Of a stretch of 64,000 nt of DNA, positions 1 through 64,000 are shown in pieces; positions within the stretch are counted from its first letter, which is position 1; every line of letters begins with the position of its first letter. The position numbers and the translations under genes are program-made. Location of the stretch: IMG/VR virus record IMGVR_UViG_3300023174_000042, positions 186,001 through 250,000 of that record, one strand, 5' to 3'. The notes beneath the pieces are model-generated. The model was not told where the DNA came from, searched no databases, and was given only the letters and a program-made list of their open reading frames with translations.

Positions 1-245
1 GTTGGTTGAATTTTATTTATCAAATTTTCGTAAGCAATAATTGATTCGTTTACAAACTCAACGGCCATATTTTCTGATAAACCTTTTTTTGTTGATAACT
101 CATCATACAAGAAAAAAAGTTTAGAAATATTTTTATTTTTTAAAACCAACTCTTCAAAAATAAAAAAATTATCTTTAAATAAATTTTTCTTGTAAGACTC
201 AGTAAGTTGATTTTCTATTTTTGATTTTATTTCACCAAATTTCAT
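1..245 (-). CDS. hypothetical protein, 5' part only (runs off window start)
   Basis: ATG at 245 opens MKFGEIKSKIENQLTESYKKNLFKDN... with no stop before position 1; preceded by the TATTTATA motif. Confidence 0.7.
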   Translation of the reverse strand, partial: MKFGEIKSKIENQLTESYKKNLFKDNFFIFEELVLKNKNISKLFFLYDELSTKKGLSENMAVEFVNESIIAYENLINKIQP

Positions 246-268
246 TTTTTTTGTTTTTTTTATAAATA

Positions 269-727
269 TCAACTTATTTTATTTATTTCATCTATTTCCG
301 TTTCACTAGTTTCTTCATCATATTCGTCTCGGTCAATCATCTCACCATTCCACCAATCATATCCACCAAACCAAGAAGTATAATCTTCAACACCTTCTAT
401 GTCATCAAAGTAGCTTTCATATGTATTTTTCCAATACTCTATAACTTGAATACTTGCATATCTTTTTGTTACAATTTCATATTCGTGTAACTCAGGTATG
501 TTAATTTCTTCAGTTAAATAATTTGGGTTATCTCTATAGAGCGCAAAAACAAACTCAATATCTTTATTATTAATATTCATTCCAATATCATTAAAAATGT
601 CCCTTACGATTTTTTGATTTGAGCTGGATATTAATTGTCTTCCATCACCAAATTGTTCAATACCTTCATTCATTCTTTTTAGAATAAACTTTAAATTTTT
701 TTGTGGTAGTTTTTCTAATTTACTCAT
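269..727 (-). CDS. acidic hypothetical protein, paralog of 44760..45236
   Basis: 152 aa; shares the MxKxExxPxKxLxxIL start and the P-L--YEI...NTY-SY...GE-ID pattern with 44760..45236. Confidence 0.75.
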   Translation of the reverse strand: MSKLEKLPQKNLKFILKRMNEGIEQFGDGRQLISSSNQKIVRDIFNDIGMNINNKDIEFVFALYRDNPNYLTEEINIPELHEYEIVTKRYASIQVIEYWKNTYESYFDDIEGVEDYTSWFGGYDWWNGEMIDRDEYDEETSETEIDEINKIS

Positions 728-738
728 GTTAATAAATA

Positions 739-2547
739 TTAGTCACCAAGAAGTTTTGAAAGATGGTCGTCTAAATCACCTAGTGTGCTATTAACTTTTT
801 GAAAATCCAAAAATTCATCTTCATCAAAATCATCATCCAAAGATTCTAAAATCAATTTATTTTTATCTTTTTTTATCGACTCTGGTACTGGGGGTGGTGC
901 CCCTCCTTCAGGTCCAGATGGAGGTGGTGGTGGTGCTCCACCGCCCGCTTCTTCACCAGCAGGGGCCGCTCCTCCACTAGTGGGTGTTCCTCCTGTTACT
1001 GGTTGATAAAGTCTATCTACGGTGCTAAAAATACCTGTCTTAGTGATTATTGTCGCGGTGTTATCGAGTTCTGCAGAAACCGCTCTTTCCATTCTAATTT
1101 GTAATAATTCATTTTTAATTTCATCATCAGAAAAACCAAAAATATGTTTTTTAGCCCAAGTTGCTGAAGTTGGTTGAATTGATTTAGCGATTTCACTAAC
1201 CATATCTTTATACAACGTTACTTTTTCTTTCCAAACATCAATCATTAGAAGGTCCGCTTGTTTTGATGGATTTGTAAGTTGTAATGTAAAATTTGATAAT
1301 TCATCTTCAAAACCCATTAAATATAAATGAATAATTGCGATTTTATTCATTTCGGCAATGGCCGATTTTTGAATTCTATTAATCGTTCTAGCAAATCTAA
1401 TATCCAAAAGAGAAAGATTTTTTCCATCACCAACTGGTTCTTCAAACCCAAGATACGCTTTAGGAACCCTTAATGCCGTGACCAATTTCTTTTGAATATA
1501 TTCAATATCAGCAATTTCAGAAAGGTTTGTTGCTCCCGGTAATGTATCAATCGGACTTGCTTGAGTGGCATCACGAACAGGTATGAAATAATCTTGATCC
1601 ACCGCCATTTGATTAAAACGTAAATCAACGTTTCCGGTTTTTCTATCAACAACCTGATCTCTTTTAAATTTGTTGGCAACTCTTTGAACATATGGTTCAA
1701 CATCTTTATCATCCATGTTCCCAACAAATACTTTAAACACCCTTCTTTCAGGAGCTCTTGATGTTCTATAAATTAACATCGCATCTTCAGATAAAACCAA
1801 TTGTTTCCAAATACGACGTGCTTTTTCTAACATTGACGTTCCATAAGGAAGTTTTCTATCATCACCCAATAATCTAAAGTGAGCAACTTCCCAAGTGTTA
1901 AACTCGGCGTCTCTTGCTTTCCATGAAAACTTTAAAGCCTTTCTGTTAACGTTTATTGTTGATTGAAAAGTTCTAGAATCCATACCCCTTTCTAATCTTT
2001 CAATTTCAATATTTGGTAATTGTAAACAACCTGTAACACCTTTTTCGTGATCTAACTTTAGATAAACAAAATTATCACCATATTTACACATATTTCTAAT
2101 CCACATAGGTAGATTAGTGTTAATATCTAAAACATTAACAAACAAATCGACTAAAATACTTTTGATTCTTTTTGACTCTGAATAAACTTGTAAAATGTAT
2201 CCATTTTGATCGGGTGTTGTTGATTCTTCGGCATATATGTCCAAAGCTGTTGAAATTTCAGGAGTATATTCCATCGATTCGTAATCATAAAACGCAGCCA
2301 ATCTTGTTGGTTCATAGTAAACGGCTTGTGTATAAAGATTATTTTCTACTTTAGCCCAATTGGTGCTAAGATATAATGATTGTTGATTTTGTAACTTAGC
2401 CCTTTCGTATTCGGCCTTATCTTGTGTTTTTAAAAGTTCTTTTTTATCTAATTTGTAATCTGGTTGCCCTTGACCTAAAGTAGAGTCAGGACCAAAGGTT
2501 TTTGCCAATCTTTGCCAAACCGTAAGATTTTGATTATTATTTTCCAT
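739..2547 (-). CDS. portal protein (T4 gp20-like)
   Basis: 602 aa with gp20-type motifs SMLEKARRIWKQLVLSEDAMLIYRTSRAPERRVF, DYFIP, IDTLPG and DIEYIQKKLVTALRVP; Pro/Gly-rich C-terminal tail; near TerL. Confidence 0.93.
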   Translation of the reverse strand: MENNNQNLTVWQRLAKTFGPDSTLGQGQPDYKLDKKELLKTQDKAEYERAKLQNQQSLYLSTNWAKVENNLYTQAVYYEPTRLAAFYDYESMEYTPEISTALDIYAEESTTPDQNGYILQVYSESKRIKSILVDLFVNVLDINTNLPMWIRNMCKYGDNFVYLKLDHEKGVTGCLQLPNIEIERLERGMDSRTFQSTINVNRKALKFSWKARDAEFNTWEVAHFRLLGDDRKLPYGTSMLEKARRIWKQLVLSEDAMLIYRTSRAPERRVFKVFVGNMDDKDVEPYVQRVANKFKRDQVVDRKTGNVDLRFNQMAVDQDYFIPVRDATQASPIDTLPGATNLSEIADIEYIQKKLVTALRVPKAYLGFEEPVGDGKNLSLLDIRFARTINRIQKSAIAEMNKIAIIHLYLMGFEDELSNFTLQLTNPSKQADLLMIDVWKEKVTLYKDMVSEIAKSIQPTSATWAKKHIFGFSDDEIKNELLQIRMERAVSAELDNTATIITKTGIFSTVDRLYQPVTGGTPTSGGAAPAGEEAGGGAPPPPPSGPEGGAPPPVPESIKKDKNKLILESLDDDFDEDEFLDFQKVNSTLGDLDDHLSKLLGD

Positions 2548-2614
2548 ATTAATAATTTAACTATAGATATAAATATTTCAATAGTAATTTGTCTTTTATG
2601 ATATTTTCCTTATG

Positions 2615-3949
2615 CTATATGGCGTTGATATAAGTATTCCATGCTGTCACAAATGCGGTGTTTTGACTACCCAAATAACCACCCATAGCATATCCAGCAA
2701 CAATATGATTTCCGAAGTTGATTCCTGATCTTCCGATAAACTGATTGTTGTTCTGAACGGATGTTACAAATGACAATCTGGCAGTTATAGATGTTCCATT
2801 AGAAAGTCTAAGAGATTGACTACCAAGTCTTTGAATTGATTTAACTGATGGAATGTTTTTTGGTCCACTTGGGTCGTTTAGATAATTAAACGCAGTATTA
2901 AGATCAAAAGGACCTTGGTTAATTCGTTGTGCTAACGAATTTCCTAACTGAAAGCTGTTTATATATGAATTTGGTGTTGTTCCTATACCATCAAAAACTC
3001 CAGACGTTACCGAATATGGCATAAAATACCTTGATGATTGTGAAGTTTGATAATTGACACCACTTGTAAATGGATTGAACTGAGTATCAATATAACCACT
3101 CACACCATCTAAAGAGAATCCTTGGTTCGGAATAAACGTATAACCACTGTAAGCGACCGAGTTTCTGGTGTTAGTTTTCCAATCAGTTAGGGCATAAAAC
3201 TCATCTCCGTCTGTTGCACAAACTATGAAATAATCTAACTTAGCCCAAGCGCCAGATGATTTAACACCTAACATTAATTGATTTTGTAAAATACTTTGTC
3301 CAACCGAAGGAGGTCCTATTGTGTATCCTGTGTAAATTGCATAATAATCACTATCGTAAATATAATTGGTGTTATTACTGCTATTAGCAACTCCACTACC
3401 ATATAGATTTATTGCCGTTACTTCACAATAAACGTAAGTGTTTGCTTCAGATTGTGTTAGTAAGTAAGAAGAATTAGTCGCTCCTGTTATTAAAGTAGGA
3501 CTTCCACCTGAATAATTTACACTATACCACTGATAAGTAAAAGATGTTGGTGAATTACTCCACGTCCCGTTAGAGGTTAATAATACCGAACCAACTGAAT
3601 TTACTCCTGAAACCACAGGGATACTAATGTTTGTTGGAGGTAAAGGTATAGGTGGTGTTGGAGTTGGGGTTGGTGTATTTGTCGGGGTTTGTGTTGGTGT
3701 GGGTGTATTAGTTGGTGATTGTGATGGTTGAGGGGTATTAGTTGGTGTATTTGTTGGTGTCACTGATGGAGTTGGTTGGGGTGTTAAAAACGGCAATATT
3801 TGTTCTAATAAATCTCGATCGATTGGTGCTGATTTTTTGTTTTTAAAAGTTGGCTCAAAAACTTTTTGTCCAAGATACTGCTGACCAGGAACAATAAGTC
3901 TTGATCCGTTGGCTATTTTTCCATTTTTCTTTCTATAACTTAGTCCCAT
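2615..3949 (-). CDS. PT-repeat, Ig-like-domain virion or surface protein
   Basis: Pro/Thr repeat linker followed by an Ig-like module (G-W...TYQW...GATNSSY...CEVTA-N-YG) and a beta-rich C-terminal domain. Confidence 0.6.
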   Translation of the reverse strand: MGLSYRKKNGKIANGSRLIVPGQQYLGQKVFEPTFKNKKSAPIDRDLLEQILPFLTPQPTPSVTPTNTPTNTPQPSQSPTNTPTPTQTPTNTPTPTPTPPIPLPPTNISIPVVSGVNSVGSVLLTSNGTWSNSPTSFTYQWYSVNYSGGSPTLITGATNSSYLLTQSEANTYVYCEVTAINLYGSGVANSSNNTNYIYDSDYYAIYTGYTIGPPSVGQSILQNQLMLGVKSSGAWAKLDYFIVCATDGDEFYALTDWKTNTRNSVAYSGYTFIPNQGFSLDGVSGYIDTQFNPFTSGVNYQTSQSSRYFMPYSVTSGVFDGIGTTPNSYINSFQLGNSLAQRINQGPFDLNTAFNYLNDPSGPKNIPSVKSIQRLGSQSLRLSNGTSITARLSFVTSVQNNNQFIGRSGINFGNHIVAGYAMGGYLGSQNTAFVTAWNTYINAI

Positions 3950-3953
3950 TTTT

Positions 3954-5732
3954 TTATCTTCTTATTCCCCCAAATAACCAACCATATTTTTGATAATCAT
4001 CTCTGGTTGGTCCATTATTTTGAAATCCCGCTCTTTCTCTCAATACGTTATCGTTAGGTATTGTAGGATTAAACTCTATTTCTTTTTTTACCGAATCGTT
4101 ATTTACAACCGCCCAAGAATCAATCATTGATTTTGCTTGTTCGGTTGCTTTTTCTAATCTTGAAAAAGAAGACTCCCCAACATAAATAGCCATCGACATT
4201 CCCATGATTAAATCATCATGTTGTCCTTTTTGGTGATCAGGTCTTCCATTAACATAAACAAACGTGTTCATTTCACTAAATAAACGAACACTTTTTACTT
4301 TAAATTTGTGTCTTATTGCTTCTTCAAAGGATGCAATAATCTGAACTCTTTTATTATTAAAATTAATTCCCGGTATTTTTTCACTATTACCTTTGTTTGA
4401 TGACCAAACATTAAAAGCATCGACACCATCCACATATAAGTTTCTATATCCAAGTTCTTGCATTTTTCTTACAGTTGTAATACCCATACCTCCTGTAATA
4501 TCGACAACGACAAAACAATTATACATAATACCCCACTTGTATGCAACTTCTGCTAGTGTGTCAGGTGGAATTTTTCCAACATATTCTAAAACTTGTTCTC
4601 TATCATCAAAATCAATAATTTGAATAGTTGAATAATCCTCGCTGTCGCCACGAGATACGTCAACACCCATTATATATTTGTGACCTTCAATCGGATCTTT
4701 CCAAATCCAAAGCGAATTTCCCATAAGTTTTGATACTGGATCTTGTAAAAAATCATTTTTTATGTCCTCAAGTTGTTTGTTGTCAAATACGTTATCTCCC
4801 GAACCCAAGAATTCACAATTTAACTCTTGGTTTATTTTTCGTTTGTCGTATTTAAGTTTTTTAACCATTTTTTCATACCAAGAAGAACATGGTTTATATC
4901 CTTGTTTGAAAAAATGTTTTAATTCTTCATAATCTCTTTCATAGGGATCTATGTGTGAAAGGGAAATATTTTTTGAATCATCATATTCTTCTCGATTCAA
5001 AAGATAATGAACTAAATCTTCTGTTGGAACTAAATATAAATCCTTTGTATATCTTGGATCTCTATACCAAAACATTTCAGAAATTTTAAATTGGTTCATT
5101 CCTTTTAATGCCTGATCGTATATGTCGTGATAAATTGCATCATATCCGTTTGGTGTTGATATTACAATTACTTTACCACCCGTAGATAGGGACGCCATAC
5201 AAGCGGCCCAAAAGTCACCATCGGCCTCAATAAACGCCGCCTCATCAAAAATAAGTATTGTTGGTGTAAACCCACGAAGAGCGTCTTTTGAAGTCGCTAC
5301 CGCCTTAACCTCGGAACCATTATTTAATTTATAATGTCTTTGTGAATTTTTCTCGGCAGAAAATCCAGCACCAACCCAAGATGGCCATTGATCAACAAAT
5401 GTTCTAATTTTATTTGACATCTCCATCGAGGTATCAAGTTTGTTGGCAATTATTAGAATTTTTTCAGGTTGTGTTTTTTTTGCAAATACCAGTCTTTTTG
5501 AAATCCAAGCGGCTGTTACCGTAGATACTCCCGCTTGTCTATATTTTAACGCAATATTTTCTTCGTATTCTTCGTAATCTTTTAATAAAGAAATTTGATC
5601 AGGGAATAGCTCCAAAGGAACGTATTTTGACACGGTATTATCATATGTTTGTAAATATGTTCTAAGAGCATATGGAGTGTCGCTCATACATTTAGCATAT
5701 TCAATTAAAACTTGTTCTTTAGATAAACCCAT
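3954..5732 (-). CDS. terL: terminase large subunit (T4 gp17-like)
   Basis: Walker A-like KYRQAGVST, Walker B LIFDEAAF, coupling motif ISTPNG, nuclease motifs MGVDVSRG and HDDLIM. Confidence 0.95.
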   Translation of the reverse strand: MGLSKEQVLIEYAKCMSDTPYALRTYLQTYDNTVSKYVPLELFPDQISLLKDYEEYEENIALKYRQAGVSTVTAAWISKRLVFAKKTQPEKILIIANKLDTSMEMSNKIRTFVDQWPSWVGAGFSAEKNSQRHYKLNNGSEVKAVATSKDALRGFTPTILIFDEAAFIEADGDFWAACMASLSTGGKVIVISTPNGYDAIYHDIYDQALKGMNQFKISEMFWYRDPRYTKDLYLVPTEDLVHYLLNREEYDDSKNISLSHIDPYERDYEELKHFFKQGYKPCSSWYEKMVKKLKYDKRKINQELNCEFLGSGDNVFDNKQLEDIKNDFLQDPVSKLMGNSLWIWKDPIEGHKYIMGVDVSRGDSEDYSTIQIIDFDDREQVLEYVGKIPPDTLAEVAYKWGIMYNCFVVVDITGGMGITTVRKMQELGYRNLYVDGVDAFNVWSSNKGNSEKIPGINFNNKRVQIIASFEEAIRHKFKVKSVRLFSEMNTFVYVNGRPDHQKGQHDDLIMGMSMAIYVGESSFSRLEKATEQAKSMIDSWAVVNNDSVKKEIEFNPTIPNDNVLRERAGFQNNGPTRDDYQKYGWLFGGIRR

Positions 5733-5770
5733 ATTACATAAATATCAATCTTGGGTTTTTGTTGTAAAGA

Positions 5771-6631
5771 TTACTTTTTACCAATAGAAAACATTTTACC
5801 GATTGGTAATTCCATGGGTGCTTGGTCAGAAAACATTGTCAATTTTTTTGGTTTACGAATAATCATAGAATCAGATTTTTTTATTTTTTTTTTGATTGTA
5901 TTAACCAAATCTTTTTTTGACATTTTTGGTTCAATATTGTTTTCAACAATATTTTCAATTTTATCTTCCAAATATTTTTGTAAACTTTCTTTAGTTTCAC
6001 TTTTTTTATAATTTACAGTTTTCTCGGGATGTTTTTTTTCTGGCATGTTTTTATATTCTTTTTTTGTTGTAGAATCAGAAAACTCTTTTGCCATTTTACA
6101 CCATTTACAATTTTTAGAAGAACATTTATTACAACGAGCCCAAAATAAACCTTGTTGGGCTTTTGATTCGAACTTTTCGTTTAATTTAGATTCCGCAATT
6201 CCTTCATTACCTCTATCATTACAAGAATCATCGTCCATACCATCACAGGCTTGATCATTAGCATCATGAGGAGCTTCTTGCCCTGTATATGATTGTAAAG
6301 ATAAATCACCTAAAGCGTTTGAAGATGTAACATCATCAGTTTCATCTTCTTGTATTTCTTCAGTTGGGGTTGCTTTTATACCTGTGTTTGTTTTTTGAAT
6401 TACCATTTTTTTACCTGGAACTTCAGGTATTGTAGTTCCTTTTTCTAAATCGGCGTTTGGTATTTCATAACTGGTTGTAACTTTTTGTGTAACCGCTTCT
6501 TTATTTTCTCTTTTGTTTAGTTTTTTGAACTTTTCAACCAACAAACCAAATTGTTTATTAGACAATGACGAAATTGTATTAGAAGATAATCCGTTCTCAA
6601 GCAAAAATAAAATATTTTTTTTAGTTTTCAT
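5771..6631 (-). CDS. hypothetical head-associated protein
   Basis: Probable start MKTKKNILFLLE at 6631; acidic middle, Cys cluster (CNKC...CKWC), internal (I/L)xE motifs; directly upstream of terL. Confidence 0.6.
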   Translation of the reverse strand: MKTKKNILFLLENGLSSNTISSLSNKQFGLLVEKFKKLNKRENKEAVTQKVTTSYEIPNADLEKGTTIPEVPGKKMVIQKTNTGIKATPTEEIQEDETDDVTSSNALGDLSLQSYTGQEAPHDANDQACDGMDDDSCNDRGNEGIAESKLNEKFESKAQQGLFWARCNKCSSKNCKWCKMAKEFSDSTTKKEYKNMPEKKHPEKTVNYKKSETKESLQKYLEDKIENIVENNIEPKMSKKDLVNTIKKKIKKSDSMIIRKPKKLTMFSDQAPMELPIGKMFSIGKK

Positions 6632-7028
6632 AAACCACTTTTTTTTCAAATTGTAATACTATATCTCTTTCATATAGTTTGTTTTTAACATCTTCTTCAG
6701 ATTCTCCAAAGTGAAAAACTAAACGTTTTACTAATGAAAAATCAATGTTATCGGTTTCAACCTCCCAACCCATAGCAATAACTCCATCCATAGAATCAAT
6801 CAAAGAAAATACATCTGAATTTTGAACCAAATCAAAAGATATTTCTTCATTTATCATAGTTCCAACTTTTCTGATATATTCTAAGTCAGGTGGTGATGGA
6901 TAACCATTTGCTGGTTTTGATTCCCAATTTTCACCAAAAACTTCCAAAGTGTCGGAAAAAATAAATTCATAAATATTGTCCCCTTTATAGTTTGGACCTA
7001 AACCATTAATATAAATCAATCGATTCAT
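6621..7028 (-). CDS. hypothetical protein
   Basis: 135 aa ORF overlapping both neighbours, consistent with translational coupling. Confidence 0.7.
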   Translation of the reverse strand: MNRLIYINGLGPNYKGDNIYEFIFSDTLEVFGENWESKPANGYPSPPDLEYIRKVGTMINEEISFDLVQNSDVFSLIDSMDGVIAMGWEVETDNIDFSLVKRLVFHFGESEEDVKNKLYERDIVLQFEKKVVYEN

Positions 7029-8518
7029 ATAATATCACCATTTTTTGTGATTTTAGTTTCGTTAAGTCCGTCTTTAAAAATTAAATTTCCTCTTGTTGAT
7101 AATCCTATCAATCTTGTTCTTGGATTTTGTTTAATATAATTCAAAGAAACATCTAATTGATTTCCTGATTCAGAAAGTCTAATAACATTTTCTTTATTTT
7201 GTTTGTAAAGTTGGTTTGTCTTAGTTTCTTTTGATTTTTGATAGTTATTGTTGTCATCTTCATTTGTAAGAAAATATTTTGACAAAACTTTATCTACTTT
7301 GGATTCGGCAAAAGTCCCATGTTCAAATCTATCAACATTGGGATAATTTTTTCTTCCCCTTCTTCTTTCTCTGTGATATTCGTCTTGATCATCAAATTCG
7401 TTATCAAAATGATGTGTCATAGACTCAGTTTTTTCGCCTTGCATATTTCTGATTGCGATATTAGAATATGCCCCACCTAATAGGTCTTGGAATGCGTCGC
7501 CAAAATTGTCATATCCTTCGGCCATTTCAGGTTCTTGTGGTGGTTCAGGAGCCACATCTTCATTACCCATTTCAGGTTCTTCTATTTTTTTCTTTCTAAC
7601 TTTTATTTCTTCTTCATCTCCTTTTTCTTCACCTTCTTCTTCAACCCCCTCAAGTTTAGAAATAATTTGTTCAATATCGTCTTCGTCTAAAGCATCAACA
7701 TCAATCGCAGATAAAATAGAGTTAATAATATATTTTATGTCTTTAGCGTCCAATTCTTTTTCTTCCTCATACGATCTTATTTTTTGGGCTAACTTACCTG
7801 TTAAAATTTGTATTCTTTTAAGTTCTGATACCTTTTTTTCTTTTGGTTTTTCTTCAACATCAACTTCTTCCTCTTCTTCTTCTCCTCCCATATCAGGTGC
7901 CGGCATTGGTTGTTCTTCTCCTCCCATATCAGGAGCCGGTTCTTCCATTGGTGATCCTCCCATATCAGGAGCCGGTTCTTCCATTGGTGATCCTCCCATA
8001 TCAGGTGCTGGCATTGCTTGTTCTTCTCCACCCATATCAGGTGCGGGAGCAGGTGCTTCTGGTGCGGGTTCAGGAGCAGGAGTTGCGGGAGCGGGTTCTG
8101 TGGTTTCTGATTCAGGACCTTCCGTTGTTTTTGGTTTTTTACTTTTCAGTATGAACTTTTTTTTTTGCTCCCCTAAAAGTGGTGTCCCTTCTTCATTTTC
8201 AAAAAGAGTATTAATTTCTTTTGTCATTAGATTTAATCTCTTTAATGCTTGTGAATATGAAGAATAATATTTTCTTCCTTTAATATTGTCTATGTATTCA
8301 GTTTCAGACTCATTAATAGTTTTTTTAATGATATATCCTTGTCTTTCTTTGATAATCTCATAAGAATTACCATCCGCCAAACTGATTTTATACTCACTTG
8401 ATTGAATATCATTATTTCTTTGTGGGATATTTTCATTATAACGAGCAATTTCCATTATTCGTCTTAATTTGTCTGTTCCTTGAAGTTTTTCACTTCCGAT
8501 AGGTTTAATTCCTGCCAT
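7025..8518 (-). CDS. acidic Pro-rich repeat protein, possible prohead core or scaffold-associated protein
   Basis: 497 aa, Glu-rich, five PAPDMGG repeats, multiple xxE motifs; lies in the head gene cluster. Confidence 0.55.
   Translation of the reverse strand: MAGIKPIGSEKLQGTDKLRRIMEIARYNENIPQRNNDIQSSEYKISLADGNSYEIIKERQGYIIKKTINESETEYIDNIKGRKYYSSYSQALKRLNLMTKEINTLFENEEGTPLLGEQKKKFILKSKKPKTTEGPESETTEPAPATPAPEPAPEAPAPAPDMGGEEQAMPAPDMGGSPMEEPAPDMGGSPMEEPAPDMGGEEQPMPAPDMGGEEEEEEVDVEEKPKEKKVSELKRIQILTGKLAQKIRSYEEEKELDAKDIKYIINSILSAIDVDALDEDDIEQIISKLEGVEEEGEEKGDEEEIKVRKKKIEEPEMGNEDVAPEPPQEPEMAEGYDNFGDAFQDLLGGAYSNIAIRNMQGEKTESMTHHFDNEFDDQDEYHRERRRGRKNYPNVDRFEHGTFAESKVDKVLSKYFLTNEDDNNNYQKSKETKTNQLYKQNKENVIRLSESGNQLDVSLNYIKQNPRTRLIGLSTRGNLIFKDGLNETKITKNGDII
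7883..8047. repeat. coding tandem repeat (~36 bp unit) encoding PAPDMGG...
   Basis: Recurring cccatatcagg(a/t)gc core, with two identical cctcccatatcaggagccggttcttccattggtgat units. Confidence 0.85.
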
Positions 8519-8595
8519 AATTATTTTTTGTATTATGAATTATTTTTTTCTTAATAAATATATCAATAAATATATTTGTTTGAAATTCTGATTAA

Positions 8596-9330
8596 TTATT
8601 GTTTCATTGACAATCCCTTTTCTAAAATCTTGTGTGATGCTTCACTTAATTTTTCTAAATATCCATTTCTTCTTAGGATTTTAAACACCAAATTTTCTGA
8701 AGAATATTCGCCTCCTTTTTGAAGACCACAAGTTCTGAATTTTTTTAATTTGTCCTTGTATTTGGAAATTAATTCTTTAGCATCTTCAATATCTTCACCT
8801 TCAATATTTTCCAACACTTTATCAATATTGTCCATCCACTGCTTTGCCTTTCTTTTAATTGTGTTTTTATCTATTTCTATATCTTCTTTTTTTGGTTTGT
8901 TTTGCCAATCATTATATAATAATGAATATATACCGCTTGAAAAATGTGCTTCATCTTCCGATTCTACATATAATTCTGTTTCATAACCAAAAATTCTAAT
9001 GTCGTGATCTTTGTTAAAGATCGCTTTTTTTAACATAAATAATTCTTTATACAAGTCGATTTGGGAAGGTAGAAACTGATTGAAATTTGCAATTATGTGA
9101 ATGTCAAAATCAGAATATTTTGACCAATTATAATTTGCTAAAGAACCTGTTAAAACAATATCTGTAACAATTATGTCTATTTTAAGATATTCTATAAATT
9201 GATTGGCGATTTCCAACAAACGATTTCTTACTTCGGGTTTCATAGTATATGAATTACCCTCTTTAATCCATATTTTAGGATTTAATTCTTTTTGTGGTTC
9301 AAAACTTTTAATTAGTTCTGTTGTATTCAT
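8596..9330 (-). CDS. Pol-beta-superfamily nucleotidyltransferase
   Basis: Signature hGS...DhD: IVLTGSLANYNWSKYSDFDIHI, with a third acidic residue in ETELYVE. Confidence 0.8.
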   Translation of the reverse strand: MNTTELIKSFEPQKELNPKIWIKEGNSYTMKPEVRNRLLEIANQFIEYLKIDIIVTDIVLTGSLANYNWSKYSDFDIHIIANFNQFLPSQIDLYKELFMLKKAIFNKDHDIRIFGYETELYVESEDEAHFSSGIYSLLYNDWQNKPKKEDIEIDKNTIKRKAKQWMDNIDKVLENIEGEDIEDAKELISKYKDKLKKFRTCGLQKGGEYSSENLVFKILRRNGYLEKLSEASHKILEKGLSMKQ

Positions 9331-9349
9331 ATAGATAAATACTTTCTAA

Positions 9350-9592
9350 TTATAGTTTCTTGTATGGATAAGTTTTAGAAATGTTTTTATTAAAATAATT
9401 TCCTTGTGATTGAGCTGATCTAAATTCGGTATATTTTTGATGTGGGACATTATCATACTCATATCTCATACCATTTTTGAATTCCGCAATCATTTTTTTT
9501 GTTGATGTATCGTATTCAGTTCTAACGATGTTAGATGACTCTACTTCATTTAAAATTGTAAATCCACTAATTATTTCACTTGTAATTGCCAT
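9350..9592 (-). CDS. KTSC domain protein
   Basis: VESSNI--EYD...EFKNG-RYEYDNVP...SAQSQGNYFNKNI matches the KTSC pattern. Confidence 0.9.
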   Translation of the reverse strand: MAITSEIISGFTILNEVESSNIVRTEYDTSTKKMIAEFKNGMRYEYDNVPHQKYTEFRSAQSQGNYFNKNISKTYPYKKL

Positions 9593-9645
9593 AACATTTT
9601 TTTATAAAAAGTTATTTTAAGAAAAACAAAAGTGAATAAAAAAAA

Positions 9646-10152
9646 TTAATTGTCGTAAAGTGGGGTTGTAGCCTTCCAAGAAAAGTTTTGTTTTGGGAAA
9701 TTTGCAACACAGTATCTTTTAAACATTAATTTTGAATTATCTGTTAACGGCAAATTAGGTCCACCAATAAAACTATTTAATTTACCATAATTTGCGTTCC
9801 CTTTATTTTCAATTTCATCACAGTCAACTACCCATGAACCTCCTTTTTTTCCTGTGACTGTTACTACATAATCTACTAAACTTTGATCAACATCTGAAAT
9901 TTTAGAAAAAACACCACCTCCTGTATTATCAACAACTTGGTTATTGTAGGCTTGAGACAAAAGTTGACCATATGTTGCATTTTTTTTTGTTGCATCATTA
10001 TACGTAGGTATGTCTTTTCCGTTAATTTTTACGGTTTTTCCTTGATCTAAATTTTGTGAAGGAGTATCACCAGTTGGATTTTGTTCAAATAATAAAGGTT
10101 TGACATTACCTAACTTTGATTCTAATAATTGTTTAAATCTATTCACATTCAT
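9646..10152 (-). CDS. tagged hypothetical protein
   Basis: Probable start MNVNRFKQLLESKLGNVKPLLFE at 10152, just downstream of a TATTTAT motif. Confidence 0.7.
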   Translation of the reverse strand: MNVNRFKQLLESKLGNVKPLLFEQNPTGDTPSQNLDQGKTVKINGKDIPTYNDATKKNATYGQLLSQAYNNQVVDNTGGGVFSKISDVDQSLVDYVVTVTGKKGGSWVVDCDEIENKGNANYGKLNSFIGGPNLPLTDNSKLMFKRYCVANFPKQNFSWKATTPLYDN

Positions 10153-10217
10153 AATTTTTTGTGTTTGATAATAAATATACACATATAAAAAAAAATCCAC
10201 CATAAAGGTGGATTAAA

Positions 10218-10580
10218 TTACTTAAGAGATTTTATTTGGTCTCGATATTGTATCGCTTTTTCAAAGTCTTGGGTTCGAATACATTCGTCCAATTTAAATT
10301 TCAACTTTGATAACTCTTCTTTGTTTTTTTCTAACTTTTTTATCTCATCTCTTAAATTTACCGCTTCTTCAAAATTTTCTTCTCTAACCGCCAAGTTTAA
10401 CTTTTCTTTTAACACATATAATTCATCAGTAGGTTTTTCATTATTAAAATTTCTTGTCATAAAAGACATAGAATACAAACCATCTTTTGATCTATAAGTA
10501 TTTTTAGTCCAGTTTTTATCATCGAAAGATGAAGAAAAAATTTCATTTAATAATTTGTCAAATTCGTTCCAATTAAACAT
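10218..10580 (-). CDS. tandem UVR (UvrB/C coiled-coil) protein, candidate ClpC adaptor
   Basis: Two UVR motifs, LNLAVREENFEEAVNLRDEIKKL and LDECIRTQDFEKAIQYRDQIKSL; divergent from clpC. Confidence 0.8.
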   Translation of the reverse strand: MFNWNEFDKLLNEIFSSSFDDKNWTKNTYRSKDGLYSMSFMTRNFNNEKPTDELYVLKEKLNLAVREENFEEAVNLRDEIKKLEKNKEELSKLKFKLDECIRTQDFEKAIQYRDQIKSLK

Positions 10581-10647
10581 TTTTTTTATTTTTTTTATAG
10601 GTTTATTTTGATTTTTTTATATGAAAAATTATACCAACCAATATTAT

Positions 10648-10702
10648 CTGACAAATTGTCAGTAAAATAATAATTTAGAAAAAATAAACTGACATTATGA
10701 CA
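10648..10702. promoter_or_regulatory. CTGACAnnnTG(T/A)CA inverted-repeat operators in the divergent promoter
   Basis: CTGACAAATTGTCAG at 10648-10662 and CTGACATTATGACA at 10689-10702. Confidence 0.6.
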
Positions 10703-10749
10703 ATTATGGACTTTTTATTTTATTAATATTATTATTTATAAAAAAAATT

Positions 10750-12792
10750 ATGTTAGAATTTATGGACGAAGGAAATGACAAATCTAAAAAAAAGAGTGAT
10801 AGCACAACTCCTGTTTTAGATAATTTTAGTAAAGACTTGAATAAGTTAGCACAAGAAGGAAAATTGGATCCTGTTATCGGAAGAAAAAAAGAAATTTTAA
10901 GAATTGCTCAAATTCTTTCAAGGAGGAAAAAAAATAATCCAATCATAATCGGTGAACCTGGAGCAGGAAAAACGGCAATTGTAGAAGGTTTAGCAATGAT
11001 GATTCATAATGGTGAATGTCCCAAAAATCTTATGGATAAAAGAATTGTATCATTAGATATGAATTCATTAGTTGCCGGAACTAAATACAGAGGTCAATTT
11101 GAAGAAAGAATGAAAGTAATTATTGAAGAATTACAATTGGCTCCAAATATTATTTTATTTATAGACGAAATTCACACCATTGTAGGAGCAGGAAATAGTT
11201 CAGGTTCGTTAGACGCTTCAAACATCTTCAAACCAGCACTTTCAAGAGGAGAAATTCAGTGTATTGGTGCCACAACACTTGACGAATACCGAACAAACTT
11301 TGAAAAAGACGGAGCGCTTGAGAGACGTTTTCAGAAAGTTATAGTTGATCCATCTTCAAAAGAAGAAACATTAGAAATTTTAATGTTAAGTAAATCAAAA
11401 TATGAAGATCACCATAAAGTTACCTATGATGAAAATACTTTAAAAATATTCGTTGAATTAGCAGATCGTTATATCACAGACAGAGAATTTCCTGACAAAG
11501 CATTTGATATATTGGATGAGGTTGGAGCAAGAATGCAAATTGATGTTAAATTACCAAAAGAAATAGAAGATTTAAAAGAAGAAGCAAATAAAATCAAACA
11601 AGAAAAAATAGACGTAATTAAAAAACAAGATTACGAACAAGCGGCCGAACTTCGTGATCGTGAAAGAAATGTTATTTCTAAACTTGATTTAGAGAAGAAA
11701 AAATTTGAGGAATTTTTAAAAAATAGCAAACGAAACATACCGGAAGAACTAATTTATGAAGTAGTATCTAACATGACAAAAATTCCTATTTCTAATATTA
11801 ATGTTGATGAAAAAAATAATTTAATTAATTTGAGTTCAAATTTGAATTCGAAAGTTATTGGTCAAGAAATTGCTGTTAACAAGATTTCAAAAGCAATCAG
11901 AAGAAACAGAATGGGAATCAAAGACCCAAATAAACCGATCGGTTCGTTTATATTTTTGGGGTCAACTGGTGTTGGTAAAACTTATTTAGCAAAACAATTA
12001 GCAAAAGAAATCTTTGGAAGTCCTGATAATATGATTCGAGTTGATATGAGTGAATACCAAGAAAAACACACAATATCGCGGCTTATTGGATCACCTCCAG
12101 GGTATGTTGGTCATGATGATGGGGGTCAATTAACAGAACAAGTAAAAAACAAACCTTACTCTGTTATATTATTTGACGAGATAGAAAAAGCACACAAAGA
12201 CATTTTCTCAACACTTCTTCAGTTGTTAGATGATGGTCATATTACAGATTCATTAGGTCGTAAAATTAACTTCAAAAATTGTTTAATTATTATGACTTCC
12301 AACATTGGAGTAAAAAAATTACAAGATTTTGGAACTGGAGTTGGTTTCAAGACCACAAAAAGTGATGTCGTTTTAGAAGAAGAAAAACAAGACGTTTTGA
12401 AAAAAGAACTAAAAAAGTTTTTTGCACCTGAGTTTTTGAATAGAATTGACGATGTTATTATTTTCAATAGTTTAGAAAAAAGTCATATTGATCAAATTAC
12501 AAAACTTGAAATTGATAAACTATTAAGTAGAGTTTTAGAAAAACATTATATCTTTTCTTACAACGATGATTTAATTGAATATATTTCTAAAGTAGGTTTT
12601 GATGAAACCTTTGGAGCAAGACCAATCAAGAGAGCAATTCAAGAAAAAATTGAAGATTTAATTTCAGAAAAAATATTAATGTCGGAAATTGAAGAAAATA
12701 AGGAATATGTTTTCAAAGTTGAAAATGATGAAATCATCGTAGTTGAAAAAGAAGAAAAACCAAAAAAAAGAAGTAGGAAAAAAAGCGAATAA
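10750..12792 (+). CDS. clpC: ClpC-type AAA+ chaperone lacking the N-terminal Clp repeat domain
   Basis: LDPVIGR, Walker A GEPGAGKT and GSTGVGKT, pore loops AGTKYRG and GYVG, UVR middle domain QDYEQAAELRD, ClpP-docking-type VGF loop, FGARP. Confidence 0.93.
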   Translation: MLEFMDEGNDKSKKKSDSTTPVLDNFSKDLNKLAQEGKLDPVIGRKKEILRIAQILSRRKKNNPIIIGEPGAGKTAIVEGLAMMIHNGECPKNLMDKRIVSLDMNSLVAGTKYRGQFEERMKVIIEELQLAPNIILFIDEIHTIVGAGNSSGSLDASNIFKPALSRGEIQCIGATTLDEYRTNFEKDGALERRFQKVIVDPSSKEETLEILMLSKSKYEDHHKVTYDENTLKIFVELADRYITDREFPDKAFDILDEVGARMQIDVKLPKEIEDLKEEANKIKQEKIDVIKKQDYEQAAELRDRERNVISKLDLEKKKFEEFLKNSKRNIPEELIYEVVSNMTKIPISNINVDEKNNLINLSSNLNSKVIGQEIAVNKISKAIRRNRMGIKDPNKPIGSFIFLGSTGVGKTYLAKQLAKEIFGSPDNMIRVDMSEYQEKHTISRLIGSPPGYVGHDDGGQLTEQVKNKPYSVILFDEIEKAHKDIFSTLLQLLDDGHITDSLGRKINFKNCLIIMTSNIGVKKLQDFGTGVGFKTTKSDVVLEEEKQDVLKKELKKFFAPEFLNRIDDVIIFNSLEKSHIDQITKLEIDKLLSRVLEKHYIFSYNDDLIEYISKVGFDETFGARPIKRAIQEKIEDLISEKILMSEIEENKEYVFKVENDEIIVVEKEEKPKKRSRKKSE

Positions 12793-12842
12793 AAAGATAG
12801 TAATTCAAAAAATTTTTATAAATTTGTTTAGTAACTTTACAA

Positions 12843-13355
12843 ATGAAAACATTATCAATTTTTATCTTCTTTATTTTCTTTCACAACTTTGGTCAAACTG
12901 TAAATGATATAATCATTAAAAAAGTTAATCAATATCGAAAAGAATATAATTTAACACCATTAAAATATTCTTCAGAGGCAAAATTAGCAAATACACAGAT
13001 GCTAAACTATATGGTCGAGACATCAACAATGCCAGTTGATCACTCCCAAAAGATTCCATCTTCTTTTGGAAAAACTTTTGATAATTTTTCTGATCGAATT
13101 ACATACCTGTATGGTTACAATTATGAATATATTGGTGAGAATTTATGCACTTTCGATGATAAAAAAACAGATGAAGAAAGAGCAAATAAAGTATTAGAAA
13201 TATGGAAAAAATCTCCAACACATAACGCTCTTTTACTTAGTCTTAAATATGATGGTGTTTGTGTTGGGTCTAAGATATCAAATACAATTTATTATGGTAA
13301 TTTGTATTATGAAAACACCCCAACCTTTTATTGTGTTTTAACAATGTATAAGTAA
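12843..13355 (+). CDS. secreted CAP/SCP domain protein
   Basis: Signal peptide; VNQYRKEYNL-PL, IGENL and WKKSPTHNALLL motifs. Confidence 0.85.
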   Translation: MKTLSIFIFFIFFHNFGQTVNDIIIKKVNQYRKEYNLTPLKYSSEAKLANTQMLNYMVETSTMPVDHSQKIPSSFGKTFDNFSDRITYLYGYNYEYIGENLCTFDDKKTDEERANKVLEIWKKSPTHNALLLSLKYDGVCVGSKISNTIYYGNLYYENTPTFYCVLTMYK

Positions 13356-13432
13356 AAATATATCAAATTTTTTAAAAACATTTTTTTTCTTTAATTAATT
13401 TTTATATATTTGTAGAAATAAACAAATACAAC

Positions 13433-13855
13433 ATGAAAACATTTCTTTTAACCTTCGGTCTTTTGTTATCTTTATTTAGTTTTTCTCAAAAATTAGTAAT
13501 TGAAATTTTCGAAAGACAAGAATTAATTTCTTATAGAAATACAACTTTAGATTCTGTAATTATGAGTCCTGATGTGGTTAGTGATCTTGAGGTTACAAAA
13601 ACAACATATGTCATTGATTTAGATGAAAAGACATCTTCTTACTTTGTTGGTGAAGAACTTTTAAGTGTTTTACCTGTTGATGTAATTCGTGGTGGTGATG
13701 GACTTTTTGTTGTAAAAATATTGGAAAAAGGATTTGATTACGGTTTGATTGTTCACATTGGAAATGATGGTGATAATGTTTTGTGGTACTGGAATGCCGA
13801 TCAAATGACCACAGTTAAAAAAATGATCAAGTTTAATATTGTCAAATCTTCATAA
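13433..13855 (+). CDS. secreted hypothetical protein
   Basis: Bacteroidetes-style signal peptide (SFS-Q); TATATTTG promoter upstream; paralog of the next ORF. Confidence 0.75.
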   Translation: MKTFLLTFGLLLSLFSFSQKLVIEIFERQELISYRNTTLDSVIMSPDVVSDLEVTKTTYVIDLDEKTSSYFVGEELLSVLPVDVIRGGDGLFVVKILEKGFDYGLIVHIGNDGDNVLWYWNADQMTTVKKMIKFNIVKSS

Positions 13856-13864
13856 AAAATCAAA

Positions 13865-14281
13865 ATGAAAAAACTTTTTTTAATCATCAGTTTGTTATTT
13901 TTTTTAATTTCCTTCTCTCAAAATATTATTATTGAGGTATATGAAACTCAACCATTTTACGGAGATACTTCACAGAAAATTGACGAAATTTTTGATAGTA
14001 ATTTGTATGATAAAATTTTACCGGCAGGTTGTAAATACTTTATTAATACAACACAAAATTATTTAGATTTTTATAGGAACGATACATTAAAAATGACATA
14101 CCCTATAAAAACGTCAAAAAATCAAAATTTTATTCAAATTGACATCTTGGTTAAAGGATTCAATGTAGGTTTGATCCTGAACCTAAATCCATTCAATGAA
14201 ATTGCGGCGTATTTTAACATACAGGAATCTTATGTAATTTATAACAAATTTATAAAATACAAAATCATCAAAGAGCAATGA
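13865..14281 (+). CDS. secreted hypothetical protein (tandem paralog of 13433..13855)
   Basis: Shares SFSQ---IE--E-Q and IL-KGF--GLI with the previous ORF. Confidence 0.75.
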   Translation: MKKLFLIISLLFFLISFSQNIIIEVYETQPFYGDTSQKIDEIFDSNLYDKILPAGCKYFINTTQNYLDFYRNDTLKMTYPIKTSKNQNFIQIDILVKGFNVGLILNLNPFNEIAAYFNIQESYVIYNKFIKYKIIKEQ

Positions 14282-14297
14282 AAAAAATTTTTGTTGA

Positions 14298-14783
14298 TTA
14301 TTTAACAGCGGCTCTAACTTTATCCATACCACTTCTAATTGCTGTTTGAATGTAATTAGATGTATTTGCGTCTGTAAAAGTAGTTTTAACAGAATCTATA
14401 AATGTAGATTGAAAAACTGATAATTTATAGGTAACATCATTAGATTTATATATGGGGTCTACTGCAGGTGATGGAGTTGCCGGACTTTCTAAAACTTTAG
14501 TTATTGCAACACCAAAATCTCTTGGAGATGTAACTTTTACTTTTCCATTTTCAAGTATAGAAATAGTTCCGTGATAATCATCAATACCCTTGTTATAGTT
14601 TGCGGTGTATGTTGCCATAGTAGTATCACCCTTTTTATATGCTGCCATAACACGGTTGAATTCATTTACAAACAAAGTTGCTGTATCACTTGCCCCTTCC
14701 ATCAAATATTGTCTTGATGTTGCATTTTGATGCATTTCCAAAATTCTTTGTTTTTCTTGTTCTGAGATTATAAATTGTTTCAT
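14298..14783 (-). CDS. tagged hypothetical protein
   Basis: Starts MKQFIISEQEKQRILEMH...YLME. Confidence 0.75.
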   Translation of the reverse strand: MKQFIISEQEKQRILEMHQNATSRQYLMEGASDTATLFVNEFNRVMAAYKKGDTTMATYTANYNKGIDDYHGTISILENGKVKVTSPRDFGVAITKVLESPATPSPAVDPIYKSNDVTYKLSVFQSTFIDSVKTTFTDANTSNYIQTAIRSGMDKVRAAVK

Positions 14784-14795
14784 AGTTATTTTAAT

Positions 14796-15305
14796 TTATT
14801 TTTGAGTTGGTGTTGCGTTATAGTCGGCAATTTGAAAAGATGCGTATTTACTATCACCGCTAAAATTGATAAACATTTTTTGAGAACCGGCTTGCATAGG
14901 TTTACCAAGTTCTACTTTTAATTTGTCATACATTTCTTGAGTTAATCCAAATGAACCTGAAATATTTCCATTACTTGTGTCCGTAGCTTTAGTTGTAATG
15001 CCAACCGCAGCAACATCATCAAACGCCATGGCGGTTATTTTTTTATATTCATCAGTATTAAAACCTCCACCAGGTGTTTTTTGCCCAATTATTGTAAATT
15101 TTGCTCTTCCAAGTGGATTGTATTTTTTAGATTGGTTTTTTGGATCTAACGTATATGGTAAATAAATATATATGGTTGGGGTATTTGATTGTGTTATACC
15201 TTCGTCTTCCATCAACAAATGTCTTGATTTTTCTTCTAGTCTTCTACTTTCTAACATCAAGTTTGCTTCTTGAATGTGTCTAATTTTGCTAAAACTTTTA
15301 TTCAT
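14796..15305 (-). CDS. tagged hypothetical protein
   Basis: Starts MNKSFSKIRHIQEANLMLE...LLME; TATTTAT upstream. Confidence 0.75.
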   Translation of the reverse strand: MNKSFSKIRHIQEANLMLESRRLEEKSRHLLMEDEGITQSNTPTIYIYLPYTLDPKNQSKKYNPLGRAKFTIIGQKTPGGGFNTDEYKKITAMAFDDVAAVGITTKATDTSNGNISGSFGLTQEMYDKLKVELGKPMQAGSQKMFINFSGDSKYASFQIADYNATPTQK

Positions 15306-15377
15306 AATTTTGTAATTTATTTAATAAATACTTTGTATAGTCAAAAAATAAATCTATATTTGTAGAAATAATATAAA

Positions 15378-16409
15378 ATGAATATAGAAAAATTTAAAGA
15401 ACTCTTATCTGTCCCAACCAAGACTTATAAAGAAAGTAAAATGGTTGAATACATATTGTCAGTTCTTGAGGGTATGGAAGGTGTGATTTATAACTACGAT
15501 GATCATAATAACATATACGCAACAAAAGGCTCATTAGAAGATGACGAGTTTTATCCCATGTTTATTTCTCATACAGACACGGTTCATGAACTTGTTGAAA
15601 AAATAGTTGTTAAAGAAGAACAACTTGTTCGCCCATTTACATTTGGAAAAGATTTCGGAAAAGATCAAGTTTTATGTTTAAAAGCATATGATAAAGATGA
15701 TAAACCAACAGGAATTGGTGGTGATGACAAATGTGGAATTTATATTTGTTTGGAACTTCTATCTCAATTAGACAAAGTTAAAGTGGCATTTTTTGTTTCA
15801 GAAGAAACGGGTTGTCACGGATCAAAATTTGTTGATAAAGAGTTTTTAAAAGACGTTGGTTACTGCGTTCAATATGACGCACCAGGAGATCATTTAATTT
15901 CTCAATCTTGTTTTGGAACCACTTTATTTGATAAAGAAGGAGAGTTTTTTAAATTATCACTTGAAGCGATCACAAAAGGGTTTGGTAATGAAATGATGGT
16001 TCAGTCTCATCCATATACCGATATTATGATGATTAAACAACAATCTGATCTATCTTGTATCAATATGTCATGTGGTTATTATAATATGCACACAGCAAAC
16101 GAATTTGTTTGTATCGATGACGTTCAAAGAGCAATTGAATCAGGAAAAAACATGGTAAAAGATCTTGGTTTAAAAAAATATGAATTTAAATATAATGAAC
16201 CAAAACCAACAAAATCTTTACTACCGTTTGATGATTTCGATGAAAACCCATTTTATGATGATGTTCATCAATTAACTTCGATTGACATAATTGAAGATAA
16301 AGATGGTATTATAATCTCGGATATATACGATGAAAACCAATTTTTTATTGATGATGAAGATGGTTACAAATTATATGAGATTTTAAAAGAACGTTATCGT
16401 CTTAATTGA
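15378..16409 (+). CDS. M20/M28-family zinc peptidase
   Basis: Metal ligands SHTDTV, GGDDKCG, EETG and the C-terminal GYYNMHTANE; TATATTTG promoter. Confidence 0.85.
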   Translation: MNIEKFKELLSVPTKTYKESKMVEYILSVLEGMEGVIYNYDDHNNIYATKGSLEDDEFYPMFISHTDTVHELVEKIVVKEEQLVRPFTFGKDFGKDQVLCLKAYDKDDKPTGIGGDDKCGIYICLELLSQLDKVKVAFFVSEETGCHGSKFVDKEFLKDVGYCVQYDAPGDHLISQSCFGTTLFDKEGEFFKLSLEAITKGFGNEMMVQSHPYTDIMMIKQQSDLSCINMSCGYYNMHTANEFVCIDDVQRAIESGKNMVKDLGLKKYEFKYNEPKPTKSLLPFDDFDENPFYDDVHQLTSIDIIEDKDGIIISDIYDENQFFIDDEDGYKLYEILKERYRLN

Positions 16410-17527
16410 CCTGGATCAATTCTAAACTCAGTTGGGTTAAATAAACCTGGCTGAGTTACCATTTGAATTACCTCATTAGCAGACGCCAAACCATATTTAC
16501 GATCACCAAAATAACTACCTGAACCGATTAAATATTTTACCTTTAATGTTTCAGGATCAACTGACTCCACTTTTATAAATAAATTTTTTTGACCTGGAAT
16601 TTCTTTTCTATAAAATAAATTCAAAGATGAAAGCTTATCTATAATTTTTCTAAATTCAGAAGAAAATTCTTCTTGGGCTCTTTCTATATATTCATCAATC
16701 AAATCAACTAATTTTTCACAAGACTCAGATTCAAACATTTCATCATCCATTACATAATATTCCATTTCGTAATGTTCAGGAAGACCATGTATAAATTTTT
16801 TATATATTTTTTGAATTAATACGTCAAGAACTTTTCCATCAAATTCACCATCTTCAATAAATAACTGTACCAGATTACCCCAACTTATAAAGTATAATCC
16901 AAAACACCACTTACCCCATTTTTCAACTCCAAACTGACTAAGTGTTTCACAATATTCTTTTTCGATTGCTTCTTTAGCTCCCGATTCAGTTGCATTCGCT
17001 TTAGCAGAACATATAATCTCATCTATTTCATCTGCAATATGTTGAAAGTATTTGTCTAATACACTTGTAATCGCACCTTCATCATCAATTCTACCGTTTT
17101 CATGAATATTATCAACAAGGTTAGGTGAGATTATTTTAAGTAATTCTTTTAATCTGATTTTTGCTTCACGACAAAGATATCCTAAAGTATATCCCTCACT
17201 CCAATCGTCGTATGCTCGATCTTGACACTCACTATAAAAATCATAAGAACCATAATACATACGATCATAGTTAATAGCATCCCACTCACCGTCAGTTCCT
17301 TCTTCAAATGTAGGATAATGAAAAAACTTTAAAAACTGTTCTAAATCATCAAAATCAAATAATAGACCATCAGGTTTTACTTGAACATGATTTAAGTTCA
17401 AACCTTCATGATTATCACTTTTGAATTCAACATCATCGGAAGACAACTTTCTTTTATTTAAAAGAAGAATTTTTTGAAAGTCCGTCATTTCTGAAACATC
17501 ATTTTCTACTAAAAGTCTTTTTTTCAT
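16394..17527 (-). CDS. acidic hypothetical protein with a short tag
   Basis: 377 aa; starts MKKRLLVE; TATTTATA upstream. Confidence 0.75.
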   Translation of the reverse strand: MKKRLLVENDVSEMTDFQKILLLNKRKLSSDDVEFKSDNHEGLNLNHVQVKPDGLLFDFDDLEQFLKFFHYPTFEEGTDGEWDAINYDRMYYGSYDFYSECQDRAYDDWSEGYTLGYLCREAKIRLKELLKIISPNLVDNIHENGRIDDEGAITSVLDKYFQHIADEIDEIICSAKANATESGAKEAIEKEYCETLSQFGVEKWGKWCFGLYFISWGNLVQLFIEDGEFDGKVLDVLIQKIYKKFIHGLPEHYEMEYYVMDDEMFESESCEKLVDLIDEYIERAQEEFSSEFRKIIDKLSSLNLFYRKEIPGQKNLFIKVESVDPETLKVKYLIGSGSYFGDRKYGLASANEVIQMVTQPGLFNPTEFRIDPGQLRR

Positions 17528-17594
17528 ATATTTATAAATATATTGGATAATACAAATCTTTGTATTATATTTGTATAGAAGTTATTTGACATAT

Positions 17595-18002
17595 GGGCCT
17601 ATATCGGAATTGACGGGCGTTGGTTGAATAAAAGAAGCATGTAGGGACTAAGTTAATCTCTTTAAAAACTGACTTAGAAAACAACTGGCAATGTGCTAAA
17701 CAAAATGGAAACTCTTGGTTTACTAAGAGGTTCTGAAGTTACTGTAGCTTAAGAAGTTTACGGAAACGCGAGCCGGTTCACATACGCTCAGGAACAGAAG
17801 TGATGAAGGTGAAATACAACTGAACCATAAATCGAGTTGTCTATTGGTTTTTAATTTACGATAGTGAAGAACAAATTAAAATTGTTTTTGATCAAGTAAA
17901 AATCAAATATTTTGGGGTATTAGAAAATACCAACCTAAACATGTAGTTGTCTTTTAGACAAAACGAGCCGGACGAGGGAGTCGGAGCCCTCTAGGTCCAC
18001 CA
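17595..18002 (+). ncRNA. ssrA: tmRNA
   Basis: 5' GGGCCTA pairs with 3' TAGGTCC-A-CCA, giving the G3:U70 Ala identity pair; GGAATTGAC D-loop analog; internal tag ORF at 17687-17752; TATATTTG promoter upstream and terminator downstream. Confidence 0.93.
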
Positions 18003-18007
18003 ATTGA

Positions 18008-18040
18008 TCCCACTATTTAATTATGGTGGGATTTTTTTTG
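18008..18040 (+). terminator. intrinsic terminator after tmRNA
   Basis: ATCCCAC...GTGGGAT hairpin followed by a T run. Confidence 0.75.
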
Positions 18041-18059
18041 TGCCTTAGTTTTAAAGCAT

Positions 18060-18095
18060 AAAAAAAGGGATCAATTGATCCCTGAATTTTTTTTG
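18060..18095. terminator. bidirectional terminator
   Basis: A-tract, GGGATC-AATT-GATCCC hairpin, T-tract, between convergent RNA genes. Confidence 0.7.
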
Positions 18096-18132
18096 CCGGT
18101 TTTTGCTCCATTTCTAAAAAAGAAAAATAAAA

Positions 18133-18940
18133 ACGCTGAGATTACACGTCGTGTTTGAGAACCTTTAGAGTCATTATTGTTTCTACTCTTATCCACTTTC
18201 TTTTGGAAAGTATTTCTCAGTGCTGGTTATTTAGGTGAACCACTCCTTGAGATCTTATCTACTCTCTTACTACTCGATACTCTTCGAGGATGCCTCCCCA
18301 ATTGATCCTTGCGGGACTAGAGATCTTTTGTAAAACTACACTCGGTCTTGGGAACCTAATGTGCCACGGACAACCCGTGACTAAGTAAGCACCTTTCAAC
18401 AAGATCTGACGGACACTTTTCCTTATTTATAATTAATTGTTTAATGATAATTAAGTTTTGTGTCGTGGATTGTCGAAGTAGTGGTCCGCCACCAGAGCCA
18501 ACCCATCTTTTGAACGAGTCGATACTCAACTACTCCGTGAAATGTCCCCATTTCCATACTTCAAGAACTCTTCGAATTATTACCTTGGTGGGTAATTAAT
18601 AAGGACGATGTCAGCACCACCTGTTACTCATCTTGTCTTTCGACGTTAAGATTCCTTTGATATTGGAACTCGCAATTAAAGTGTTGGAGCACTTAGTTTT
18701 GCAAAAATCCCTACGAGTTATTCCTATTGGTGTCCCCACCTCAATTAGACGACCCACATCGCCCAATCATCTAACCACTTTCCCTACAGCGTCGCCCTCG
18801 GTACTAAAGGTTAAACGGTATCCCGCTTGTGTACTCGACCTCAATTATCCGAAGACAACTAAGACGCAAACCATATAACACAAATGGTTCACTTTATCCC
18901 ACTTTCGTGGTTTATTTTAATGGACCATACACGGCCCAAT
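18133..18940 (-). ncRNA. large structured ncRNA, GOLLD-like
   Basis: ~810 nt, GC-richer than its flanks, no credible ORF, dense hairpins with GNRA loops on the minus strand (CCAC-GAAA-GTGG, GTC-GAAA-GAC, TCCC-GCAA-GGA); own promoter and boxA. Family assignment rests on size and context only. Confidence 0.65.
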
Positions 18941-19022
18941 ATCTTCATCAATCAAAGAAGAGAATTCCATCTCAATTACTTGCCAAATAATCTGACAAAA
19001 CTTATCATGAACGGATAGTCAT

Positions 19023-19094
19023 TTTTTCAAAGAACGTTATCGGACGTTTCCGATTTGTTTTACAAAGATAGGACATTTATTTTAATTTGTCAAA
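19023..19094 (-). promoter_or_regulatory. Bacteroidetes sigma-A promoter plus boxA-like element for the large ncRNA
   Basis: Minus strand TTTGACAAATTAAAATAAATGTCCTATCTTTG (-33 TTTG, -7 TAnnTTTG), followed by GTTCTTTGAAAA. Confidence 0.75.
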
Positions 19095-19115
19095 CTTTTC
19101 TTTCACTTTTTTTTT

Positions 19116-19205
19116 GGTGGTTTCGGATTTTTACCGAAGTTAAGGAAGTTTACGTTTCCTTTTACAACCTCACGTTAGGCTTGTGTTTCATACACTCCCA
19201 CCCCC
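19116..19205 (-). ncRNA. candidate small multibranch ncRNA
   Basis: GGTGG...CCACC closing stem around four short hairpins, immediately after a TATATTTG promoter. Confidence 0.45.
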
Positions 19206-19235
19206 AAATTGTTCTACAAATATAAATACTTTATT

Positions 19236-19412
19236 TTAATTAATCAAGTTTTTTAACTCAATTTTTTCAACAAAAACATTATCTGTCCCTTCTTTACTTG
19301 CTCTAAGTTGAGCGAACATCAAATTGGATGTCCAAAGTTTAATTCCGTTTACCATATAATAATACATTTCAACTTCTTTAACTTCTGTTAATTGTTTAAT
19401 TTCTTCGTTCAT
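19236..19412 (-). CDS. small hypothetical protein (58 aa)
   Basis: Manually translated MNEEIKQLTEVKEVEMYYYMVNG...; below the ORF-track length cutoff. Confidence 0.5.
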   Translation of the reverse strand: MNEEIKQLTEVKEVEMYYYMVNGIKLWTSNLMFAQLRASKEGTDNVFVEKIELKNLIN

Positions 19413-19468
19413 TTGTTTATTTATTACAATTGAAATGATAGTGTTTTAATTTTGTTAAGTCAAATATC

Positions 19469-20770
19469 TTAGAGAACTTTTTTCATGATATTTTTTATAT
19501 TATGGATTTCATAAATTAATTCTTCATTTATTTCTTTTACTTTTGAAGTTGAAATTGCTGGAGGTGCAATATTTTTTGTCGTCAACGTTCTTTTGATACC
19601 TTCACCAGTTCCCCATTTTTTTAAATCTGAAGAACAATTCGTTGCTATGTTTATTGCTCCAATATCTTTCTTTAATCCATTCACAATACAACCATAATTA
19701 CCATTCATCAAAGTTTGAGCCGTGGCATCAATACCATCAGACTCAGATTTATAATTTCTAACGCCACCTAAACATTTTCCTTCTTTTCTTTTTAAACAAT
19801 TCCAAAAAGAAGATCCTTCTTTTTTTTGTGTTGTATTAAAAGGGTTAAATGTTGATTTAGCACCTTCGGCTTGTCTCCATGCGTAAAAAAATAATAAATT
19901 TTGTGGTGACTCAGGTGCCCCAATTTTTTTTAACACTTGAGAGTAAAACTCATCATCTGTTTGTGCGGGTTTTGTTATTTTATAATCACTTATAGACGTT
20001 GTTTGACTTGTTTGACTTGATTGGTCAGAATCTAATGTTTGCTCTTCTTTAGATGACACAGAAGTGGTCGGTTGATCTTTAAATCCAAAAAACTTTTTCC
20101 ATTGATCACTACCTTTTGAAACACGGTCACTAATACCAAGACTTGAAGTAATCTGACTTACAAAATCGTTAATTGAAAAATCTTTTGTTTTTTTATCTTG
20201 ACTTGATTGACTTGATTGATCTTGACTTGATGTATCATCAGATTCAGGTGCTGAAGTATCTACAGTGATTTTTTCTTTCAAATATGAGTCACAATTTTTG
20301 TCTCTGTTTGGTCCTGATCCACAGAATGTAAAATGCCAAGGTTCTCCAACCGCCTTTCCCTCTCCCCATGTCCAACCATATTTTTCTCCATTCTCTTTAA
20401 TCCATTTTTGAACGTTTGATGGCGATATATCAATTGCTCTACCCCATCCGTGATTTGAACTTCCAGGATAAGCCGCCGCAGTTCCTGCTGTCCCCTTTTT
20501 TCTTTTTTTTCCCGTTTTTTCATAATGGTCAAAATCAAAAATTTTACACTGAACATTCAAAGGTCTATAAGAATCTGATAATTTAACTGAACTTTTTATT
20601 TCACTTGGCATATCAGAATACATTTTTATAAATGCGTTTGCTGCGTCTGTTTGTAATTTATGATTACCAATACCAAGAGATTTTAGTTGGGAATTACTAA
20701 TACATCCACTCGCATCTCCAAAACCTGAGCATGGATCGGAAGAACTACAAGCCGATTTTGTAACTTTCAT
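19469..20770 (-). CDS. two-domain peptidoglycan hydrolase (M15B/VanY-like peptidase plus lysozyme-like domain)
   Basis: SYR...AAYPGSSNHGWGRAID...EPWH (M15B); Ser/Gln linker; AWRQAEG...FNPFNTT...GVRNY C-terminal domain. Confidence 0.8.
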   Translation of the reverse strand: MKVTKSACSSSDPCSGFGDASGCISNSQLKSLGIGNHKLQTDAANAFIKMYSDMPSEIKSSVKLSDSYRPLNVQCKIFDFDHYEKTGKKRKKGTAGTAAAYPGSSNHGWGRAIDISPSNVQKWIKENGEKYGWTWGEGKAVGEPWHFTFCGSGPNRDKNCDSYLKEKITVDTSAPESDDTSSQDQSSQSSQDKKTKDFSINDFVSQITSSLGISDRVSKGSDQWKKFFGFKDQPTTSVSSKEEQTLDSDQSSQTSQTTSISDYKITKPAQTDDEFYSQVLKKIGAPESPQNLLFFYAWRQAEGAKSTFNPFNTTQKKEGSSFWNCLKRKEGKCLGGVRNYKSESDGIDATAQTLMNGNYGCIVNGLKKDIGAINIATNCSSDLKKWGTGEGIKRTLTTKNIAPPAISTSKVKEINEELIYEIHNIKNIMKKVL

Positions 20771-20791
20771 ATAAATAAATACTCTGTTATT

Positions 20792-21259
20792 TCAAAACCA
20801 TTCAGGAATTTCTCTATTTTTCCATTTAGCAAACTCTTTTTTTGCCCCACGATAATAATTTCTGTAGGATTCTACCACATCACCAACTTTATATTCGTCA
20901 GGCATTGCTTTAGGTGGTGTGGTGAAGTTTTTATCTGCGATATTTGGTTTATTAGACAAGCACCATTCTATAACATCTTGTGACTTGTGTCTTTTACCAT
21001 AACGATATGTATATTCTTTACACAACTCTAAACCAAGATCACATAAATAAAGATAATTAGATAATGACTCACGAACCCATATGGCACAAGGATGATTTTT
21101 ATGTGATAACTTGTAGGGAACTTGGGGGGTAACTTGGGGGGTCATATGGTGAACTCCACATAAAAGTTGTGCGGTTTCCAATATCATTTTAACAACGTGT
21201 TTATCGCAATGATATTTAGCACATTTATTAGTGTCAAAATCCAAAAAGAAAATGTTCAT
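20792..21259 (-). CDS. pyrimidine-dimer DNA glycosylase / endonuclease V-like family protein
   Basis: MNIFFLD...CDKHVVKMILETAQLL...HKNHPCAIW...EYTYRYGKRH. Confidence 0.75.
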   Translation of the reverse strand: MNIFFLDFDTNKCAKYHCDKHVVKMILETAQLLCGVHHMTPQVTPQVPYKLSHKNHPCAIWVRESLSNYLYLCDLGLELCKEYTYRYGKRHKSQDVIEWCLSNKPNIADKNFTTPPKAMPDEYKVGDVVESYRNYYRGAKKEFAKWKNREIPEWF

Positions 21260-21282
21260 ATCACAAAGATATGAAATGTTAT

Positions 21283-21885
21283 TTACTTATTCAAATAACT
21301 CATTAAAACACCACCAACGGAGGAAGCATGAACTAACAGATGATTTACAGATTCAATATCTAAAACGGTTTTCTTTTTTGTGTAATCGACCGAAAGAATA
21401 CCTATAAACTTATCTTCAATTGTTTTGATAGCAAATAAATAAGACGATTTAGATCCACATTCTTCTGCAATGTATTTAAGACCAAAAGTTGCAACTTTTT
21501 CGTCTTTGAAGTCTGGAATTTGAATAATATCGTTTTGGTAAAGTTCGTTAATTGCTTTTGAAAAAAGTTGGACTGGTATATTTTGAAAACTTGTCTGAAT
21601 AGATTGTGCGTTTGCTCCGACTGATTCATAAACAATAGAAAATTTAGCCATAGACTTTCCTGTTGGATAAAAATTTCCACCATTGTGAAATTGTGAAATC
21701 CAAACACGATCTGCTTTGAATTCTTCTTTGATATGATCAATTTTTTGATTCACTAACTCGCTCACTCTAAGAGTGTCGGTAACCATATCAGGTTTTTTCT
21801 TATTTTTGTTTAATAAATTTTTTATAAGTAGAATACTAATTGGTCCCAAGACTCCAGTAATAAATGCAATTATAATCTCTGCCAT
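21283..21885 (-). CDS. membrane-anchored GAF-fold protein, possible T4 gpT-like holin
   Basis: Probable start MAEIIIAF at 21885; single N-terminal TM helix, then ADRVWISQFHNGG...IGILSVDY; near the PG hydrolase. Confidence 0.6.
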   Translation of the reverse strand: MAEIIIAFITGVLGPISILLIKNLLNKNKKKPDMVTDTLRVSELVNQKIDHIKEEFKADRVWISQFHNGGNFYPTGKSMAKFSIVYESVGANAQSIQTSFQNIPVQLFSKAINELYQNDIIQIPDFKDEKVATFGLKYIAEECGSKSSYLFAIKTIEDKFIGILSVDYTKKKTVLDIESVNHLLVHASSVGGVLMSYLNK

Positions 21886-21948
21886 ACAAATTATTTTATA
21901 CAAATAAATATCCCCCACTTTTATAAAATAGGGGATACTTTTTTTTCT

Positions 21949-22122
21949 TTAGGCTTTGTTTTTAGAAATAACTGACCAAATTGTTCCTGTTAGTGTTATA
22001 ACACCACCCACAATTTCAGTCACAGTAGTCTCATCAATAAGACCTTTCATTACTAAAATACCACCAATAAAGGTAAGGGCATGTCTTGTAATTCCTAAAA
22101 TTTGTTCTTTTGTAAGTTTCAT
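21949..22122 (-). CDS. small two-TM holin-like protein (57 aa)
   Basis: MKLTKEQILGITRHALTFIGGILVMKG...IVGGVITLTGTIWSVISKNKA; not in the ORF track; TATTTAT upstream. Confidence 0.7.
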   Translation of the reverse strand: MKLTKEQILGITRHALTFIGGILVMKGLIDETTVTEIVGGVITLTGTIWSVISKNKA

Positions 22123-22374
22123 TTTATTAAAGTTTTAATTTTAATTTTTTTAATAAATACTTAACATAAAAAAAATTATTAAATAAATTTTATTTTACAA
22201 TTTTTTTCTATTGTCATTTACTGTTGCTAAAATTAAAACAGTAACAAAGACAACAATTGGAATTGATACTGCGATGATTGTTTCTATACTCATAATTTAA
22301 TTTTTTTAATTGACGAACAAAAAATAAAAACTCTTTTTGCAAATGATTATTCACTATTATTGATAGAGCAAAGT

Positions 22375-22578
22375 TTATTTTTTATTTTTTTTAAATAAAC
22401 TAAGAATTCTAATTTCCCACCTTTCAATAGCCGGATATACAATAAAAAATCCTATAACACCTAAAAGAATGGTCACCACAGAAATTTCTTTTTGTGAGTA
22501 TAAACTCATAAGATAACCACCCAACATTACTATACCAGTCGCTATAGATCCAACAAAAAAATCTACTATCTTATTCAT
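22375..22578 (-). CDS. small two-TM membrane protein
   Basis: 67 aa, two hydrophobic stretches and a basic C-terminus. Confidence 0.6.
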   Translation of the reverse strand: MNKIVDFFVGSIATGIVMLGGYLMSLYSQKEISVVTILLGVIGFFIVYPAIERWEIRILSLFKKNKK

Positions 22579-22581
22579 AAT

Positions 22582-22812
22582 TTATGCATTTACTTTGTGT
22601 TTTGACATTAATTCAGTTGCTTTTTCTGTTGCGGTCACTTTATTTGAAAATCCGTGTTGAATTAATTTTTTTGAATGATAAATTAAATATTCGGTTTTAG
22701 CAACCTGTGGTTTTGATCCACGACCTGATTGGGGTTTCATTGTGTCTTTTGCGTAGATATCATAAAAACCAACTTTACAAATATAACGCCCTTTAGTTTG
22801 TCCTTTACTCAT
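22582..22812 (-). CDS. small basic hypothetical protein
   Basis: 76 aa ORF in operon orientation. Confidence 0.6.
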   Translation of the reverse strand: MSKGQTKGRYICKVGFYDIYAKDTMKPQSGRGSKPQVAKTEYLIYHSKKLIQHGFSNKVTATEKATELMSKHKVNA

Positions 22813-22848
22813 TTTTTTTCTTTTTTTTTAATTAAACAATATTTTTTG

Positions 22849-22935
22849 CGGTCTCGAAGGGAGTCGAACCCTCTTTTTCGTTTACCTACTTGCTACCGTG
22901 ACAGGGTAGTGCACCAACCATTATGCGCCGAGACC
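22849..22935 (-). tRNA. tRNA-Asp(GTC) with an unusually long variable region
   Basis: Acceptor GGTCTCG/CGAGACC, G73, anticodon arm CTACC-CTGTCAC-GGTAG, T-loop TTCGACT, ~19-nt variable region. Confidence 0.85.
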
Positions 22936-22940
22936 AATTA

Positions 22941-23219
22941 TTATATCAAAGCGTCCCATTCAGACACAATAAATTCAAGTTTTAAAAGACCCTCAACTGA
23001 AATGTAGGTTACATGAAAACCTCCTGAAGCAACATCTGTTTCACTTTCTATTGCTTGAGTTAAAAGTTGTCTTGCTTTTTCTCTAATTTCACCTTGACAA
23101 GGAATTTTTTCTTCACTACCTACCCATTCCCAACGAAGAGCTTTCATAGTTTTATGAACTTTTTCAAAGTCAAACCAATCCATAATGTTGTCTATCGCTT
23201 TTCTTTGTTCTTCTGTCAT
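22941..23219 (-). CDS. hypothetical protein
   Basis: 92 aa; FDFEKVHKTM...W-W...SGGF pattern. Confidence 0.7.
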   Translation of the reverse strand: MTEEQRKAIDNIMDWFDFEKVHKTMKALRWEWVGSEEKIPCQGEIREKARQLLTQAIESETDVASGGFHVTYISVEGLLKLEFIVSEWDALI

Positions 23220-23242
23220 GTTTTAAACATAATAATATTTTT

Positions 23243-23713
23243 TTATAATGATTGCACTTGTTCCATAATTTCTGATACTTCATGAGGTTCTAAATAACCA
23301 ATCACATCGTTTGTCACAGAAGTTTCATAAGTTAGTTTTCCATCTTTATCTAAAACAGCAACTTCAAACAAACCATCTTTACCACCGTAAGAAAATGTGT
23401 GAGACACAACACTAACACCAAATCCATTATCAAACTGTAGTCTTGCTTGTTTTCCAACCATGTGTGGAGCATCATCAAGCATTTCAAATTCCAGATCTTC
23501 AAATTTTTTCATAACTTTTATTTTTTTTGTTTCTTTTAATACTGTTTTTGCACAAGCTTTGCCAAATGAAAATCCACCTTGACTTTCATGATTTGTAGGA
23601 AAACTATTTGAGTCATAATAATTTCCGTCAGTTAAAGATAATTCTAACCAAACGGCAGTTTTTGGATTTATCTTGTCTCCACATTTTTCACAATAAATTA
23701 TTTTGTCATTCAT
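23243..23713 (-). CDS. hypothetical protein (possibly two fused small domains)
   Basis: N-terminal CxxC...C part and a C-terminal FDNGFGVSVV...SYGG...FEVAVL...DVIGYL domain; TATCTTTG promoter. Confidence 0.7.
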   Translation of the reverse strand: MNDKIIYCEKCGDKINPKTAVWLELSLTDGNYYDSNSFPTNHESQGGFSFGKACAKTVLKETKKIKVMKKFEDLEFEMLDDAPHMVGKQARLQFDNGFGVSVVSHTFSYGGKDGLFEVAVLDKDGKLTYETSVTNDVIGYLEPHEVSEIMEQVQSL

Positions 23714-23784
23714 TAAACAAAGATAAATAGAATATTTTATACTATCAAATTTTTTACAAAAAAAAATTTACAATTTAAGGTTTG

Positions 23785-23856
23785 TAGCCCATCCCGGTAA
23801 CGCTCCGAGATTTGTTGGATGAAAACCAACTGTCCTTACTTTTAGACGAATGGGCC
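23785..23856 (-). tRNA. tRNA-Glu(TTC) with a non-canonical T-loop
   Basis: GGCCCAT/ATGGGCT acceptor, GTTGG-TTTTCAT-CCAAC anticodon arm, T-loop AGCGTTA. Confidence 0.8.
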
Positions 23857-23863
23857 GTAAATT

Positions 23864-23924
23864 AGGGTAGACACGGGCTTAGCTAGCCGTCTTTCAGGAA
23901 AAGCCCTTTTTCATATTCTACCCT
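23864..23924 (-). ncRNA. candidate ~60-nt structured RNA between tRNAs
   Basis: AGGGTAGA/TCTACCCT closing stem with an inner GGGCTT/AAGCCC stem. Confidence 0.45.
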
Positions 23925-23929
23925 ACTTG

Positions 23930-24002
<73 letters not shown>

Positions 24003-24007
24003 ATGTG

Positions 24008-24081
24008 TAGTTAATACTGGACTCGAACCAATGACCTATTCCGTATCAGGGAATCGCTCTAACCAACTGAGCTAATTAACT
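24008..24081 (-). tRNA. tRNA-Ile(GAT)
   Basis: Canonical cloverleaf; anticodon arm ATTCC-CTGATAC-GGAAT. Confidence 0.92.
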
Positions 24082-24094
24082 ATTAATATTTTCG

Positions 24095-24175
24095 TACTGA
24101 CGGTTGGATTCGAACCAACGTTTTCAACTTACCACTACAGGTATAGATGATATAAGCATCCACTGGTACGCCAGC
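24095..24175 (-). tRNA. D-armless tRNA-like RNA, apparent anticodon TAT
   Basis: Acceptor GCTGGCG/CGTCAGT and a perfect T arm; only 7 nt before the GGATG-CTTATAT-CATCT arm; 25-nt variable region. Confidence 0.6.
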
Positions 24176-24182
24176 TTATTTG

Positions 24183-24254
24183 TGGTATGGGAGTGGATTC
24201 GAACCACCGGCACAAGTTTTTCACACTTTGCTCTACCTACTGAGCTACCACACC
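24183..24254 (-). tRNA. tRNA-Phe(GAA), aberrant
   Basis: Canonical D and T loops; 4-bp anticodon stem AAGT-GTGAAAA-ACTT; one extra C between T stem and acceptor stem. Confidence 0.65.
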
Positions 24255-24359
24255 ATTTTTTTGTAATTAATAGTTGATACACACTCTCGTTTCACCATCT
24301 TGTATCAACAGGTTAATGTACTTTACGAGTTTCCCTTTTCTTACAATCACAATATTTTT

Positions 24360-24466
24360 AAATCAAAGAACTTTTTCCCTTTTGTGGTGGGGGTGAGACC
24401 ACCATCACACTTTCTCACCCCCTTGTTTGTTATACAAATATATGTAGTTTATTTTAAACTGACAAA
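24360..24466 (-). promoter_or_regulatory. promoter, leader hairpin and boxA-like element of the tRNA operon
   Basis: TTTG...TATATTTG promoter, GGGGGTGAGA/TCTCACCCCC hairpin, then GTTCTTTGAT. Confidence 0.7.
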
Positions 24467-24554
24467 TCTTTATTAAACTTTTTTTTAATTTGTCTAAAAA
24501 TAAAAAACCCCACCTCTTTTCGAAGATGGGGTCGTAAAAGGTCATAAATAAAAT

Positions 24555-25304
24555 TTAAATAACTTCTCTTGTGTCAATATGTGCCTCATACATTAATCTT
24601 CTTGTTGATAAAGATCTGTAATAATAATAGTCTTCCAAAATAGACTCAAACAAACCGCTCACAAATCCTGATGCCGCATCCCAAGCATTTGAAAGTCCTT
24701 TCCCAACTGCCTGTGCCCCGCTTTGAATAGCGCTTCCTACCGCTTGAGCTCCTTTTTTAATTCCTTGTCCTACAGCTTGAACACCACCTTTAACAAAGTT
24801 GTATGCTTTATTCAACATGTTTCCTGCAAATTGTTTTACGTAAGACCAAAGTTCAGCAATTTTTGAGGCGGCGATAACTGCGGCCCCCCAAGCGGCTTGT
24901 CCTAATTTCCATATGGCATCAAACATAGATTTAAAAAATTGTAATATGTTTGTAGATGCTTTACTGATAAAACTAGAAATTTGATTTGCGGTATATTTAA
25001 TGGTTTGAGCGGCACCAATTACTATACCTTTAACTTGTTTTGCAAGTGCGGTTAAAAAACTCAAAATAACATTTCCAATTGCCTGTGCCACTTTAAAAGT
25101 AGCCTGACCAAGTTTAATTCCAACAATTGCAGGAAGAAAAATGATTGTCAATGAAATTTGACCAATTTTAATTACCGTTTGTTTGACAGCTTTACCAGCC
25201 TGAAAGCCAGCTTTGAATGCCGCGCTTTGGACATTTTGTTCTGAAATAACTTGTTTGATAACTTTTATCAAATCATTTTCAGTTAATTTTATTACCTTTT
25301 TCAT
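24555..25304 (-). CDS. tagged amphipathic Ala/Gly-rich helical-repeat protein
   Basis: MKKVIKLTENDLIKVIKQVISE tag; 11-residue GAQAVG repeats; hydrophobic segments. Confidence 0.75.
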   Translation of the reverse strand: MKKVIKLTENDLIKVIKQVISEQNVQSAAFKAGFQAGKAVKQTVIKIGQISLTIIFLPAIVGIKLGQATFKVAQAIGNVILSFLTALAKQVKGIVIGAAQTIKYTANQISSFISKASTNILQFFKSMFDAIWKLGQAAWGAAVIAASKIAELWSYVKQFAGNMLNKAYNFVKGGVQAVGQGIKKGAQAVGSAIQSGAQAVGKGLSNAWDAASGFVSGLFESILEDYYYYRSLSTRRLMYEAHIDTREVI

Positions 25305-25360
25305 AACTTTTTTTATTTATAAATACATCGTAAGTTGAAAAAATTTTGCAAAAGAAAAAA

Positions 25361-25816
25361 TCATCGACAATGGTAATCTGCAGCTCTTGTTGCGATTTGA
25401 TTATCAGGTTTTATATTTGCCTTATAACCCAATGACGTAACCAATCCAACGGCAGGAGATACGAGTTTTGAACTAAAATGTTTTTCTTGTGAATTATAGT
25501 CCAAATCGATCTCAATTTTTACACTTATTTTACTTGACAACCAATTTGCGACCTCAACAGAATGTTCACATTCAGTCCAAAGACGTGTCCATTTATCTTT
25601 TATTTTTCTTACCTTTTGTTTATGATAAATGTAATGAACACCCCTGTTTCCAAATCTATATGCAATTGCTGTTACATATACAGTATTTCTTCTGTGATTT
25701 TGTGAATCAGTTCCTATATGGATTTCTACATATGGACATTCTTTTAAAATATCAATTGTATGATTTACTATATCAAAAACAGCGTCTCCTTCTACTTTTT
25801 TAAATACCCTGTTCAT
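25361..25816 (-). CDS. RNase H-like YkuK (DUF458) family protein
   Basis: IHIGTDSQ...RLWTE---SVEVA...EIDLDYN...IKPD--IA--AAD. Confidence 0.85.
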   Translation of the reverse strand: MNRVFKKVEGDAVFDIVNHTIDILKECPYVEIHIGTDSQNHRRNTVYVTAIAYRFGNRGVHYIYHKQKVRKIKDKWTRLWTECEHSVEVANWLSSKISVKIEIDLDYNSQEKHFSSKLVSPAVGLVTSLGYKANIKPDNQIATRAADYHCR

Positions 25817-25917
25817 AAATTGATTTGGGTGAGAAAATTCAAAATTTTATTATAATTTCTGTTGTATGAAATATTTGACTATCGATCACTCCTTTTATAA
25901 ATAGTATTAACAAAATA

Positions 25918-26526
25918 CTAATAAACAAAATCAACAAAAAAATAAAAAATTCCATTGTCATAAAAAACACAAGTTGCCGCAATTGTGTTTGATTTATATC
26001 CTTTATCTAAAAAGTAAGTGTTATGTAATAAAGATCTTTGTGTACATCGGTGCATATATGATTTTTCCCAACACATAATCATGTGATCTGCCAATTGTTC
26101 ATATGTATCCATTTTATATGTCGTATACCCACAATTTTCACTTAGAGTTAATTTAAATCCTTTGTTATTTGTTGGGTAAACTTCATCTAAAAATAAAAAT
26201 TGATTATTTTTATCACTCCACCAAGATGATCTATCAACATGAAATAATTTTTTTTGTTTTACATTTTCAAGGGCATTTGGTAAAACAATAGTATCATATA
26301 AAAGTTCTGACCAAATAAGTTTCATCAACTGATTGTTATTTTCCAACATAGGCCAAGCGGATAAAAGATTTTTACCATAACCAGTTGTAGTTATGGTGTC
26401 TCTGAAAGCGTTTAACTTGTCGAATAAAACTTTCGATGCGTGTTTAGAATCAAAATTGTTGTAGTCAATATTTTGTGAAAAAGAAATGTGACCAATAAAA
26501 AGAAGGATTGTTAGGATATTTTTCAT
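25918..26526 (-). CDS. secreted divergent CAP-like protein
   Basis: Signal peptide; LNAFR, LFH, SENC and WEKSYMH parallel the CAP motifs of 12843..13355. Confidence 0.6.
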   Translation of the reverse strand: MKNILTILLFIGHISFSQNIDYNNFDSKHASKVLFDKLNAFRDTITTTGYGKNLLSAWPMLENNNQLMKLIWSELLYDTIVLPNALENVKQKKLFHVDRSSWWSDKNNQFLFLDEVYPTNNKGFKLTLSENCGYTTYKMDTYEQLADHMIMCWEKSYMHRCTQRSLLHNTYFLDKGYKSNTIAATCVFYDNGIFYFFVDFVY

Positions 26527-26543
26527 ATTACAAATAAAAAAAA

Positions 26544-27041
26544 TTATTTTACTTCAAAAGCACATCTCATAATTTTTTTTGTTTTAACAGAATCCTCGAA
26601 GTTTCCTATAACAACACCATCTTTGATTGTAAATGCGTGTTGTCTAACTAAAACAAAAAATGTACCTTTTGGGTTTTGTTTAATAAAAGTCCCAACGGTC
26701 ATTTGTCTTAATTTGGTTTCACCTTTGATTGTAACATTATAAGACAAAGAATTAATCAATGTAGAACTTTTCCTTACTCCAACTGTGTGAATTTTTTTAT
26801 TATTGATTAATGTATTATTATCAACCATTTTTAAAAGTTTTGTTATAGTCCCAAAAGTTCCTTTTTTTGGTTTTCTTTGAAATTCTTTTGCGACATATTT
26901 GTGAGCGTCATCATAAGGAATTTCAAATGAAGATGCAAATGCTCTAACAACACAATCGTTTGTTTCTGATTTTGCGATTACAGATTCAGAATATCCTTGA
27001 ATCGCTTTTGATGTGGCTTCGTATGGGAGTTTGTTTTTCAT
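26544..27041 (-). CDS. hypothetical protein (DCVVRA...H motif, papain-like dyad possible)
   Basis: NDCVVRAFA...RQHAFTIKDG; probable start MKNKL directly after TATCTTTG. Confidence 0.65.
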   Translation of the reverse strand: MKNKLPYEATSKAIQGYSESVIAKSETNDCVVRAFASSFEIPYDDAHKYVAKEFQRKPKKGTFGTITKLLKMVDNNTLINNKKIHTVGVRKSSTLINSLSYNVTIKGETKLRQMTVGTFIKQNPKGTFFVLVRQHAFTIKDGVVIGNFEDSVKTKKIMRCAFEVK

Positions 27042-27173
27042 ACTACAAAGATACAAAAAATTTTTAAATCAAACCATATTGGTGTAATTCATATAAAAAT
27101 TTTTCATATTCCTCTGAGTTTATAAACTCTTCATGTAGTTGATAAAATATTTCTTCCATAATTTTAATATTTG

Positions 27174-27450
27174 TGATCCCGAATGGATTCGAACCATTGA
27201 CCTACTGCTTAGACATACCACTATAGTTTTCACTACCAACTTAATTGTTGTTTGTGGTCTGGACTTTCTCTTTACCTTATCTTTCGACTTAGGCACTCAC
27301 CGTCAAGTCTCTACACCTTCTTCTTTTCAGAAGCTTGGCTCGGGATTACCATTTTACAGGCTTCCCCGAATTTGATGAGTTCTATTTAATCGTTTCCAAC
27401 TAAACGCCCCCTTTGAGGCAGTTGCTCTATTCCAGCTGAGCTACGGGACC
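27174..27450 (-). tRNA. tRNA-Arg(TCT) interrupted by a group I intron
   Basis: 5' exon 27450-27416 and 3' exon 27213-27174 join to give ACTGC-CTTCTAA-GCAGT and a canonical cloverleaf. Confidence 0.92.
27214..27415 (-). mobile_element. group I intron (IC3-like, 202 nt, no ORF)
   Basis: P AAATTCGGGGAA, Q AATCCCGAGC, R GTAGAGACTTGACG, S AAGAGAAAGTCC; P1 GCCT^C/GGGGC with a U:G pair; terminal G. Confidence 0.9.
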
Positions 27451-27465
27451 ATATTTTACATTTAG

Positions 27466-27550
27466 CAGAGGAGGAGGGATTCGAACCCCCGGATCCGTAA
27501 AGATCAACGGTTTTCAAGACCGCCTCATTCGACCGCTCTGACACTCCTCT
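27466..27550 (-). tRNA. tRNA-Ser(TGA)
   Basis: GCGGT-CTTGAAA-ACCGT anticodon arm, long variable arm GATC-TTTACG-GATC, G73. Confidence 0.93.
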
Positions 27551-27588
27551 AACATTTTCAAAGAACACTAACCTACTTGATAAGTATA

Positions 27589-28353
27589 CTAGTTATTATA
27601 TAAAATATCAATCACTTCTCTATCAATAGGTGCATATTCTGTGTTACTATTTGAATTTTGATAGAAAATGCTTTCTGGATATTTTTCTGAATCATTAAAA
27701 AATCCTAATGATTGTGTAAGTTCTTCTCGTAAAATACTTTTTTGTGAAATTGTATCATCACCAGACCCAACCATTTCAACATACATTACAGATCCAGACG
27801 AAGGATATACTTCAAAATATCCCCAATTTCCTCTTAGATTTTCTTCTTGAATTTGTGGATATAAAGTTTTGAACCCTTCTTTTGAGCCTAAGAAAATAAA
27901 TGTGTTTGCTTCACTACGATTTTTTACAATCTTGATTTCAATCGTATTAATAATTTCATTGAGGTCTTTCACAATTTTATCTAATTCATCCATCATGTAT
28001 TGAGGACAAGATCCATGAACATAGATTTTAACGTCTCTTTTCCATTTGAACGCTTTATTTACACCACCGTATTCATCACGAAGACATATTTCTTTATAGT
28101 AATCCAATGCTTCCGAGGAATACGAATGTTGGTTTTGATTTTTTTGATAATCAAATGAATCTAATGAACTTCCATTTGATTTTGATAATTCTTTTTCTGT
28201 TGTTTCTAAAACACGCCTAAGAGATCCTTCATTTAAATTGAATAAAACTTCGCCAGACTTGAGGACGCGATTTTTTATTTCTTTTGTTGATAAACAGAAA
28301 GCAATTACCATAATTGCTATTAATCCTAAACTGTAGTTTACTAAATTTTTCAT
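27589..28353 (-). CDS. DUF2927-like zincin-fold protein with N-terminal anchor
   Basis: KWKRDVKIYV...SILREELTQSLG--NDS...SIF...DREVI-ILY. Confidence 0.8.
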   Translation of the reverse strand: MKNLVNYSLGLIAIMVIAFCLSTKEIKNRVLKSGEVLFNLNEGSLRRVLETTEKELSKSNGSSLDSFDYQKNQNQHSYSSEALDYYKEICLRDEYGGVNKAFKWKRDVKIYVHGSCPQYMMDELDKIVKDLNEIINTIEIKIVKNRSEANTFIFLGSKEGFKTLYPQIQEENLRGNWGYFEVYPSSGSVMYVEMVGSGDDTISQKSILREELTQSLGFFNDSEKYPESIFYQNSNSNTEYAPIDREVIDILYNN

Positions 28354-28405
28354 ATTTGTTTGTTTTTATTTCTACAAATATAGGAAGTTTCTTGATACAA
28401 AAAAA

Positions 28406-29539
28406 TTAAAACCTGAATTTTTTTAGTTCTTCATTTAAAAAAATATTAATCTTTTTCTCAATTGAACTTTCTTTGATATTTCCATATTTTGCTTTACCTA
28501 CGACTCTTCGTAAATTAGCAATTCCATAAGGACCACCATTAAGTTTGATTCTATCAAATTCATCTTCTAAACCAAAAATACCACCAATTTTTGGGGATTC
28601 ACATCTTAAAGCGATAAATTTATTTTTAAACAAATCAACACCACAGTCTCTTGCTGTGTCTGAAGTTATACAATTATAAAGTTTTTTGATCGTTGTTCTA
28701 CAGGTTTTTTTATCAGGATATAATATTTCATTCATAGGATAAATTACATCATTATCTCTTCCAACACCAGCTTGAGAGGTTAAAGCTGGCCAATCATTTT
28801 TAATGTCTTTGAAATAAAACGAATATTTATTTTCATCCGACTCCGGATTTTCAGGTTCAGTAGTTGTAAAGTTTTGTTTTGTTAACATGGATTCAATCTG
28901 ATCCATTTTACCTTGTGTTGTTTGTTTTAAACCAACTTTTCTCCACAAATATCCAGGTCCAGTATAATTAGGTAAAATAGGTTGTCCAGTACTTGTGTTT
29001 TTCAAATCTTTATATAATACTTCTTCGTATTGACTTGGATTTTTTGGATCAAACCTGACATAAACTCCGCCAGAATTATCAACAAATTCTTGTAATGTTG
29101 CCTCATCTTTTGGACCTAATGATGCAATTCCTAAATTCTCAAGTGCCTTTAATTGTTCACATTGACTTCCTAACCCATTAGGAACCCTACTTGCAGGCTT
29201 ATCATATGTTATTCTATAGGATAGAAGTGCTGTTTGAGGTGCTTTATCATCTTTAACACCAAATACCATATAATAATCACCTTGACCTCCTGTTGGTTGA
29301 CTTGATATATAAAAGGCACTTTCTAAACCTTTACTTTGTAATTCTGGAAAATAACTCCAATATTTTTTTTCTAATTCTTTGATTGGTCTGTTTTTTAAAA
29401 AATCTAAAAAAGAACAATTGTCTCGAACACCTTCTAACATTCTTTTTTGATCGTTATAGTCTAGACCTTTAACGGTTTTGTTTTTTTGAAGTTCATCGTC
29501 TTCTAATAAAACTTTTCGAATAATTTTTGAAATTTCCAT
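28406..29539 (-). CDS. tagged hypothetical protein
   Basis: N-terminal MEISKIIRKVLLE and C-terminal IKESSIEKKINIFLNE. Confidence 0.8.
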   Translation of the reverse strand: MEISKIIRKVLLEDDELQKNKTVKGLDYNDQKRMLEGVRDNCSFLDFLKNRPIKELEKKYWSYFPELQSKGLESAFYISSQPTGGQGDYYMVFGVKDDKAPQTALLSYRITYDKPASRVPNGLGSQCEQLKALENLGIASLGPKDEATLQEFVDNSGGVYVRFDPKNPSQYEEVLYKDLKNTSTGQPILPNYTGPGYLWRKVGLKQTTQGKMDQIESMLTKQNFTTTEPENPESDENKYSFYFKDIKNDWPALTSQAGVGRDNDVIYPMNEILYPDKKTCRTTIKKLYNCITSDTARDCGVDLFKNKFIALRCESPKIGGIFGLEDEFDRIKLNGGPYGIANLRRVVGKAKYGNIKESSIEKKINIFLNEELKKFRF

Positions 29540-29542
29540 TTT

Positions 29543-30661
29543 TTATAATTCTGCTAATGTTGACCCCAAACCTGACCTACAAATATATTTTATGTCGTCT
29601 TTGGTAAAAGATATTTGATTTATTTTTTTTGATAATGCGGTTTCCGTTTCTTTATTGAATAACCCTGTTACTTTAACACCCAAACAAGATTGTGCTTTAG
29701 ATATTAAATCTTCAGACCCTTTTGGTGTTTTACACCCAATATAATATTCTTTTGTGCAATCTCTATAAACATTACCGTCTTCATCGGTTATTTGTGTTGG
29801 ATCATCATCACTTGATCCTTTTTTTACACAATCATTTTTTTCAACACTAAACTCATAACCTTCTTGTTCACATTCTATTTTGGTATTTCCTTTTTTCTTG
29901 AAAAAAAGATACCAAACCCCAACACCAATACCTGTTAAAAGTGCTAATTTGATAAGTGCTTTGGCTTTAATAACTCTTTTAACAGGATCCCAAATGCCTC
30001 GTCTTTCTAACCAATCTAAAACTTTATTTGGTTTTTTATCTATTTCTTTTTTCAAGTCAATAATCTCTTCTTTAGTTGGTGGAACTTCTTCTATGGGTTT
30101 TGGTTCAGGTTTTGGTTCAGGTTTTGGTAAATCACGTTCACCTTTCCAAGTATCCAAGTCTTTTAGTCGTCTTTCATTTGCATCAAAAATGGCCTTTAAT
30201 TGTTCATCGGGAAGCTTTGGATTTTTTTGTTTTAATTTTAAAAACCTATCACCACTAGTCCCAAAAGAATAATTATCTTTAAATGTTTTTGTATCAACAA
30301 TGTCTTCAGCAATTGCCGAAATTAATTTTTTATTTTTTGTATTGGTGTATACACTCCACTTTACTTTCATTCGTTCGGCGTTGGATAATTTACCATCTTT
30401 AAGTGCTCCTATAATTTCATCAATACTTTTGAGACTTTTTCCGTCTTTAGTCATTACACCACCAAATTTTAGAAGTTGTTTCTCAACTGATTGTAGTTCG
30501 GTTCTAAATTCTCTTGCTAATTCGGCATCTCCACGTAAAGCATCAATCAATCCTCTTACTTGTTCGGATATAATTGTAAAATTTTCTTTGGATGTTTTTG
30601 ATAAATCATATCCACTTAAAAATTTAATCCTGTTAATTTCCTCTATTATAATATTTTTCAT
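29543..30661 (-). CDS. tagged membrane protein with C-terminal peptidoglycan-binding-like domain
   Basis: MKNIIIEEINRIKFL tag, PKPE repeat, TM helix, AQSCLGVKVTGLFNKETETAL. Confidence 0.7.
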   Translation of the reverse strand: MKNIIIEEINRIKFLSGYDLSKTSKENFTIISEQVRGLIDALRGDAELAREFRTELQSVEKQLLKFGGVMTKDGKSLKSIDEIIGALKDGKLSNAERMKVKWSVYTNTKNKKLISAIAEDIVDTKTFKDNYSFGTSGDRFLKLKQKNPKLPDEQLKAIFDANERRLKDLDTWKGERDLPKPEPKPEPKPIEEVPPTKEEIIDLKKEIDKKPNKVLDWLERRGIWDPVKRVIKAKALIKLALLTGIGVGVWYLFFKKKGNTKIECEQEGYEFSVEKNDCVKKGSSDDDPTQITDEDGNVYRDCTKEYYIGCKTPKGSEDLISKAQSCLGVKVTGLFNKETETALSKKINQISFTKDDIKYICRSGLGSTLAEL

Positions 30662-30668
30662 AATTTTT

Positions 30669-31865
30669 TTATTTTATATACGCACTGAAATCATCTTCTC
30701 CTTTATTTTTTTCTAATGCTGCGATTAATTCTTTTTCATCAGATTTATTTGATGCAACTTGTTTTTCTTTTTGATATTCCCCATATGTTCCTATAGCAGA
30801 CAACAAACCTAAATTAATTAAAACGGGTTTAAGTGCTGGACTTTTGAACAAACTTTTAATACCATTTATAATTGTTTTAATAAAACTTGAAATACCAGAA
30901 AGTGCCTTTGAAAATAATTTTGAAAAGAAGGTTCCCTCCTTGAAGTATTTAGCAGCACTTGTAAACTTTGATGGTAAAGATTTTAGAGCATCAATTCCTG
31001 TTTTTAACATTTCCATAAATCCTCTGTTTTTTGCTAAAGATTTCCCAACTTCCCCACTTGCTTTAGCGGCACTAATCGCACCTTTTGCGGATATTTTGGC
31101 CGCTTTTGCGGCACTTCCAGCAAAAACTAAACCAATTACATCTATAATAAAAAATACAATTCTCATCCACATTGGTTCGGTTGGATCTTCATAGTCTCCT
31201 GTAACTAGTTCATATATATCTAAACCTACGACTATTGCCCAAACAACTAACTGAGGCACTTTACCTATACCAGTCGCAACTAAAATAGTATCTATAATAA
31301 TACCAACAGGACTATAAACTGCTTGTCTAATTTTTCTAGCCAACCATTTAGCACCTTTTTTTGCCAACATTAAAATTTCGTTCCAATCCCCTTTAGATAT
31401 GGCCAATCCTAATTTTTTTATACCATCCCAAGAATCAACAACAAAATCAGAAACGCCTTTTACTGTTGATTTTGCGGTATCAGAAACCCAACTTGTAAAG
31501 TTATCCCACAAATTTTCTTGTAGATAACTTTTTACTAATGGTTTTATTGAAGATAGATCAACATCATTTTCGACCAATAAAAGGTTGTCAAAAACATTTC
31601 TTGCCTCTTCTTTTATTGATTTTTTTAAACTTGAAACTCTAAAGGTGTGTTCTAAAAAAAGAATTAAATTGTCAGGTCTTTCCCAAATATTTCCTAAACT
31701 TTTTCCTTCTTTAAGATCAATAAGATCATCTAAAAAAATTACATATCTTTCATCAGGAGACAACCAATCCGTAAAAACCAAATTTTCCAACATAATATCT
31801 TTAGTATTTACATACTTAGATAAAATTCGTTGTTTTTCAGATTCTTGAATTATTATTTTTTTCAT
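30669..31865 (-). CDS. tagged protein with hydrophobic hairpins
   Basis: MKKIIIQESEKQRIL tag; three hydrophobic segments and an Ala/Lys-rich helix. Confidence 0.75.
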   Translation of the reverse strand: MKKIIIQESEKQRILSKYVNTKDIMLENLVFTDWLSPDERYVIFLDDLIDLKEGKSLGNIWERPDNLILFLEHTFRVSSLKKSIKEEARNVFDNLLLVENDVDLSSIKPLVKSYLQENLWDNFTSWVSDTAKSTVKGVSDFVVDSWDGIKKLGLAISKGDWNEILMLAKKGAKWLARKIRQAVYSPVGIIIDTILVATGIGKVPQLVVWAIVVGLDIYELVTGDYEDPTEPMWMRIVFFIIDVIGLVFAGSAAKAAKISAKGAISAAKASGEVGKSLAKNRGFMEMLKTGIDALKSLPSKFTSAAKYFKEGTFFSKLFSKALSGISSFIKTIINGIKSLFKSPALKPVLINLGLLSAIGTYGEYQKEKQVASNKSDEKELIAALEKNKGEDDFSAYIK

Positions 31866-31894
31866 TTTCTTTTATAAATATCAATATTAATGGA

Positions 31895-32128
31895 TTATAA
31901 TAAAGTATTTGCTTTACCTCTTGTAATTTTATTTAAGTCTTTCCACTTAGCCTTATAATCTATTTGGTTTGCAACACCCCTTGTCAAACCCGTTTCCCAT
32001 TTTGTTACAGTAGGATAAGTTGTTCCTCCTGCTCCACCAGCATCACCTTGTTCATCTATTTCAGAATTTTTTTGTTTTTCTGAACGAGTATATGTTTTCA
32101 ATAAATAAATAATTTCGTCTAAATCCAT
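31895..32128 (-). CDS. small hypothetical protein with internal repeat
   Basis: KWETGLTRGVANQI / KWKDLNKITRGKANTL repeat after an EIDE site. Confidence 0.7.
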   Translation of the reverse strand: MDLDEIIYLLKTYTRSEKQKNSEIDEQGDAGGAGGTTYPTVTKWETGLTRGVANQIDYKAKWKDLNKITRGKANTLL

Positions 32129-32189
32129 TTTTTTTATAAATATTATAATTAGAATAAAAAAATATTTATATTTGTAGAAAGAAACAATT

Positions 32190-32693
32190 ATGAAAAATTT
32201 ATTTTATTTATCGGTATTGGTTTTGGTTTTTTCATCTTGTATGAAATACGCAGAACCACAATTATTAAGTCTAAGTGGTGAGTATCGAATTGACAAAATT
32301 ACTTATGAAAATAGAGATAACTCTGGTTTGAATCAGGTGTTTTATCCTGGTGATTTATATGTTAATCAAAGTGAAACCAAACCTTTAGACTCAATTTCAG
32401 TCGGGTTTACTCGTATGGCGTTAGACTATTCTGTGATTTATTTTAATCCGATTGATGATCCAAGCACCGGATCAACAACATGGACCAAAAAGTTCACATA
32501 TACAATTCAAGGACACCATAGCGTTTATGATTTAGGATATATTGTATTTAATTACGACGGCACAAGACGTGTATGGAAAATTATCGATGATGGAACTGAA
32601 AGTCTTGTAATTAGAACTTCGGGAAGTTATGATTATGGAAACAGCACCAGTGGAGAAACAACCACAATGTATTTAACTCGAGTTGGTCCTTAA
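32190..32693 (+). CDS. lipoprotein, lipocalin-like beta-barrel
   Basis: Lipobox VFSSC, LSGEYRI start, terminal TMYLTRV; TATATTTG promoter. Confidence 0.7.
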   Translation: MKNLFYLSVLVLVFSSCMKYAEPQLLSLSGEYRIDKITYENRDNSGLNQVFYPGDLYVNQSETKPLDSISVGFTRMALDYSVIYFNPIDDPSTGSTTWTKKFTYTIQGHHSVYDLGYIVFNYDGTRRVWKIIDDGTESLVIRTSGSYDYGNSTSGETTTMYLTRVGP

Positions 32694-32989
32694 ATCAAGT
32701 CAATTTTTGGTAATTTGTCAGGATAAACAATATAGTATTCATTTAGAAATGATATTAAATTGTCTTCGTCGATTGATGTTGATTCGCCCCAAAAAAATTC
32801 ATCATCTTCTTCTTCGTCACCCATATCATGATCTTCCAAAATCAAGTCAAAACCAAAATCATTAACATCTGATAAATTAATTATGTCCAATCTAATTTCT
32901 TCTTCTGAGTCCGTGATTAAACGAAACTGAACTTCTATTGTATTATCAATTTCATGTAAATAATAAAATATTAGTTCAGAAACTTCCAT
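32690..32989 (-). CDS. acidic hypothetical protein
   Basis: 99 aa, D/E-rich. Confidence 0.7.
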   Translation of the reverse strand: MEVSELIFYYLHEIDNTIEVQFRLITDSEEEIRLDIINLSDVNDFGFDLILEDHDMGDEEEDDEFFWGESTSIDEDNLISFLNEYYIVYPDKLPKIDLI

Positions 32990-32993
32990 CTTT

Positions 32994-33587
32994 TTAATTG
33001 TATTTTTTAAATCTTTTAAACATGTCTAAAGATTCGTTTAATTTTGAAATAAAGTCAGGTAATATTTCTTCATCAATATTTGAATACATTTCTGAATCAT
33101 CAAATTCTTCTTCTTCGGTCTCTTCAAGTTCTTTTGACATGTCTTCCGAAGAATAATCTTCTAACTGGTCAATATCGTATTCGTATTGATCTTCGTTGTT
33201 GTCTAATTCATCTGTCATATTACCAAAAGAAATGTATTCTTCTTCATTCTCATTTGGTGACGGATAGATATCGTGCATAAATTGAGTATTTCTGTTGTCA
33301 GTATCTTCATAACTATCAATATCTACCGTTCCATTTTTTAAATCCATAGGGCCATCACCAATACGATCTAATGGTTGTTCGTTAATTCTAAAATTTGTGT
33401 AGTTTCCAATAGTTCCATCATTTTTTAATGAAATTCCATTTTTATCATTTGCCAAATCCTGAACATATAAAGGATATTGATTACTTTGTTGGTTATATTT
33501 TGTAACATACCCATCATAAACATGTTTATGTTGGTCTAAAATATTTTCTTTTTCTTGTTTATTCATTTTGAAAAAATATGCATTCAT
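32994..33587 (-). CDS. acidic hypothetical protein
   Basis: Probable start MNAYFFKMNKQEKENILDQH; internal RINE and KLNE motifs. Confidence 0.7.
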   Translation of the reverse strand: MNAYFFKMNKQEKENILDQHKHVYDGYVTKYNQQSNQYPLYVQDLANDKNGISLKNDGTIGNYTNFRINEQPLDRIGDGPMDLKNGTVDIDSYEDTDNRNTQFMHDIYPSPNENEEEYISFGNMTDELDNNEDQYEYDIDQLEDYSSEDMSKELEETEEEEFDDSEMYSNIDEEILPDFISKLNESLDMFKRFKKYN

Positions 33588-33700
33588 AAGTTCTTTTTTT
33601 TTTATAAATATCATTTGGTTCAACAAATATTTGAAATATTAATAATTGTTCTATTTTTAATTGAAATAAACTTTGTTTTGTTTAGATATTTATTATTGAT

Positions 33701-34321
33701 ATGAAAATAATTTTAACTGAGGATCAATATATTTCATTACTTAAAGAAGAAAAAGAAAATGAAATTGAACAAACTTTTACAAACTCAAAAAAATTTACAA
33801 AAAGATTATTAAGGGATGTTAAAAATCAATATGGGATTGATTTTAATTTTGCTTTAACTTGGGGTTCTGTAATCGGTGGTTTTGTTGGTCCAATATCAAA
33901 ATACTTAGAAGGAAAATATACAAATCTTTCAAAAACTGATATTACATTAATTTGTTTTGGAATAGTTCTAACTTTTTTTTCTGAAAACAAAGAAAAATTA
34001 CACAAAGTATTAGAATTAATAAAGGAAAACAAATTAATTACTTTTTTTGATCATGCTTTAATGAAAGCTTACGATTTAAAAGATGCGTTTTTTAATTTTT
34101 TGGAGTCTTTAAATATGACATTTTCAAAAGTTTCAAATATGGTCGCTTATACTTTTTTGGTCCCTCTGATTCCCTTATTAAAAAATTTGGCAGATATGGA
34201 TTTATCTTCAGATCAAATTCATTTATTGTCGATGGGCGTGTCCCACTATACAGGAACAATAATTTCTTCAAAAATAATTACCGAATTAATCAAAAAAATA
34301 ATTAAAAGATTTAGATCTTAG
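33701..34321 (+). CDS. tagged membrane protein
   Basis: MKIILTEDQYISLLKE tag, ATATTTATT upstream, hydrophobic segments. Confidence 0.75.
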   Translation: MKIILTEDQYISLLKEEKENEIEQTFTNSKKFTKRLLRDVKNQYGIDFNFALTWGSVIGGFVGPISKYLEGKYTNLSKTDITLICFGIVLTFFSENKEKLHKVLELIKENKLITFFDHALMKAYDLKDAFFNFLESLNMTFSKVSNMVAYTFLVPLIPLLKNLADMDLSSDQIHLLSMGVSHYTGTIISSKIITELIKKIIKRFRS

Positions 34322-34916
34322 AATTGTAATCTAAAATCATTTTAATAATATTTTGTTCTTCTTCGTTTGACAGGTGGTGAATGTCTTTGTGAGTTCTAAA
34401 CCAATTTCTTACCAACTCTTCAAATGGTCTCTTGGTTATTTTTTTCATTCTTCTAAATCCATAAACTTGAGCATCAATTTCTTCAGGACTAGAATAATAT
34501 TCAAAAGGTGTTCTATCATCATTATTATTCAAATCAAACATTTCGGTATCTCTTTGATGTAAATGTCTTAATTCGTGTGAAACTAATTCATTTAATTCAC
34601 CAATTAAATCATAAAGCAATTGATTTTTGTTTTTAGGGTTATATACGATTTTAATAGCGATAATATCATCATTTTTGTAAAATTCGGCATTTACCATAAA
34701 TCCATCTATGTCATAATCTTGTTCAATAATTAATTCAATTGAAATGGATATGTCTGAAAAGTTGTATTCAATTTCATCTTCTTTGATTTCTTCAGGAAGA
34801 TAATATTCACCTTCAGATTCTTTTTTGAAAACACTTATAATGTCTCTAACAATTTCTCTAATTAATGAATCGTTTTTTGAAGTTTCTAATATTAAACTTT
34901 TTTTAATTTCAATCAT
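34311..34916 (-). CDS. putative zinc metallopeptidase
   Basis: VSHELRHLHQ (HExxH) plus YYSSPEEIDA. Confidence 0.7.
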   Translation of the reverse strand: MIEIKKSLILETSKNDSLIREIVRDIISVFKKESEGEYYLPEEIKEDEIEYNFSDISISIELIIEQDYDIDGFMVNAEFYKNDDIIAIKIVYNPKNKNQLLYDLIGELNELVSHELRHLHQRDTEMFDLNNNDDRTPFEYYSSPEEIDAQVYGFRRMKKITKRPFEELVRNWFRTHKDIHHLSNEEEQNIIKMILDYNSKI

Positions 34917-34974
34917 ATTGATAAATATTGGTTTATAGTTTATTATTAGTATAAATAAAATGTAATTTAATTGT

Positions 34975-35943
34975 ATGAAAAAAAAATTTGATTTTGAAAA
35001 TATAACCTTGATTCCAAATTATAGTTATGTAGAAAGTAGAAGTGAGTGCAAAACAACTATTAAATTTGGTCATTTAGAGTTTAAATTACCAATAGTTCCT
35101 TCAAATATGGAAAGTATTATAGATTCTAATTTGGCTATCAAATTGGCGAAAAACAATTATTTTTATATAATGCACAGATTTAACATAAACCCTGTTGAAT
35201 TTACAAGTCAAATGCATCGTCTTGGTTTATATTCTTCAGTGTCTATTGGTGTTAATGAAGACTCTTACGAATATATTAATCAATTTGTAGAGTTAGGTCT
35301 TTGTCCTGAATACATTACAATTGATATTGCTCATGGTCATTGTGTTAAGATGAAAAAAATGGTGAAATACATTAAAGAAAATTTACCAAATACATTTTTA
35401 ATTGGTGGGAATGTTTCTACACCAGATGCGGTGGAAGATTTACAAAAGTGGGGTTGTGATGCGATCAAATGTGGTATTGGTGGTGGATCGGCATGCACAA
35501 CATACCATTCGACAGGTTTCGGAAATAGGGGATGGCAAGCAAATATGATTTTGGATTGTTCTAAAGTTTCAAAAGTTCCGATCATCGCCGATGGGTCAAT
35601 TAAAGAACATTCCGACATTGTAAAAAGTTTGGTTTTAGGAGCAACTATGGTAATGGTTGGGGGAATGTTATCCGGTTATGTTGATTCACCTGGAGAGAAG
35701 GTTAAAAACTTGGTGGATGGTCTATGGTATAAAGAATTTTGGGGGAGTGCTTCATCATCACAATCAGGAAAAACAAATAGAATCGAGGGTATTAGAAAAT
35801 TAGTTCCATTCAAGGATTACTCAATATTCACCAAACTAACTCAAATTGAAGAATCTTTACAAAGTGCTATATCATACGCAGGAGGGAATCACTCTAATTT
35901 AGAGTCTTTTAATAAGGTCGAATATTGTATTAAAATGAATTAA
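34975..35943 (+). CDS. guaC: GMP reductase
   Basis: PSNMES, YFYIMHRF, ITIDIAHGH, GNV, KCGIGGGSACTT, IIADG, EFWGSAS, LQSAISYAGG. Confidence 0.93.
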   Translation: MKKKFDFENITLIPNYSYVESRSECKTTIKFGHLEFKLPIVPSNMESIIDSNLAIKLAKNNYFYIMHRFNINPVEFTSQMHRLGLYSSVSIGVNEDSYEYINQFVELGLCPEYITIDIAHGHCVKMKKMVKYIKENLPNTFLIGGNVSTPDAVEDLQKWGCDAIKCGIGGGSACTTYHSTGFGNRGWQANMILDCSKVSKVPIIADGSIKEHSDIVKSLVLGATMVMVGGMLSGYVDSPGEKVKNLVDGLWYKEFWGSASSSQSGKTNRIEGIRKLVPFKDYSIFTKLTQIEESLQSAISYAGGNHSNLESFNKVEYCIKMN

Positions 35944-35945
35944 AA

Positions 35946-36533
35946 TTACCACGCTTTGCAGCTCCAATATCTTGCTTTCCATCTTGGTCCAGGATTATCA
36001 CAATTCATTCTTGCTCTAAAAGATTTTCTTCTTGCCGGATTATTTTTTTTGATAACCATTCGTTTTCCGTGTGCAGATTTACCACCAAAACCAAAATTTA
36101 CTTTAACAACATTTCCTTTGTCGTTTTTTACATATACTTTGAATTTTTTTATGTCTCCTTGCATTATCTTTCCAAGTTTTACTTCTCGACCTTTATATTT
36201 TGCTTCAGATAAATAAATTGGATCCTCCATAGGGATTTCTAAATAAACAACTTGACCATTTTCTAAAATAACTTTTTTACCTAAGTCAGACTCAACAATA
36301 AATCTGTCTTCATCATTTAAATCAATAAAATCAAAATTGTATAATCTTCTTACTTCGTTAATTAAGTTTATAAAGGATTTTGAATAATCTTTAAGCGGTG
36401 TTTCGCATAAAGGTATTTTTTTATCCAAGTGATATTTTAATTGATCTGAAACTTTAACATTTTCTTTAAGTTTCATAGGGTGATAAAAGATTTTTTCTAA
36501 AGATCTCCTAACAATATTTTCAACTATTTTCAT
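35946..36533 (-). CDS. conserved phage protein with basic C-terminal domain
   Basis: After YLSE: KKFKVYVKN...KVNFG...RRKSFRARMNC...ARYWSCKAW. Confidence 0.75.
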   Translation of the reverse strand: MKIVENIVRRSLEKIFYHPMKLKENVKVSDQLKYHLDKKIPLCETPLKDYSKSFINLINEVRRLYNFDFIDLNDEDRFIVESDLGKKVILENGQVVYLEIPMEDPIYLSEAKYKGREVKLGKIMQGDIKKFKVYVKNDKGNVVKVNFGFGGKSAHGKRMVIKKNNPARRKSFRARMNCDNPGPRWKARYWSCKAW

Positions 36534-36587
36534 ACTTAATGATATTTATTTATATAAATATTAAAAGTATTTAAAATTTGATGAATT

Positions 36588-37118
36588 ATGAAAATAAAAC
36601 AAATAACAGAAAGAGATATTAATAAAATTGTTAGATCTGTTCTTAAAGAAGATGATATGTCTTTTAAATCAAAAAAGAAAGATAAAAAACCAAGTTGTCT
36701 ACCTGAGAATGTGATTCCTCTTGACGAAATTGTCGGAAGATCTGATGAATACTCAAGATATACTCCAGGAATTACTAAAAGAATATCAGGAGTAAATTCT
36801 ATGGTAGACACATTAGGTATATTAAACAACTTACGATTGTTTAAAGATGTTAAAGATGGGGGATCTCATTTGGCTTACGAAATGATGAATCATTTAAATA
36901 GATTCAGAAATAAAAATTATTACGACGAAACAACCGGAAATTGTCACAAAGCAATGGATAAGATAATTGAATTGTATAAAGAAAATGAACACGGGACAGA
37001 ATTAGTAAAAGATATTGAGAGAGTTTTGAACCTTCAAACAAGAGAAGACGAATATACTCCGTCACCAAGAGCAAAAGAATATTTAAAGCAATCTATAAAC
37101 TTAGTAAAAGGAATGTAA
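36588..37118 (+). CDS. tagged hypothetical protein
   Basis: MKIKQITERDINKIVRSVLKE tag. Confidence 0.8.
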   Translation: MKIKQITERDINKIVRSVLKEDDMSFKSKKKDKKPSCLPENVIPLDEIVGRSDEYSRYTPGITKRISGVNSMVDTLGILNNLRLFKDVKDGGSHLAYEMMNHLNRFRNKNYYDETTGNCHKAMDKIIELYKENEHGTELVKDIERVLNLQTREDEYTPSPRAKEYLKQSINLVKGM

Positions 37119-37119
37119 A

Positions 37120-37371
37120 ATGAAAAGATTAAAAAGAATTGCAAGTTCTTATTGGGCACCTACACCAAAAAAGTGGAGAAAATTCGGAGATTCTTTATTA
37201 GCGGTAGCATCAGTTTTAGCGGTTGGTGGATTATGGCAATTTGACAATCTAAAAGATATATTTTCGCCATTTGAAATCAAAGCGATGATCGTTTCATCTA
37301 TTATTTTAGGGGTTTGTGGTAAATTTATTACCAACTTTTTTAAAGAAGACACTACAGAAAACTCTAATTAA
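37120..37371 (+). CDS. small two-TM holin-like protein
   Basis: WAPTPKKWRKFGD followed by two TM segments and GKFITNFF. Confidence 0.6.
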   Translation: MKRLKRIASSYWAPTPKKWRKFGDSLLAVASVLAVGGLWQFDNLKDIFSPFEIKAMIVSSIILGVCGKFITNFFKEDTTENSN

Positions 37372-37406
37372 ATCAAAAAACCCCTTAAAATAAAGGGGTT
37401 TTTTTG
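37372..37406. terminator. bidirectional terminator
   Basis: AAAAAACCCCTT...AAGGGGTTTTTTT between convergent genes. Confidence 0.75.
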
Positions 37407-37458
37407 TATATATGAAGACAAAAAAGACATTTTTTTGATCTTTTTTGAGGAGTTTTAC

Positions 37459-37752
37459 TTATTTTTTACCCATTTTTTTAGCAAATTCATTCATTCTTTG
37501 ACTAAAATCAGTTAATTTATTGTCAAAATTACCCATTTGACCCCCAAAATTACCCATATTTTTGTAAAAATCCTCTAAATTACCTAAATTTTCCATGTTT
37601 TCCATGAAATTTTGTGGATTTTGCATGTTTTTTAGGTCTTTTAGTGTTGAAAATAATGTTTTTCCATATTTTTTCCACCAAAATATAAATAAAATGATAA
37701 AAATTAGTATAATTATACTAAAAACGAGTAAAGAAATAGATAAAAGTGTCAT
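37459..37752 (-). CDS. membrane-anchored Met/Asn-rich protein
   Basis: N-terminal TM helix and MGNF-like repeats. Confidence 0.65.
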   Translation of the reverse strand: MTLLSISLLVFSIIILIFIILFIFWWKKYGKTLFSTLKDLKNMQNPQNFMENMENLGNLEDFYKNMGNFGGQMGNFDNKLTDFSQRMNEFAKKMGKK

Positions 37753-37796
37753 AATTTATGTGATTTTACTTAAAAATAGGTGTTTTTTTTATAAAA

Positions 37797-38453
37797 TCAA
37801 TAAAAAGACTTAATATACCACTGTAATATCTCTTTTGTGAGTCTATTTATCCTATTTGTTGCTGATTGCGGTGTAATTTCTTTATTTTGTCGTTCTAAAT
37901 CAGTAATTGACGCTGAAATCATAATATTTCTGACATTTTCACCCATATCTATGATTTTTTCGATCAATTCTTCGTCATTATCGTCTAAATCTCGTTGCAT
38001 TCGGTATAAATCGAAGTATTTTGTTAGATATTCTTTAGTTTGACCTAAAATTTGACCTGATTGTAGCATATTTACTACTCCTAACTCTCTAATTGCCATT
38101 AAAAAGTCTAAAACATATTGTAAATCAGCCTTTTTAAACAATTTTGACCACTCATGGTGTCTAATTAGATCATCTAAGTCAGTAAAACGGGCTTCTTGGA
38201 GGTTTTTTTGATTAAATTCAGGATCTAACATCCAAATATCACCTTGTGGGAGTAAAGATAAAGAAGAAATGACATTTCCATTGTCATCATACCACTCTAC
38301 ATCATACTTATAATTAAATTCTGACCCAAAACCAGGTTGTTCACCAATTTTTTTTACCTTTCCTTTGGTTCCTGTATCAAGATCTTCACCTGGCATGTAT
38401 ATTAATACAATACGATCACCTTCTTTTAACTTAGGATTTTGTTTTTTATTCAT
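37797..38453 (-). CDS. two-module hypothetical protein (SH3-like N-domain)
   Basis: LKEGDRIVLIYM...GTKGKV...VEW...LSLLP; NLQE linker; helical second module. Confidence 0.7.
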   Translation of the reverse strand: MNKKQNPKLKEGDRIVLIYMPGEDLDTGTKGKVKKIGEQPGFGSEFNYKYDVEWYDDNGNVISSLSLLPQGDIWMLDPEFNQKNLQEARFTDLDDLIRHHEWSKLFKKADLQYVLDFLMAIRELGVVNMLQSGQILGQTKEYLTKYFDLYRMQRDLDDNDEELIEKIIDMGENVRNIMISASITDLERQNKEITPQSATNRINRLTKEILQWYIKSFY

Positions 38454-38468
38454 ATAAATAAATATCTT

Positions 38469-40916
38469 TTATCTGATAAGTGTGAAATTTCCTAAAAACT
38501 CTTTAACTTCATCAGTTTTAGGAGATTTAAACCTTAATTTCCAAGTATATATCCCATCTTGACACATAAAATTGTTATAAGTCCCATCCCAACCTTCATA
38601 GGGATTAAAAGATTCCCAAATAATTTGACCCCAACGATTATAAATAACAAAAGTATAGTTAAAAATGTCCACACCACTAGTAATTACTGGTTTAAGTATA
38701 TTATTTCTTTCATCACCGTCAGGAGTAAAGGCATTTGGTATGTAAAATATTTCATTTGGACACAATTCTAAAGTAATTGTAAAGTTTTCTGGGTTAGAAA
38801 CACAACCATTATTCCATCTAACCCCTTGAAAAGTAAAAATTCCATCTGTATTCCATGTATGTGTTAATATATTTGAAGTAATTGTGTCTCCAAACACATA
38901 CCATTGGTTAAAACCTCCCCCAACTGACGATAAATTAAAGAAATCTGTTAGAGTGTCTCCTTCACAAATTTGATGATAAGTAAAATTTTGATCAGAAATA
39001 CCGTTTGTAATTGGTAAAACACTTGGTCTTGGGTAAACTTGAACATGAATGGAATCAAAAAACCAACATCCCGATTGATTATACATGTAATAAACGGTAT
39101 CAATACCAATAAATCCGTTATCAGGACAATATTGACTATTCCAAACATTCAAACCATTAAAAATTCCACCTTGAGGAGTTGCATTTAGGTTAATACAGTT
39201 ATTGTATTCGCAAAACGGACCCATAGGTGTTATATTTGGTATAACATTTAAGTCGTAAATTGTAAAAGTTTGTGGTTGAGATTGACAACCCAACTGATTA
39301 ACACCAATAACTGATAAAGTATTTGCGTAAAGTCCGCTATTTACACCTGAAACATTTAAGTTTATTGAATTTGGAGATTGACCTAAAGTTATAACCCCAA
39401 TTTGTGAAGTCCAATTATATGTTAAATTTAAAAAATTACTTGTAACGTTGTATAAATTACTTGTAGAATTGAAACACACTGTATCAAATCCAGTTATTGG
39501 GTTGATTGTAACTTGTGGTGGGTTATTTAATGTTGTTGTTTGATTAGAAACACACCCATTTAGGTCAGTAACAACAACAGAATAGTTTCCAAAACATAAA
39601 TTAGTCGCTGTTTGTGTTGTTTGACCATTACTCCATAAATAAGTATAAGGAGCAAGACCACTTATAGGGTTAACTGTTGCAGATCCATTACAATCATTAA
39701 AACAAACAGGATCTGTTGGCGTAATTGTTGGTTGTTGTAATGGTGGTGGATTATTTAAAGTTGTTGCTCCATTATAAACACAGCCGGATCCATCAGTTAA
39801 TGTAAATGTATAGTTTCCCGAACAAAGGTTATTTAAAGTTAATGTGTTTCCACCCATATTCCAAATAATATTAAATGGTTGAGTCCCCCCAATAGGAGTA
39901 ACAACAACAGATCCGTTGCAACCATTATTACACAAAGGATCAATTGGTGTAATTGTAGGGGGTGGTAAATTAGGGGTTAAAGTGACATGAATTGTGTCAG
40001 GACCTAACCCTACACCAACATTACAAACGGACCACCCAGCATTACAAGTTGGATATACAGGAATACAAGTATAATACGCTCCTTGTGGTGGAGGATTTAC
40101 AACTATTGATAAACCCGTTCCAATTGAATTAACATTTCCAACCTGAAACCACGTATAAGTCGGAGTTACAGTTGGTCCTTGTGGTGTATAACGATAAGAG
40201 TTATTAATTGTCGACCATTGTGTTGAATTTCTTCCTGGAACTGTAACTGCTGACGTTCCTAATAAATCGTGAATACCTTGAACTGCGGTTCCTCCTGCCC
40301 ACTGCGGACAATTTGGTTTATTTGCAATATGATTTTCAATAATGTTTGTTGATTCATATATTACAATATGAAATGTTCCTTGTAGATTAGTGCATGAAAA
40401 CATTGGGACTCCGACCCAACTAACAACTAATTTTCTACAAGGAGCTGTTCCTGAAACTTGATATTTAATTTGACCTCCAAGACCAGGATTCCAATCTTGC
40501 CAAGGTCCCATAATACAATTTTTTGGTATTGTAATTCCAGCATTCGGAATAGACGCTGATGTAAAAGTTGTTGGCTGATTTGAACTAAATGAAATCCACC
40601 CATTAGACCCGATATAAAATTGATTATAAGTCTGACCATAAAAACAAAAATTAAAACCAATGTTAAATGGACCTGTTTGCGAATCATCGGTTAAAAAAAC
40701 GTTTGTTCCTGTATTATTTTGAGCAACATAAGGGATATTTGTTACTCCGTAAGATGTGGTTTGTTTTGGTTGAGATCCAGGTCCACACTGAGATAAGTCG
40801 GCCGTTAATGTTGTTTGATTTACACCACAAGGTAAAGTTAAATCAGGCCCTAAATACGGACAATACTGTGAGTATATAAAAAGGGGAAACAAAAATAGAA
40901 TTAATAATTTTTTCAT
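38469..40916 (-). CDS. SprB-repeat adhesin with T9SS type-B (gliding-motility-associated) C-terminal domain
   Basis: Signal peptide; SprB-like repeats (C...CNGS..V...GG..P...W...L..G-Y...TD..GC); CTD YIPNAFTPDGDERN...IYNRWG...GWDGTY...GIYTW...FTLIR. Confidence 0.9.
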   Translation of the reverse strand: MKKLLILFLFPLFIYSQYCPYLGPDLTLPCGVNQTTLTADLSQCGPGSQPKQTTSYGVTNIPYVAQNNTGTNVFLTDDSQTGPFNIGFNFCFYGQTYNQFYIGSNGWISFSSNQPTTFTSASIPNAGITIPKNCIMGPWQDWNPGLGGQIKYQVSGTAPCRKLVVSWVGVPMFSCTNLQGTFHIVIYESTNIIENHIANKPNCPQWAGGTAVQGIHDLLGTSAVTVPGRNSTQWSTINNSYRYTPQGPTVTPTYTWFQVGNVNSIGTGLSIVVNPPPQGAYYTCIPVYPTCNAGWSVCNVGVGLGPDTIHVTLTPNLPPPTITPIDPLCNNGCNGSVVVTPIGGTQPFNIIWNMGGNTLTLNNLCSGNYTFTLTDGSGCVYNGATTLNNPPPLQQPTITPTDPVCFNDCNGSATVNPISGLAPYTYLWSNGQTTQTATNLCFGNYSVVVTDLNGCVSNQTTTLNNPPQVTINPITGFDTVCFNSTSNLYNVTSNFLNLTYNWTSQIGVITLGQSPNSINLNVSGVNSGLYANTLSVIGVNQLGCQSQPQTFTIYDLNVIPNITPMGPFCEYNNCINLNATPQGGIFNGLNVWNSQYCPDNGFIGIDTVYYMYNQSGCWFFDSIHVQVYPRPSVLPITNGISDQNFTYHQICEGDTLTDFFNLSSVGGGFNQWYVFGDTITSNILTHTWNTDGIFTFQGVRWNNGCVSNPENFTITLELCPNEIFYIPNAFTPDGDERNNILKPVITSGVDIFNYTFVIYNRWGQIIWESFNPYEGWDGTYNNFMCQDGIYTWKLRFKSPKTDEVKEFLGNFTLIR

Positions 40917-40983
40917 ATACGATTTACGATATTAAGTTTAGTAAGTTGTTTTTATATGTTAAATGAAAATCTATAAATATTAA

Positions 40984-41166
40984 TTACTTTGACTTCCATT
41001 CAAGATAAATAGTATGAATAACCATTAAATTAATCAATAAACAAAGAGAAGTTTCTAAAGCCCAATGCCAATTAACTTGTGTCATTCCTAAATGAACCCC
41101 AAACCACATAAATGATCCGTATTTGTTCATTACTGTAATATAAAAGTATCTTAAAAAATTTTTCAT
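40984..41166 (-). CDS. small membrane protein
   Basis: 60 aa hydrophobic ORF with TATTTATA upstream. Confidence 0.55.
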   Translation of the reverse strand: MKNFLRYFYITVMNKYGSFMWFGVHLGMTQVNWHWALETSLCLLINLMVIHTIYLEWKSK

Positions 41167-41226
41167 TTAATTATAAATATCATTTTACAAAAACATTTTT
41201 TAATAGTATGTTTATTAAAAAAAACT

Positions 41227-41652
41227 ATGAAAATTGTAGACGTAAACAGTTCCGTGACTGTTAATTACACGGGTAAATTAGAAGATGGTTCAATTTTTGA
41301 TTCTTCATTAAACGAAGGTCGTGAACCATTATCAGCAACTTTGGGTCAAGGTTCTTTAATTCCTGGGTTTGAAAAAGGATTACTTGGCATGACCGAAGGA
41401 GAAACCAAGACAATTACAATTCCTTTTTCTGAAGGTTATGGCGATATTAATCCTGATTTGATTGCTGAAGTCCCAAAAGACAGAGCACCTGAAGGCGTTA
41501 CAGAAGGACAGATGCTTCAAACTATGACTAATCAAGGACCATTAAATGTTATTGTAAAAGAAATCAAAGAAGAAAGTTTGGTAATTGATGGTAACCACCC
41601 ATTAGCAGGTAAAGATTTAATTTTTGATTTGGAGTTAATTTCCGTAGAGTAA
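41227..41652 (+). CDS. FKBP-type peptidyl-prolyl isomerase (SlyD/SlpA type, no His tail)
   Basis: VNYTGKLEDGSIFDSS...LIPGFEKGL...IF domain...DGNHPLAGKDLIFD. Confidence 0.93.
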   Translation: MKIVDVNSSVTVNYTGKLEDGSIFDSSLNEGREPLSATLGQGSLIPGFEKGLLGMTEGETKTITIPFSEGYGDINPDLIAEVPKDRAPEGVTEGQMLQTMTNQGPLNVIVKEIKEESLVIDGNHPLAGKDLIFDLELISVE

Positions 41653-41715
41653 TTTTTTTATTTCAATTTATTTTTATATATTTGTTTTATAACAACTATA
41701 AAAATATTTATTGAT

Positions 41716-42042
41716 ATGAATAATTTAAATAAAGAAATTGATTTATATAAAGACTTAAAAAAGAATGAACTAAAAAAAGTAATTCGACAATATAAATTTT
41801 TGTCTTTTACGAATAGTGAACTTTTTTATTTTTTATACACATTTCTTATATGTGGATTGGTTTTTTTCTTTTTTGTTGAGATATCTTTAAAGAATGTTTT
41901 TGTGTTAGTGTTATTTCACTATATTTTTATGTGGGAACTAATTTACAATTTAACAAAATTTAGATCTACAGATAAAAAAGAGAAAAAAGAGATAGATCAA
42001 ATAATCCATACTCTTGAAAAATATCTTAAAGATAAAAATTAA
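41716..42042 (+). CDS. two-TM membrane protein
   Basis: 108 aa, two hydrophobic helices. Confidence 0.6.
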   Translation: MNNLNKEIDLYKDLKKNELKKVIRQYKFLSFTNSELFYFLYTFLICGLVFFFFVEISLKNVFVLVLFHYIFMWELIYNLTKFRSTDKKEKKEIDQIIHTLEKYLKDKN

Positions 42043-42068
42043 AACCCCTTTTTAAGAGGGGTTTTTTA

Positions 42069-42596
42069 TTATCTACCTAATCTTGTGTCTCTATCTACTC
42101 GTCCTTTAAGCGCTAATAGTAATCCTGCAAATACCATTGCTGCGGATACTGGACCACCACCCATTTTGTCAACATAATCATGAACTTGGATCATAAGTTC
42201 ACCAGCGTCAGTATATCCCATTGCTTGACTAATCATACCCAAAGCACCGGCTCCCATCATACCTAATCCACCTCTCATCATTGCTTTTTCTTTGAATGAT
42301 TTCATTCTGTCTGAAATATCCTCTCTTAGAAACATTTCAGTTAAACCTTCAACTTCTTGATTGCTAACAATATCTTCCAAATCTTCAATTTCTTCGTCAT
42401 CCAATCTTCTTAATTTCTTTTCGAAAAAGTCAGCAATTGTGTTTACTACTTCAGATTTATCCATTTTACTGTAATCACTTTCATTATCCATTTCGTGATC
42501 ATCAGATTCCATGCCCATTTCATTTTGAGTTTCGATAATAATTCTTTTGATTAAAGAATGAAACTCTGATTCTGTAAGTCTAATTTTTCTTCCCAT
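42069..42596 (-). CDS. tagged protein with C-terminal hydrophobic hairpin
   Basis: MGRKIRLTESEFHSLIKRIIIE tag; Gly/Met-rich TM-like segments. Confidence 0.8.
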   Translation of the reverse strand: MGRKIRLTESEFHSLIKRIIIETQNEMGMESDDHEMDNESDYSKMDKSEVVNTIADFFEKKLRRLDDEEIEDLEDIVSNQEVEGLTEMFLREDISDRMKSFKEKAMMRGGLGMMGAGALGMISQAMGYTDAGELMIQVHDYVDKMGGGPVSAAMVFAGLLLALKGRVDRDTRLGR

Positions 42597-42649
42597 TTTT
42601 TTATTTTATTTATAAATATATTGTTATTTGAAATAAATTGGTATTTAAT

Positions 42650-43501
42650 TTATTTTTTTTGAATTGAGATTTTATATTTGTATTCGTTTGCTACACCCAA
42701 ATTCAAATTTTTCGATTTTCCCCATTTTTTAATTATTTGTTCAAGTTCTGAAACATAAATTTCAGGAACTTTGGTGGCAACTCTAATTTGTTTTACATTA
42801 GTTGGATTTGGTGTTGGATTTGGAATTATATCATTTTTTTTAGGAGCATTTTTTTGATATAAATAACCAGGAGTTCTTGTATTGTCACCAATGTCACCTT
42901 TAGGGTCAATATCTATCATTTTAGTTCCTGAAATAACCATATTAACATTTTGTGCAGTTTCTGGATTATCAAAATTTGAAACTTTAGCGGTGCCTTTTAC
43001 AATCTTTACGTTTGGTAAATTCAAACTATTTAAATATGCGACCATGTTGTCTCTTCTTTTTGCGGCTAACTCTTCATTTTTTTTCTTAGCCTCAGGAGAT
43101 CCTGCTTTGAAATTACCCCATTGTGTATCGGAACTTGATCCGTTCACTGTCACAGTTCCACCTCCTTGTTGATTTATATTTCGGATTTGAAAAACCGCAT
43201 CTTTAACTTTTTGTGAATTCGGGTCGATTTGATCTTGTCCCGATTTAAAATTGTTACTACCTTCAACTTTTATAACTTGTGGAATACTTCCTTTTTTTCC
43301 TAAAGCTCTCATTCTATCCACACTACTCATAGAACTATTTGGATAATTTGCGTAATCTGTTGTAGTCATCAGAGGCCCTTTGTAATTTTTGTCGAACATA
43401 TTTGTTTTATCATCTTCTGTTATTGATTTGCCAGACTTTTTAAACTCATGTAGGAGTAAAATTCTTTTTTTTTCGTAATTATCAACTTTTAAACTTTTCA
43501 T
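42650..43501 (-). CDS. tagged protein with OmpA-C-like domain
   Basis: YEKKRILLLHE...ITE tag; NFKSG...VTVNGSSSD...NEELAAKRRDNMVAYL. Confidence 0.6.
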   Translation of the reverse strand: MKSLKVDNYEKKRILLLHEFKKSGKSITEDDKTNMFDKNYKGPLMTTTDYANYPNSSMSSVDRMRALGKKGSIPQVIKVEGSNNFKSGQDQIDPNSQKVKDAVFQIRNINQQGGGTVTVNGSSSDTQWGNFKAGSPEAKKKNEELAAKRRDNMVAYLNSLNLPNVKIVKGTAKVSNFDNPETAQNVNMVISGTKMIDIDPKGDIGDNTRTPGYLYQKNAPKKNDIIPNPTPNPTNVKQIRVATKVPEIYVSELEQIIKKWGKSKNLNLGVANEYKYKISIQKK

Positions 43502-43548
43502 ACTTTTGTTTTATAATAAATATTCAGAAATTTTTATTTATTTATTGT

Positions 43549-44040
43549 TTATAATAAATCATTAAGATTTTTCCATTTTTTACATTTACTTTTTTTGGGA
43601 ATCATGGCCACAATGATAATGATTAAAATAAAAATTCCAATCGCAATTAAAATTCCAGGAGAGACCGCAATTGTTCCTATCATAATTGCCTCAGTTAGTT
43701 GTTCTTTTACTTCTTCCTTTTTCTGAGATTTTTTTAATGATAAAAAGGCATCCTTAACTTTTTTGAATGTTTCTTTCAATTTTGTTTTATTTTGTGGGTC
43801 ATGAGCCCAATCCCAAATTTTGGATAAAATTGTGTCATGTTCTTGATTTCCGGTTTTTGGAGGAGAGCAAATAGGATTGGATTTATCCAAAACATTTTTA
43901 ACTTCAACATTCAAACCTTCCAAATTTGACAAATTTTGTATTTTACTTAAATCCGATGCTTGATCTATTTTTGTTTCCTCTTCATTTAACAAACCCATCA
44001 TTTGTCTAATTGTATTTATTTCATTTAATAAATTATTCAT
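43549..44040 (-). CDS. tagged protein with C-terminal TM helix
   Basis: MNNLLNEINTIRQMMGLLNE tag. Confidence 0.75.
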   Translation of the reverse strand: MNNLLNEINTIRQMMGLLNEEETKIDQASDLSKIQNLSNLEGLNVEVKNVLDKSNPICSPPKTGNQEHDTILSKIWDWAHDPQNKTKLKETFKKVKDAFLSLKKSQKKEEVKEQLTEAIMIGTIAVSPGILIAIGIFILIIIIVAMIPKKSKCKKWKNLNDLL

Positions 44041-44062
44041 TTTGATTTTTTTTTAATAAATA

Positions 44063-44401
44063 TTACTTTTTTACAAAACAGAAAGGTTTTCCGTCTTTCA
44101 TTATTGTAATACCAAGTTCGTCTGAAGGTGCTTTAGGATCAAATGTTAAATCAACATTATTAACTCTCTTACTTTCTTCATCTTTTAGAGAGTGTGTGTT
44201 GAAAGAAACCATGGTTGTATCTGACTTCATCATCATAGAAAAACAATCAGGAAGTATGTTAAAATCAGGAATAGGTCGTCTGTAATCCATTTTATCGGGC
44301 TGAACACCTGGTAGGTTAGAAAATTCCATTTCATTTATTAATTGTCCTCTTTTGTAGTCAAGAAGATATTTGATTTGAGACAGTTGTTCTTGGATATTCA
44401 T
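44063..44401 (-). CDS. tagged hypothetical protein
   Basis: Probable start MNIQEQLSQIKYLLDYKRGQLINE. Confidence 0.75.
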   Translation of the reverse strand: MNIQEQLSQIKYLLDYKRGQLINEMEFSNLPGVQPDKMDYRRPIPDFNILPDCFSMMMKSDTTMVSFNTHSLKDEESKRVNNVDLTFDPKAPSDELGITIMKDGKPFCFVKK

Positions 44402-44412
44402 ATAAATAAATA

Positions 44413-44727
44413 TCACAAAGGTAGTTCTTCAAAAAAGTCAATATATTCAACTCCTTTAAAAATCATTTGTTCTGAATATCTTTCTTTAATCCAAATTGAA
44501 AATTGTTTAATAAATTCGTCTCGGTGAAGCGGAATAAAAGATGAAAAATCAAGTTCTATGTCCCTTAAAGTTTTAATTTCTTTAGTAGAAGGGTAATAAA
44601 CAATTAGAGGTGAATTTTTATTGTCTATTGTATAAAATATGAAAACCATTTTACCAAAAAATTTTGATTCTACGGGAAATAACTCACCGTAAACCAAATC
44701 AAATAATTTCATACTTGCCTTTTTCAT
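44413..44727 (-). CDS. hypothetical protein
   Basis: Probable start MKKAS after TATATTTG; no tag. Confidence 0.65.
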   Translation of the reverse strand: MKKASMKLFDLVYGELFPVESKFFGKMVFIFYTIDNKNSPLIVYYPSTKEIKTLRDIELDFSSFIPLHRDEFIKQFSIWIKERYSEQMIFKGVEYIDFFEELPL

Positions 44728-44759
44728 TCTAAACAAATATAAAATAAAAAAATCAAAAA

Positions 44760-45236
44760 TTAAACTTCTCTAATGTCGTCAATCCAATCATCAACCCAAT
44801 CAGAATCGATTACTTCTGAATCAATTTCTTCACCATTATACGGTTCATAAAAACCATCAGATTGCATTTCTTGTAACATACCTTTTGTTATTGGAATATA
44901 ACTATCATATGTGTTTAAATATGTGTCTTGAATTCTTGCGTTTCTTTCGTAAACATGAGTAATTTCATAACTTTTCAACTTAGGTCTTTTGATTGGTTCA
45001 GTTGCGAACTCAGGATTTTCAAGTAAAATGTAAATAATGTAAGTAACATCTTCGAACTCAGATTCTAAACCAAAAGTTTCTAATTCTGATTCAATTGGTC
45101 CGTAAGCCTCAATAAACCTATCTTCATAATCTTCAAGTAGATCATCTAAAGACACACCTTTATTTTCTAATGTTTCAACTATACTAATTAAAATTGGTCT
45201 AAGCGCTTTATCGGGATATTGTTCTATTTTTCTCAT
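44760..45236 (-). CDS. acidic hypothetical protein, paralog of 269..727
   Basis: Shared motifs listed under 269..727. Confidence 0.75.
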   Translation of the reverse strand: MRKIEQYPDKALRPILISIVETLENKGVSLDDLLEDYEDRFIEAYGPIESELETFGLESEFEDVTYIIYILLENPEFATEPIKRPKLKSYEITHVYERNARIQDTYLNTYDSYIPITKGMLQEMQSDGFYEPYNGEEIDSEVIDSDWVDDWIDDIREV

Positions 45237-45634
45237 AAATTGTCATTAATATTTTTAATTTTTTCATCGTATTCTTCACTAAATTGTATTTTAACAATTT
45301 TAATTCCAATGTATTCATCACCAAAAAAATACGACATTTCTTCTCTAATTAAATTAGTCAAATAATTATTTAATCTATAATCTTTATCTAAATTATTTTT
45401 TAATGCTTTAAACACATGAAAAATTTTTGTAGCTCTTTCATCACCATCAATAATTTCAACTAGCACATCTAAATAATCTTGATATTCTCCAACAGAAATC
45501 ATTCTTCTTTGACCTGTTATTATAAATTGAAATTGAAAATTTATTTTAAGATCAGTAACAATATCTCCGTCATAATCAAAAACCATGTCTTTGATTACAT
45601 TATTTATTTTTTTTATGTGTTTTTCTGAAATCAT
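45233..45634 (-). CDS. hypothetical protein
   Basis: 133 aa, coupled to neighbouring ORFs. Confidence 0.7.
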   Translation of the reverse strand: MISEKHIKKINNVIKDMVFDYDGDIVTDLKINFQFQFIITGQRRMISVGEYQDYLDVLVEIIDGDERATKIFHVFKALKNNLDKDYRLNNYLTNLIREEMSYFFGDEYIGIKIVKIQFSEEYDEKIKNINDNL

Positions 45635-45639
45635 ATAAT

Positions 45640-46500
45640 TTACATAAACTTACTTATATAGTAATCAATCAATTCCTTAATTGGCTCGATTAACAATTTA
45701 GGATATTCATTATTTAAAAAATTAATTAGTTCTGAAATAGACTCAAAACTTTTTGGGGTATAACTTGTTTGAAAACCTTGATTGTCATACATATCATAAT
45801 AATCACCAGATTCCCTATCTTCAAAATATCCTCCTTCAACAGGAGTTCTACACTCACCATTCCAATAAGGTGTTGCAAACCCACTTAACATGTAGTCTGG
45901 ATTGTAATATTCAAAAGTAATAGCACCACCAAAAGTGTCCCAATTTAGAACTAAATCTACAGTTCCGTCATCAAAACTATGTTTTTTATTTACTAAATCA
46001 GTATAATTAAAAAGTATTCTAACTAATTTTTCAGCAAAATCACAATTAATATGCATTTTTTTATCTTTTAATAAAAAAATTATTTGTTCTAAAGATAATC
46101 CTGTCAATTCTGAAATTTCTTTAAAATCCATACCATCATTATACATTTTATAAATGAGTTTTGAATTTTTATCAAAAGTTGATTCATTAATATTTTTTTC
46201 TAAACGAGACATAAAGTAATCTTTAATTTTCGTGTAATATTCATTTGTAATATATCGTTGGGTTTGGTTTCTTAATGTCACTTTTTCATCTCCTGTAAGT
46301 TTTGTTTGATTTGCAATTTCATTTGCTAATTTCATTACAACAGTGGATTCAAATGAACGGTAAAGTCTTTTGTCTAAAGGAGTGTTATAATTACCTTGTA
46401 AGTAACTGTAGACTAAATCCATAGTAGGATCAATTAATCTTTCAATTTCACCGATTCGTCTAATAAGACCAAGTTGATTTTCTGAAATTAATATTTTCAT
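45640..46500 (-). CDS. tagged two-module protein
   Basis: MKILISENQ tag; internal KNINE linker before an HTH-like segment (GMDFKEISELTGLSLEQI). Confidence 0.75.
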   Translation of the reverse strand: MKILISENQLGLIRRIGEIERLIDPTMDLVYSYLQGNYNTPLDKRLYRSFESTVVMKLANEIANQTKLTGDEKVTLRNQTQRYITNEYYTKIKDYFMSRLEKNINESTFDKNSKLIYKMYNDGMDFKEISELTGLSLEQIIFLLKDKKMHINCDFAEKLVRILFNYTDLVNKKHSFDDGTVDLVLNWDTFGGAITFEYYNPDYMLSGFATPYWNGECRTPVEGGYFEDRESGDYYDMYDNQGFQTSYTPKSFESISELINFLNNEYPKLLIEPIKELIDYYISKFM

Positions 46501-46556
46501 ATATTATAAATACAGTAGAAAACAAAAAACCCCACTTGTTATAAATGGTGCCAAAC

Positions 46557-46727
46557 TTAAAAAAAAATACTAAACAGAATATTTTTTAAATCAACCAAAA
46601 TAAATGGAAAGTATCTATAAACTAAGTAAATTCCTAGTATGATTAAAATTACACGATAAAATTTTTTGATTAGGTATCTAACTAAAAGAATTGCTAAAAT
46701 TAAAAAAATGATAAGAGAAATTGACAT
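46557..46727 (-). CDS. small hydrophobic peptide (56 aa)
   Basis: MSISLIIFLILAILLVRY... downstream of TATATTTG; not in the ORF track. Confidence 0.4.
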   Translation of the reverse strand: MSISLIIFLILAILLVRYLIKKFYRVILIILGIYLVYRYFPFILVDLKNILFSIFF

Positions 46728-46971
46728 TGTATGATTATATTTTTACAAATATAAATATTTTTTTTTATTCACAAAAAAAATCATTCATTTTTTTCATCAT
46801 TATCGTTTCTGACATTTTTTTTCACGATTTTTTTAAATTTTTTAAACTTAAGTGTGTCTTTTGATATTCCTGATGAAGAGTGTTCTCTAATTTTTGGTTT
46901 TTTCATTTCATTAGATAATTTAACATTAAATATTTAAGATCATCAAATGTTTTATTTTTTAAAAAGACCAA

Positions 46972-47060
46972 AAAAAAACCCGAAGGGTTCAGGTCAAAAA
47001 ATTTCCGACGTAGTCGGGAAGTGGTTTCCGGCACCCCACACAAAGGAAGAAAAATAAAAA
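46972..47060 (-). repeat. structured intergenic repeat, copy 1 (candidate small RNA)
   Basis: Three hairpins; near-identical to 48037..48121. Confidence 0.75.
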
Positions 47061-47234
47061 ACCCCCAATAATAATTAAAAATTTATGAATTATTTGATTT
47101 ATCATATATAATCCAAAAAACCCAATATAAAATTTGATAACAACCAATTAAATTAATTATTTGTTTTGGCAAATATATAAAAGAAACAATTGTTAAAACA
47201 ATTACAAAAAATATATATAAAAACTTTTTTAAAA

Positions 47235-47645
47235 TCACCATTTAATTCTTTTATTTTTTTTGACATTAAAATTGTATTTGACTAACACAGGATTTCCTAT
47301 AAGATCGGATTTTTTCTCATAAAAAAATTCAACACAATCAATATTAAGTTTTGTTTTTTCATTAACATAAGATAAAATGGTTCTTGAAAACATTTTTTTT
47401 CTTGTGATAGCTTTTGATATAAAACTTTCAATTTCATCTAAGATGTCTGTAGAAACATACATATCTTTTTTGCAACCTGGCATTCTTCCCGCTTTAGTAT
47501 AAACTGTAAAAATATCCTCACCATCCTTTGATATTATATGAATTATACTATCCTTTTTTTTATATGAAATGTTTGGTCCATAAAAATTATCTAATAATTT
47601 AAAAACCACTTTTTTATATTGATCTTCTGTAACAATAATTTTCAT
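47235..47645 (-). CDS. tagged hypothetical protein
   Basis: Probable start MKIIVTEDQY at 47645. Confidence 0.75.
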   Translation of the reverse strand: MKIIVTEDQYKKVVFKLLDNFYGPNISYKKKDSIIHIISKDGEDIFTVYTKAGRMPGCKKDMYVSTDILDEIESFISKAITRKKMFSRTILSYVNEKTKLNIDCVEFFYEKKSDLIGNPVLVKYNFNVKKNKRIKW

Positions 47646-47646
47646 A

Positions 47647-47970
47647 TTAATCTTTTGACATTTGTTTAACAAAATAAACATCTCGAATCGGATACCAAAA
47701 CTTATTTTGAATCCAAATTTTAATAACTTCTTTTGCTTTTTCTTCATCCAAGTCTGAGGTCATATCTATTAATTCATCAACATACTTTTTAAAAAAATAA
47801 ACATCTTCACTTCTTTCACTATAAGTAAAAATTCTAATATCCCCAATATAATATAGTTTATAACCTCTTTCAGATTTTTCTTTATTTAATTCAATACCTT
47901 TAAGTATTAAATCCAAACTCTTCAAGTAGAATAACAGATTTAGTTGCGATTCTGAAATAATAATTTTCAT
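47647..47970 (-). CDS. tagged hypothetical protein
   Basis: MKIIISESQ tag, TATTTAT upstream. Confidence 0.75.
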   Translation of the reverse strand: MKIIISESQLNLLFYLKSLDLILKGIELNKEKSERGYKLYYIGDIRIFTYSERSEDVYFFKKYVDELIDMTSDLDEEKAKEVIKIWIQNKFWYPIRDVYFVKQMSKD

Positions 47971-48036
47971 ATAAATAAATATAGTGTTCGACCTCTTTTT
48001 TTAATGAACCATTTTAATAAGTTATAATATAAAACA

Positions 48037-48121
48037 AAAAAACCCCGAAGGGTTTAAGTCAAAAATTTTCGACGAAGTCGTAGGGGGTTTCCGGCCCCCC
48101 ACACAAAGGAAGAAAATAAAA
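48037..48121 (-). repeat. structured intergenic repeat, copy 2
   Basis: See 46972..47060. Confidence 0.75.
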
Positions 48122-48151
48122 AAAAGTATTTTATTTTTTTATAAAATAAAA

Positions 48152-48457
48152 TTAATAATCTTCACCCATTTCATCACCCATAGGGTTTCTCAAACTTTCT
48201 GATCCCCAATTTGGATTTCTATGTTTGGAAGCAACTTCCATATTATTCATTTCTAGTTTGATTGCATGTTGTAAAGCCTTCAAATCATCCATAATTTCTT
48301 CAGGAGTTCTTGCCCCCAACATTCCACCTCTTTCTCTTAAAAAAGAATCTACCGCCTTCATAGCACTTGGTAAATTACTCATTTCGCCACTTTCTTTAAT
48401 TACACGTCTAACAATTCTTGTTAAATCTCTTTCGTTTAATCTTACAGTTCTTTTCAT
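48152..48457 (-). CDS. tagged cargo protein
   Basis: MKRTVRLNERDLTRIVRRVIKE. Confidence 0.85.
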   Translation of the reverse strand: MKRTVRLNERDLTRIVRRVIKESGEMSNLPSAMKAVDSFLRERGGMLGARTPEEIMDDLKALQHAIKLEMNNMEVASKHRNPNWGSESLRNPMGDEMGEDY

Positions 48458-48635
48458 AACTTTATTTTTTTTTATTATTTATTTATTTATAAATATATCA
48501 TAAAATAAAAAACCCCCACTTTAAGGGAGAGGATTTAATTTTCAATTATCCGATATACGGTGTTTTTTTTAAAAATTAGTAGAAATTTAAAATTGGTCTT
48601 TATATTTATCGATATCTGAAATAATTTGTTTTTTA

Positions 48636-49064
48636 CTAAAAATCTTGATCATCATCATTATACATATGATCTCCCCACTGATAAGGTTTTTCACTTTCAA
48701 CCCACATACGATTTTTACCGTGGGACCCCTTTCTAATTCCTATCTTTATACTTTTAATTCCATTTTTTGAAATACCTTTAACGATTTCAAAAAAAGTTTT
48801 TTTAACATCAGAAAAATCCATAGAAACCTTGTCTCTTTGATACATAATGTCAGCATCAGATTTATTCATATATGCGCCATATAAATCTTTAATAACATTT
48901 TTTAATTGTTGATCATTTGAATTTTCTACTTCATCCATGACATCTTCAATATCATCTTTTGAAGGTTCTCCCAAGAAGGTTCTTCTTAAAAAATTTGTTT
49001 CAGAAATAACACGTTTAACAATACGAGTTAAATCTCTTTCTGTTAGTCTTACAATTCTTTTCAT
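48636..49064 (-). CDS. tagged cargo protein
   Basis: Probable start MKRIVRLTERDLTRIVKRVISE at 49064. Confidence 0.85.
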   Translation of the reverse strand: MKRIVRLTERDLTRIVKRVISETNFLRRTFLGEPSKDDIEDVMDEVENSNDQQLKNVIKDLYGAYMNKSDADIMYQRDKVSMDFSDVKKTFFEIVKGISKNGIKSIKIGIRKGSHGKNRMWVESEKPYQWGDHMYNDDDQDF

Positions 49065-49131
49065 AATATTTTTATTTATAAATATATTATAAAACAAAAA
49101 ACCCCACTTTAAGGGAGGGGGGGTTTTTTTA

Positions 49132-49530
49132 TTATCCTTTATTAGCTGTTTTTTTAAATTTATAAGTTTTGTAATCTCCTAAATCTTTTAAAATTTTGTT
49201 GTGGTCTACAAGGTAATCAGGTGGTGATAAAGGGTATGTTTTATTTATTATGGTTTTTCCATTAACAGATACAATCAACTGTATCTTTTTAGAACTTGAG
49301 CTATAGTAGATATAAGCACCATTACTATCATCACCTTTACTTAAACCATTAAATACACCATCAGGACCAAGGACACTACTAGCATTATTTAGTTTTTCAA
49401 ACCCGTATGGGGTAAGTGCTTGAGCAAGATGATACATAGGACTATGTGTTCCACCTTCCATTTCTTCATTAATAACTCGTCTTACAATTCGAGCCAAGTC
49501 TGATTCTGTTAATCTTACAATTCTTTTCAT
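49132..49530 (-). CDS. tagged cargo protein
   Basis: Probable start MKRIVRLTESDLARIVRRVINEEM at 49530. Confidence 0.85.
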   Translation of the reverse strand: MKRIVRLTESDLARIVRRVINEEMEGGTHSPMYHLAQALTPYGFEKLNNASSVLGPDGVFNGLSKGDDSNGAYIYYSSSSKKIQLIVSVNGKTIINKTYPLSPPDYLVDHNKILKDLGDYKTYKFKKTANKG

Positions 49531-49644
49531 AATATTTTTATTTATAAATATATCAATCAAAAAAAAAAAACGATTTTTTTATAAAAATTTTTTTTCAGTA
49601 TTTGACCATATTTGAAATGGGGGGGTTAATTTATTTATAAATAT
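49458..49644. repeat. promoter+tag DNA repeat, copy 1
   Basis: Near-identical to 49975..50161 and similar to 52270..52420. Confidence 0.9.
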
Positions 49645-49705
49645 ATCATAAAATAAAAAACCCCACTGATGAGGTGGGGGATTTAATATGTTGTATGTTT
49701 AATTA

Positions 49706-50047
49706 TTATATTTTTGATGTTATTGTCGAATAAACTTTATCAACCACTCTATGATCTCCACTCACTGTACCATTTACTCCAGGTTTACCGTATCTGAACA
49801 CTCCTCTTAGATTCGATGGATTTTTAATATCAAAATGATAATATTGTACATAACTAGCATTTGGGTCTTTACCTTTTTGTAGCATTTCGTTTCCATCGGG
49901 ATCTGTAGAATATTTAAACCCTTTAGGTTCATAATGGTTTCTTAATTTTTTCCAAACGCAATCAGCGTCGCATCCCATTTCTTCATTAATAACTCGTCTT
50001 ACAATTCGAGCCAAGTCTGATTCTGTTAATCTTATAATTCTTTTCAT
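49706..50047 (-). CDS. tagged cargo protein
   Basis: Probable start MKRIIRLTESDLARIVRRVINEEM at 50047. Confidence 0.85.
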   Translation of the reverse strand: MKRIIRLTESDLARIVRRVINEEMGCDADCVWKKLRNHYEPKGFKYSTDPDGNEMLQKGKDPNASYVQYYHFDIKNPSNLRGVFRYGKPGVNGTVSGDHRVVDKVYSTITSKI

Positions 50048-50161
50048 AATATTTTTATTTATAAATATATCAGTCAAAAAAAAAAAACGATTTTTTTTAT
50101 AAAAATTTTTTTTGTATTTGGTGTTTATTTGAAAAGGTGGGGTTAATTTATTTATAAATAT
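49975..50161. repeat. promoter+tag DNA repeat, copy 2
   Basis: See copy 1. Confidence 0.9.
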
Positions 50162-50610
50162 CTTTCTCTTAGAGTTTCTCTAACAATTCTTTTAATTAAA
50201 GATTCATCAATCACACTTTCACCTTTTCTTTTTTCATCATAACCATAGACAGTTGTATAAACACTGAATGGTAGATCCTCCAAATACTCAAGATAAAAAT
50301 CATCTCTAAGTTCTTGAATATACCAAATGTCGTTATCATAACCACTATCGGCCCAAACAGGATAATAGTCCTCACCATTTTTTGTTATAGAATCAATAAT
50401 AGTATCTATATCACCAACGGCATCTATTCCTTCACCAATAACACTTCTAACGACAATATGAAATTTAAATTCATAGATGATATCACCAAGAACATAGTTA
50501 TATCCATCATAAACATCTTCAGTATCTGTGAGCGTCATTTCAAACTCCTTGTTTTCAAAGAGTTTCTTTAATAAATTTTTTAGTTTTTTATTTCCAATAT
50601 TTATTTTCAT
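50152..50610 (-). CDS. hypothetical protein with C-terminal tag
   Basis: Ends VIDESLIKRIVRETLRERYL. Confidence 0.75.
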   Translation of the reverse strand: MKINIGNKKLKNLLKKLFENKEFEMTLTDTEDVYDGYNYVLGDIIYEFKFHIVVRSVIGEGIDAVGDIDTIIDSITKNGEDYYPVWADSGYDNDIWYIQELRDDFYLEYLEDLPFSVYTTVYGYDEKRKGESVIDESLIKRIVRETLRERYL

Positions 50611-50939
50611 GGATCAACAAAATTAAACACCCAAACTGCGGTCCATTTACCATCTTTCTTTGGGAATAATGACTCAAACATCTCATCAATATCATTTGTT
50701 ATGGGTGAGTTATCTGATTCTCCATCATGAAATGATTGTTCATGATCATTTGTTTTAATATTAAACCTATACAACGGAACCTTATATGATTTCGGATGTC
50801 TAAACATAAATGGTTCAACTTTAACACCATCGATTCCTTCATACCAAGGATATTCAGATAGAATATAATCAATATATTTTTCAAATACTTTGATCTTTCT
50901 AAGAGACTCCGCTTGATCTTCAGTTATAATGATTTTCAT
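50607..50939 (-). CDS. tagged hypothetical protein
   Basis: MKIIITEDQ tag. Confidence 0.75.
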   Translation of the reverse strand: MKIIITEDQAESLRKIKVFEKYIDYILSEYPWYEGIDGVKVEPFMFRHPKSYKVPLYRFNIKTNDHEQSFHDGESDNSPITNDIDEMFESLFPKKDGKWTAVWVFNFVDP

Positions 50940-51331
50940 AAAAATAAATGAAATCCTCCGTTTAGTATTTGTTCAACATTTTGATCATATCTTTTATTGA
51001 ACCAATCAACTACCATTTGTTTATTAGGGATATAATCCATAATTGTGTTATATATATCTTCTCTAATATACAAACTTTTTGGATTTTCAATCGGCATAAT
51101 TCTACTTTGTGGGTCATCTGAATCCCAATAGGAACTTTTAAATGGTTCTACAACTCTAAAGAGCATTTTTTTTAGATGAGGATTATAATACCCAACACTA
51201 GTTTTATGAAAACTCCAAGGGTCTTTAATAACGTGAGATTCCAAATTATCTAAGTCCAAGTCAGAAAACATGGAGTCAAAGAATTTCTCAATAAGTGTTT
51301 CGTTAATAATTCTTTTAATTATATGATCCAT
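50936..51331 (-). CDS. tagged hypothetical protein
   Basis: MDHIIKRIINE tag. Confidence 0.75.
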   Translation of the reverse strand: MDHIIKRIINETLIEKFFDSMFSDLDLDNLESHVIKDPWSFHKTSVGYYNPHLKKMLFRVVEPFKSSYWDSDDPQSRIMPIENPKSLYIREDIYNTIMDYIPNKQMVVDWFNKRYDQNVEQILNGGFHLFL

Positions 51332-51416
51332 AATGATAAATAGTTAGGATTTTCTAAAATTTTTTCTGGAAATTTTTTTTCAGTATTTGACCATAATTGA
51401 AATGGGGGGTCATGTT

Positions 51417-51836
51417 TTAGAAATCCTCTTCTTTAAAATACATATCAATAATATCTGAGAATCTTAAACCCATTATTGCGATTCCAAGTTGTTCGGGTAT
51501 TTCATTTTCAATATATATATTTCCATTCTCATCAATAAACTTCTCATGATCCCCCACATCTAAATAAAGATATTTTTTCCCGTCAAGTTCAAAAAGATAC
51601 ATAGGTCCATATTTGTTTAAATAACGATTAATCAATCCAGGTGAAATATATCCAGCAAATTCCATTGGAATATCATAAGTTGAGGTTATTTGTTGAATGC
51701 CATTTGTAAAATCAATACCCAACTTGTTTTTTAAAAACTTTTTGTTTTTTTCTAACATAGAGTCATTTTCACTAATCACTCGTTTAACGAGGTTAGTTAA
51801 TTGTCCGTATTGATCTTCAGTTATAATGATTTTCAT
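51417..51836 (-). CDS. tagged cargo protein, standalone paralog of a module of 57199..60255
   Basis: MKIIITEDQY...VKRVISE, then LEKNKKFLKNKLGIDF...NRYLNKYGPMYL. Confidence 0.8.
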   Translation of the reverse strand: MKIIITEDQYGQLTNLVKRVISENDSMLEKNKKFLKNKLGIDFTNGIQQITSTYDIPMEFAGYISPGLINRYLNKYGPMYLFELDGKKYLYLDVGDHEKFIDENGNIYIENEIPEQLGIAIMGLRFSDIIDMYFKEEDF

Positions 51837-51909
51837 ATTAGATAAATATAATGGAAAATAAAAAACCCCACTCTTATGAAGATGGGGGTTTAGTAATAAC
51901 AATATGTTT

Positions 51910-52341
51910 TTAATTTAGTCCTTTAATTATTTTTTTTACTGTTGAGATAACATTTTGTGGGTTTGAGTAGTCTAATGTAAGGTCGTCTGTATAATATTTA
52001 CCGTCAAAACTAGGAGATTTACCGGTTAATGTTTCGTATGCATCGGCTGTGTCCTCGTCTTGAGTTCCAAACTTTAATCTTTGGTCATCTGAGGATACGC
52101 TAATACCCCATGGTTTTTTTTTCCCTGCATCACTATGGTTTCCCCAATTTAATGATGTGATTTTTTTTCCTTCATACGTAAAAGGAATTATTTTTGGGCT
52201 ATTTCCTGATACATCGGTAAATGATTTTAAACCCGAATAAATAATTGGCCAATTATCAGTAGCACCTTTCATTTCTTCTTTAATAACTCTTTTAACAATT
52301 CTTGCTAAATCCGATTCTGTTAATCTTATAATTCTTTTCAT
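51910..52341 (-). CDS. tagged cargo protein
   Basis: MKRIIRLTESDLARIVKRVIKEEM. Confidence 0.85.
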   Translation of the reverse strand: MKRIIRLTESDLARIVKRVIKEEMKGATDNWPIIYSGLKSFTDVSGNSPKIIPFTYEGKKITSLNWGNHSDAGKKKPWGISVSSDDQRLKFGTQDEDTADAYETLTGKSPSFDGKYYTDDLTLDYSNPQNVISTVKKIIKGLN

Positions 52342-52399
52342 AACTTTATTTTTTTTTATTATTTATTTATAAATATATCAATCAAAAAAAAAAAAAAAG

Positions 52400-54025
52400 A
52401 TTTTTTTATAAAAATTTTTCCATAAATTTTTTTGTGAATACTTTATAGAGGGGATTGAACCCCCCTTTGCCCCTGACAGAAAGTCACTTATGGGGGGGAT
52501 ACGGTAGGGGGGAGGGGGGTATATAATAAGGTAGGGGCCTATGCCAAACAAGAAGGGAGGGGATATGTAGGAAGGGGTTTTTATTAAAAGTTATAAACAA
52601 TAAAGCATAAAAAAATTCCCCATCTATTAGAAAGAGATTAGATTTAAAGATCCCCTCGTTTGAGAATCATATGTAATGTTGTTTTAAAAACCTCATCTTA
52701 TTTTTTACGTATCACTTGGATGACTAAATAACTAATTCCCAACTCCACTGGCGTGTCGGTCTTCGACACCGTGGGGAAAATAAGATTTCTATTAATAAAT
52801 ATATTATTGTTTTAAAAAAGATCAATGGTTTATTTGTTTATGTCAATTTTTTTATCTACCTTTATAATGACACTAAAAATAAAGGTTAAGTCGGGCTTGA
52901 GAGAACAACAAGATGGAGCTTCCATCAGAGGCAGCCTCTCTTATAATGTTTATTGTTAATCCCCAATGTTTTTTACTGATTGTAGTTTTGAACTTGAGAT
53001 AGTGAGTGATCACGTATTAGTTTATTAACTTCTTGAAGATTCTCACTTGACAGTGGGGAATTTAAGTGAATGAATTCTATAACATCCCCCATGTCTGTAT
53101 TAGTAAGTAACAATGCTTTTTGTTTAAATCTTTTAACAGTCCCAAACAATTTTGGAGAATTATTTACATCAATTAGTTTATATTCACAATAACCTGTCAG
53201 TGTGTCATGTTTATAATTGACAAATATGGAACCATTATTTTCACTAACCTCTGTATCGAACTTTTCTATCAGGTGTATCATTAAAGTTGGTTTTTAATAT
53301 TATTTTTTTATTAAATACTTGAATATGTCAAAATGTCAGTCGGAGGGTTGAACACGACACAATCCCCTTCCCCACTTTTTTACCACAAACTCCCACAATA
53401 ATCTACCACTATTTCCCACCATAATTGGTCCTGTTGCTATACTGAGAACAAAAAAATCCCTTTTCTTGCTATCTACAGGACCACTTTTTTTACTACTCAT
53501 GTTTTCCAGCTAAAAAAGTATAGTTATAGAACAAAGTGCGTGTATAGTCCTTTAGGACGTTAGAATACAACTTCAACGACCACTTTAGTGATTTATTAAA
53601 CCCCAACTTAGTGTCTTACTTAGATCCAACTTAACCTTCGACCCACAAATTATAGACACTTAATTAGACTTGTAAACCACTTAATTATTCATATTCATCT
53701 TATGTCTATTGACATATAAATAATATAAAACATAAGTTACTAATTGATCTACTAAAACAAAGTGGTAGTAAGTGGGAACCACAATATATAAAACTTTATA
53801 AATAGATCACAAATTAGTCTTCTTTATTTCTGTCACTCTTTAATGGGGGTCTTTAATTTTGGTGGGGGGATTACATTACTGTTTAATATATGTGGTAATT
53901 AGTGGGACATATCTTTTATAGAAATGTAAGAGTATAAGATAAATTTATGAGGTGAATTCTGAAACGGAGTGTAACGTAGTGAAAGACTATGAACCGAATG
54001 AATTGATCATATACTCTTACAATTA
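52400..54025. other. gene-poor region with G-tracts, phased GTGG repeats and hairpins (candidate origin or packaging/terminus region)
   Basis: Only one ~100-aa ORF in 1.6 kb; G-runs at 52492-52578; CCAC repeats at 53372-53419; inverted repeat at 53925-54021. Confidence 0.4.
52973..53281 (-). CDS. hypothetical protein
   Basis: 102 aa ORF, no recognisable motif. Confidence 0.5.
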   Translation of the reverse strand: MIHLIEKFDTEVSENNGSIFVNYKHDTLTGYCEYKLIDVNNSPKLFGTVKRFKQKALLLTNTDMGDVIEFIHLNSPLSSENLQEVNKLIRDHSLSQVQNYNQ

Positions 54026-54029
54026 CTTG

Positions 54030-54905
54030 TCATACAAAATATAACCTTAAATATTCTGATCTTATTGTATCTATGATTGGGTAACCGCCAATTGAAGAAA
54101 TTATAAGTTCTAATTCATTGTTTAAATCATTAAGTTCTCCTTTTTTTACGATTTCTCCTAGTAAAACTGGATTTTCGTCTTCCCATCCGCTGTTTGAAGG
54201 AAAAGGTTTATATTCATGATACTCTCTCCACCGTTTTTCTCCCCACTTTTCATCTACTTTTAATTTGCCGTGAATTGTTATTTTATGAAAGAATTCATCA
54301 TAACTAATATGATTTATTTCTATTTTTTTAAACCACTTAAATTTTTTTGGTATTATTTTATTTATTACCGTTTCTACATTAAAATCTTCTTCTGAATTTT
54401 TGGCTTCTTTTAATGTTTTATTTTTTTTTTTAACACAATTAGGGTATCTTTTACCAAACATAGTTTTCATTCCTTTTTGAGTATATCCTTTCCAACATTT
54501 TTCTGTAAGTTCGCCTTCTTTCATTTCTTGTTGGTTATCAGACATACTTCCCACTATTTGATTATATCTTTCTTTTATTCTACTACCATAATGTCTAAGA
54601 AGTGGTTTTCTAATTTTATCATAATAGAAATCGTCGTCCTCAAAATATATACGGTTATCATTGGTGAAATAATCTTGTTCTAAATATGTTACCATCTCGT
54701 CAATAACAAATTTCGCAAATAACCATAGAGTGGTTCCTTTTTCTTTATATATAACAGAATTTGGGTTTTCCATTGATTCACTCATTCTATCTAATGCGGA
54801 TTCAAATGCCTCTTCTATAATTTCAGTTGATATTCTTCTTATAATAACAGGAGGTATATGTGTTTCTTCTCTTAATACTTTTCTGATATGTTCTTGTAGG
54901 TTCAT
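54030..54905 (-). CDS. tagged multi-module protein
   Basis: MNLQEHIRKVLRE tag; internal CWKGYTQKGMKTMFGKRYPNCVK mini-module bounded by LTE and LKE. Confidence 0.8.
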   Translation of the reverse strand: MNLQEHIRKVLREETHIPPVIIRRISTEIIEEAFESALDRMSESMENPNSVIYKEKGTTLWLFAKFVIDEMVTYLEQDYFTNDNRIYFEDDDFYYDKIRKPLLRHYGSRIKERYNQIVGSMSDNQQEMKEGELTEKCWKGYTQKGMKTMFGKRYPNCVKKKNKTLKEAKNSEEDFNVETVINKIIPKKFKWFKKIEINHISYDEFFHKITIHGKLKVDEKWGEKRWREYHEYKPFPSNSGWEDENPVLLGEIVKKGELNDLNNELELIISSIGGYPIIDTIRSEYLRLYFV

Positions 54906-54906
54906 A

Positions 54907-55344
54907 TTAACAATCTCCTATACCATAAAAAATGCAGTCAATAAGTTCTGCATCATTTTTATCCCATATATAAACCATAGAATCATTATCATTCATTCTA
55001 TCCCTACATAATCTATGGTGTCCATCTACTACAATTAGTTTTCCCTTGTGTTTGTATAAATGAATATCTTTTTTATCATATGTTTCATCGGACATATCAT
55101 TTACGTAGTCCATATTAATATCTTTTTGAAGACTATAAACTTTTTTTGTTGGTGACAATCTTTGTTTTTTTGGGTTAAGTGTGTGTATTAATTCATCACT
55201 ATCATTTACCACCATATCAAAAATGTTTGTGGATTCTAAATCTTTTTTTAATTCAGGTTCGTATATAATTCCACAGTCTTTATGACTTTCGGTTATCATC
55301 CACATCATTGATTTCATTCTTGATATTTGTTCTTGTAGATTCAT
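54907..55344 (-). CDS. tagged ParB/Srx-like domain protein
   Basis: MNLQEQISRMKSMMWMITE tag; SLQ...LIVVDGHHRL. Confidence 0.75.
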   Translation of the reverse strand: MNLQEQISRMKSMMWMITESHKDCGIIYEPELKKDLESTNIFDMVVNDSDELIHTLNPKKQRLSPTKKVYSLQKDINMDYVNDMSDETYDKKDIHLYKHKGKLIVVDGHHRLCRDRMNDNDSMVYIWDKNDAELIDCIFYGIGDC

Positions 55345-55345
55345 A

Positions 55346-55942
55346 TTATAAATCACTTTTAACCATATTATAGAAATACTCACTAACCTTTTCAGGTGAG
55401 TTTATATTCATTCTTCTCATTTGATTTTTATGTTGTTGAACCATCATAGATACTTGTTGTATTGGAAGGTTCTTATACATTTGTGGTGATCTAAAATTTT
55501 TACTTATCAGATCTTTTTTTTGTAGTTGTCTTATTTTTCTTCCTGCGAACTCATCGGCAACTTCTTCTGTATGTTTCATAAAGTCGGCAGCTTCCTCATT
55601 GGATAGTTCCCCAATATAACAATCATACATTATATTTTCACCATACTTTTTAAATTGATATTGGTGAGAAATCTCGTGGAAGATAACAAATAACGCATCT
55701 TCCAATCTACGACTAAGAATTTGTTTGTTGATCAAAACAACATCGTGTAATGCCAAACCTAAAACAGGTATTTTGAAATTGGAAAACTCAATTTTTTTAC
55801 AATCTGAATTCTCAATAAATTTAACAACCTCATCTTTTAACTCATCTGAAATATTAAAAGCATCGGACAACTCATTTATAAAACTTGATATTCCTTCAGT
55901 TTCTTCCTTTAATATTCTTCTTATTTGTTCTTGTAGGTTCAT
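55346..55942 (-). CDS. tagged zinc metallopeptidase-like protein
   Basis: MNLQEQIRRILKE tag; VIFHEISHQYQ...EEVADEFA. Confidence 0.75.
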   Translation of the reverse strand: MNLQEQIRRILKEETEGISSFINELSDAFNISDELKDEVVKFIENSDCKKIEFSNFKIPVLGLALHDVVLINKQILSRRLEDALFVIFHEISHQYQFKKYGENIMYDCYIGELSNEEAADFMKHTEEVADEFAGRKIRQLQKKDLISKNFRSPQMYKNLPIQQVSMMVQQHKNQMRRMNINSPEKVSEYFYNMVKSDL

Positions 55943-55955
55943 ATCAAATAAATAT

Positions 55956-56213
55956 CTAAAAAACTTTAAATTGACAGGTGATATAAAAATCAAATGGAAA
56001 CATATTTGACATATCTTCTTCTAATTGTTTTAGTATATTCAACTCTCTTCCTTTTGTTCCAAAAAACTTATGAGCTTTTTGTGCTGTATTGCAGTGCAAA
56101 GTAATAAAAACAATTTTTTGATTGTCGTTATATCTAAATTTTAAATCATCATAATCATGTGGAACAATTAACTTAAAATAATCTAATATGACTTTATCTA
56201 ATTTATTTTCCAT
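55956..56213 (-). CDS. hypothetical protein
   Basis: 85 aa; FFGTKG may be a KH-like GxxG loop (weak). Confidence 0.55.
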   Translation of the reverse strand: MENKLDKVILDYFKLIVPHDYDDLKFRYNDNQKIVFITLHCNTAQKAHKFFGTKGRELNILKQLEEDMSNMFPFDFYITCQFKVF

Positions 56214-56500
56214 GATCCATATTTGTATTCTTTAATTATTGGTTTTATATCAATCTTTGGATAATTTATATATTCAACCAATAATTTAACTTTAAAATTA
56301 GGTAAGTATTTTTTTATTTGAACTCTGACATATCTAATGTCATCTTCGCTATTGTATTTTGCGTTATCGTATTTTATATTACTAAATTTAAGATCGTTAG
56401 TTAACACAATTTTATATGATCCATCTTCTTGTAAAGAAATTTGCATAGGTATATCAACGTCATCAAACAAGGATTCTATATATTTGGTTAAGTCTTTCAT
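56198..56500 (-). CDS. hypothetical protein
   Basis: 100 aa ORF. Confidence 0.6.
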   Translation of the reverse strand: MKDLTKYIESLFDDVDIPMQISLQEDGSYKIVLTNDLKFSNIKYDNAKYNSEDDIRYVRVQIKKYLPNFKVKLLVEYINYPKIDIKPIIKEYKYGSWKIN

Positions 56501-56606
56501 TATTGCTAAAATAAAAAAAATCCCCCAATTTTACAAGTGGAGGAATATAGTTATTTATCTTTTATTTTTTTGAAACAAAAAAAATATTTCTTTACTGAAA
56601 TTTATT

Positions 56607-57170
56607 TTAACTATCACGATCAAAATGATTTTTTATTTTTTGATAAGTTTTAGGAGAAAGAACCCATGAAATATTTTCCACCACATCTTCGGGTAACTCT
56701 TCTTCCATTTTATTATTTATTTCAGTATTTAAATAAGCCTTTATTCCATCAATAGAAAACCATTTAATATCGTCTTCATTAAAGTTTGATGTCATTCCGT
56801 ATAAAACATCTATTTTTTGATTTTTAGGTAAGTTTTCCACATTCGGTAAATCGATATATTCTGATGTTAAATTTTCAATTAATTTATTAACTTCATCACA
56901 TCTAACTTTTTTTACGTTACAATATTTTAGAATTTTTGATACTTCATCTTCATCAAGATCAAATGGATACTTATATTTTTTTGATACATTTGTTCCATAC
57001 TTTTGATCAAATTCTAATGCTGGTTTGCTATTAACATCAATCCAAGTTTCTTCATCCCAACTTGGTAAATCATCTTTTTTTGTTTTAAATAGATTTGAAA
57101 CAAAATCAAAAATTCCTTCATTTAATCCCATTAACTCTCGGGTCCTTTTTAATTCTTCATTTAAATTCAT
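56607..57170 (-). CDS. tagged hypothetical protein
   Basis: Probable start MNLNEELKRTRELMGLNE. Confidence 0.75.
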   Translation of the reverse strand: MNLNEELKRTRELMGLNEGIFDFVSNLFKTKKDDLPSWDEETWIDVNSKPALEFDQKYGTNVSKKYKYPFDLDEDEVSKILKYCNVKKVRCDEVNKLIENLTSEYIDLPNVENLPKNQKIDVLYGMTSNFNEDDIKWFSIDGIKAYLNTEINNKMEEELPEDVVENISWVLSPKTYQKIKNHFDRDS

Positions 57171-57198
57171 AACAATAAATATCTTTAAAATTATTAAA

Positions 57199-60100
57199 CT
57201 AATCCCAATAACCAATTTGAATTGTTTCCATCATCCAAGAAAGAATTGATAATAACTCTTCATTAGTTAAGCTGTTAATTGTTGTTAGGTATTGGTCTTT
57301 TGTTATCCTCTGACCATAATTATCTTCATAATATTCCCATATTTCAACAGCAATTTGGTCGCTATCTTGAACCATAATATCATAAATTAATTTGGTATTA
57401 CTTAGTCGTATTTTTAGACCAAAAAGAGAACCACTATTTTTACTACTCATCCCATCATGTTCTAAAACATATTCTCTAATATATTGTTTAATTATTTTTT
57501 TTGGATTGTCTATTTTATTTAAAATTGATTTGACTTGATTGAAGTCTAATCCTGACATTTCAATAAAGTTGTATAATCCGTCTTTTTCTATAATTTTTTG
57601 TAATGATTGTTTTTTATTATCCGATTCATTTATATTTTTATCAAAATGTATGTGATATTTGAAATTAAGTGGAAATATATCAAGATCCTCCATAACTTGT
57701 TTTCCTACTTTTTTAATAACTGAGTTAATTCCACCACCCAATTTGACGGACTCAACTGGATCAAAAAATATATTTACAATAACATCATCAAATTGTTCAT
57801 CGTAATATAACATGAATTTTTTTACACTCAGATATTCGTTGGAGTTTAAATAATCTTCTACATTTTGAATCAATTTATTAAACTTTCTTTCTTGTTTAGA
57901 TTCGTCAGATTCGTTTATAACATTACCTTCATCATCATATTTTATTTTTTGAACATCAATATAAAGGTCTGCATTTTTATATTTCCAATCCCAACCGTAA
58001 CCCCACCATGGAGATAAAATAACACCATCTCCTGTCAGTTCCATAATTTCATCTATTATTTTATGTGTAAACCAATTATCGTAGTTTGCTGCGGTATCTT
58101 CCACATCATGAAAGACTTTGATAAGTGGTTTTCCTTGATAATTTGTATCGACTTCAATAAATTCAACCTCATCAAAAAGATTATAAATCATTTCTTTTAC
58201 TAACTTAAGTTTTTTATCTTCTGATTTATTTTCTGATTCCATCAAATCATCTATTTTTTGACATTTTGTTGTGTCATACGCTAAATAAAGATTATCAACA
58301 ATTGGAAAAAAATCTTTTATCATTTTTTTTATCTCGGTTCTTGTTTCGTGAAATGTAAAAGGTCTAAATTTGTTTTTTTTGTATTTTAGAATCAATCTTA
58401 AAGAAGGTTTTTCAGAATATTTTGAATCAAAAAAACTATCTATTTCAATCCCACATAACAATTCTTTATCAACGACACTGTATACCATGTCATTTAAAAG
58501 TTTTTCATATTTTGAAAAGTCATTATGTTCAAATTTACTTTCTGATTCCACAAGTTCTGAATCTTCCCTTAATGTTCTTCTATTAGGTGAATCTTCAGGC
58601 CAAGAATTTAAAATATCTTCACTACTTCCTGTCCCTTCATATTTTAAAGTTATCGCCTCTTTTGGGATATCTTGAAATGTTACAATATGTTTTGACCTTG
58701 ACTCAAAATGTCTATCTTTAAACCATTTAACATCTGGAATCTTTGTTGTGTCAATAAACCAAATGTCGTCATCATATGTTGAATCAAACCAAGCTCTTTT
58801 GTTTGTTGAGTTGGTTGCAAAAATTGCTGGTTTACATTTAACCCCATAACCCACATATATTTTATAACATTCTCCGGCTCTTACTTTAAGACCGTTTTCC
58901 ATTATCTTATCTCTGAACTTTGGATTGGATTTATGGACAACAATCTGATTGGGTTTTACTTCTTTACCCGCCGGACTATAATCTTCGTTTTCGTTTAATA
59001 CTTCATCAGAATTTTCTTCATTAAAAAATAAATCCACAATAGTTTTAAGTGAAATTCCTGTGTGGTCAATTTTAATTTTTTCTGTATATTCTCGGTCTGT
59101 ATAATTTAAACCGTCTTCACTATCTATAACTAAACCTTCATCACCATTACCCGTAATATATAAAGGATTGTATAAGATATATTCTTTATTAATTTTCATT
59201 AGATAACAAGGACCATGATTGTTCATAAATCGGTTTAACCAATCATTTGAAATAAAATTAAAAGTTTGCCACGGTAAATCCCAAGCACTTTGAACTAATT
59301 CTATTTTACCATCGAAATCAATTCCTAATTTGTTTTTTATAAAATTCTTATTTTTTTCTTCTAACTTATTTTCATTTAAAAAACTATTTTCTTCTTCATT
59401 ACAGTTCGAAGTTTGTTCTCCACGAACACCAATTACTACTCCTGTATAAGTTGCAATTTCTTTTGAAATGTCATCTAAAACTTCAATATACATGTTTCTT
59501 ATACCTTGTGTCATGGGCCAAAGTTTTGTTCCGTAACCTCCAATAAATAAAACTGTAACTTCAGGTATATTAAAAACTTCGTTTAATGTGATTTCATAAG
59601 AACAAATGATATGATTATATTCAGGAAGTATTAGGTCTTCCATAATCATTTTTGTTATTTTTAAAAGTTTTTTTAAATCCTTTTCACTTTTGTTTGAACT
59701 TTCATTTAAACTTTCAGATTCACCATAAAGTTTGTTGTGTATTCTTATCACATCTTTTTTTGAAAAAGAATATTCATCCTCATGTATATCGACATCTTTT
59801 CCGTTTATTTGTTTAATATCAAAATAATTGGAGTCTTTAAAATTAAGTGTTTTTGTTTTTATTTTTCCTGTGGTATTATCGTTTTGAATTACGGCGATTA
59901 TGGATTTTAAAGTTTCATTTTCACTTGGACTTAATTTATCTTCGTCATAAATAAGATTTAATTCAGGCCAAGAATTTGTTTCCGATATATTTTTTCTAAT
60001 GTTTATTATTTCATACTGAAGTGGAAATACGATAGGTTTTGGGTCTCTGAAATAATCATATACTGAAAAATCAACAACACCTGTTAAATCATCTAATATT

Positions 60101-60255
60101 TCAGAAAATTCAGGATCATTCTTGAATGCTTTTTTGAGGTTTTTTAATCCTCCAACCATGTCAATAGCATCAAAGATACCATTATCTTCAATAACTTGTT
60201 TCAACTCTTGTTGGAGTCTATTTTCTTTTAAGATATGTCTAATCAGTTCTCTCAT
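57199..60255 (-). CDS. tagged multi-module polyprotein containing an ADP-ribosyltransferase-like domain
   Basis: 1018 aa; MRELIRHILKE tag; about eight modules separated by LNE/LRE/LME/INE linkers; VVHKS...IMENGL...IFAT...DIPKEAI. Confidence 0.8.
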   Translation of the reverse strand: MRELIRHILKENRLQQELKQVIEDNGIFDAIDMVGGLKNLKKAFKNDPEFSEILDDLTGVVDFSVYDYFRDPKPIVFPLQYEIINIRKNISETNSWPELNLIYDEDKLSPSENETLKSIIAVIQNDNTTGKIKTKTLNFKDSNYFDIKQINGKDVDIHEDEYSFSKKDVIRIHNKLYGESESLNESSNKSEKDLKKLLKITKMIMEDLILPEYNHIICSYEITLNEVFNIPEVTVLFIGGYGTKLWPMTQGIRNMYIEVLDDISKEIATYTGVVIGVRGEQTSNCNEEENSFLNENKLEEKNKNFIKNKLGIDFDGKIELVQSAWDLPWQTFNFISNDWLNRFMNNHGPCYLMKINKEYILYNPLYITGNGDEGLVIDSEDGLNYTDREYTEKIKIDHTGISLKTIVDLFFNEENSDEVLNENEDYSPAGKEVKPNQIVVHKSNPKFRDKIMENGLKVRAGECYKIYVGYGVKCKPAIFATNSTNKRAWFDSTYDDDIWFIDTTKIPDVKWFKDRHFESRSKHIVTFQDIPKEAITLKYEGTGSSEDILNSWPEDSPNRRTLREDSELVESESKFEHNDFSKYEKLLNDMVYSVVDKELLCGIEIDSFFDSKYSEKPSLRLILKYKKNKFRPFTFHETRTEIKKMIKDFFPIVDNLYLAYDTTKCQKIDDLMESENKSEDKKLKLVKEMIYNLFDEVEFIEVDTNYQGKPLIKVFHDVEDTAANYDNWFTHKIIDEIMELTGDGVILSPWWGYGWDWKYKNADLYIDVQKIKYDDEGNVINESDESKQERKFNKLIQNVEDYLNSNEYLSVKKFMLYYDEQFDDVIVNIFFDPVESVKLGGGINSVIKKVGKQVMEDLDIFPLNFKYHIHFDKNINESDNKKQSLQKIIEKDGLYNFIEMSGLDFNQVKSILNKIDNPKKIIKQYIREYVLEHDGMSSKNSGSLFGLKIRLSNTKLIYDIMVQDSDQIAVEIWEYYEDNYGQRITKDQYLTTINSLTNEELLSILSWMMETIQIGYWD

Positions 60256-60899
60256 TAATATAATCCTCTTAATCTATCATACTCAACGTTACGAAGTTTT
60301 TCTAAATATGTTTTTTCAATCCATCCTGGACTTTCTTCTTCTTGTTTCATTATGGCATCTCTTCTAAAAAGTGTGGTTTTAAGAATAAGTTCTATCATAT
60401 CCTCCTCAGTCACGCCTTCAGGTTTTGTCATTGGTGGAACACAAGTTTGAGCATCTCTATCATCTATATTAAATTCAGAAATATGAATGTCATTTCTACC
60501 CATCTTACTTTGAATTTCACCTAAATAGGTGTCGTCAAACCATTCTTCAAAAAGGTATTTTAAGTAACTTGCTCTAACAGGAATATCAGACATCAACTCT
60601 TTAAATATATCATTTGGAATATAAATTGAACCTGATTCAAAATCTCTTTCTTCAGTTTTTCTTCTATCGTCAAAAACATCACTATTATCTTCAAAAAATA
60701 ATATAAATTTCATTATTTCTTTTCCATGATTACACCATTCAAAATCATGTCTTGTTTCCCACGATTTGTCATGATACATTTTTGCACCATCAAAATAGTT
60801 GTTTAACCACCTATAAACAAGTTGTTCTACCTTTGGTGTAGGTTTAGAATATTTTCTAGTAACCTCATCTTCTAATATTAATTTAATTAAATTTCTCAT
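60255..60899 (-). CDS. tagged hypothetical protein
   Basis: MRNLIKLILE tag. Confidence 0.8.
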   Translation of the reverse strand: MRNLIKLILEDEVTRKYSKPTPKVEQLVYRWLNNYFDGAKMYHDKSWETRHDFEWCNHGKEIMKFILFFEDNSDVFDDRRKTEERDFESGSIYIPNDIFKELMSDIPVRASYLKYLFEEWFDDTYLGEIQSKMGRNDIHISEFNIDDRDAQTCVPPMTKPEGVTEEDMIELILKTTLFRRDAIMKQEEESPGWIEKTYLEKLRNVEYDRLRGLY

Positions 60900-61333
60900 C
60901 TAAATTTAAATCTATCTGGTTCTAATTTTTTTATATCGTTAAATTGATCTTTAACCGTTAAATGCTCAGGAAGCATTTCATAAATGTCATTTAATTCTTG
61001 TTTTATTTTTTTATAATCTTCAAACATTTCATCACTTGTCATTTCATTTTTAATATTTAATATTGAAACGGCATATGGATAATCTTCGTTGGATAATTCA
61101 TTTTGGTATCTTTTGTGATAGGGGTTTAAGTCACTATTATAAAATTCTTTTAGTTTTTTTATATCACAAATAATATTAATATCAATTGAAAAATTACCAT
61201 CATTACCTAATTCCCACCCAATGATAAATGGATAAGTTTTTTTTATTATTTTAATTACAAGGTCAATTCCTTTTTCAAGAGTTTTTGAATCATCCGTTTC
61301 TTCTTTTAATATATGTCTAATCAGTTCTTTCAT
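60896..61333 (-). CDS. tagged hypothetical protein
   Basis: MKELIRHILKEET tag. Confidence 0.8.
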   Translation of the reverse strand: MKELIRHILKEETDDSKTLEKGIDLVIKIIKKTYPFIIGWELGNDGNFSIDINIICDIKKLKEFYNSDLNPYHKRYQNELSNEDYPYAVSILNIKNEMTSDEMFEDYKKIKQELNDIYEMLPEHLTVKDQFNDIKKLEPDRFKFR

Positions 61334-61655
61334 TACACATTACTTGTTCTAAAAACTTTTTAATTGTTCTAACTATTTTTTGTCTGTCAGGATCATTCTC
61401 ATTTGAGAAATTATCAACAGGTTCAATAACATTATTTTCTTGTAACATATTCAAAATTTTTTGTATTTGTCTTTTTTTATTATCAAAATTAGAAATTGAG
61501 TAATATTTATCATCTATATTAAAGTAAATTGTTTCGAATTTGAATGTTTCGAGATCAATTTCTTTTTTTTGATATCTTCGAAGCAAAAAATTCATAACTA
61601 TCTGATCAATCTCTTCAGTTTCTTCTTTTAATATATGTCTAATTAACTCTTTCAT
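61317..61655 (-). CDS. tagged hypothetical protein
   Basis: MKELIRHILKEET tag. Confidence 0.8.
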   Translation of the reverse strand: MKELIRHILKEETEEIDQIVMNFLLRRYQKKEIDLETFKFETIYFNIDDKYYSISNFDNKKRQIQKILNMLQENNVIEPVDNFSNENDPDRQKIVRTIKKFLEQVMCNERTD

Positions 61656-62089
61656 TATGCGTCGTATTCGTCTTGAAATAATATAAACTCTAAAGTTATC
61701 ATAAATGGTTCATCGCCGTAACTATTCCATTTCATAGCAATTGGCATGCAACTCATAAACCAATCATTGTCAGGTCCTCTTTTTATTAAACCACCACTTT
61801 CAGTGAATGTATATTGTCCTTGTATTTTATAAACTTCGTCTTCCAATTTATCAATATGTTTTGCAATACCTCCAAAATCATGGTCTTCATAGTATGATTT
61901 TACAATAAGTTTTCCTTCAATATAAGGATGTTTTAAAATAAAACTAATATCTTTTATTTCTATAGAATCAATTTTAGAAGAAACATTACTTTCAAATATG
62001 TATTGAAGTTTTTGCATAGAGTTTTTGAACCTTTCTTCAAGATTGTTATCCTCATCTTCTTTTAATATATTTTTAATTAATTTTTTCAT
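61655..62089 (-). CDS. tagged hypothetical protein
   Basis: MKKLIKNILKE tag; TATTTATA upstream, heading the operon. Confidence 0.8.
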   Translation of the reverse strand: MKKLIKNILKEDEDNNLEERFKNSMQKLQYIFESNVSSKIDSIEIKDISFILKHPYIEGKLIVKSYYEDHDFGGIAKHIDKLEDEVYKIQGQYTFTESGGLIKRGPDNDWFMSCMPIAMKWNSYGDEPFMITLEFILFQDEYDA

Positions 62090-62140
62090 ATTTTATAAAT
62101 ACTTGAAATTATATAAAAACAAAAAAATCAATTTATGATT

Positions 62141-63637
62141 CTAACTGATTTGTCTAATAGCACTTTCTACTTTATCTTGATTTTTTAACTTGGTATTTTT
62201 TCTATCTTTGATTGCCAATTCAATTAATTGTTGATCCGATAGTCCGTTTTTGATTCCATTTTCCAAACTTTCAGCAAATTTTTTGAAAAACCCCGGTCCA
62301 TTCCAACAAGCATATGACATATGAAGAGTTAAACCTGGTATTGATTGAATTTTTTCTTTAGTTTTTGGATCTTTTACAAAATTTGACATATTTTTGTCAA
62401 AAGATCTTTTCATTATTTTAACTGCCAAATTTTTCAAAGATTGTTCTTTGTCTCCACCTCGATATAACCATTTCCATTCTTTACAAAAGTCATCCATGTT
62501 TGACCAAGTGGTATTTGGTCCAACACCATTTGATTTAGCCCCAGCACCATATTTTTCTCCATCTATAATTTGAAAAAATTCTTTACCTTCAGGTGATGAC
62601 TCAATATTTCCGTTATATCTGTCCAATCCAAACATTGTTTCTGTAGATTTTCCCATATTACCACCTGGATGCTTACAAAACGGATTCCAATATCCGCCTT
62701 CAAACTTATCAATCACAATTTTTGTAACATTTTCAAAATTTGACAAATCAACAGCAGATAAATTGTTTTCATCAGATTGACTTTCCTTACATATCTTTTG
62801 AACATCAGATACGTTAAATTCTTTTTTTCCTGTTTTTTCTTCCATAGCACTTTGAGTTTTAGGTCCAAAATATCCATCTTGATTTATACCCAAGCAACCT
62901 TGCACTTGATATATAATTCCATTAGTATTTGGAGATTTATATTTAGTTCCGACATCTTTACAACCTTTTTTAAAATTTGGTCCATCACAATCGGAGTATT
63001 TTTTTAATTTATCTGATATATCACTAACACTAGAACCACCACCTATAAGTGATATATCGTCACTTGTTTCGATTTCAGTTGGTTTGTCTGTCCTATTATA
63101 TTCACCTTTACCTTCATGTGGAGGATAGTTTTTTGGTAAAGAATATTTGTAAAAAAATTGTCTAATATAAACACCATCAGGGTTTTTGAAGTCTAATACT
63201 AATTTGATGTTTTCTGCGTCTTTTTTTTCTAATTTTCTAGTCAAATCATTTATTTGTCTTTCTGCTCTTATGTCTGCTCTGTTTCCTGCGGATCCTCGTG
63301 TAGAGATTCCCATATAAGCAATTCCATCTTTACTTTCATCAATAGTTGCTTCCCAATTTACAGTATAATTTGTAGAATCAACTTTTATATTCAAATTTGT
63401 AATGTCGGGATTAATTCCAGCATCGTAAACTTCTTTTAATTTTTCATTTATTTTTGTTGACATTTTTCCTCCAAAACCATCTGATTTTCTACTTTCAAAT
63501 GAATGTAATGCGTCCGCATCTCCTTTTGGTGCTGTATAACCACCTTTAACAACAATAGGTAATGAAATTGTTTGTTCTTTTAACAGTCCCATTATTGATT
63601 TAATTCTAAAAATTTCTTCGTTAATATAAGGTTTCAT
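62141..63637 (-). CDS. tagged multidomain peptidoglycan hydrolase (PG-binding plus GH108-like lysozyme)
   Basis: INEEIFRIKSIMGLLKE tag; VQGCLGINQDGYFGPKTQSAM; IDKFEGGYWNP...ETMFGL. Confidence 0.7.
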   Translation of the reverse strand: MKPYINEEIFRIKSIMGLLKEQTISLPIVVKGGYTAPKGDADALHSFESRKSDGFGGKMSTKINEKLKEVYDAGINPDITNLNIKVDSTNYTVNWEATIDESKDGIAYMGISTRGSAGNRADIRAERQINDLTRKLEKKDAENIKLVLDFKNPDGVYIRQFFYKYSLPKNYPPHEGKGEYNRTDKPTEIETSDDISLIGGGSSVSDISDKLKKYSDCDGPNFKKGCKDVGTKYKSPNTNGIIYQVQGCLGINQDGYFGPKTQSAMEEKTGKKEFNVSDVQKICKESQSDENNLSAVDLSNFENVTKIVIDKFEGGYWNPFCKHPGGNMGKSTETMFGLDRYNGNIESSPEGKEFFQIIDGEKYGAGAKSNGVGPNTTWSNMDDFCKEWKWLYRGGDKEQSLKNLAVKIMKRSFDKNMSNFVKDPKTKEKIQSIPGLTLHMSYACWNGPGFFKKFAESLENGIKNGLSDQQLIELAIKDRKNTKLKNQDKVESAIRQIS

Positions 63638-63669
63638 TTACATAATAAATATAATTATTTTTCAAGTTT

Positions 63670-64000
63670 TTATACAGAATAAACAAACCTTTCATTTCCA
63701 CAATTAAAAATTCTATAATATCCCAAAGTATTCATAATTTCCCGTTCAGTAAGTTTAGAATCATATCCCATTTTAACTAATTTATGTTTTTGATAATTAA
63801 TTCTATTTTTACGAACTTTATTTATGACATAACTATAGTTTGGTGGAGTAAAACCATGGGTTTCAAACCCTAACTTTTTATATAACTCCCCTGTTGCCCA
63901 AGAAATATCACAATAAGATAGGATTTTTTTTGGTTGATGATTGTTTAAAAAACATTTAAATAGTTTTGAAGCACCACCAACAACAGAAATTCCAAGTTTA
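63670..64000 (-). CDS. C-terminal part of a Hef-like homing endonuclease-associated protein
   Basis: Manually translated VVGGASKLFK...ILSYCDISWATGELYKKLGF...PNYSY...QKHKL...TEREIM...RIFNCGN; start lies beyond the window. Confidence 0.75.
   Translation of the reverse strand, partial: KLGISVVGGASKLFKCFLNNHQPKKILSYCDISWATGELYKKLGFETHGFTPPNYSYVINKVRKNRINYQKHKLVKMGYDSKLTEREIMNTLGYYRIFNCGNERFVYSV

What the first reader, a model, noticed from the sequence alone, without database searches (positions are those of the whole stretch)
24095..24175. D-armless tRNA-like RNA with apparent UAU anticodon
Seen: intact acceptor and T arms, no D arm (7-nt linker TACCAGT), a CT-TAT-AT loop and a 25-nt variable region whose TGGTA could pair with the 5' TACCA. 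Known: bacteria normally read AUA with lysidine-modified CAU, and D-armless tRNAs are mainly mitochondrial. Inference: a novel tRNA architecture, or a decoy for anticodon nucleases.
Basis: partly seen in the sequence, partly recalled or inferred. Interest (0 to 1): 0.66.

Follow-up and report, generated by a model that had tools for sequence, protein, structure and literature searches.

The report
Phage tRNA-Ile with rearranged D arm
This 82-base gene in a freshwater jumbo phage is very likely a working isoleucine tRNA (anticodon UAU, reads AUA) from a widespread phage-only class in which the anticodon arm is nested inside the D stem and the D loop follows it, a layout that standard tRNA finders miss.

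Summary
The element is real. It lies on the minus strand at 24175..24094, in a tight tRNA array (Phe, element, Ile-GAU, fMet-like, Glu). It is not a decayed one-off. Pattern scans and a covariance model found 83 distinct relatives in 55 fetched loci plus the window, nearly all from uncultured viral contigs.

Every helix shows compensatory changes. This includes a new 3-bp helix (RNA positions 11-13 with 36-38) that encloses the anticodon arm. Right after that helix comes a D-loop-like UAGYGG(U)A segment. Its R15 equivalent covaries with the base before the T stem, as in the tRNA Levitt pair (G:C 57, A:U 25, other 1).

Family anticodons are UAU/GAU (Ile) and UCU/UCG/ACG/CCU (Arg). The base after GG (position-20 equivalent) is A in 26/26 Arg-type members and U or G in 54 of 57 Ile-type members. 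The discriminator is A in 57/57 Ile-type members. So synthetase identity marks track the anticodon.

AUA makes up 31% of this phage's Ile codons, and no other phage tRNA reads it. ARAGORN and Rfam miss the gene. I found no expression or charging data and no prior description. I rate it a new structural variant of tRNA, of high interest.

The parts
24094..24175 (-). Whole gene of the noncanonical tRNA-Ile(UAU): RNA positions 1-82, including discriminator A81 and C82. CCA is not fully encoded.
   Evidence: Sequence; covariance model R1 98.3 bits, E 2e-26
24169..24175 (-). Acceptor stem, 5' strand (G1-G7)
   Evidence: Pairs with 24096-24102. 99% of cells paired, with both-side changes in 6 of 7 pairs and 7 of 7.
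24166..24168 (-). Linker U8 A9 C10. U8 and A9 are invariant in the family, like U8/A9 of canonical tRNA.
   Evidence: Invariant columns T8 A9 in A1; linker variants UAC/UAU/UAA/UAG(N)
24163..24165 (-). 5' strand (C11 A12 G13) of the new 3-bp helix that encloses the anticodon arm (D-stem equivalent)
   Evidence: Covaries with 24138-24140. Middle pair GC 16/AU 12/CG 2; inner pair GC 9/AU 7/UA 6/GU 3. 93% paired in 83 sequences.
24145..24161 (-). Anticodon arm: stem G15-G19 with C27-U31; loop C20-U26; anticodon U22 A23 U24 at 24154..24152
   Evidence: 97-98% paired, all 5 pairs with both-side changes. Among the 38 UAU-type members: C32 in 37, A37 in 37, pyrimidine at 38 in 37.
24141..24144 (-). 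Connector A32 U33 A34 C35 between the anticodon stem and the 3' strand of the new helix. U14 (24162) may pair with A32.
   Evidence: AUAC/AUAU is the commonest connector in UAU-type members. U14-A32 is pairable in 58% of sequences, with no covariation.
24138..24140 (-). 3' strand (C36 U37 G38) of the new helix
   Evidence: See partner strand. Its two variable pairs are in the top 17 of an all-against-all mutual-information scan.
24130..24137 (-). D-loop-like segment U39 A40 G41 U42 G43 G44 U45 A46 (equivalents of A14, R15, Y16, G18, G19, U20, A21)
   Evidence: UA[GA] and GG are conserved family-wide. G41 covaries with C56 (GC 57, AU 25, other 1). The base after GG tracks the anticodon: A in 26/26 Arg type; U or G in 54 of 57 Ile type.
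24120..24129 (-). Purine-rich linker A47-C56 (AAGUUGAAAC-like). C56 at 24120 is the Y48 equivalent. Some relatives carry an extra hairpin here, as in a variable region.
   Evidence: Nine-nucleotide insertions that can form a small hairpin in L110:8578-8668 and L009:11715-11804.
24103..24119 (-). T arm: stem G57-G61 with C69-C73; loop UUCGAAU
   Evidence: 98-99% paired, with both-side changes in 4 of 5 pairs
24096..24102 (-). Acceptor stem, 3' strand (C74-U80)
24094..24095 (-). Discriminator A (24095) and C (24094)
   Evidence: Discriminator A in 57/57 Ile-type members; following C in 83/83
23784..24254 (-). Surrounding tRNA array: Phe 24182-24254, the element, Ile(GAU) 24007-24081, fMet-like CAU 23929-24002, Glu 23784-23856. 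Spacers beside the element are 6 and 12 nt.
   Evidence: ARAGORN and Rfam; ARAGORN drawings

Best explanation
The element is a gene for a functional elongator tRNA-Ile with anticodon UAU. It belongs to a phage-borne structural class in which the D domain is re-wired.

**Layout (shown).**
- After the acceptor stem and U8 A9 N10, the chain enters a 3-bp helix.
- It runs straight into a normal anticodon arm and returns through a 3-4 nt connector to close that helix.
- Only then does it form a D-loop-like segment (A14, R15, Y16, G18 G19, N20, A21 equivalents).
- A purine-rich linker ending in the Y48 equivalent follows, then a normal T arm.
- In effect, the anticodon branch of a canonical tRNA is circularly permuted at the junction of D loop and D stem.

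**Fold and use (inferred).**
- The helix stacks under the anticodon stem, as the D stem does.
- GG docks on the T loop, and U8:A14 and R15:Y48 form, giving an ordinary L shape.
- The RNA is transcribed with the array and cut by host RNase P and 3' nucleases.
- The host CCA-adding enzyme completes it and host IleRS charges it.
- It reads AUA, a codon common in this 30% G+C phage, without needing lysidine synthesis.

**Status of the evidence.** Shown here: the sequence anatomy, the family, the covariation, the link between identity nucleotides and anticodon, and the codon usage. Inferred: the 3D fold, processing, charging and decoding.
For: **1. Family.**
- Pattern scans of viral contigs and model R1 give 83 distinct relatives in 55 fetched loci plus the window.
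- These include complete 288-476 kb phage genomes and the public record LR756502.1.

**2. Secondary structure.**
- On A1, a set chosen without using the new helix, 95.5% of cells pair against 64.6% when shuffled. The covariation score is 0.763 against 0.174, and no slid register comes close.
- On A3, 97.2% pair and the score is 0.93.
- An unbiased mutual-information scan puts 13 predicted helix pairs at the top and the R15:Y48 equivalent 14th, the top non-helical pair.

**3. Tertiary signature.** R15:Y48 equivalents are G:C in 57, A:U in 25 and other in 1.

**4. Identity marks track the anticodon**.

| Type | Discriminator | Base after GG (position 20) |
|---|---|---|
| Ile (UAU, GAU) | A in 57/57 | U or G in 54 of 57 (U in 46) |
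| Arg (UCU, UCG, ACG, CCU) | mixed | A in 26/26 |

A20 is the main bacterial ArgRS determinant, and A73 and U20 are listed Ile determinants (PMC9976931).

**5. Interchangeability.** The close relative L005 carries a member of the class with anticodon GAU where this phage and L003 have canonical tRNA-Ile(GAU).

**6. Demand.** AUA is 23.9 per 1000 codons, 31% of Ile and more than AUG. The phage's only other Ile tRNA is GAU, and its only CAU tRNA has the initiator-type C1xA72 mismatch.

**7. Purifying selection.**
- In the L002 group the flanks are unrelated but the element differs at 2 of 82 positions. One of these turns G5-U into A5-U.
- Variants in four independent freshwater metagenomes fall only at unpaired positions 10, 42, 45 and 48.
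Against: - **No expression evidence.** No RNA run holds the locus, so there is no evidence of a mature transcript or of CCA addition.
- **No charging or decoding data.**
- **Several E. coli Ile determinants in stems are not kept.** Here 4-69 is G-C, 29-41 is A-U, and position 38 is U rather than A. Hosts are unknown and probably not enterobacteria.
- **Possible miscoding.** Unmodified U34 could misread AUG.
- **Not always the only AUA reader.** LR756502.1 also carries an ARAGORN-called canonical tRNA-Ile(UAU).
- **The 3D equivalence is argued, not modelled.** It rests on conserved nucleotides and one covarying tertiary pair.
- **The re-ordering test was uninformative about pairing.** ARAGORN accepts the re-ordered sequences (81/83 against 3/83 in natural order), but it accepts a control with a reversed strand equally often.
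- **The phage supplies none of the enzymes.** It encodes no IleRS, CCA-adding enzyme or TilS, so everything depends on the host accepting this shape.
Confidence: 0.78

Rival explanations
1. It is a tRNA mimic that is not used in translation. For example, it could be a decoy or sponge for a host anticodon nuclease or another tRNA-targeting defence, or a sink for a tRNA-modifying enzyme.
For: The shape is unusual enough to be a poor substrate for some tRNA enzymes. It sits in a phage that also carries other tRNA-related RNAs, a tmRNA and GOLLD. There is no expression or charging evidence.
Against: - A decoy for an anticodon nuclease needs the anticodon loop. It does not need A73, a position-20 base that switches with the anticodon (A in 26/26 Arg type), an R15:Y48 pair, or an intact 12-bp acceptor/T stack.
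- The anticodons match A-ending codons that this A+T-rich phage uses heavily: AUA 23.9 and AGA 23.3 per 1000.
- A member of the class replaces a canonical tRNA-Ile(GAU) at the same array position in L005.
Confidence: 0.1
2. It is a real tRNA, but the unusual shape gives it a different identity or special handling. Possibilities include charging by a synthetase other than IleRS, use only with particular modification states, or near-orthogonality to some host enzymes.
For: Several E. coli Ile determinants in stems and at position 38 are absent. The class is restricted mainly to Ile and Arg anticodons, with a few CAU and Tyr-like members, which hints at something specific to certain synthetases.
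Against: UAU-type and GAU-type members share A73 and mostly U at position 20. Arg-type members switch to A20. This is the pattern expected for ordinary Ile and Arg identities.
Confidence: 0.07
3. It is a decayed or rearranged tRNA pseudogene, or an assembly artefact, with no function.
For: tRNA finders reject it. A minimum-free-energy fold of the single sequence is only marginally better than shuffles (z -1.5).
Against: - There are 83 distinct relatives with compensatory changes in every helix.
- A contig of an independent study spans it without any difference (record 14). The locus is held in runs from 10 studies.
- The element is conserved where its flanks are not.
Confidence: 0.02
4. It is a tRNA-like element with a role in DNA or RNA processing, such as an integration site, a processing signal in the array, or a primer.
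For: tRNA-like shapes serve such roles elsewhere. Two of the five large carrier records are classed as proviruses by IMG/VR.
Against: - None of these roles explains a canonical 7-nt anticodon loop restricted to Ile/Arg anticodons, or identity nucleotides that covary with it.
- The element lies inside arrays of up to 20-30 tRNA genes in genomes with terminal repeats.
Confidence: 0.03

Closest known systems
Canonical bacterial and phage tRNA-Ile (GAU major species; CAU/lysidine minor species)
   Same: - 7-bp acceptor stem and 5-bp T stem with a UUCRANY loop.
- 5-bp anticodon stem with a 7-nt loop (U33, A37).
- U8 and A9; equivalents of A14, R15, G18 G19 and A21; R15:Y48 covariation; A73.
- Placement in a tRNA array.
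   Different: - No D stem-loop between positions 9 and 26.
- The D-stem equivalent is 3 bp and is closed by the anticodon arm rather than by the D loop. The D loop lies 3' of the anticodon arm.
- The gene is 82 nt.
- Anticodon UAU rather than GAU or CAU.
- No Rfam tRNA match is listed even at E up to 10, and ARAGORN misses it.
Natural bacterial tRNA-Ile(UAU) (Mycoplasma mobile, PMC3575796; Bacillus subtilis tilS-deletion suppressor, PMC3919564)
   Same: Reads AUA through U34, with no need for lysidine.
   Different: I take those to be ordinary cloverleaf tRNAs of cells; this rests on my own knowledge, as I did not open the papers. This one is phage-borne and has the rearranged D domain. Its position 38 is a pyrimidine in 37 of 38 UAU-type members.
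D-arm-lacking mitochondrial tRNAs (e.g. nematode mt-tRNA-Ser, PMC7609411)
   Same: No stem-loop between the acceptor and anticodon stems.
   Different: Mitochondrial forms replace the D arm with a short flexible connector, have a short variable loop and often a reduced T arm, and lose the D-loop/T-loop contacts. Here the full T arm, GG, the R15:Y48 pair and a D-stem-like helix are all retained, and the RNA is longer than normal, not shorter.
allo-tRNAs and (8/4)/(9/3) tRNAs of bacteria and phages (PMC5389517)
   Same: Noncanonical tRNA classes found by metagenome mining, some in phage tRNA clusters. UAU is a frequent allo-tRNA anticodon.
   Different: Those change the acceptor/T split (8/4, 9/3) and have long variable arms. 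I take them to keep a D arm; that rests on my own knowledge and was not read. This class keeps 7/5 and re-wires the D domain.
Circularly permuted tRNA genes of Cyanidioschyzon merolae (PMC3728597)
   Same: The order of tRNA segments in the gene differs from the canonical order.
   Different: There the whole gene is permuted. From my own knowledge (not read here), processing restores a canonical mature tRNA. Here the termini are normal and only the inner anticodon branch is permuted, so the mature RNA itself should keep the new topology (inference).
tRNA-like domain of tmRNA
   Same: Acceptor stem plus T arm, with a D-loop analogue that lacks a conventional D stem. A weak Rfam tmRNA 3'-end match covers the T arm (5.8 bits).
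   Different: tmRNA has no anticodon arm and is charged with Ala. The match is far below threshold (47 bits).

Membership tests
tRNA, canonical cloverleaf (Rfam RF00005) | 7-bp acceptor stem stacked on a 5-bp T stem, with a 7-nt T loop UUCRANY | tested here: met
tRNA, canonical cloverleaf (Rfam RF00005) | 5-bp anticodon stem and 7-nt loop with U33 and a purine at 37 | tested here: met
   Loop CUUAUAU; stem covaries
tRNA, canonical cloverleaf (Rfam RF00005) | D stem-loop located between positions 9 and 26 | tested here: not met
   Only U8 A9 C10 and then the helix strand that leads into the anticodon arm
tRNA, canonical cloverleaf (Rfam RF00005) | Score at or above the curated threshold (29 bits), or an ARAGORN default call | tested here: not met
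   No tRNA match listed at gathering or at E up to 10. ARAGORN default finds nothing.
tRNA, canonical cloverleaf (Rfam RF00005) | Core tertiary nucleotides: U8, A14, R15:Y48, G18 G19, A21 | tested here: met
   All are present, but A14-A21 lie 3' of the anticodon arm. R15:Y48 equivalents: GC 57 / AU 25 / other 1.
tRNA, canonical cloverleaf (Rfam RF00005) | Aminoacylation and use on the ribosome | not testable with these tools
   No RNA runs hold the locus
Bacterial isoleucine identity set (PMC9976931) | A73, A35, U36, A37 | tested here: met
   A73 in 57/57 Ile-type members. A37 in 37/38 UAU-type and 17/19 GAU-type.
Bacterial isoleucine identity set (PMC9976931) | D-loop U20 | tested here: met
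   U follows GG here and in 46 of 57 Ile-type members, against 0 of 26 Arg-type
Bacterial isoleucine identity set (PMC9976931) | C4-G69, C29-G41, A38, U12-A23 (E. coli set) | tested here: not met
   Here G4-C69, A29-U41 and U38. There is an A12-U37 pair in the helix, but with the opposite strand order.
D-arm-lacking mitochondrial-type tRNA | D arm replaced by a short unstructured connector; D-loop/T-loop contacts lost; overall size reduced | tested here: not met
   D-loop-like segment, GG and a covarying helix are retained; the gene is 82 nt
allo-tRNA / (8/4),(9/3) tRNAs | Acceptor stem of 8 or 9 bp with a T stem of 4 or 3 bp | tested here: not met
   7/5 split with covariation in both stems
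The noncanonical phage tRNA class defined here (model R1) | U8 A9 N, a 3-bp helix enclosing the anticodon arm, UA-R-N-GG directly 3' of the helix, and a linker ending in Y that covaries with R | tested here: met
   98.3 bits; every feature is present in the window copy

The most novel reading that the evidence does not exclude
Phages, mostly large uncultured ones from water and other environments, carry a previously unrecognised structural class of functional tRNAs. In this class the anticodon branch is circularly permuted, with the anticodon arm nested in the D stem and the D loop after it.

The class serves Ile (UAU, GAU) and Arg (UCU, UCG, ACG, CCU), and possibly Met/Ile2 (CAU) and Tyr. It keeps the L shape and the synthetase identity marks. 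Standard tRNA finders do not see it.

The altered D domain may also make these tRNAs poor substrates for host tRNA-directed nucleases or for particular modification enzymes.
Probability: 0.55. Interest if true: 0.9.

Novelty: new variant of a known kind. Interest (0 to 1): 0.85.

Why it matters
- **tRNA structure.** If these RNAs are charged and used, the cloverleaf connectivity is not obligatory even outside mitochondria. RNase P, the CCA-adding enzyme, IleRS/ArgRS, EF-Tu and the bacterial ribosome would all accept a tRNA whose D stem has swapped strand connectivity. That gives a natural test of which parts of the tRNA core are read as shape and which as chain topology.
- **Annotation.** Phage tRNA inventories are undercounted exactly for AUA and AGA/CGN decoders, because ARAGORN called 3 of 83 members and no Rfam tRNA match was listed for this copy. 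This affects analyses of phage codon usage against tRNA supply. It also leaves published huge-phage genomes such as LR756502.1 with unannotated tRNA genes.
- **Phage-host conflict and engineering.** A scaffold with a re-wired D domain is a candidate for escaping host tRNA-targeting defences. It is also a possible starting point for orthogonal tRNA design. Both ideas are speculative.

Tried and rejected
- **Standard finders.** ARAGORN at default settings and Rfam at gathering or E up to 10 give no tRNA call.
- **ARAGORN alternatives.**
  - At an 80% threshold it draws a cloverleaf with a 2-bp D stem and a 4-base anticodon AUAC.
  - In mitochondrial mode it draws a 59-nt tRNA that overlaps tRNA-Phe.
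  - I rejected both because covariation in relatives supports the UAU hairpin and the 7-bp acceptor stem.
No better than shuffled columns.
- **BLAST against 50,697 phage records.** No close relative of the region, and only two uncultured huge phages for the element.
- **One wasted scan.** A viral-contig scan used the wrong spacing, and its 23 hits are chance.
- **Genome-collection scan for GTAGYGG...GGTTCGAATCC.** It returned mainly Ser/Leu-type tRNAs with long variable arms. In the rows I could read (the output was cut), the only family members are in L271, an 18-kb contig of a Saprospiraceae MAG with phage-like content.
- **Model R1 on 151 genomes of that order.** Only that same contig matched. 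The tool scored only 30 candidates per genome, so this means 'not found in those searched', not 'absent'.
- **In-silico re-ordering into canonical order.** ARAGORN accepts 81/83, but it also accepts 81/83 controls with a reversed strand. The test shows only that the pieces have tRNA-like sizes.
- **Expression evidence.** No RNA runs hold the locus, and laying contigs gave DNA-level confirmation only.
- **Phage-encoded IleRS, CCA-adding enzyme, TilS.** None found.
- **Literature.** Eight full-text searches and three papers consulted. I found no description of this layout. One search call failed on a syntax rule.

Full report
**Setting.** The window is bases 186001-250000 of a 272,576-bp IMG/VR virus record with 30% G+C, estimated 93% complete. 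The same DNA occurs in freshwater and lake metagenomes from 10 studies. No RNA run holds it. The region is a small-RNA island:
- tmRNA at 17595-18002 (+) and GOLLD RNA at 18133-18537 (-);
- six tRNAs called by ARAGORN and Rfam: Asp, Glu, CAU, Ile-GAU, Phe, Ser.

The finding lies in the 100-nt gap between tRNA-Phe (24182-24254) and tRNA-Ile(GAU) (24007-24081), on the same minus strand.

**Observation.** Read on the minus strand, 24175..24094 has these parts:
- a 7-bp acceptor stem;
- the triplet UAC, then CAG, then U;
- a 5-bp stem with the loop CUUAUAU;
- AUAC, then CUG;
- UAGUGGUA followed by a purine-rich stretch that ends in C;
- a 5-bp T stem with loop UUCGAAU;
- the acceptor 3' strand, then A and C.

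ARAGORN at default settings gives nothing, and Rfam lists no tRNA match at the gathering threshold or at E up to 10. ARAGORN's low-threshold alternatives are poor. The single-sequence fold is only marginally better than shuffles (z -1.5), so the case rests on comparison with relatives.

**Relatives.**
- An exact 22-mer from the anticodon region found five viral contigs.
- In two of them (L003, L005) the whole array is syntenic with the window.
- In three (L002, L004, L006; 274-291 kb phages) the flanks are unrelated but the element differs at only 2 of 82 positions. One of these changes G5-U to A5-U.
- A looser pattern that fixes only the linker and the T loop gave 58 loci. Thirty-one distinct sequences among them have the same layout with very different stems.

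That condition is not met.

**Structure from covariation.** I aligned the 31 sequences (A1). They had been selected by the linker/T-loop pattern and by acceptor and T-stem pairing only.

| Measure (A1) | Observed | Shuffled or slid control |
|---|---|---|
| Cells paired | 95.5% | 64.6% shuffled; at most 52% in any slid register |
| Covariation score | 0.763 | 0.174 shuffled |
| New helix, cells paired | 92.5% | not given per helix |

Pair types in the new helix are CG 30/AU 1, then GC 16/AU 12/CG 2, then GC 9/AU 7/UA 6/GU 3. It also competes with this helix.

**A wider family.** A covariance model (R1) scores the window copy 98.3 bits. It finds no second copy in this genome, but finds one to several per genome in five 288-476 kb phages. 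Across the fetched loci it gives 83 distinct members at E up to 1e-8 (A3).
- On A3, 97.2% of cells pair and the covariation score is 0.93.
- A3 was fitted to the model, so it leans towards the model's structure.
- An all-against-all mutual-information scan is independent of the structure given. Thirteen predicted helix pairs rank first.

**The D loop is there, but after the anticodon arm.** Directly 3' of the helix, every member has U-A-R-N(1-3)-G-G-N-(A). This is the A14 R15 Y16 G18 G19 N20 A21 pattern of a D loop. Two tests support the reading.
- *Levitt-pair equivalent.* The R (G41 here) covaries with the last base before the T stem (C56 here): G:C 57, A:U 25, other 1. This is the signature of the R15:Y48 tertiary pair, and it is the highest-ranking non-helical pair in the mutual-information scan.
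- *Position-20 equivalent.* The base after GG depends on the anticodon: A in 26/26 members with Arg anticodons (UCU 12, UCG 8, ACG 5, CCU 1), and U or G in 54 of 57 members with Ile anticodons (UAU 38, GAU 19). A20 is the main determinant for bacterial ArgRS, and U20 and A73 are listed Ile determinants (PMC9976931).

The discriminator is A in 57/57 Ile-type members and mixed in Arg-type members. U8 and A9 are invariant. Some members carry a 9-nt insertion that can form a small hairpin in the purine-rich linker. From my own knowledge, the variable region is where canonical tRNAs tolerate insertions.

**Interpretation of the topology (inference).**
- In a canonical tRNA the chain runs 8-9, D 5' strand, D loop, D 3' strand, 26, anticodon arm, variable loop.
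- Here it runs 8-9-10, helix strand, anticodon arm, connector, helix strand, D loop, linker.
- The strand followed by the A14 equivalent runs away from the anticodon stem, as 10-13 does. The strand that leads into the anticodon stem behaves like 22-25.
- This amounts to a circular permutation of the anticodon branch, opened between 21 and 22 and closed between the start of the variable loop and position 10.
- From my own knowledge of tRNA structure, U8 sits at the elbow-side end of the D stem in canonical tRNA. Entry there is therefore sterically plausible.
- The 3-bp helix plus connector plus the 5-6 bp anticodon stem gives about the same stack length as D stem + 26 + anticodon stem.
- I could not model this in 3D.
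- A re-ordering test with ARAGORN showed only that the pieces have canonical sizes: 81/83 accepted after re-ordering against 3/83 in natural order, but a broken-helix control was also accepted 81/83 times.

**Function.**
- The phage uses AUA for 31% of Ile codons: 23.9 per 1000, more than AUG at 20.9.
- Its other tRNAs cannot read AUA. The CAU tRNA has the C1xA72 mismatch, which from my own knowledge marks bacterial initiator tRNAs.
- It encodes no IleRS, CCA-adding enzyme or TilS.
- In the close relative L005, a member of the class with anticodon GAU occupies the array position where the window and L003 have canonical tRNA-Ile(GAU). ARAGORN finds no canonical one in that locus.
- In the 55 fetched loci that carry members, ARAGORN finds only 2 other tRNA-Ile(UAU) genes, against 38 distinct noncanonical ones. 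These loci were fetched with Ile-type patterns, so the ratio is biased.
- UAU-type members have a pyrimidine at position 38 in 37 of 38 cases, while GAU-type members mostly have A. A weaker 32-38 combination might limit U34:G misreading of AUG. This is speculation.
- Polymorphisms in four independent metagenomes fall only at unpaired positions 10, 42, 45 and 48.

Together these points make a functional AUA-reading tRNA-Ile the best explanation. Processing, charging and decoding remain inferred.

**Distribution.**
- Members come from viral contigs of 4 kb to 476 kb, including records with terminal repeats.
- Among GenBank phage records, only two uncultured huge phages match. LR756502.1 (642 kb, unannotated) has Ile-UAU, Ile-GAU and Arg-UCU members.
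It carries a phage-like tRNA array and a helicase. No other genome of 151 sampled from that order matched.
- So the class looks phage-borne. Bacteroidota are a possible host group, but this is only weakly indicated.

**Known or new.**
- Rfam 15 has no family for it.
- Eight full-text searches turned up nothing relevant, and term searches in two papers on noncanonical tRNAs (PMC7609411, PMC5389517) showed no matching passage. The library lacks most subscription journals, so a prior description cannot be excluded.
- It is still a tRNA, so I rate it a new variant of a known kind rather than categorically new.

**Limits.**
- A3 is model-fitted.
- E-values from R1 are rough.
- There is no RNA-level evidence at all.

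Noticed in passing
window 17595-18002 (+) and 18133-18537 (-): A phage-encoded tmRNA (64.9 bits) lies next to a full-length GOLLD RNA (309 bits), a few kb from the tRNA array.
   Followed up: no
window 22848-22935 (-): tRNA-Asp(GUC) is 88 nt. It has a normal D arm plus a 19-nt unpaired variable region, CAAGUAGGUAAACGAAAAA. That region resembles the UAG.GGUAAG...GAAAAC segment of the noncanonical element. It may be an evolutionary link or a second D-loop-like module.
   Followed up: partly
window about 23860-23925 (-), between the CAU tRNA and tRNA-Glu; also L002 about 6150-6210: A conserved hairpin RNA of about 65 nt sits inside the tRNA array. Its outer stem shows compensatory changes between the window and the L002 group, and it has a conserved CCUGAAAGACGG stretch. 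The fold has z -2.5. There is no Rfam match.
   Followed up: partly
window 24255-24533 (-): Upstream of tRNA-Phe there is, in order, a terminator-like hairpin (24533-24506), a promoter-like site (24465-24437), a G+C-rich hairpin (about 24377-24425) and a leader of about 120 nt. The leader is conserved in L003 and L005. This may be the start of the array's transcription unit or another small RNA.
   Followed up: partly
L005:1993-2070 (-): A close relative of this phage has a noncanonical tRNA-Ile(GAU) at the position where the window has canonical tRNA-Ile(GAU). The neighbouring stretch (about 1811-1990) keeps only the 3' half of the fMet-like tRNA.
   Followed up: partly
L088:1319-1414, L011:2656-2751, L157:10874-10968: These are Tyr(GUA)-like members with the same outer helix and a UAGUGGA/UAUUGGA D-loop-like segment. 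They carry an extra insert whose C-run could pair with a G-run beyond the D loop, which would give a pseudoknot-like variable arm.
   Followed up: no
L009:11809-11886, L145:5432-5507: These members of the class have anticodon CAU (elongator Met, or Ile2 awaiting lysidine) and a short UCACAY linker.
   Followed up: no
L330:2782-2867, L333:2477-2563, L031:6526-6611: In huge phages there are 86-nt tRNA-Ile(GAU) genes that ARAGORN calls with a long extra arm. This is another unusual Ile tRNA form.
   Followed up: no
L328:7733-7808 (the 362-kb phage G002): ARAGORN calls a tRNA with anticodon CUA (amber-reading) in a large tRNA array. This hints at stop-codon reading in that phage. I did not examine it.
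   Followed up: no
window 25361-25816 (-), 20792-21259 (-), 19469-20770 (-): Neighbouring genes encode an RNase H-like protein (PF04308), a pyrimidine-dimer glycosylase-like protein (PF03013) and a VanY-type peptidase (PF02557). The ORFs that flank the array (24555-25304 and 23243-23713) have no clear family.
   Followed up: partly

What the first reader, a model, noticed from the sequence alone, without database searches (positions are those of the whole stretch)
27174..27450. Compact group I intron in phage tRNA-Arg(UCU), inserted after U33
Seen: a 202-nt ORF-less intron with P/Q/R/S elements; splicing restores the C-U-UCU-A-A loop. Known: bacterial tRNA group I introns are best known in Leu(UAA), fMet, Ile(CAU) and Arg(CCU), and the Azoarcus intron is similar in size. 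A phage Arg(UCU) example is uncommon and near the minimal size.
Basis: partly seen in the sequence, partly recalled or inferred. Interest (0 to 1): 0.6.

Follow-up and report, generated by a model that had tools for sequence, protein, structure and literature searches.

The report
Self-splicing intron in phage arginine tRNA
A 272-kb freshwater phage carries its only arginine tRNA gene split by a small 202-base self-splicing (group I) intron. This is a genuine but ordinary member of a known intron family, which turns out to be common in tRNA genes of uncultured phages, although a 2014 review said phage introns sit only in protein genes.

Summary
On the minus strand, 27450-27174 is a tRNA-Arg(UCU) gene. 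It has a 35-nt 5' exon, a 202-nt ORF-less intron (27415-27214) and a 40-nt 3' exon. The intron follows U33.

- **Family match:** Rfam's group I model scores 64.4 bits against a cut-off of 50.
- **Fold:** P1-P9 plus the P7 pseudoknot can be drawn with all 83 pairs canonical. There is a U·G pair at the 5' splice site and a terminal G.
- **Covariation:** 38 relatives support the fold (95% of cells paired against 80% in shuffles).
- **Junction:** only one junction meets the U/terminal-G rule and restores a 7-nt loop. Intronless alleles with exactly that junction exist in DNA.

The rarity claim needs correction. The intron's 20-nt core occurs in at least 119 viral contigs, 74 of them in split tRNAs, mostly Leu(UAA) and 12 Arg(UCU). 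It also occurs in at least 120 bacterial species. Three phage lineages share the Arg(UCU)/U33 site. Family members of 183-189 nt exist, so this one is not minimal.

Splicing itself is inferred. The RNA contigs were uninformative.

Verdict: a real, probably functional IC3-type intron and a new member of a known kind. Interest is moderate, mainly because I found no paper reporting phage tRNA introns.

The parts
27174..27450 (-). Complete split tRNA-Arg(UCU) gene (277 nt; the mature tRNA would be 75 nt; no CCA is encoded)
   Evidence: ARAGORN with intron search. Acceptor, D, anticodon and T stems are all canonical. A20 is present in the D loop (read from the sequence).
27416..27450 (-). 5' exon (35 nt), ending in U33 at 27416
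   Evidence: The intronless allele L253:5158-5234(-) is identical over the 29 nt up to U33 and then continues directly with the 3' exon sequence.
27214..27415 (-). Group I intron, 202 nt, no ORF. The first base is C27415 and the last is G27214 (terminal G).
   Evidence: RF00028 at 64.4 bits; unique junction consistent with the U/terminal-G rule; covariation in relatives.
27174..27213 (-). 3' exon (40 nt), starting with anticodon U34 C35 U36 (27213-27211)
   Evidence: The loose end of a DNA contig in run X4 joins 27213 directly to the end of the 5' exon.
27405..27420 (-). P1. Exon bases U29-U33 (27420-27416) plus intron C27415 pair with the internal guide 27410-27405. The splice-site pair is U27416·G27409. 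The loop is AAAG.
   Evidence: Read from the sequence and checked by script. The internal guide matches its own exon class with 5 contiguous pairs, against 1-4 pairs with exons of other classes.
27385..27404 (-). P2, 8 bp with a GAAA tetraloop (27396-27393)
   Evidence: Nine of 10 P2 pairs show compensatory changes in alignment A1.
27295..27380 (-). P3 (27380-27374 with 27301-27295), enclosing P4 (27369-27364/27345-27340), P5 (27361-27359/27350-27348), P6 (27338-27337/27317-27316) and P6a (27333-27329/27324-27320, GAAA loop)
   Evidence: Alignment A1: P3 100% paired with 4 of 6 pairs compensatory; the combined P4/P5 helix 96.8% paired; P6a 93.2% paired with all 4 pairs compensatory.
27261..27311 (-). 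P7 pseudoknot (G27311 and 27309-27306 pair with 27265-27261; A27310 is bulged). It is the presumed guanosine-binding helix. It encloses the P3 3' strand and P8 (27294-27291/27277-27274 and 27288-27286/27281-27279, GAAA loop).
   Evidence: P7 is nearly invariant: 4 of its 5 pairs never vary across 38 relatives (99.5% of cells paired), so it has conservation but no covariation. P8 has 5 of 6 pairs compensatory.
27300..27319 (-). 20-nt core (3' end of P6, J6/7, P7 5' strand, J7/3, start of the P3 3' strand), used as an exact probe
   Evidence: Exact matches in at least 119 viral stretches and at least 120 bacterial genome stretches.
27217..27258 (-). P9 (27258-27254/27221-27217), with P9a (27250-27247/27240-27237) and P9b (27235-27232/27227-27224, GAAA loop)
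   Evidence: P9, P9a and P9b are 97-99.5% paired, with compensatory changes.
27465..27550 (-). tRNA-Ser(UGA), 14 nt upstream on the same strand; probably co-transcribed
27583..27622 (-). Two overlapping sigma-70-like promoter matches upstream of the tRNA-Ser/tRNA-Arg pair (consensus matches only)
   Evidence: 10 of 12 hexamer matches each; 6 sites in the region against 2.8 expected.

Best explanation
The element is a splicing-competent, ORF-less group I intron of the compact tRNA-resident type (IC3-like, Azoarcus/Anabaena kind). It sits between U33 and U34 of the only tRNA-Arg gene of a 272-kb, 30% GC freshwater tailed phage.

Proposed mechanism (inferred from the family):
1. The tRNA-Ser/tRNA-Arg pair is transcribed from the minus strand.
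2. The intron folds into P1-P9 with the P3/P7 pseudoknot.
3. The internal guide (27410-27405) pairs with the end of the 5' exon, so that U33 forms the U·G wobble.
4. A free guanosine bound in P7 attacks after U33.
5. The terminal G27214 then takes the guanosine site. The 3' exon start can pair with G27410, G27411 and A27412 (P10).
6. The 3'-OH of U33 attacks after G27214, giving a 75-nt tRNA with the loop C-U-UCU-A-A and a free 202-nt intron.

The tRNA reads AGA, the phage's dominant arginine codon, so splicing must work for the gene to be useful.

The intron belongs to a clade of phage tRNA introns that sit in different isoacceptors with matching internal guides. This points to past movement between tRNA genes, by reverse splicing or recombination, rather than endonuclease homing.

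Shown here: sequence, fold, family membership, covariation, a unique junction, empty-site alleles and conservation across lineages. Inferred: catalysis, splicing in vivo and the route of mobility.
For: - RF00028 scores 64.4 bits against a cut-off of 50.
- ARAGORN finds a clean cloverleaf once the 202 nt are removed.
- There is a single U/terminal-G-consistent junction.
- All 83 curated pairs (tRNA stems plus P1-P9 and P7) are canonical in the window.
- In the 38-sequence alignment A1, 95.4% of cells are paired, against 80.0% in shuffles and 28-42% with slid partners. Thirty-nine of 60 pairs have changes on both sides. The covariation score is 0.451 against 0.168, with 0 of 500 shuffles as high (RNAalifold).
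- Other phage lineages with the same Arg(UCU)/U33 site keep the fold. L034 (90% identical) has 4 compensatory and 5 one-sided changes, one of the compensatory changes being in the anticodon stem and one in the T stem. L244 has 12 compensatory and 6 one-sided changes.
- The internal guide pairs with its own exon class over 5 contiguous bp. Family-wide, own-exon pairing averages 3.6 bp against 1.8 bp cross-class.
- Empty-site alleles exist in DNA: L253 and loose ends of contigs in runs X2 and X4.
- The intron-bearing allele is in an independent study's contig with 42 differences over 1099 nt.
- AGA is 73.5% of Arg codons in ORFs of 200 aa or more, and this is the genome's only tRNA-Arg.
- Portal and large terminase genes in the window confirm a tailed phage.
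Against: - There is no direct evidence of splicing. The two metatranscriptome runs are assembled contigs. The only exon-exon joints seen also occur in DNA runs, so they are intronless genes of other organisms, not spliced RNA.
- P7 and much of the core are invariant, so they carry conservation but no covariation.
- The full 5-bp P1 uses tRNA positions 29-31. It therefore competes with three anticodon-stem pairs, and which pairing forms is not known.
- One natural variant (L254) has two uncompensated G-to-A changes in the 5' strand of P4.
- Some IMG/VR 'viral' contigs and metagenome-assembled-genome contigs may be misclassified.
Confidence: 0.85

Rival explanations
1. The intron is a decaying, inactive relic, so the tRNA-Arg gene is a pseudogene that merely retains group I-like sequence.
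For: No RNA evidence of splicing. ORF-less introns have no means of re-invasion, and variant L254 carries uncompensated P4 changes.
Against: Every core helix is intact. Lineages 10% or more diverged keep the pairs through compensatory changes, in the tRNA stems as well. The fold has family-wide covariation. This is the only tRNA for 73.5% of the phage's Arg codons. The gene is conserved in at least 11 further contigs from several studies.
Confidence: 0.06
2. The intron splices, but at a different junction from the one proposed (for example after U34, as in the tRNA-Leu(UAA) relatives), giving a different anticodon loop.
For: The closest non-Arg relatives and six other phage Arg(UCU) genes are split after U34. 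ARAGORN's junction calls are heuristic and were wrong for several relatives.
Against: Only the U33|U34 split has U before the 5' site and G at the intron's end while restoring a 7-nt loop. The Rfam alignment places the model's conserved U·G on U27416 and G27409. The intronless alleles carry exactly the predicted joined sequence.
Confidence: 0.03
3. The split gene is an assembly artefact: a chimera of a tRNA and an intron from another organism.
For: The genome is a metagenome assembly.
Against: The same structure appears in independent assemblies and samples, with strain-level differences (L060, L106, L250, L252, L254; X4 contig 26544-27642). Two further phage lineages share the same architecture (L034 group; L244/L245).
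Confidence: 0.01
4. The intron is not merely tolerated but useful to the phage. It might delay or gate the supply of tRNA-Arg(UCU), shield the precursor's anticodon loop from host anticodon nucleases, or break up a DNA target of nucleases or CRISPR. This adds to the main reading rather than replacing it.
For: The intron is retained across three diverged phage lineages in a tRNA the phage depends on. Introns recur in many phage isoacceptors.
Against: Nothing here tests benefit. The preference for tRNAs with U33/U34 is explained by the intron's need for a U before the splice site. Efficient self-splicing makes neutral persistence enough to explain retention. Intronless Arg(UCU) genes are also found in phage contigs (L033, L052, L070, L120).
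Confidence: 0.12

Closest known systems
Azoarcus sp. BH72 tRNA-Ile(CAU) group I intron (IC3; 205 nt)
   Same: Compact, ORF-less intron in a tRNA anticodon loop, almost the same size (202 against 205 nt; PMC13168695). No P5abc extension, and GNRA tetraloops on peripheral helices. Betaproteobacterial tRNA(CAU) introns of 202-214 nt at the same post-anticodon site share the window's 20-nt core exactly. From memory only (not checked), the Azoarcus core differs from this 20-mer at one base.
   Different: The host gene is Arg(UCU), not Ile(CAU). The insertion is after U33, not after the anticodon (36/37). The genome is a phage, not a bacterium. The exon part of P1 can reach 5 bp, against about 3 bp.
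[quoted passage not shown]
   Same: The nearest sequence relatives outside the Arg(UCU) group are tRNA-Leu(UAA) introns: 86% identity to L013, 85% to the 735-kb phage LR756501 (L002). The intron clade is sister to Bacteroidota tRNA-Leu(UAA) introns in a quick tree (SH-aLRT 82-89).
   Different: Leu(UAA) introns sit after U34, and this one sits one base earlier. The internal guide is changed to match the Arg anticodon stem (GGGCG instead of GAGU).
Agrobacterium and other alpha-proteobacterial tRNA-Arg(CCU) introns
   Same: A group I intron in an arginine tRNA. Thirteen bacterial CCU genes share the same 20-nt core. From memory, Paquin et al. 1999 inferred intron transposition between tRNA genes in that system, as I infer here.
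   Different: A different isoacceptor (CCU) and a different site (after the anticodon). These are bacterial chromosomes.
Putative group I introns in tRNA-Arg(UCU) of Beggiatoa 'BOGUAY' and Thiomargarita nelsonii
   Same: The same isoacceptor, interrupted by a putative group I intron (PMC4853749).
   Different: These are bacterial, and about 250 nt by the published coordinates. The insertion site and relatedness could not be checked because the primary paper is not held. In my bacterial scan, the one Arg(UCU) hit (L230) is split after the anticodon and is not close to the window's intron.
Classical phage group I introns (T4 td/nrdB/sunY, Twort, SPO1, Bastille, crAss-like helicase introns)
   Same: [quoted passage not shown] The same core subfamily also splits capsid genes of pelagiphages and helicase genes of crAss-like phages.
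   Different: Those interrupt protein-coding genes and often carry homing endonuclease ORFs. This one interrupts a tRNA and has no ORF.

Membership tests
Group I intron (Rfam RF00028) | Covariance-model score at or above the curated gathering score | tested here: met
   64.4 bits against 50, full model 1-253, E 6e-16 and 4.9e-17. It was missed by the filters of the 64-kb run.
Group I intron (Rfam RF00028) | 5' splice site after a U that forms a U·G wobble with the internal guide in P1 | tested here: met
   U27416·G27409, flanked by C-G pairs on both sides. The guide matches its own exon class better than other classes.
Group I intron (Rfam RF00028) | Terminal guanosine as the last intron base | tested here: met
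   G27214. It is the only loop split with U before the 5' site and G at the intron's end.
Group I intron (Rfam RF00028) | Conserved core: P3-P8 with the P3/P7 pseudoknot, a bulged base in P7, and the J8/7 and J4/5 joiners | tested here: met
   All pairs are canonical in the window. P3, P4, P5, P6a and P8 show compensatory changes. P7 is nearly invariant, with 4 of its 5 pairs unchanged in 38 relatives.
Group I intron (Rfam RF00028) | Guanosine-dependent self-splicing | not testable with these tools
   This needs in vitro transcription and a GTP chase. The RNA contigs gave no junction specific to RNA.
IC3-type tRNA anticodon-loop introns (Azoarcus/Anabaena kind) | Located in the anticodon loop of a bacterial-type tRNA gene; precise removal restores a 7-nt loop | tested here: met
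   Empty-site alleles.
IC3-type tRNA anticodon-loop introns (Azoarcus/Anabaena kind) | Compact architecture: P2 present, no P5abc, short P5 and P6, P9 with extra hairpins, GNRA loops, no ORF | tested here: met
   Hand-curated fold verified by script. GAAA loops cap P2, P6a, P8 and P9b. No ORF of endonuclease size. Tetraloop-receptor contacts were not modelled.
IC3-type tRNA anticodon-loop introns (Azoarcus/Anabaena kind) | Sequence homology to the founding members' classes (Leu UAA, Ile/Met CAU, Arg CCU) | tested here: met
   The exact 20-nt core is shared with bacterial UAA, CAU and CCU tRNA introns. Identity to viral Leu(UAA) introns is 85-86%. No named reference sequence (Azoarcus, Anabaena) was available for direct alignment, so the IC3 label rests on these proxies.
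Functional tRNA-Arg(UCU) | Canonical cloverleaf, anticodon UCU, A20 in the D loop (the main ArgRS identity element in E. coli, by established knowledge) | tested here: met
   ARAGORN cloverleaf. All four stems are canonical. A20, C35 and U36 are read directly from the sequence. Aminoacylation is not testable.
Mobile group I intron with homing endonuclease | An intron-encoded LAGLIDADG, GIY-YIG, HNH or His-Cys box ORF | tested here: not met
   The 202-nt intron has no such ORF. The flanking genes scanned in Pfam gave no endonuclease domain, only DUF2927 and an RNase H-like domain.

The most novel reading that the evidence does not exclude
Phage tRNA genes are a large, essentially undescribed reservoir of ORF-less IC3 group I introns. 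These introns hop between isoacceptors (Leu UAA, Arg UCU at two sites, Lys UUU, Ser UGA, Thr UGU, Met/Ile CAU, possibly suppressor tRNAs) by changing their internal guide. Their retention in tRNAs the phage depends on reflects a benefit, such as timing of tRNA supply or protection of the anticodon loop or its DNA from host nucleases, rather than neutral parasitism. The reservoir part is already visible in my scans. The benefit part is untested.
Probability: 0.12. Interest if true: 0.7.

Novelty: new member of a known kind. Interest (0 to 1): 0.4.

Why it matters
**Annotation.** Standard tRNA callers and a whole-window Rfam scan both missed this gene. Without the intron call, the phage appears to lack any tRNA for its most used arginine codon. 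The same blind spot hides split tRNAs in published genomes: Agrobacterium phage Atu_ph07 has a 'hypothetical protein' annotated over one, and the record of the 735-kb phage LR756501 carries no annotation at all.

**Intron biology.** The 2014 review of bacterial group I introns stated that all phage introns known then were in protein-coding genes despite the many phage tRNA genes. This locus and its dozens of relatives show that the generalisation does not hold in uncultured phages. They also give a natural series of one ribozyme scaffold retargeted to different tRNA contexts.

**Ribozyme work.** The family offers several very small natural group I introns (183-209 nt) as candidates for minimal-ribozyme or RNA-circularisation studies.

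Tried and rejected
- **Default tools.** Default ARAGORN and the 64-kb Rfam gathering scan did not report the gene or the intron. Only the intron-aware and narrow runs did.
- **RNA evidence.** One run search and one read-laying were allowed. The two metatranscriptomes are kept as assembled contigs. They show a related unspliced precursor fragment and exon-exon joints that also occur in DNA runs. This is no evidence for or against splicing.
- **Literature.** Nine searches and nine papers searched for relevant passages found no report of a group I intron in a phage tRNA gene. The library lacks most subscription journals, so this is not proof of absence. MacGregor 2013a and 2013c, on the Beggiatoa Arg(UCU) intron, are not held.
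- **ARAGORN junctions for relatives.** These were often inconsistent with group I rules, for example introns ending in C or T. I re-derived junctions with a rule requiring U before the 5' site and G at the intron's end. Ambiguous cases were left out of the alignment and the tree.
- **False positives.** An ARAGORN 'tRNA-Glu with 106-nt intron' at 52440-52634(-) is a weak false positive. The 'terminator-like' hit at 27420-27405 is simply the P1 hairpin.
- **Joined exons.** Exon searches used the 5' exon alone. The intronless junction was read from natural alleles.

Full report
**1. What is at the coordinates**

Read on the minus strand, 27450-27174 begins with a normal tRNA 5' half: acceptor strand, D arm with A20, and the 5' strand of the anticodon stem followed by C32 and U33. 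It ends with the matching 3' half, which starts with U34 C35 U36 A37 A38. Between the halves lie 202 nt.

Default ARAGORN does not report the gene. With intron search it calls tRNA-Arg(tct) with a 202-nt intron inserted between gene positions 35 and 36. The parts are:
- 5' exon: 27450-27416
- intron: 27415-27214
- 3' exon: 27213-27174

No CCA is encoded. tRNA-Ser(UGA) lies 14 nt upstream on the same strand. Two sigma-70-like promoter matches lie upstream of that.

**2. Is it a group I intron?**

The whole-window Rfam run at gathering thresholds listed GOLLD, a tmRNA and six tRNAs but no intron. An 801-nt search found RF00028 at 27425-27239(-) with 64.4 bits against a gathering score of 50, E 6e-16, over the full model. 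A whole-genome search gave the same single hit. The miss in the large run is therefore a filter effect.

The Rfam alignment puts the model's conserved U·G pair on U27416 and G27409.

I drew the fold by hand and checked it by script. It comprises P1, P2, P3, P4, P5, P6/P6a, P7 (a pseudoknot with bulged A27310), P8, P9/P9a/P9b and the terminal G27214. All 83 pairs, tRNA stems included, are canonical. GAAA tetraloops cap P2, P6a, P8 and P9b.

A three-pair P10 between the 3' exon start (27213-27211) and G27410, G27411 and A27412 is possible.

The full precursor folds with z = -4.07 against shuffles. No ORF of endonuclease size lies in the intron.

**3. Is the junction right?**

Group I splicing needs a U before the 5' site and a G as the last intron base. 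Of the eight ways to split the 7-nt anticodon loop between the exons, only the U33|U34 split meets both conditions. It yields C-U-UCU-A-A.

Natural intronless alleles show the same joined sequence:
- L253, a 13.7-kb, 40% GC metagenome contig with six tRNAs, has a tRNA-Arg(UCU) identical over the 29 nt up to U33 that runs straight on into the 3' exon sequence.
- DNA contigs of runs X2 and X4 show the same joint as loose ends at 27416 and 27213.

These joints are in DNA, so they are empty-site alleles, not spliced RNA.

Exon searches used the 5' exon alone.

**4. Relatives and covariation**

The intron core is 85% identical to a stretch of the 735-kb phage LR756501, where it splits a tRNA-Leu(UAA) after U34. 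It is 77-85% identical to introns in capsid genes of pelagiphages.

Intron-aware ARAGORN places 74 of them in split tRNA genes.

After re-deriving junctions with the U/terminal-G rule, the contexts are:
- mostly Leu(UAA) after U34
- Arg(UCU) after U33: L034, L036, L037, L060, L094, L106
- Arg(UCU) after U34: L025, L035, L069, L095, L105, L113
- Lys(UUU), Ser(UGA), Thr(UGU) and Met/Ile(CAU) after the anticodon
- a few unresolved cases

An alignment of 38 distinct introns with 10-nt exon flanks (A1) gives an RNAalifold consensus matching the group I fold. Of its 56 predicted pairs, 38 show compensatory change.

I then tested my curated structure including P7:

| Measure | Observed | Shuffled | Slid partners |
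|---|---|---|---|
| Cells paired | 95.4% | 80.0% | 28-42% |
| Covariation score | 0.451 | 0.168 | 0.06-0.10 |

Thirty-nine of 60 pairs change on both sides, and 0 of 500 shuffles reach the observed values.

**5. The Arg(UCU)/U33 group**

- L060 and L106 are 99.5% and 99.0% identical to the window's intron.
- The L034 group is 90% identical.
- L244/L245 form a third, more diverged lineage with a 196-nt intron.
- Metagenome contigs L250, L252 and L254 are further strain variants.

Against the window's structure, L034 has 4 compensatory and 5 one-sided pair-keeping changes. One of the compensatory changes is a C-G to U-A swap in the anticodon stem and another is in the T stem. L244 has 12 compensatory and 6 one-sided changes. 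The 'broken' pairs are mostly in the length-variable P6a and P9a hairpins.

Variant L254 has two uncompensated G-to-A changes in P4.

The window's internal guide pairs with its own exon over 5 contiguous bp, against 1-4 bp with exons of other classes. Across the family, own-exon pairing averages 3.6 bp against 1.8 bp cross-class.

The 5-bp P1 uses tRNA positions 29-33. It therefore competes with three anticodon-stem pairs, and a shorter P1 with the stem intact is the alternative. From memory, the Anabaena pre-tRNA needs the anticodon-stem pairing of its exons for splicing (Zaug et al. 1993, listed in PMC3984707).

**6. Bacteria**

The same 20-mer occurs in at least 120 bacterial species' genomes across many phyla. 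Ninety-six of the 120 stretches are in split tRNAs:
- CAU after U33: 28
- UAA after U34: 19
- CAU after the anticodon: 17 (the site of the Azoarcus intron)
- CCU after the anticodon: 13 (the isoacceptor known from Agrobacterium)
- Arg(UCU): 1 (L230), split after the anticodon

Insertion after U33 is therefore ordinary for this family. In these truncated scans, Arg(UCU) split at U33 was seen only in phage contigs.

In a quick maximum-likelihood tree of 137 introns, the window's group (SH-aLRT 94) lies in a viral clade with Leu(UAA), Ser(UGA) and the U34-type Arg(UCU) introns. That clade is sister to Bacteroidota tRNA-Leu(UAA) introns (support 82-89). L244 falls elsewhere, unresolved. Support is moderate, so this is only a pointer to movement between phage tRNA genes.

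**7. Genome context**

- The window is 186001-250000 of a 272,576-bp IMG/VR virus record estimated 93% complete.
- The genome is 30.2% GC.
- Portal and large terminase genes lie in the window.
- Near-identical DNA occurs in freshwater and lake metagenomes of 13 studies.
- The genome has seven credible tRNAs, and this is the only tRNA-Arg. AGA makes up 73.5% of Arg codons in ORFs of 200 aa or more. An unspliceable gene would therefore be costly, which argues for function.
- The flanking ORFs show no homing endonuclease domain.

**8. RNA evidence**

Two metatranscriptome runs hold parts of the region, but only as assembled contigs. One contig covers the 5' exon plus the first 58 nt of a related intron, so it is either an unspliced precursor or contaminating DNA. 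No joint specific to RNA was seen. Splicing therefore remains an inference from family membership and conservation.

**9. Comparison with what is known**

The element works like the Azoarcus tRNA-Ile and cyanobacterial tRNA-Leu introns, and it passes every membership test I could run. The exception is catalysis, which cannot be tested here.

The IC3 label rests on architecture and on homology to introns in the classical IC3 host genes. No named reference sequence was available for direct alignment.

Literature points:
- Putative Arg(UCU) group I introns were already noted in Beggiatoa and Thiomargarita (PMC4853749).
- The review PMC3984707 states that all phage introns observed to that date were in protein-coding genes despite the many phage-encoded tRNA genes.
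- I found no later paper reporting phage tRNA introns. The huge-phage paper does not mention introns, and the jumbo-phage review mentions them only in protein-coding genes.
- The library is incomplete, so this is not proof that no such report exists.
- Cultured Agrobacterium phage Atu_ph07 carries an unannotated split tRNA-Leu(UAA) with a 278-nt intron, under a 'hypothetical protein' CDS.

**10. Verdict**

This locus is a new member of a known kind: an IC3-type tRNA intron in a new host gene, site and genome combination. By sequence data it is neither rare nor the smallest of its family.

Interest is moderate (0.4). The single locus is ordinary. The wider pattern it exposes, one ribozyme scaffold spread over many phage tRNA isoacceptors and invisible to routine annotation, is the part worth following up.

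Noticed in passing
window 18133-18537 (-) and 17595-18002 (+): A full-length GOLLD RNA (309 bits) lies next to a tmRNA-like gene (64.9 bits against a cut-off of 47; patchy alignment). ARAGORN did not call the tmRNA. Both sit a few kb from the tRNA cluster of this phage.
   Followed up: no
window 22848-22935 (-): tRNA-Asp(GUC) of 88 nt with a long variable arm, which is unusual for an Asp tRNA (Rfam 45.2 bits; ARAGORN drawing).
   Followed up: partly
window 1-64000 (method): The 64-kb Rfam gathering run missed an intron that scores 14 bits above the cut-off. The 801-nt and whole-genome runs found it. Default ARAGORN also skips the gene. Split tRNAs of this kind are probably undercounted in phage annotation.
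   Followed up: yes
L246 (MF403008.1 112439-113488), gene at L246:238-599: Cultured Agrobacterium jumbo phage Atu_ph07 has a tRNA-Leu(UAA) split by a 278-nt group I intron. The record annotates a 'hypothetical protein' CDS over it.
   Followed up: partly
L002 (LR756501.1 189725-191061), gene at L002:529-819: The 735-kb 'largest phage' genome carries a tRNA-Leu(UAA) split after U34 by a 205-nt intron that is 85% identical in its core to the window's intron. The record has no annotation.
   Followed up: partly
L057, L090, L093, L104, L121 (viral contigs): These are tRNAs of class I size (75-76 nt). ARAGORN calls them Phe(GAA) with an intron ending in C. A junction obeying the group I rule gives anticodon UAA instead. 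Either the introns end in a base other than G, or these are class-I-shaped tRNAs reading UUA. This is unresolved.
   Followed up: partly
L116, L027, L070, L008, L109 (viral contigs): ARAGORN reads some split phage tRNAs as suppressor-like or odd anticodons (UUA, CUA, UCA). After applying the junction rule, L008 and L109 become Lys(UUU), L070 becomes CGA, L116 stays UUA and L027 has no rule-consistent junction. Group I introns in suppressor tRNAs of recoded phages remain possible but are not shown.
   Followed up: partly
L003 (Pelagibacter phage HTVC120P) and L004 (KM23-C739): The same intron subfamily splits the major capsid gene of marine podophages, which are annotated as two separate 'capsid protein' CDSs. 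RF00028 scores 48.6 and 78 bits.
   Followed up: partly
L254 (Ga0214917_10002162), equivalent to window 27365 and 27364: A natural variant of the window's intron has two adjacent G-to-A changes in the 5' strand of P4 with no compensating change. It may be a weakened allele or a sequencing error.
   Followed up: no
window 10750-12792 (+); 27589-28353 (-); 25361-25816 (-): A Lon-like ATP-dependent protease (phrog_4871, E 1e-236). A DUF2927 protein lies directly upstream of the tRNA pair, and an RNase H-like protein lies downstream.
   Followed up: no

What the first reader, a model, noticed from the sequence alone, without database searches (positions are those of the whole stretch)
48152..52420. 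Constant promoter+tag DNA cassettes fused to variable cargo
Seen: 49458-49644 and 49975-50161 are nearly identical over ~185 bp (T-tracts, TATTTATA motif, 5' UTR, first 24 codons). Identity ends right after ...VINEEM, where the proteins become dissimilar. 52270-52420, ~48390-48520 and ~49005-49090 are further copies. Most units end in a related AAAAACCCCAC...GGGG terminator. Inference: recombination through the constant promoter/tag and terminator sequences swaps or amplifies cargo, giving an integrase-free cassette array that diversifies injected proteins.
Basis: partly seen in the sequence, partly recalled or inferred. Interest (0 to 1): 0.82.

Follow-up and report, generated by a model that had tools for sequence, protein, structure and literature searches.

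The report
Leader-tagged gene cassettes shuffled by recombination
An uncultured 272-kb freshwater phage carries a row of small genes that share a promoter-like motif and a 22-residue N-terminal leader but differ in the rest, and close relatives show that crossovers inside this shared DNA add, remove and swap the genes, much like the injected "internal protein" genes of phage T4.

Summary
Five minus-strand genes (G1 48152-48457, G2 48636-49064, G3 49132-49530, G4 49706-50047, G9 51910-52341) begin with the same unit. It consists of the palindrome TATTTATAAATA 8-26 nt before the ATG, then 22 codons (consensus MKRIVRLTESDLARIVRRVINE). Cargo follows that BLASTP cannot align, and four of the five end in a CCCC/GGGG terminator. 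The G3 and G4 units are 94-98% identical over 187 bp.

Relatives with 95-99% identical flanks carry different cassettes. Two contigs that are 99.9% identical differ by a 370-nt cassette. The crossover lies in a 34-nt stretch of the leader and leaves a chimeric leader. So recombination at the constant 5' unit is shown; recombination at terminators is not.

The promoter motif is not cassette-specific, because ATATTTAT precedes 28 of 82 genes, including portal and terminase. The leader is a selected peptide (dN/dS about 0.19). It occurs in at least 6,491 protein clusters, in many viral contigs, and in only one of 185,579 cellular genomes.

"Injected" remains an inference. The lineage has a T4-type prohead protease, the leader ends in invariant I-x-E, and one cargo family occurs with four unrelated leaders that all end in hydrophobic-x-E. 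Closest known systems are the T-even Ip/CTS hotspots and PeSL shuffling. I rate it a new variant of a known kind.

The parts
51910..52341 (-). G9 cassette gene (143 aa); leader codons 52276-52341
   Evidence: An 84% identical homologue lies in L001-L003 in a different neighbourhood.
52364..52375 (-). Promoter-like palindrome TATTTATAAATA of G9, 22 nt before the ATG, preceded by an A/T-tract block up to about 52420
   Evidence: The 99.9% identity between L002 and L003 begins at the equivalent A/T-tract block.
51863..51891 (-). Intrinsic terminator after G9
   Evidence: -12 kcal/mol, z = -2.6, followed by a U-tract.
51417..51836 (-). G8 (139 aa). Its leader is a hybrid: MKIIITEDQ followed by ...LVKRVISE
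   Evidence: It matches the leader plus the C-terminal half of a 283-aa protein in L005.
50152..51331 (-). G7-G6-G5 block with overlapping stop and start codons; these genes lack the T1 leader
   Evidence: In L032/L033 the G6-G5 homologues sit between two other genes, with the junction in the MKIIITE(D/E)Q codons.
49975..50161 (-). 5' unit of G4: distal palindrome 50149-50160, A/T tracts, proximal palindrome 50056-50067, leader codons 49982-50047
49706..50047 (-). G4 cassette gene (113 aa)
   Evidence: A 90% identical homologue lies in L003 upstream of a different cargo.
49661..49679 (-). Intrinsic terminator after G4
49458..49644 (-). 5' unit of G3: distal palindrome 49632-49643, proximal palindrome 49539-49550, leader codons 49465-49530
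   Evidence: Identity with L003 collapses at 49461, right after VINE.
49132..49530 (-). G3 cassette gene (132 aa): leader helix, disordered linker, alpha/beta cargo domain
   Evidence: AF2 model with mean pLDDT 83: helix 9-22, residues 20-28 below 50, core above 90. No fold match in PDB or BFVD.
49096..49129 (-). Intrinsic terminator after G3
48636..49064 (-). G2 cassette gene (142 aa); leader 48999-49064; palindrome 49073-49084
48513..48527 (-). Intrinsic terminator after G2
48152..48457 (-). G1 cassette gene (101 aa); leader 48392-48457; palindrome 48484-48495
48114..48140 (.). Boundary between the variable array and the conserved backbone
   Evidence: The 95-99% identity with L001-L003 starts at 48140 and with L031 at 48114.
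24555..25304 (-). Dispersed gene with the T1 leader (249 aa, hydrophobic, tape-measure-like) and the palindrome at 25314-25325
42069..42596 (-). Dispersed gene with a T1-like leader (175 aa, acidic then glycine-rich hydrophobic) and the palindrome at 42607-42618; conserved in relatives
36588..37118 (+). Dispersed gene with a T1-like leader (176 aa)

Best explanation
The region is a hyperplastic array of self-contained expression cassettes in a 272-kb T4-like-headed jumbo phage, whose host is probably a member of the Bacteroidota.

Each cassette has:
- a phage-type promoter-like motif (TATTTATAAATA, a version of the genome-wide ATATTTAT) 8-26 nt before the ATG;
- a 22-codon leader (a short strand-like MKRIVRL, then an amphipathic helix TESDLARIVRRVINE);
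- a flexible linker and a small globular ORFan cargo;
- usually an intrinsic terminator.

Shown: the 100-190 bp 5' unit recurs in direct orientation. Homologous recombination within it deletes, inserts and replaces cargos and homogenises neighbouring 5' units. No integrase is involved.

Inferred: the leader is a head-targeting propeptide, functionally analogous to the T4 capsid targeting sequence. It would dock the cargo to the prohead core and be cut off after the invariant Glu22 (I-x-E) by the lineage's gp21-family protease. The cargos would then be packaged and delivered with the DNA.

My confidence is about 0.85 for the recombination part and about 0.45 for the head-targeting part.
For: Recombination
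- Relatives whose flanks are 95-99% identical (window 48140-47212, 46512-44063, 48114-47765) have different cassette sets.
- L002 and L003 are 99.9% identical but differ by 370 nt. The crossover lies in a 34-nt identical stretch that codes RLTERDLTRIV. L003 and L001, which are independent assemblies, carry the chimeric leader.
- The same pair diverges completely upstream of the A/T-tract start of the 5' unit.
- L003 has a G3-type promoter and leader, then a different cargo, with identity ending after VINE.
- The G6-G5 block was relocated with its junction in the MKIIITEDQ codons.
- The G3 and G4 5' units are 92-98% identical, while their cargos match only at profile level.

The leader is a selected peptide
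- Invariant positions are L7, E9, D11, L12, R14, I15, V16, R18, V19, I20, E22.
- dN 0.22 against dS 1.13 across 142 versions.
- 6,491 representative proteins carry it, nearly all at residues 1-29.
- In 77 viral loci there are 192 leaders, 81 of 112 same-strand spacings are under 1.5 kb, and 175 cargos fall into 101 clusters.
- Only 1 hit in 185,579 cellular genomes and none in 50,697 GenBank phage records.

Head targeting
- A relative with a 95% identical portal has the order portal, Peptidase_S77 protease, scaffold-like protein, gp23. A contig carrying a G3 homologue also has S77 and Gp23.
- T4 gp23 is cut at FLTE65|A. The relative's capsid protein has FLINE60|A at a comparable position just upstream of the block aligned (correspondence placed by eye).
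- T4 ipII and ipIII share an identical 30-nt CTS (MKTYQEFIAE) and similar upstream DNA. In T4, residues I8 and E10 govern processing (PMC9026906).
- The G3 cargo family occurs with four unrelated leaders that all end hydrophobic-x-E...RVINE, MRLLNFNQFVNE...KNLSE...KLYE/MAVE.
- AF2 shows the leader helix detached from the cargo by a disordered linker.
- The cassettes share their promoter motif with portal, terminase and head genes.
Against: - Nothing here shows packaging, cleavage or injection.
- The leader has no sequence similarity to the T4 CTS and is twice as long.
- The residue after Glu22 is usually Q, E, N or K, not the Ala seen at the T4 sites retrieved here.
- About 46% of the window's 82 ORFs have a [LIVMF][LIV]xE motif in the first 25 residues, against 11% of internal windows. 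In a 32-kb T4 control the figures are 19% and 10%. That is far more proteins than a head is expected to hold, so the leaders may serve another purpose.
- Some proteins carry internal copies of the motif, and G5 ends in a leader-like helix.
- The protease and capsid genes lie outside the window. They were seen only in relatives.
- All comparisons rest on metagenome assemblies. Logan contigs break at every repeat and cannot confirm cassette order across them.
Confidence: 0.55

Rival explanations
1. The cassette shuffling is real, but the leader is not a capsid-targeting propeptide. It would be a general N-terminal module of this phage clade with another role. Candidates are a docking or oligomerisation strand-helix, an address for another phage-built assembly or compartment, or a handle for a phage chaperone such as the ClpB-like ATPase at 10750-12792.
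For: - Leader-like N-termini of several classes (MKIIITEDQ, MNLQEQI, xxFIISEQEKxRILxMH, MKELIRHILKEE) occur on about 45% of ORFs, including proteins of 498 and 1018 aa.
- The motif also occurs internally and at a C-terminus.
- The residue after Glu22 differs from the Ala seen at the T4 sites retrieved here.
- A ClpB-like ATPase is encoded in the window.
Against: - The leader is invariantly N-terminal in 179 of 192 cases.
- It always ends in I/V-x-E.
- One cargo family carries unrelated leaders that share only that ending.
- The leader is separated from the cargo by a disordered linker.
- The lineage has the matching protease family.
Confidence: 0.3
2. This is an ordinary tandem paralogue family. 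The genes would share an N-terminal domain and a temporal-class promoter by descent, and recombination at the repeats would be incidental with no role in diversification.
For: - G3 and G4 cargos are remote homologues. G1/F22 (47%) and G2/F17 (30%) are also related.
- The promoter motif is genome-wide.
Against: - With the leader removed, the five window cargos give no significant BLASTP match to each other.
- 175 cargos fall into 101 clusters.
- The same cargo occurs with different leaders.
- Identity steps from 98% to about 25% at the junction.
- Relatives with 99% identical flanks share at most 74-76% identical cassettes.
Confidence: 0.1
3. The apparent cassette differences are chimeric metagenome assemblies, joined wrongly at the 140-190 bp repeats.
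For: Short-read assemblies can mis-join at repeats. Logan contigs break at every repeated unit, and low-depth alternative joints occur at repeats in run X1.
Against: - The L002/L003 crossover repeat is only 34 nt, shorter than the 141 in L002's k141_ contig name, which I read as its assembly word size. The deletion form appears identically in two independent assemblies.
- All window cargos are present at 99-100% identity and at even depth in three runs from two studies.
- Independent contigs bridge G8 and G9.
Confidence: 0.05

Closest known systems
T-even phage internal proteins (IpI, IpII, IpIII and relatives) with the capsid targeting sequence, in polymorphic hotspots
   Same: - Small, otherwise unrelated, non-essential proteins share only an N-terminal leader (PMC12373910, PMC3012670, PMC9026906).
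- In T4 the leader and the upstream DNA are also conserved at nucleotide level between ipII and ipIII.
- The leader ends in I-x-E.
- The phage has portal, gp21-family protease and gp23-type capsid genes.
- The loci vary between close relatives.
   Different: - The leader here is 22 residues rather than 10 and has no sequence similarity to the T4 CTS.
- The scale is far larger: arrays of several cassettes, at least 6,491 protein clusters, and about 45% of ORFs with leader-like N-termini.
- Packaging, cleavage and injection are unproven here.
- The phages are uncultured 270-295 kb phages of fresh and marine water, not Tequatrovirus.
[quoted passage not shown] 2010, PMC2839356; Comeau et al. 2014, PMC4122927)
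   Same: - Repeated units of about 100 bp (promoter plus stem-loop) flank ORFans in hyperplastic regions.
- Indels between near-identical phages have breakpoints in the repeat and leave a chimeric repeat. The RB49/phi1 ORF192 case matches L002/L003 here.
- No integrase is involved.
   Different: - PeSLs are intergenic sigma-70-type early promoters. Here the motif is neither the E. coli nor the Bacteroidota consensus, it is shared with head genes, and the recombining repeat runs 66 nt into the coding sequence. The crossover therefore also swaps or chimerises a protein leader.
- Mini-circles could not be tested.
Integron gene-cassette arrays
   Same: Rows of small, mostly ORFan genes in one orientation, with content that differs between close relatives.
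   Different: No integrase and no attC sites. Each cassette has its own promoter. Exchange is by homologous recombination in a shared 5' unit.
Polymorphic toxin loci (CDI, Rhs) with orphan modules
   Same: A constant N-terminal coding sequence is joined to variable C-terminal modules, and recombination at the constant/variable junction displaces cargo.
   Different: The constant part here is only 22 residues. The cargos are whole small proteins with no paired immunity genes and no toxin domains.

Membership tests
T-even Ip / capsid-targeting-sequence system | An N-terminal leader shared by otherwise unrelated small proteins | tested here: met
T-even Ip / capsid-targeting-sequence system | The phage encodes a T4-type prohead core with a gp21-family (Peptidase_S77) protease | tested here: met
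   Found in L034 (portal 95% identical to the window's) and in the P0020 contig. The gene itself lies just outside the window, so it was seen only in relatives.
T-even Ip / capsid-targeting-sequence system | The leader ends in the protease recognition pattern (I/L-x-E) | tested here: met
   I20 and E22 are invariant. The predicted capsid-protein site FLINE|A compares with T4 FLTE|A.
T-even Ip / capsid-targeting-sequence system | Leader homologous to the T4 CTS (MKTYQEFIAE) | tested here: not met
   No similarity beyond the hydrophobic-x-E ending; 22 residues against 10.
T-even Ip / capsid-targeting-sequence system | Proteins are packaged in the head, processed and injected | not testable with these tools
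   No isolate and no proteomics. GenBank phage records lack the leader.
PeSL modular shuffling | A repeated promoter-plus-stem-loop unit flanks ORFans in a hyperplastic region | tested here: met
PeSL modular shuffling | The promoter is a host sigma-70-type early promoter | tested here: not met
   Sigma-70-like sites are not enriched (41 found, 51 expected). The motif differs from the Bacteroidota TAnnTTTG type seen before other genes and is shared with head genes.
PeSL modular shuffling | Indels between near-identical genomes have breakpoints in the repeat and leave a chimeric repeat | tested here: met
   L002 against L003/L001.
PeSL modular shuffling | Excised mini-circles | not testable with these tools
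   Only Logan contigs were available, and they break at the repeats.
Integron | Integrase gene and attC recombination sites | tested here: not met
   The nine array proteins (G1-G9) and the flanking 286-aa protein have no Pfam family above threshold, and G1-G9 have no PHROG family. The junctions are homologous crossovers. The rest of the 272-kb genome was not searched.

The most novel reading that the evidence does not exclude
The 22-residue leader and its sister classes would be a clade-wide address label placed on up to half of the proteome of a widespread group of uncultured 270-295 kb phages. It would direct thousands of unrelated ORFan cargos to a common destination, either the prohead or another phage-built structure. 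Its coding DNA would double as the recombination joint of a leader-based cassette system. The protein signal and the DNA exchange site would then be the same element, on a scale not described for any phage.
Probability: 0.2. Interest if true: 0.85.

Novelty: new variant of a known kind. Interest (0 to 1): 0.62.

Why it matters
If the leader is a packaging signal, it marks a very large catalogue of candidate injected proteins: at least 6,491 clusters at 50% identity, almost all without a known domain. These would come from an abundant, uncultured clade of freshwater and marine jumbo phages. In T4 every characterised member of the equivalent class is an inhibitor of a host restriction system (PMC12373910), so this would be a rich place to look for anti-defence functions.

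The L002/L003 pair also gives a clean natural example outside the enterobacterial T4-like phages of repeat-mediated, integrase-free cassette exchange. Here the exchange site lies inside a coding sequence, so recombination always yields an in-frame, expressed and correctly labelled protein.

The leader profile gives a simple search handle for such genes in metagenomes.

Tried and rejected
- Pfam and PHROGs on G1-G9: no family.
- Pfam on 65 long tagged proteins: one weak GNAT match only.
- Pfam on ten other leader-bearing window proteins: only a sub-threshold OmpA-like match.
- AF2 model of G3 searched against PDB and BFVD: no match with E <= 0.001.
- ESM Atlas with the leader: unnamed clusters only.
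- Rfam on 46-54 kb: nothing near threshold.
- blastn and tblastn against 50,697 GenBank phage records: no relative of the region or of the leader.
- Literature search for the motif: no paper.
- Reading the leader as a nucleotide-level element such as a translation enhancer: rejected, because synonymous sites are nearly saturated while the peptide is conserved.
- Reading G5's C-terminal leader-like helix as a recombination scar: rejected, because it is native to the G5 family in L032.
- Folding the G-rich spacer 52420-52800 on both strands: no more stable than shuffles.
- Laying reads to confirm cassette order or to find circles: only Logan contigs were available and they break at each repeat. 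The low-depth joints have sides of only 21-40 nt and were not used as evidence.
- Cargo isoelectric points: bimodal and uninformative.

Full report
**Context.** The window is 100% identical to part of IMG/VR contig IMGVR_UViG_3300023174_000042, which is 272,576 bp. It is about 30% G+C and carries six tRNA genes. It also encodes a T4-type portal, a large terminase, a ClpB-like ATPase, a VanY peptidase and a protein with SprB repeats and a type IX secretion C-terminal domain. The last feature points to a Bacteroidota host. So do the TAnnTTTG motifs before some genes and the single cellular-genome hit, which is a 3.3-kb contig binned with a lake Bacteroidetes MAG. No GenBank phage is close. The best portal matches are Microcystis phage Mel-JY01 (42%) and Flavobacterium phage immuto (37%). 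A relative with a 95% identical portal (L034) has the T4 head-gene order: portal, two small proteins, a 155-aa protein, a Peptidase_S77 (gp21-family) protease, a 493-aa acidic scaffold-like protein and a gp23-type capsid protein. By synteny the protease lies just beyond the start of the window.

**Observation.** Nine small genes lie head to tail on the minus strand between 48152 and 52341. Five of them (G1, G2, G3, G4, G9) start with MKR(I/T)(V/I)RL(T/N)E(S/R)DL(A/T)RIV(R/K)RVI(N/K/S)E. Each is preceded by the palindrome TATTTATAAATA, 8 to 26 nt before the ATG. The palindrome occurs 10 times in the window against 0.14 expected. The G3 and G4 units align at 93.7% over 189 columns, with 98% identity in the 66 leader nucleotides and 92% in the 60 nt upstream. 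Identity ends directly after VINEEM. Hairpin plus U-tract terminators follow G2, G3, G4 and G9, and a different one follows G1. G5 to G8 do not belong to this leader class. G7-G6-G5 form an overlapping block. G8 has a hybrid leader (MKIIITEDQ...LVKRVISE). Three more genes with the leader lie elsewhere in the window, at 25304(-), 42596(-) and 36588(+). The first two have the same palindrome upstream.

**The promoter-like motif is not private to the cassettes.** ATATTTAT lies within 40 nt upstream of 28 of 82 ORFs, usually 4-8 or 13-21 nt from the ATG. These include portal and terminase. In L034 the protease and scaffold-like genes carry it too, and the capsid gene is preceded by the related TATAAATA. 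A second, smaller group of genes has the Bacteroidota-type TAnnTTTG instead. The cassettes therefore use the same class of signal as the head genes. The palindrome contains TATAAATA, the T4 late-promoter consensus (established knowledge). No transcript data were available, so promoter function and timing are inferred.

**The leader is a selected peptide, and it is widespread.**
- In 22 aligned examples, L7, E9, D11, L12, R14, I15, V16, R18, V19, I20 and E22 are invariant.
- Across 142 distinct N-terminal versions from viral contigs, dN is 0.22 and dS is 1.13. Invariant Leu and Arg positions use several codon families. This rules out a purely nucleotide-level element. One caveat applies: the versions were found by peptide similarity.
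- A profile of the leader finds 6,491 representative proteins (clusters at 50% identity) with E <= 0.001 and 656 with E <= 1e-10. Nearly all have the match at residues 1-29. A minority carry a second, internal copy that looks like a fusion of two cassettes.
- IMG/VR holds at least 473 leader-encoding stretches. Many are on contigs of 270-295 kb.
- In 77 such loci there are 192 leaders, and 179 start at a Met. Of 112 same-strand spacings, 81 are under 1.5 kb (median 710 nt). The 175 cargos form 101 BLASTP clusters. The promoter-type motif precedes 103 of the 179.
- The leader is absent from 50,697 GenBank phage records.
- It is found once in 185,579 species-level cellular genomes.
- No Pfam or PHROG family covers the leader or the cargos.

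**Cargo.** With the leader removed, G1, G2, G3, G4 and G9 give no significant BLASTP match to each other. Profile comparison shows that the G3 and G4 cargos are remote homologues (88% probability, E = 3e-6 over 45 columns). G1 resembles a 113-aa cassette of L002 (47%), and G2 resembles a 165-aa cassette (30%). The AF2 model of G3 has mean pLDDT 83. It shows a leader helix (residues 9-22, pLDDT about 60), a disordered linker (20-28, below 50) and a confident alpha/beta domain. That domain has no match in PDB or BFVD.

**Test against relatives.**
- Contigs L001-L003 are 95-96% identical to the window in the backbone (48140-47212 and 46512-44063). L031 is 99% identical over 48114-47765. L005 is about 85% identical, and L032/L033 about 70-80%.
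- Between the same flanking genes, the cassette sets differ almost completely.
  - Window: G9-G8-G7-G6-G5-G4-G3-G2-G1.
  - L003: G8h-G4h-X121-(reverse gene)-G9h-X148-X165.
  - L002: X121-(reverse gene)-G9h-X148-X113-X165.
  - L031: nine other genes, of which only two are 74-76% like window cassettes.
- L002 and L003 are 99.9% identical over 2,081 and 1,245 nt. L002 carries 370 extra nucleotides, made up of the 113-aa cargo plus the 5' end of the next gene. Both segments overlap on 34 nt of L003, which correspond to L002 5555-5588 and 5925-5958. This stretch encodes RLTERDLTRIV.
- The L003 gene has a chimeric leader. Its promoter and MKRTV come from the upstream cassette, and ...KRTIMELDK comes from the downstream one. 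L001, an independent assembly, has the same junction.
- The 99.9% identity between L002 and L003 begins about 75 nt before an ATG, at the A/T-tract start of the 5' unit. Upstream of that point the two are unrelated.
- L003 has a G4 homologue followed by a G3-type promoter and leader, but a different cargo. Identity with the window ends after VINE.
- In L032/L033 the G6-G5 block sits between two other genes, with the junction in the MKIIITE(D/E)Q codons.
- No breakpoint was mapped in a terminator. The right-hand array boundary (48114-48140) lies in an A/T tract just after the G1 stop codon.

**Robustness.** Logan contigs of three runs from two studies hold all five cargos at 99-100% identity and at even depth (112-138 in run X1). 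Independent contigs bridge G8 and G9. These contigs break at every repeated unit, so they cannot confirm order across the repeats. The low-depth alternative joints have short sides and were not used as evidence. The L002/L003 crossover repeat (34 nt) is much shorter than the 141 in L002's k141_ contig name, which I read as its assembly word size. A chimeric-assembly explanation for that event is therefore unlikely.

**What the leader does (inference).** The closest precedent is the T-even internal proteins. They share only an N-terminal leader that directs packaging into the prohead core. They are injected with the DNA, sit in a variable hotspot, and where characterised they inhibit type IV restriction enzymes (PMC12373910, PMC3012670, PMC9026906).
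- In T4, ipII and ipIII share an identical first 30 nt (MKTYQEFIAE) and similar upstream DNA. This is the same architecture as here.
- In IpIII, residues 8 and 10 (I-x-E) govern processing by gp21 (PMC9026906).
- T4 gp23 is cut at FLTE65|A.
- The relative's capsid protein has FLINE60|A, followed by a block that aligns with T4 (41% identity over 44 columns). The T1 leader ends in V-I-N-E.
- The G3 cargo family also occurs with unrelated leaders: MRLLNFNQFVNE, one ending in ...KNLSE, and MSNILSFSKWRKLYESEMAVE. All end in hydrophobic-x-E shortly before the conserved GGTHS start of the domain. One of these lies on a 95-kb contig with S77 protease and Gp23 genes.

**What argues against head targeting.**
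- There is no sequence similarity to the T4 CTS.
- The residue after the Glu differs from the Ala seen at the T4 sites retrieved here.
- Internal and C-terminal copies of the motif exist.
- Leader-like N-termini are present on about 46% of the window's ORFs, against 11% of internal segments (odds ratio 6.8, p = 6e-13). Relatives show 31-56%. A T4 control shows 19% against 10%.

The last figure is the main unexplained observation. It keeps open a different role for the leaders.

**Verdict.** The reading of the region as a recombination-driven, integrase-free cassette array is supported by direct comparison of near-identical genomes. The "injected proteins" part is a well-motivated but untested analogy. 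The system works like a combination of the T-even Ip/CTS hotspot and PeSL-mediated modular shuffling (PMC2839356, PMC4122927). It is not a sequence member of either. It differs in that the recombining repeat includes the leader codons, and in its scale. I rate it a new variant of a known kind, with interest 0.62.

Noticed in passing
whole window; e.g. 57199-62089, 54030-55942, 43549-44401, 28406-31865, 14298-14783: About 46% of 82 ORFs carry a hydrophobic-hydrophobic-x-Glu motif in the first 25 residues, against 11% of internal segments. They fall into several recurring leader classes (MKIIITEDQ, MNLQEQI..., xxFIISEQEKxRILxMH, MKELIRHILKEE). Relatives show the same pattern. A 32-kb T4 control does not (19% against 10%).
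   Followed up: partly
window 52420-52970: A non-coding spacer with many G4-G7 runs bounds the array in a genome of about 28% G+C. It is conserved at 70-80% in L002 and L005. It has no Rfam match and folds no better than shuffled sequence on either strand.
   Followed up: partly
window 48030-48125 and 46968-47062 (minus strand): Two copies of an element of about 90 nt (an exact 27-nt core apart from one base, against 0 expected). It has a G/C hairpin followed by a terminator hairpin. It could be a small RNA or a compound terminator at the edge of the variable region.
   Followed up: partly
window 49575-49624, 50092-50141, 51360-51409: A 50-nt element (...CAGTATTTGACCATATTTGAAATGGGGGG on the + strand) lies upstream of G3, G4 and G7. 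The copies are 68-92% identical and the element is conserved in L003. Its function is unknown.
   Followed up: no
window-wide; e.g. upstream of 13433(+), 15378(+), 27589-28353(-), 32190(+): There are two classes of upstream motif. A Bacteroidota-type TAnnTTTG precedes about 11 genes, several of them signal-peptide proteins. The phage-type ATATTTAT precedes about 30 genes, including portal, terminase and all tagged cassettes.
   Followed up: partly
window 45640-46500 compared with L032 10770-11839 and L033 6025-7360: The 286-aa backbone protein is split in more distant relatives into two ORFs. An extra gene sits between them, and the second half has its own MKIIISESQ leader. Leaders therefore appear at domain boundaries when genes split.
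   Followed up: no
window 51417-51836 compared with L005 2914-3765: G8 (139 aa) equals the leader plus the C-terminal half of a 283-aa protein in a relative. This looks like an in-frame loss of about 145 residues just after the leader.
   Followed up: no
window 24555-25304 and 42069-42596: Two conserved, dispersed T1-tagged proteins are rich in glycine-zipper-like hydrophobic segments. One matches tape-measure PHROGs. This is reminiscent of membrane-active ejection proteins, but it was not tested.
   Followed up: no
proteins P0018, P0019, P0020, P0022 (homologues of G3): The same cargo domain occurs with four unrelated N-terminal leaders, all ending in hydrophobic-x-Glu. One of them (MRLLNFNQFVNE) resembles the T4 CTS MKTYQEFIAE in length and ending.
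   Followed up: partly
window 22848-27550 and 10750-12792: There is a cluster of six tRNA genes (Asp, Glu, Met, Ile, Phe, Ser) and a full-length two-domain ClpB/ClpA-like AAA+ ATPase encoded by the phage.
   Followed up: no
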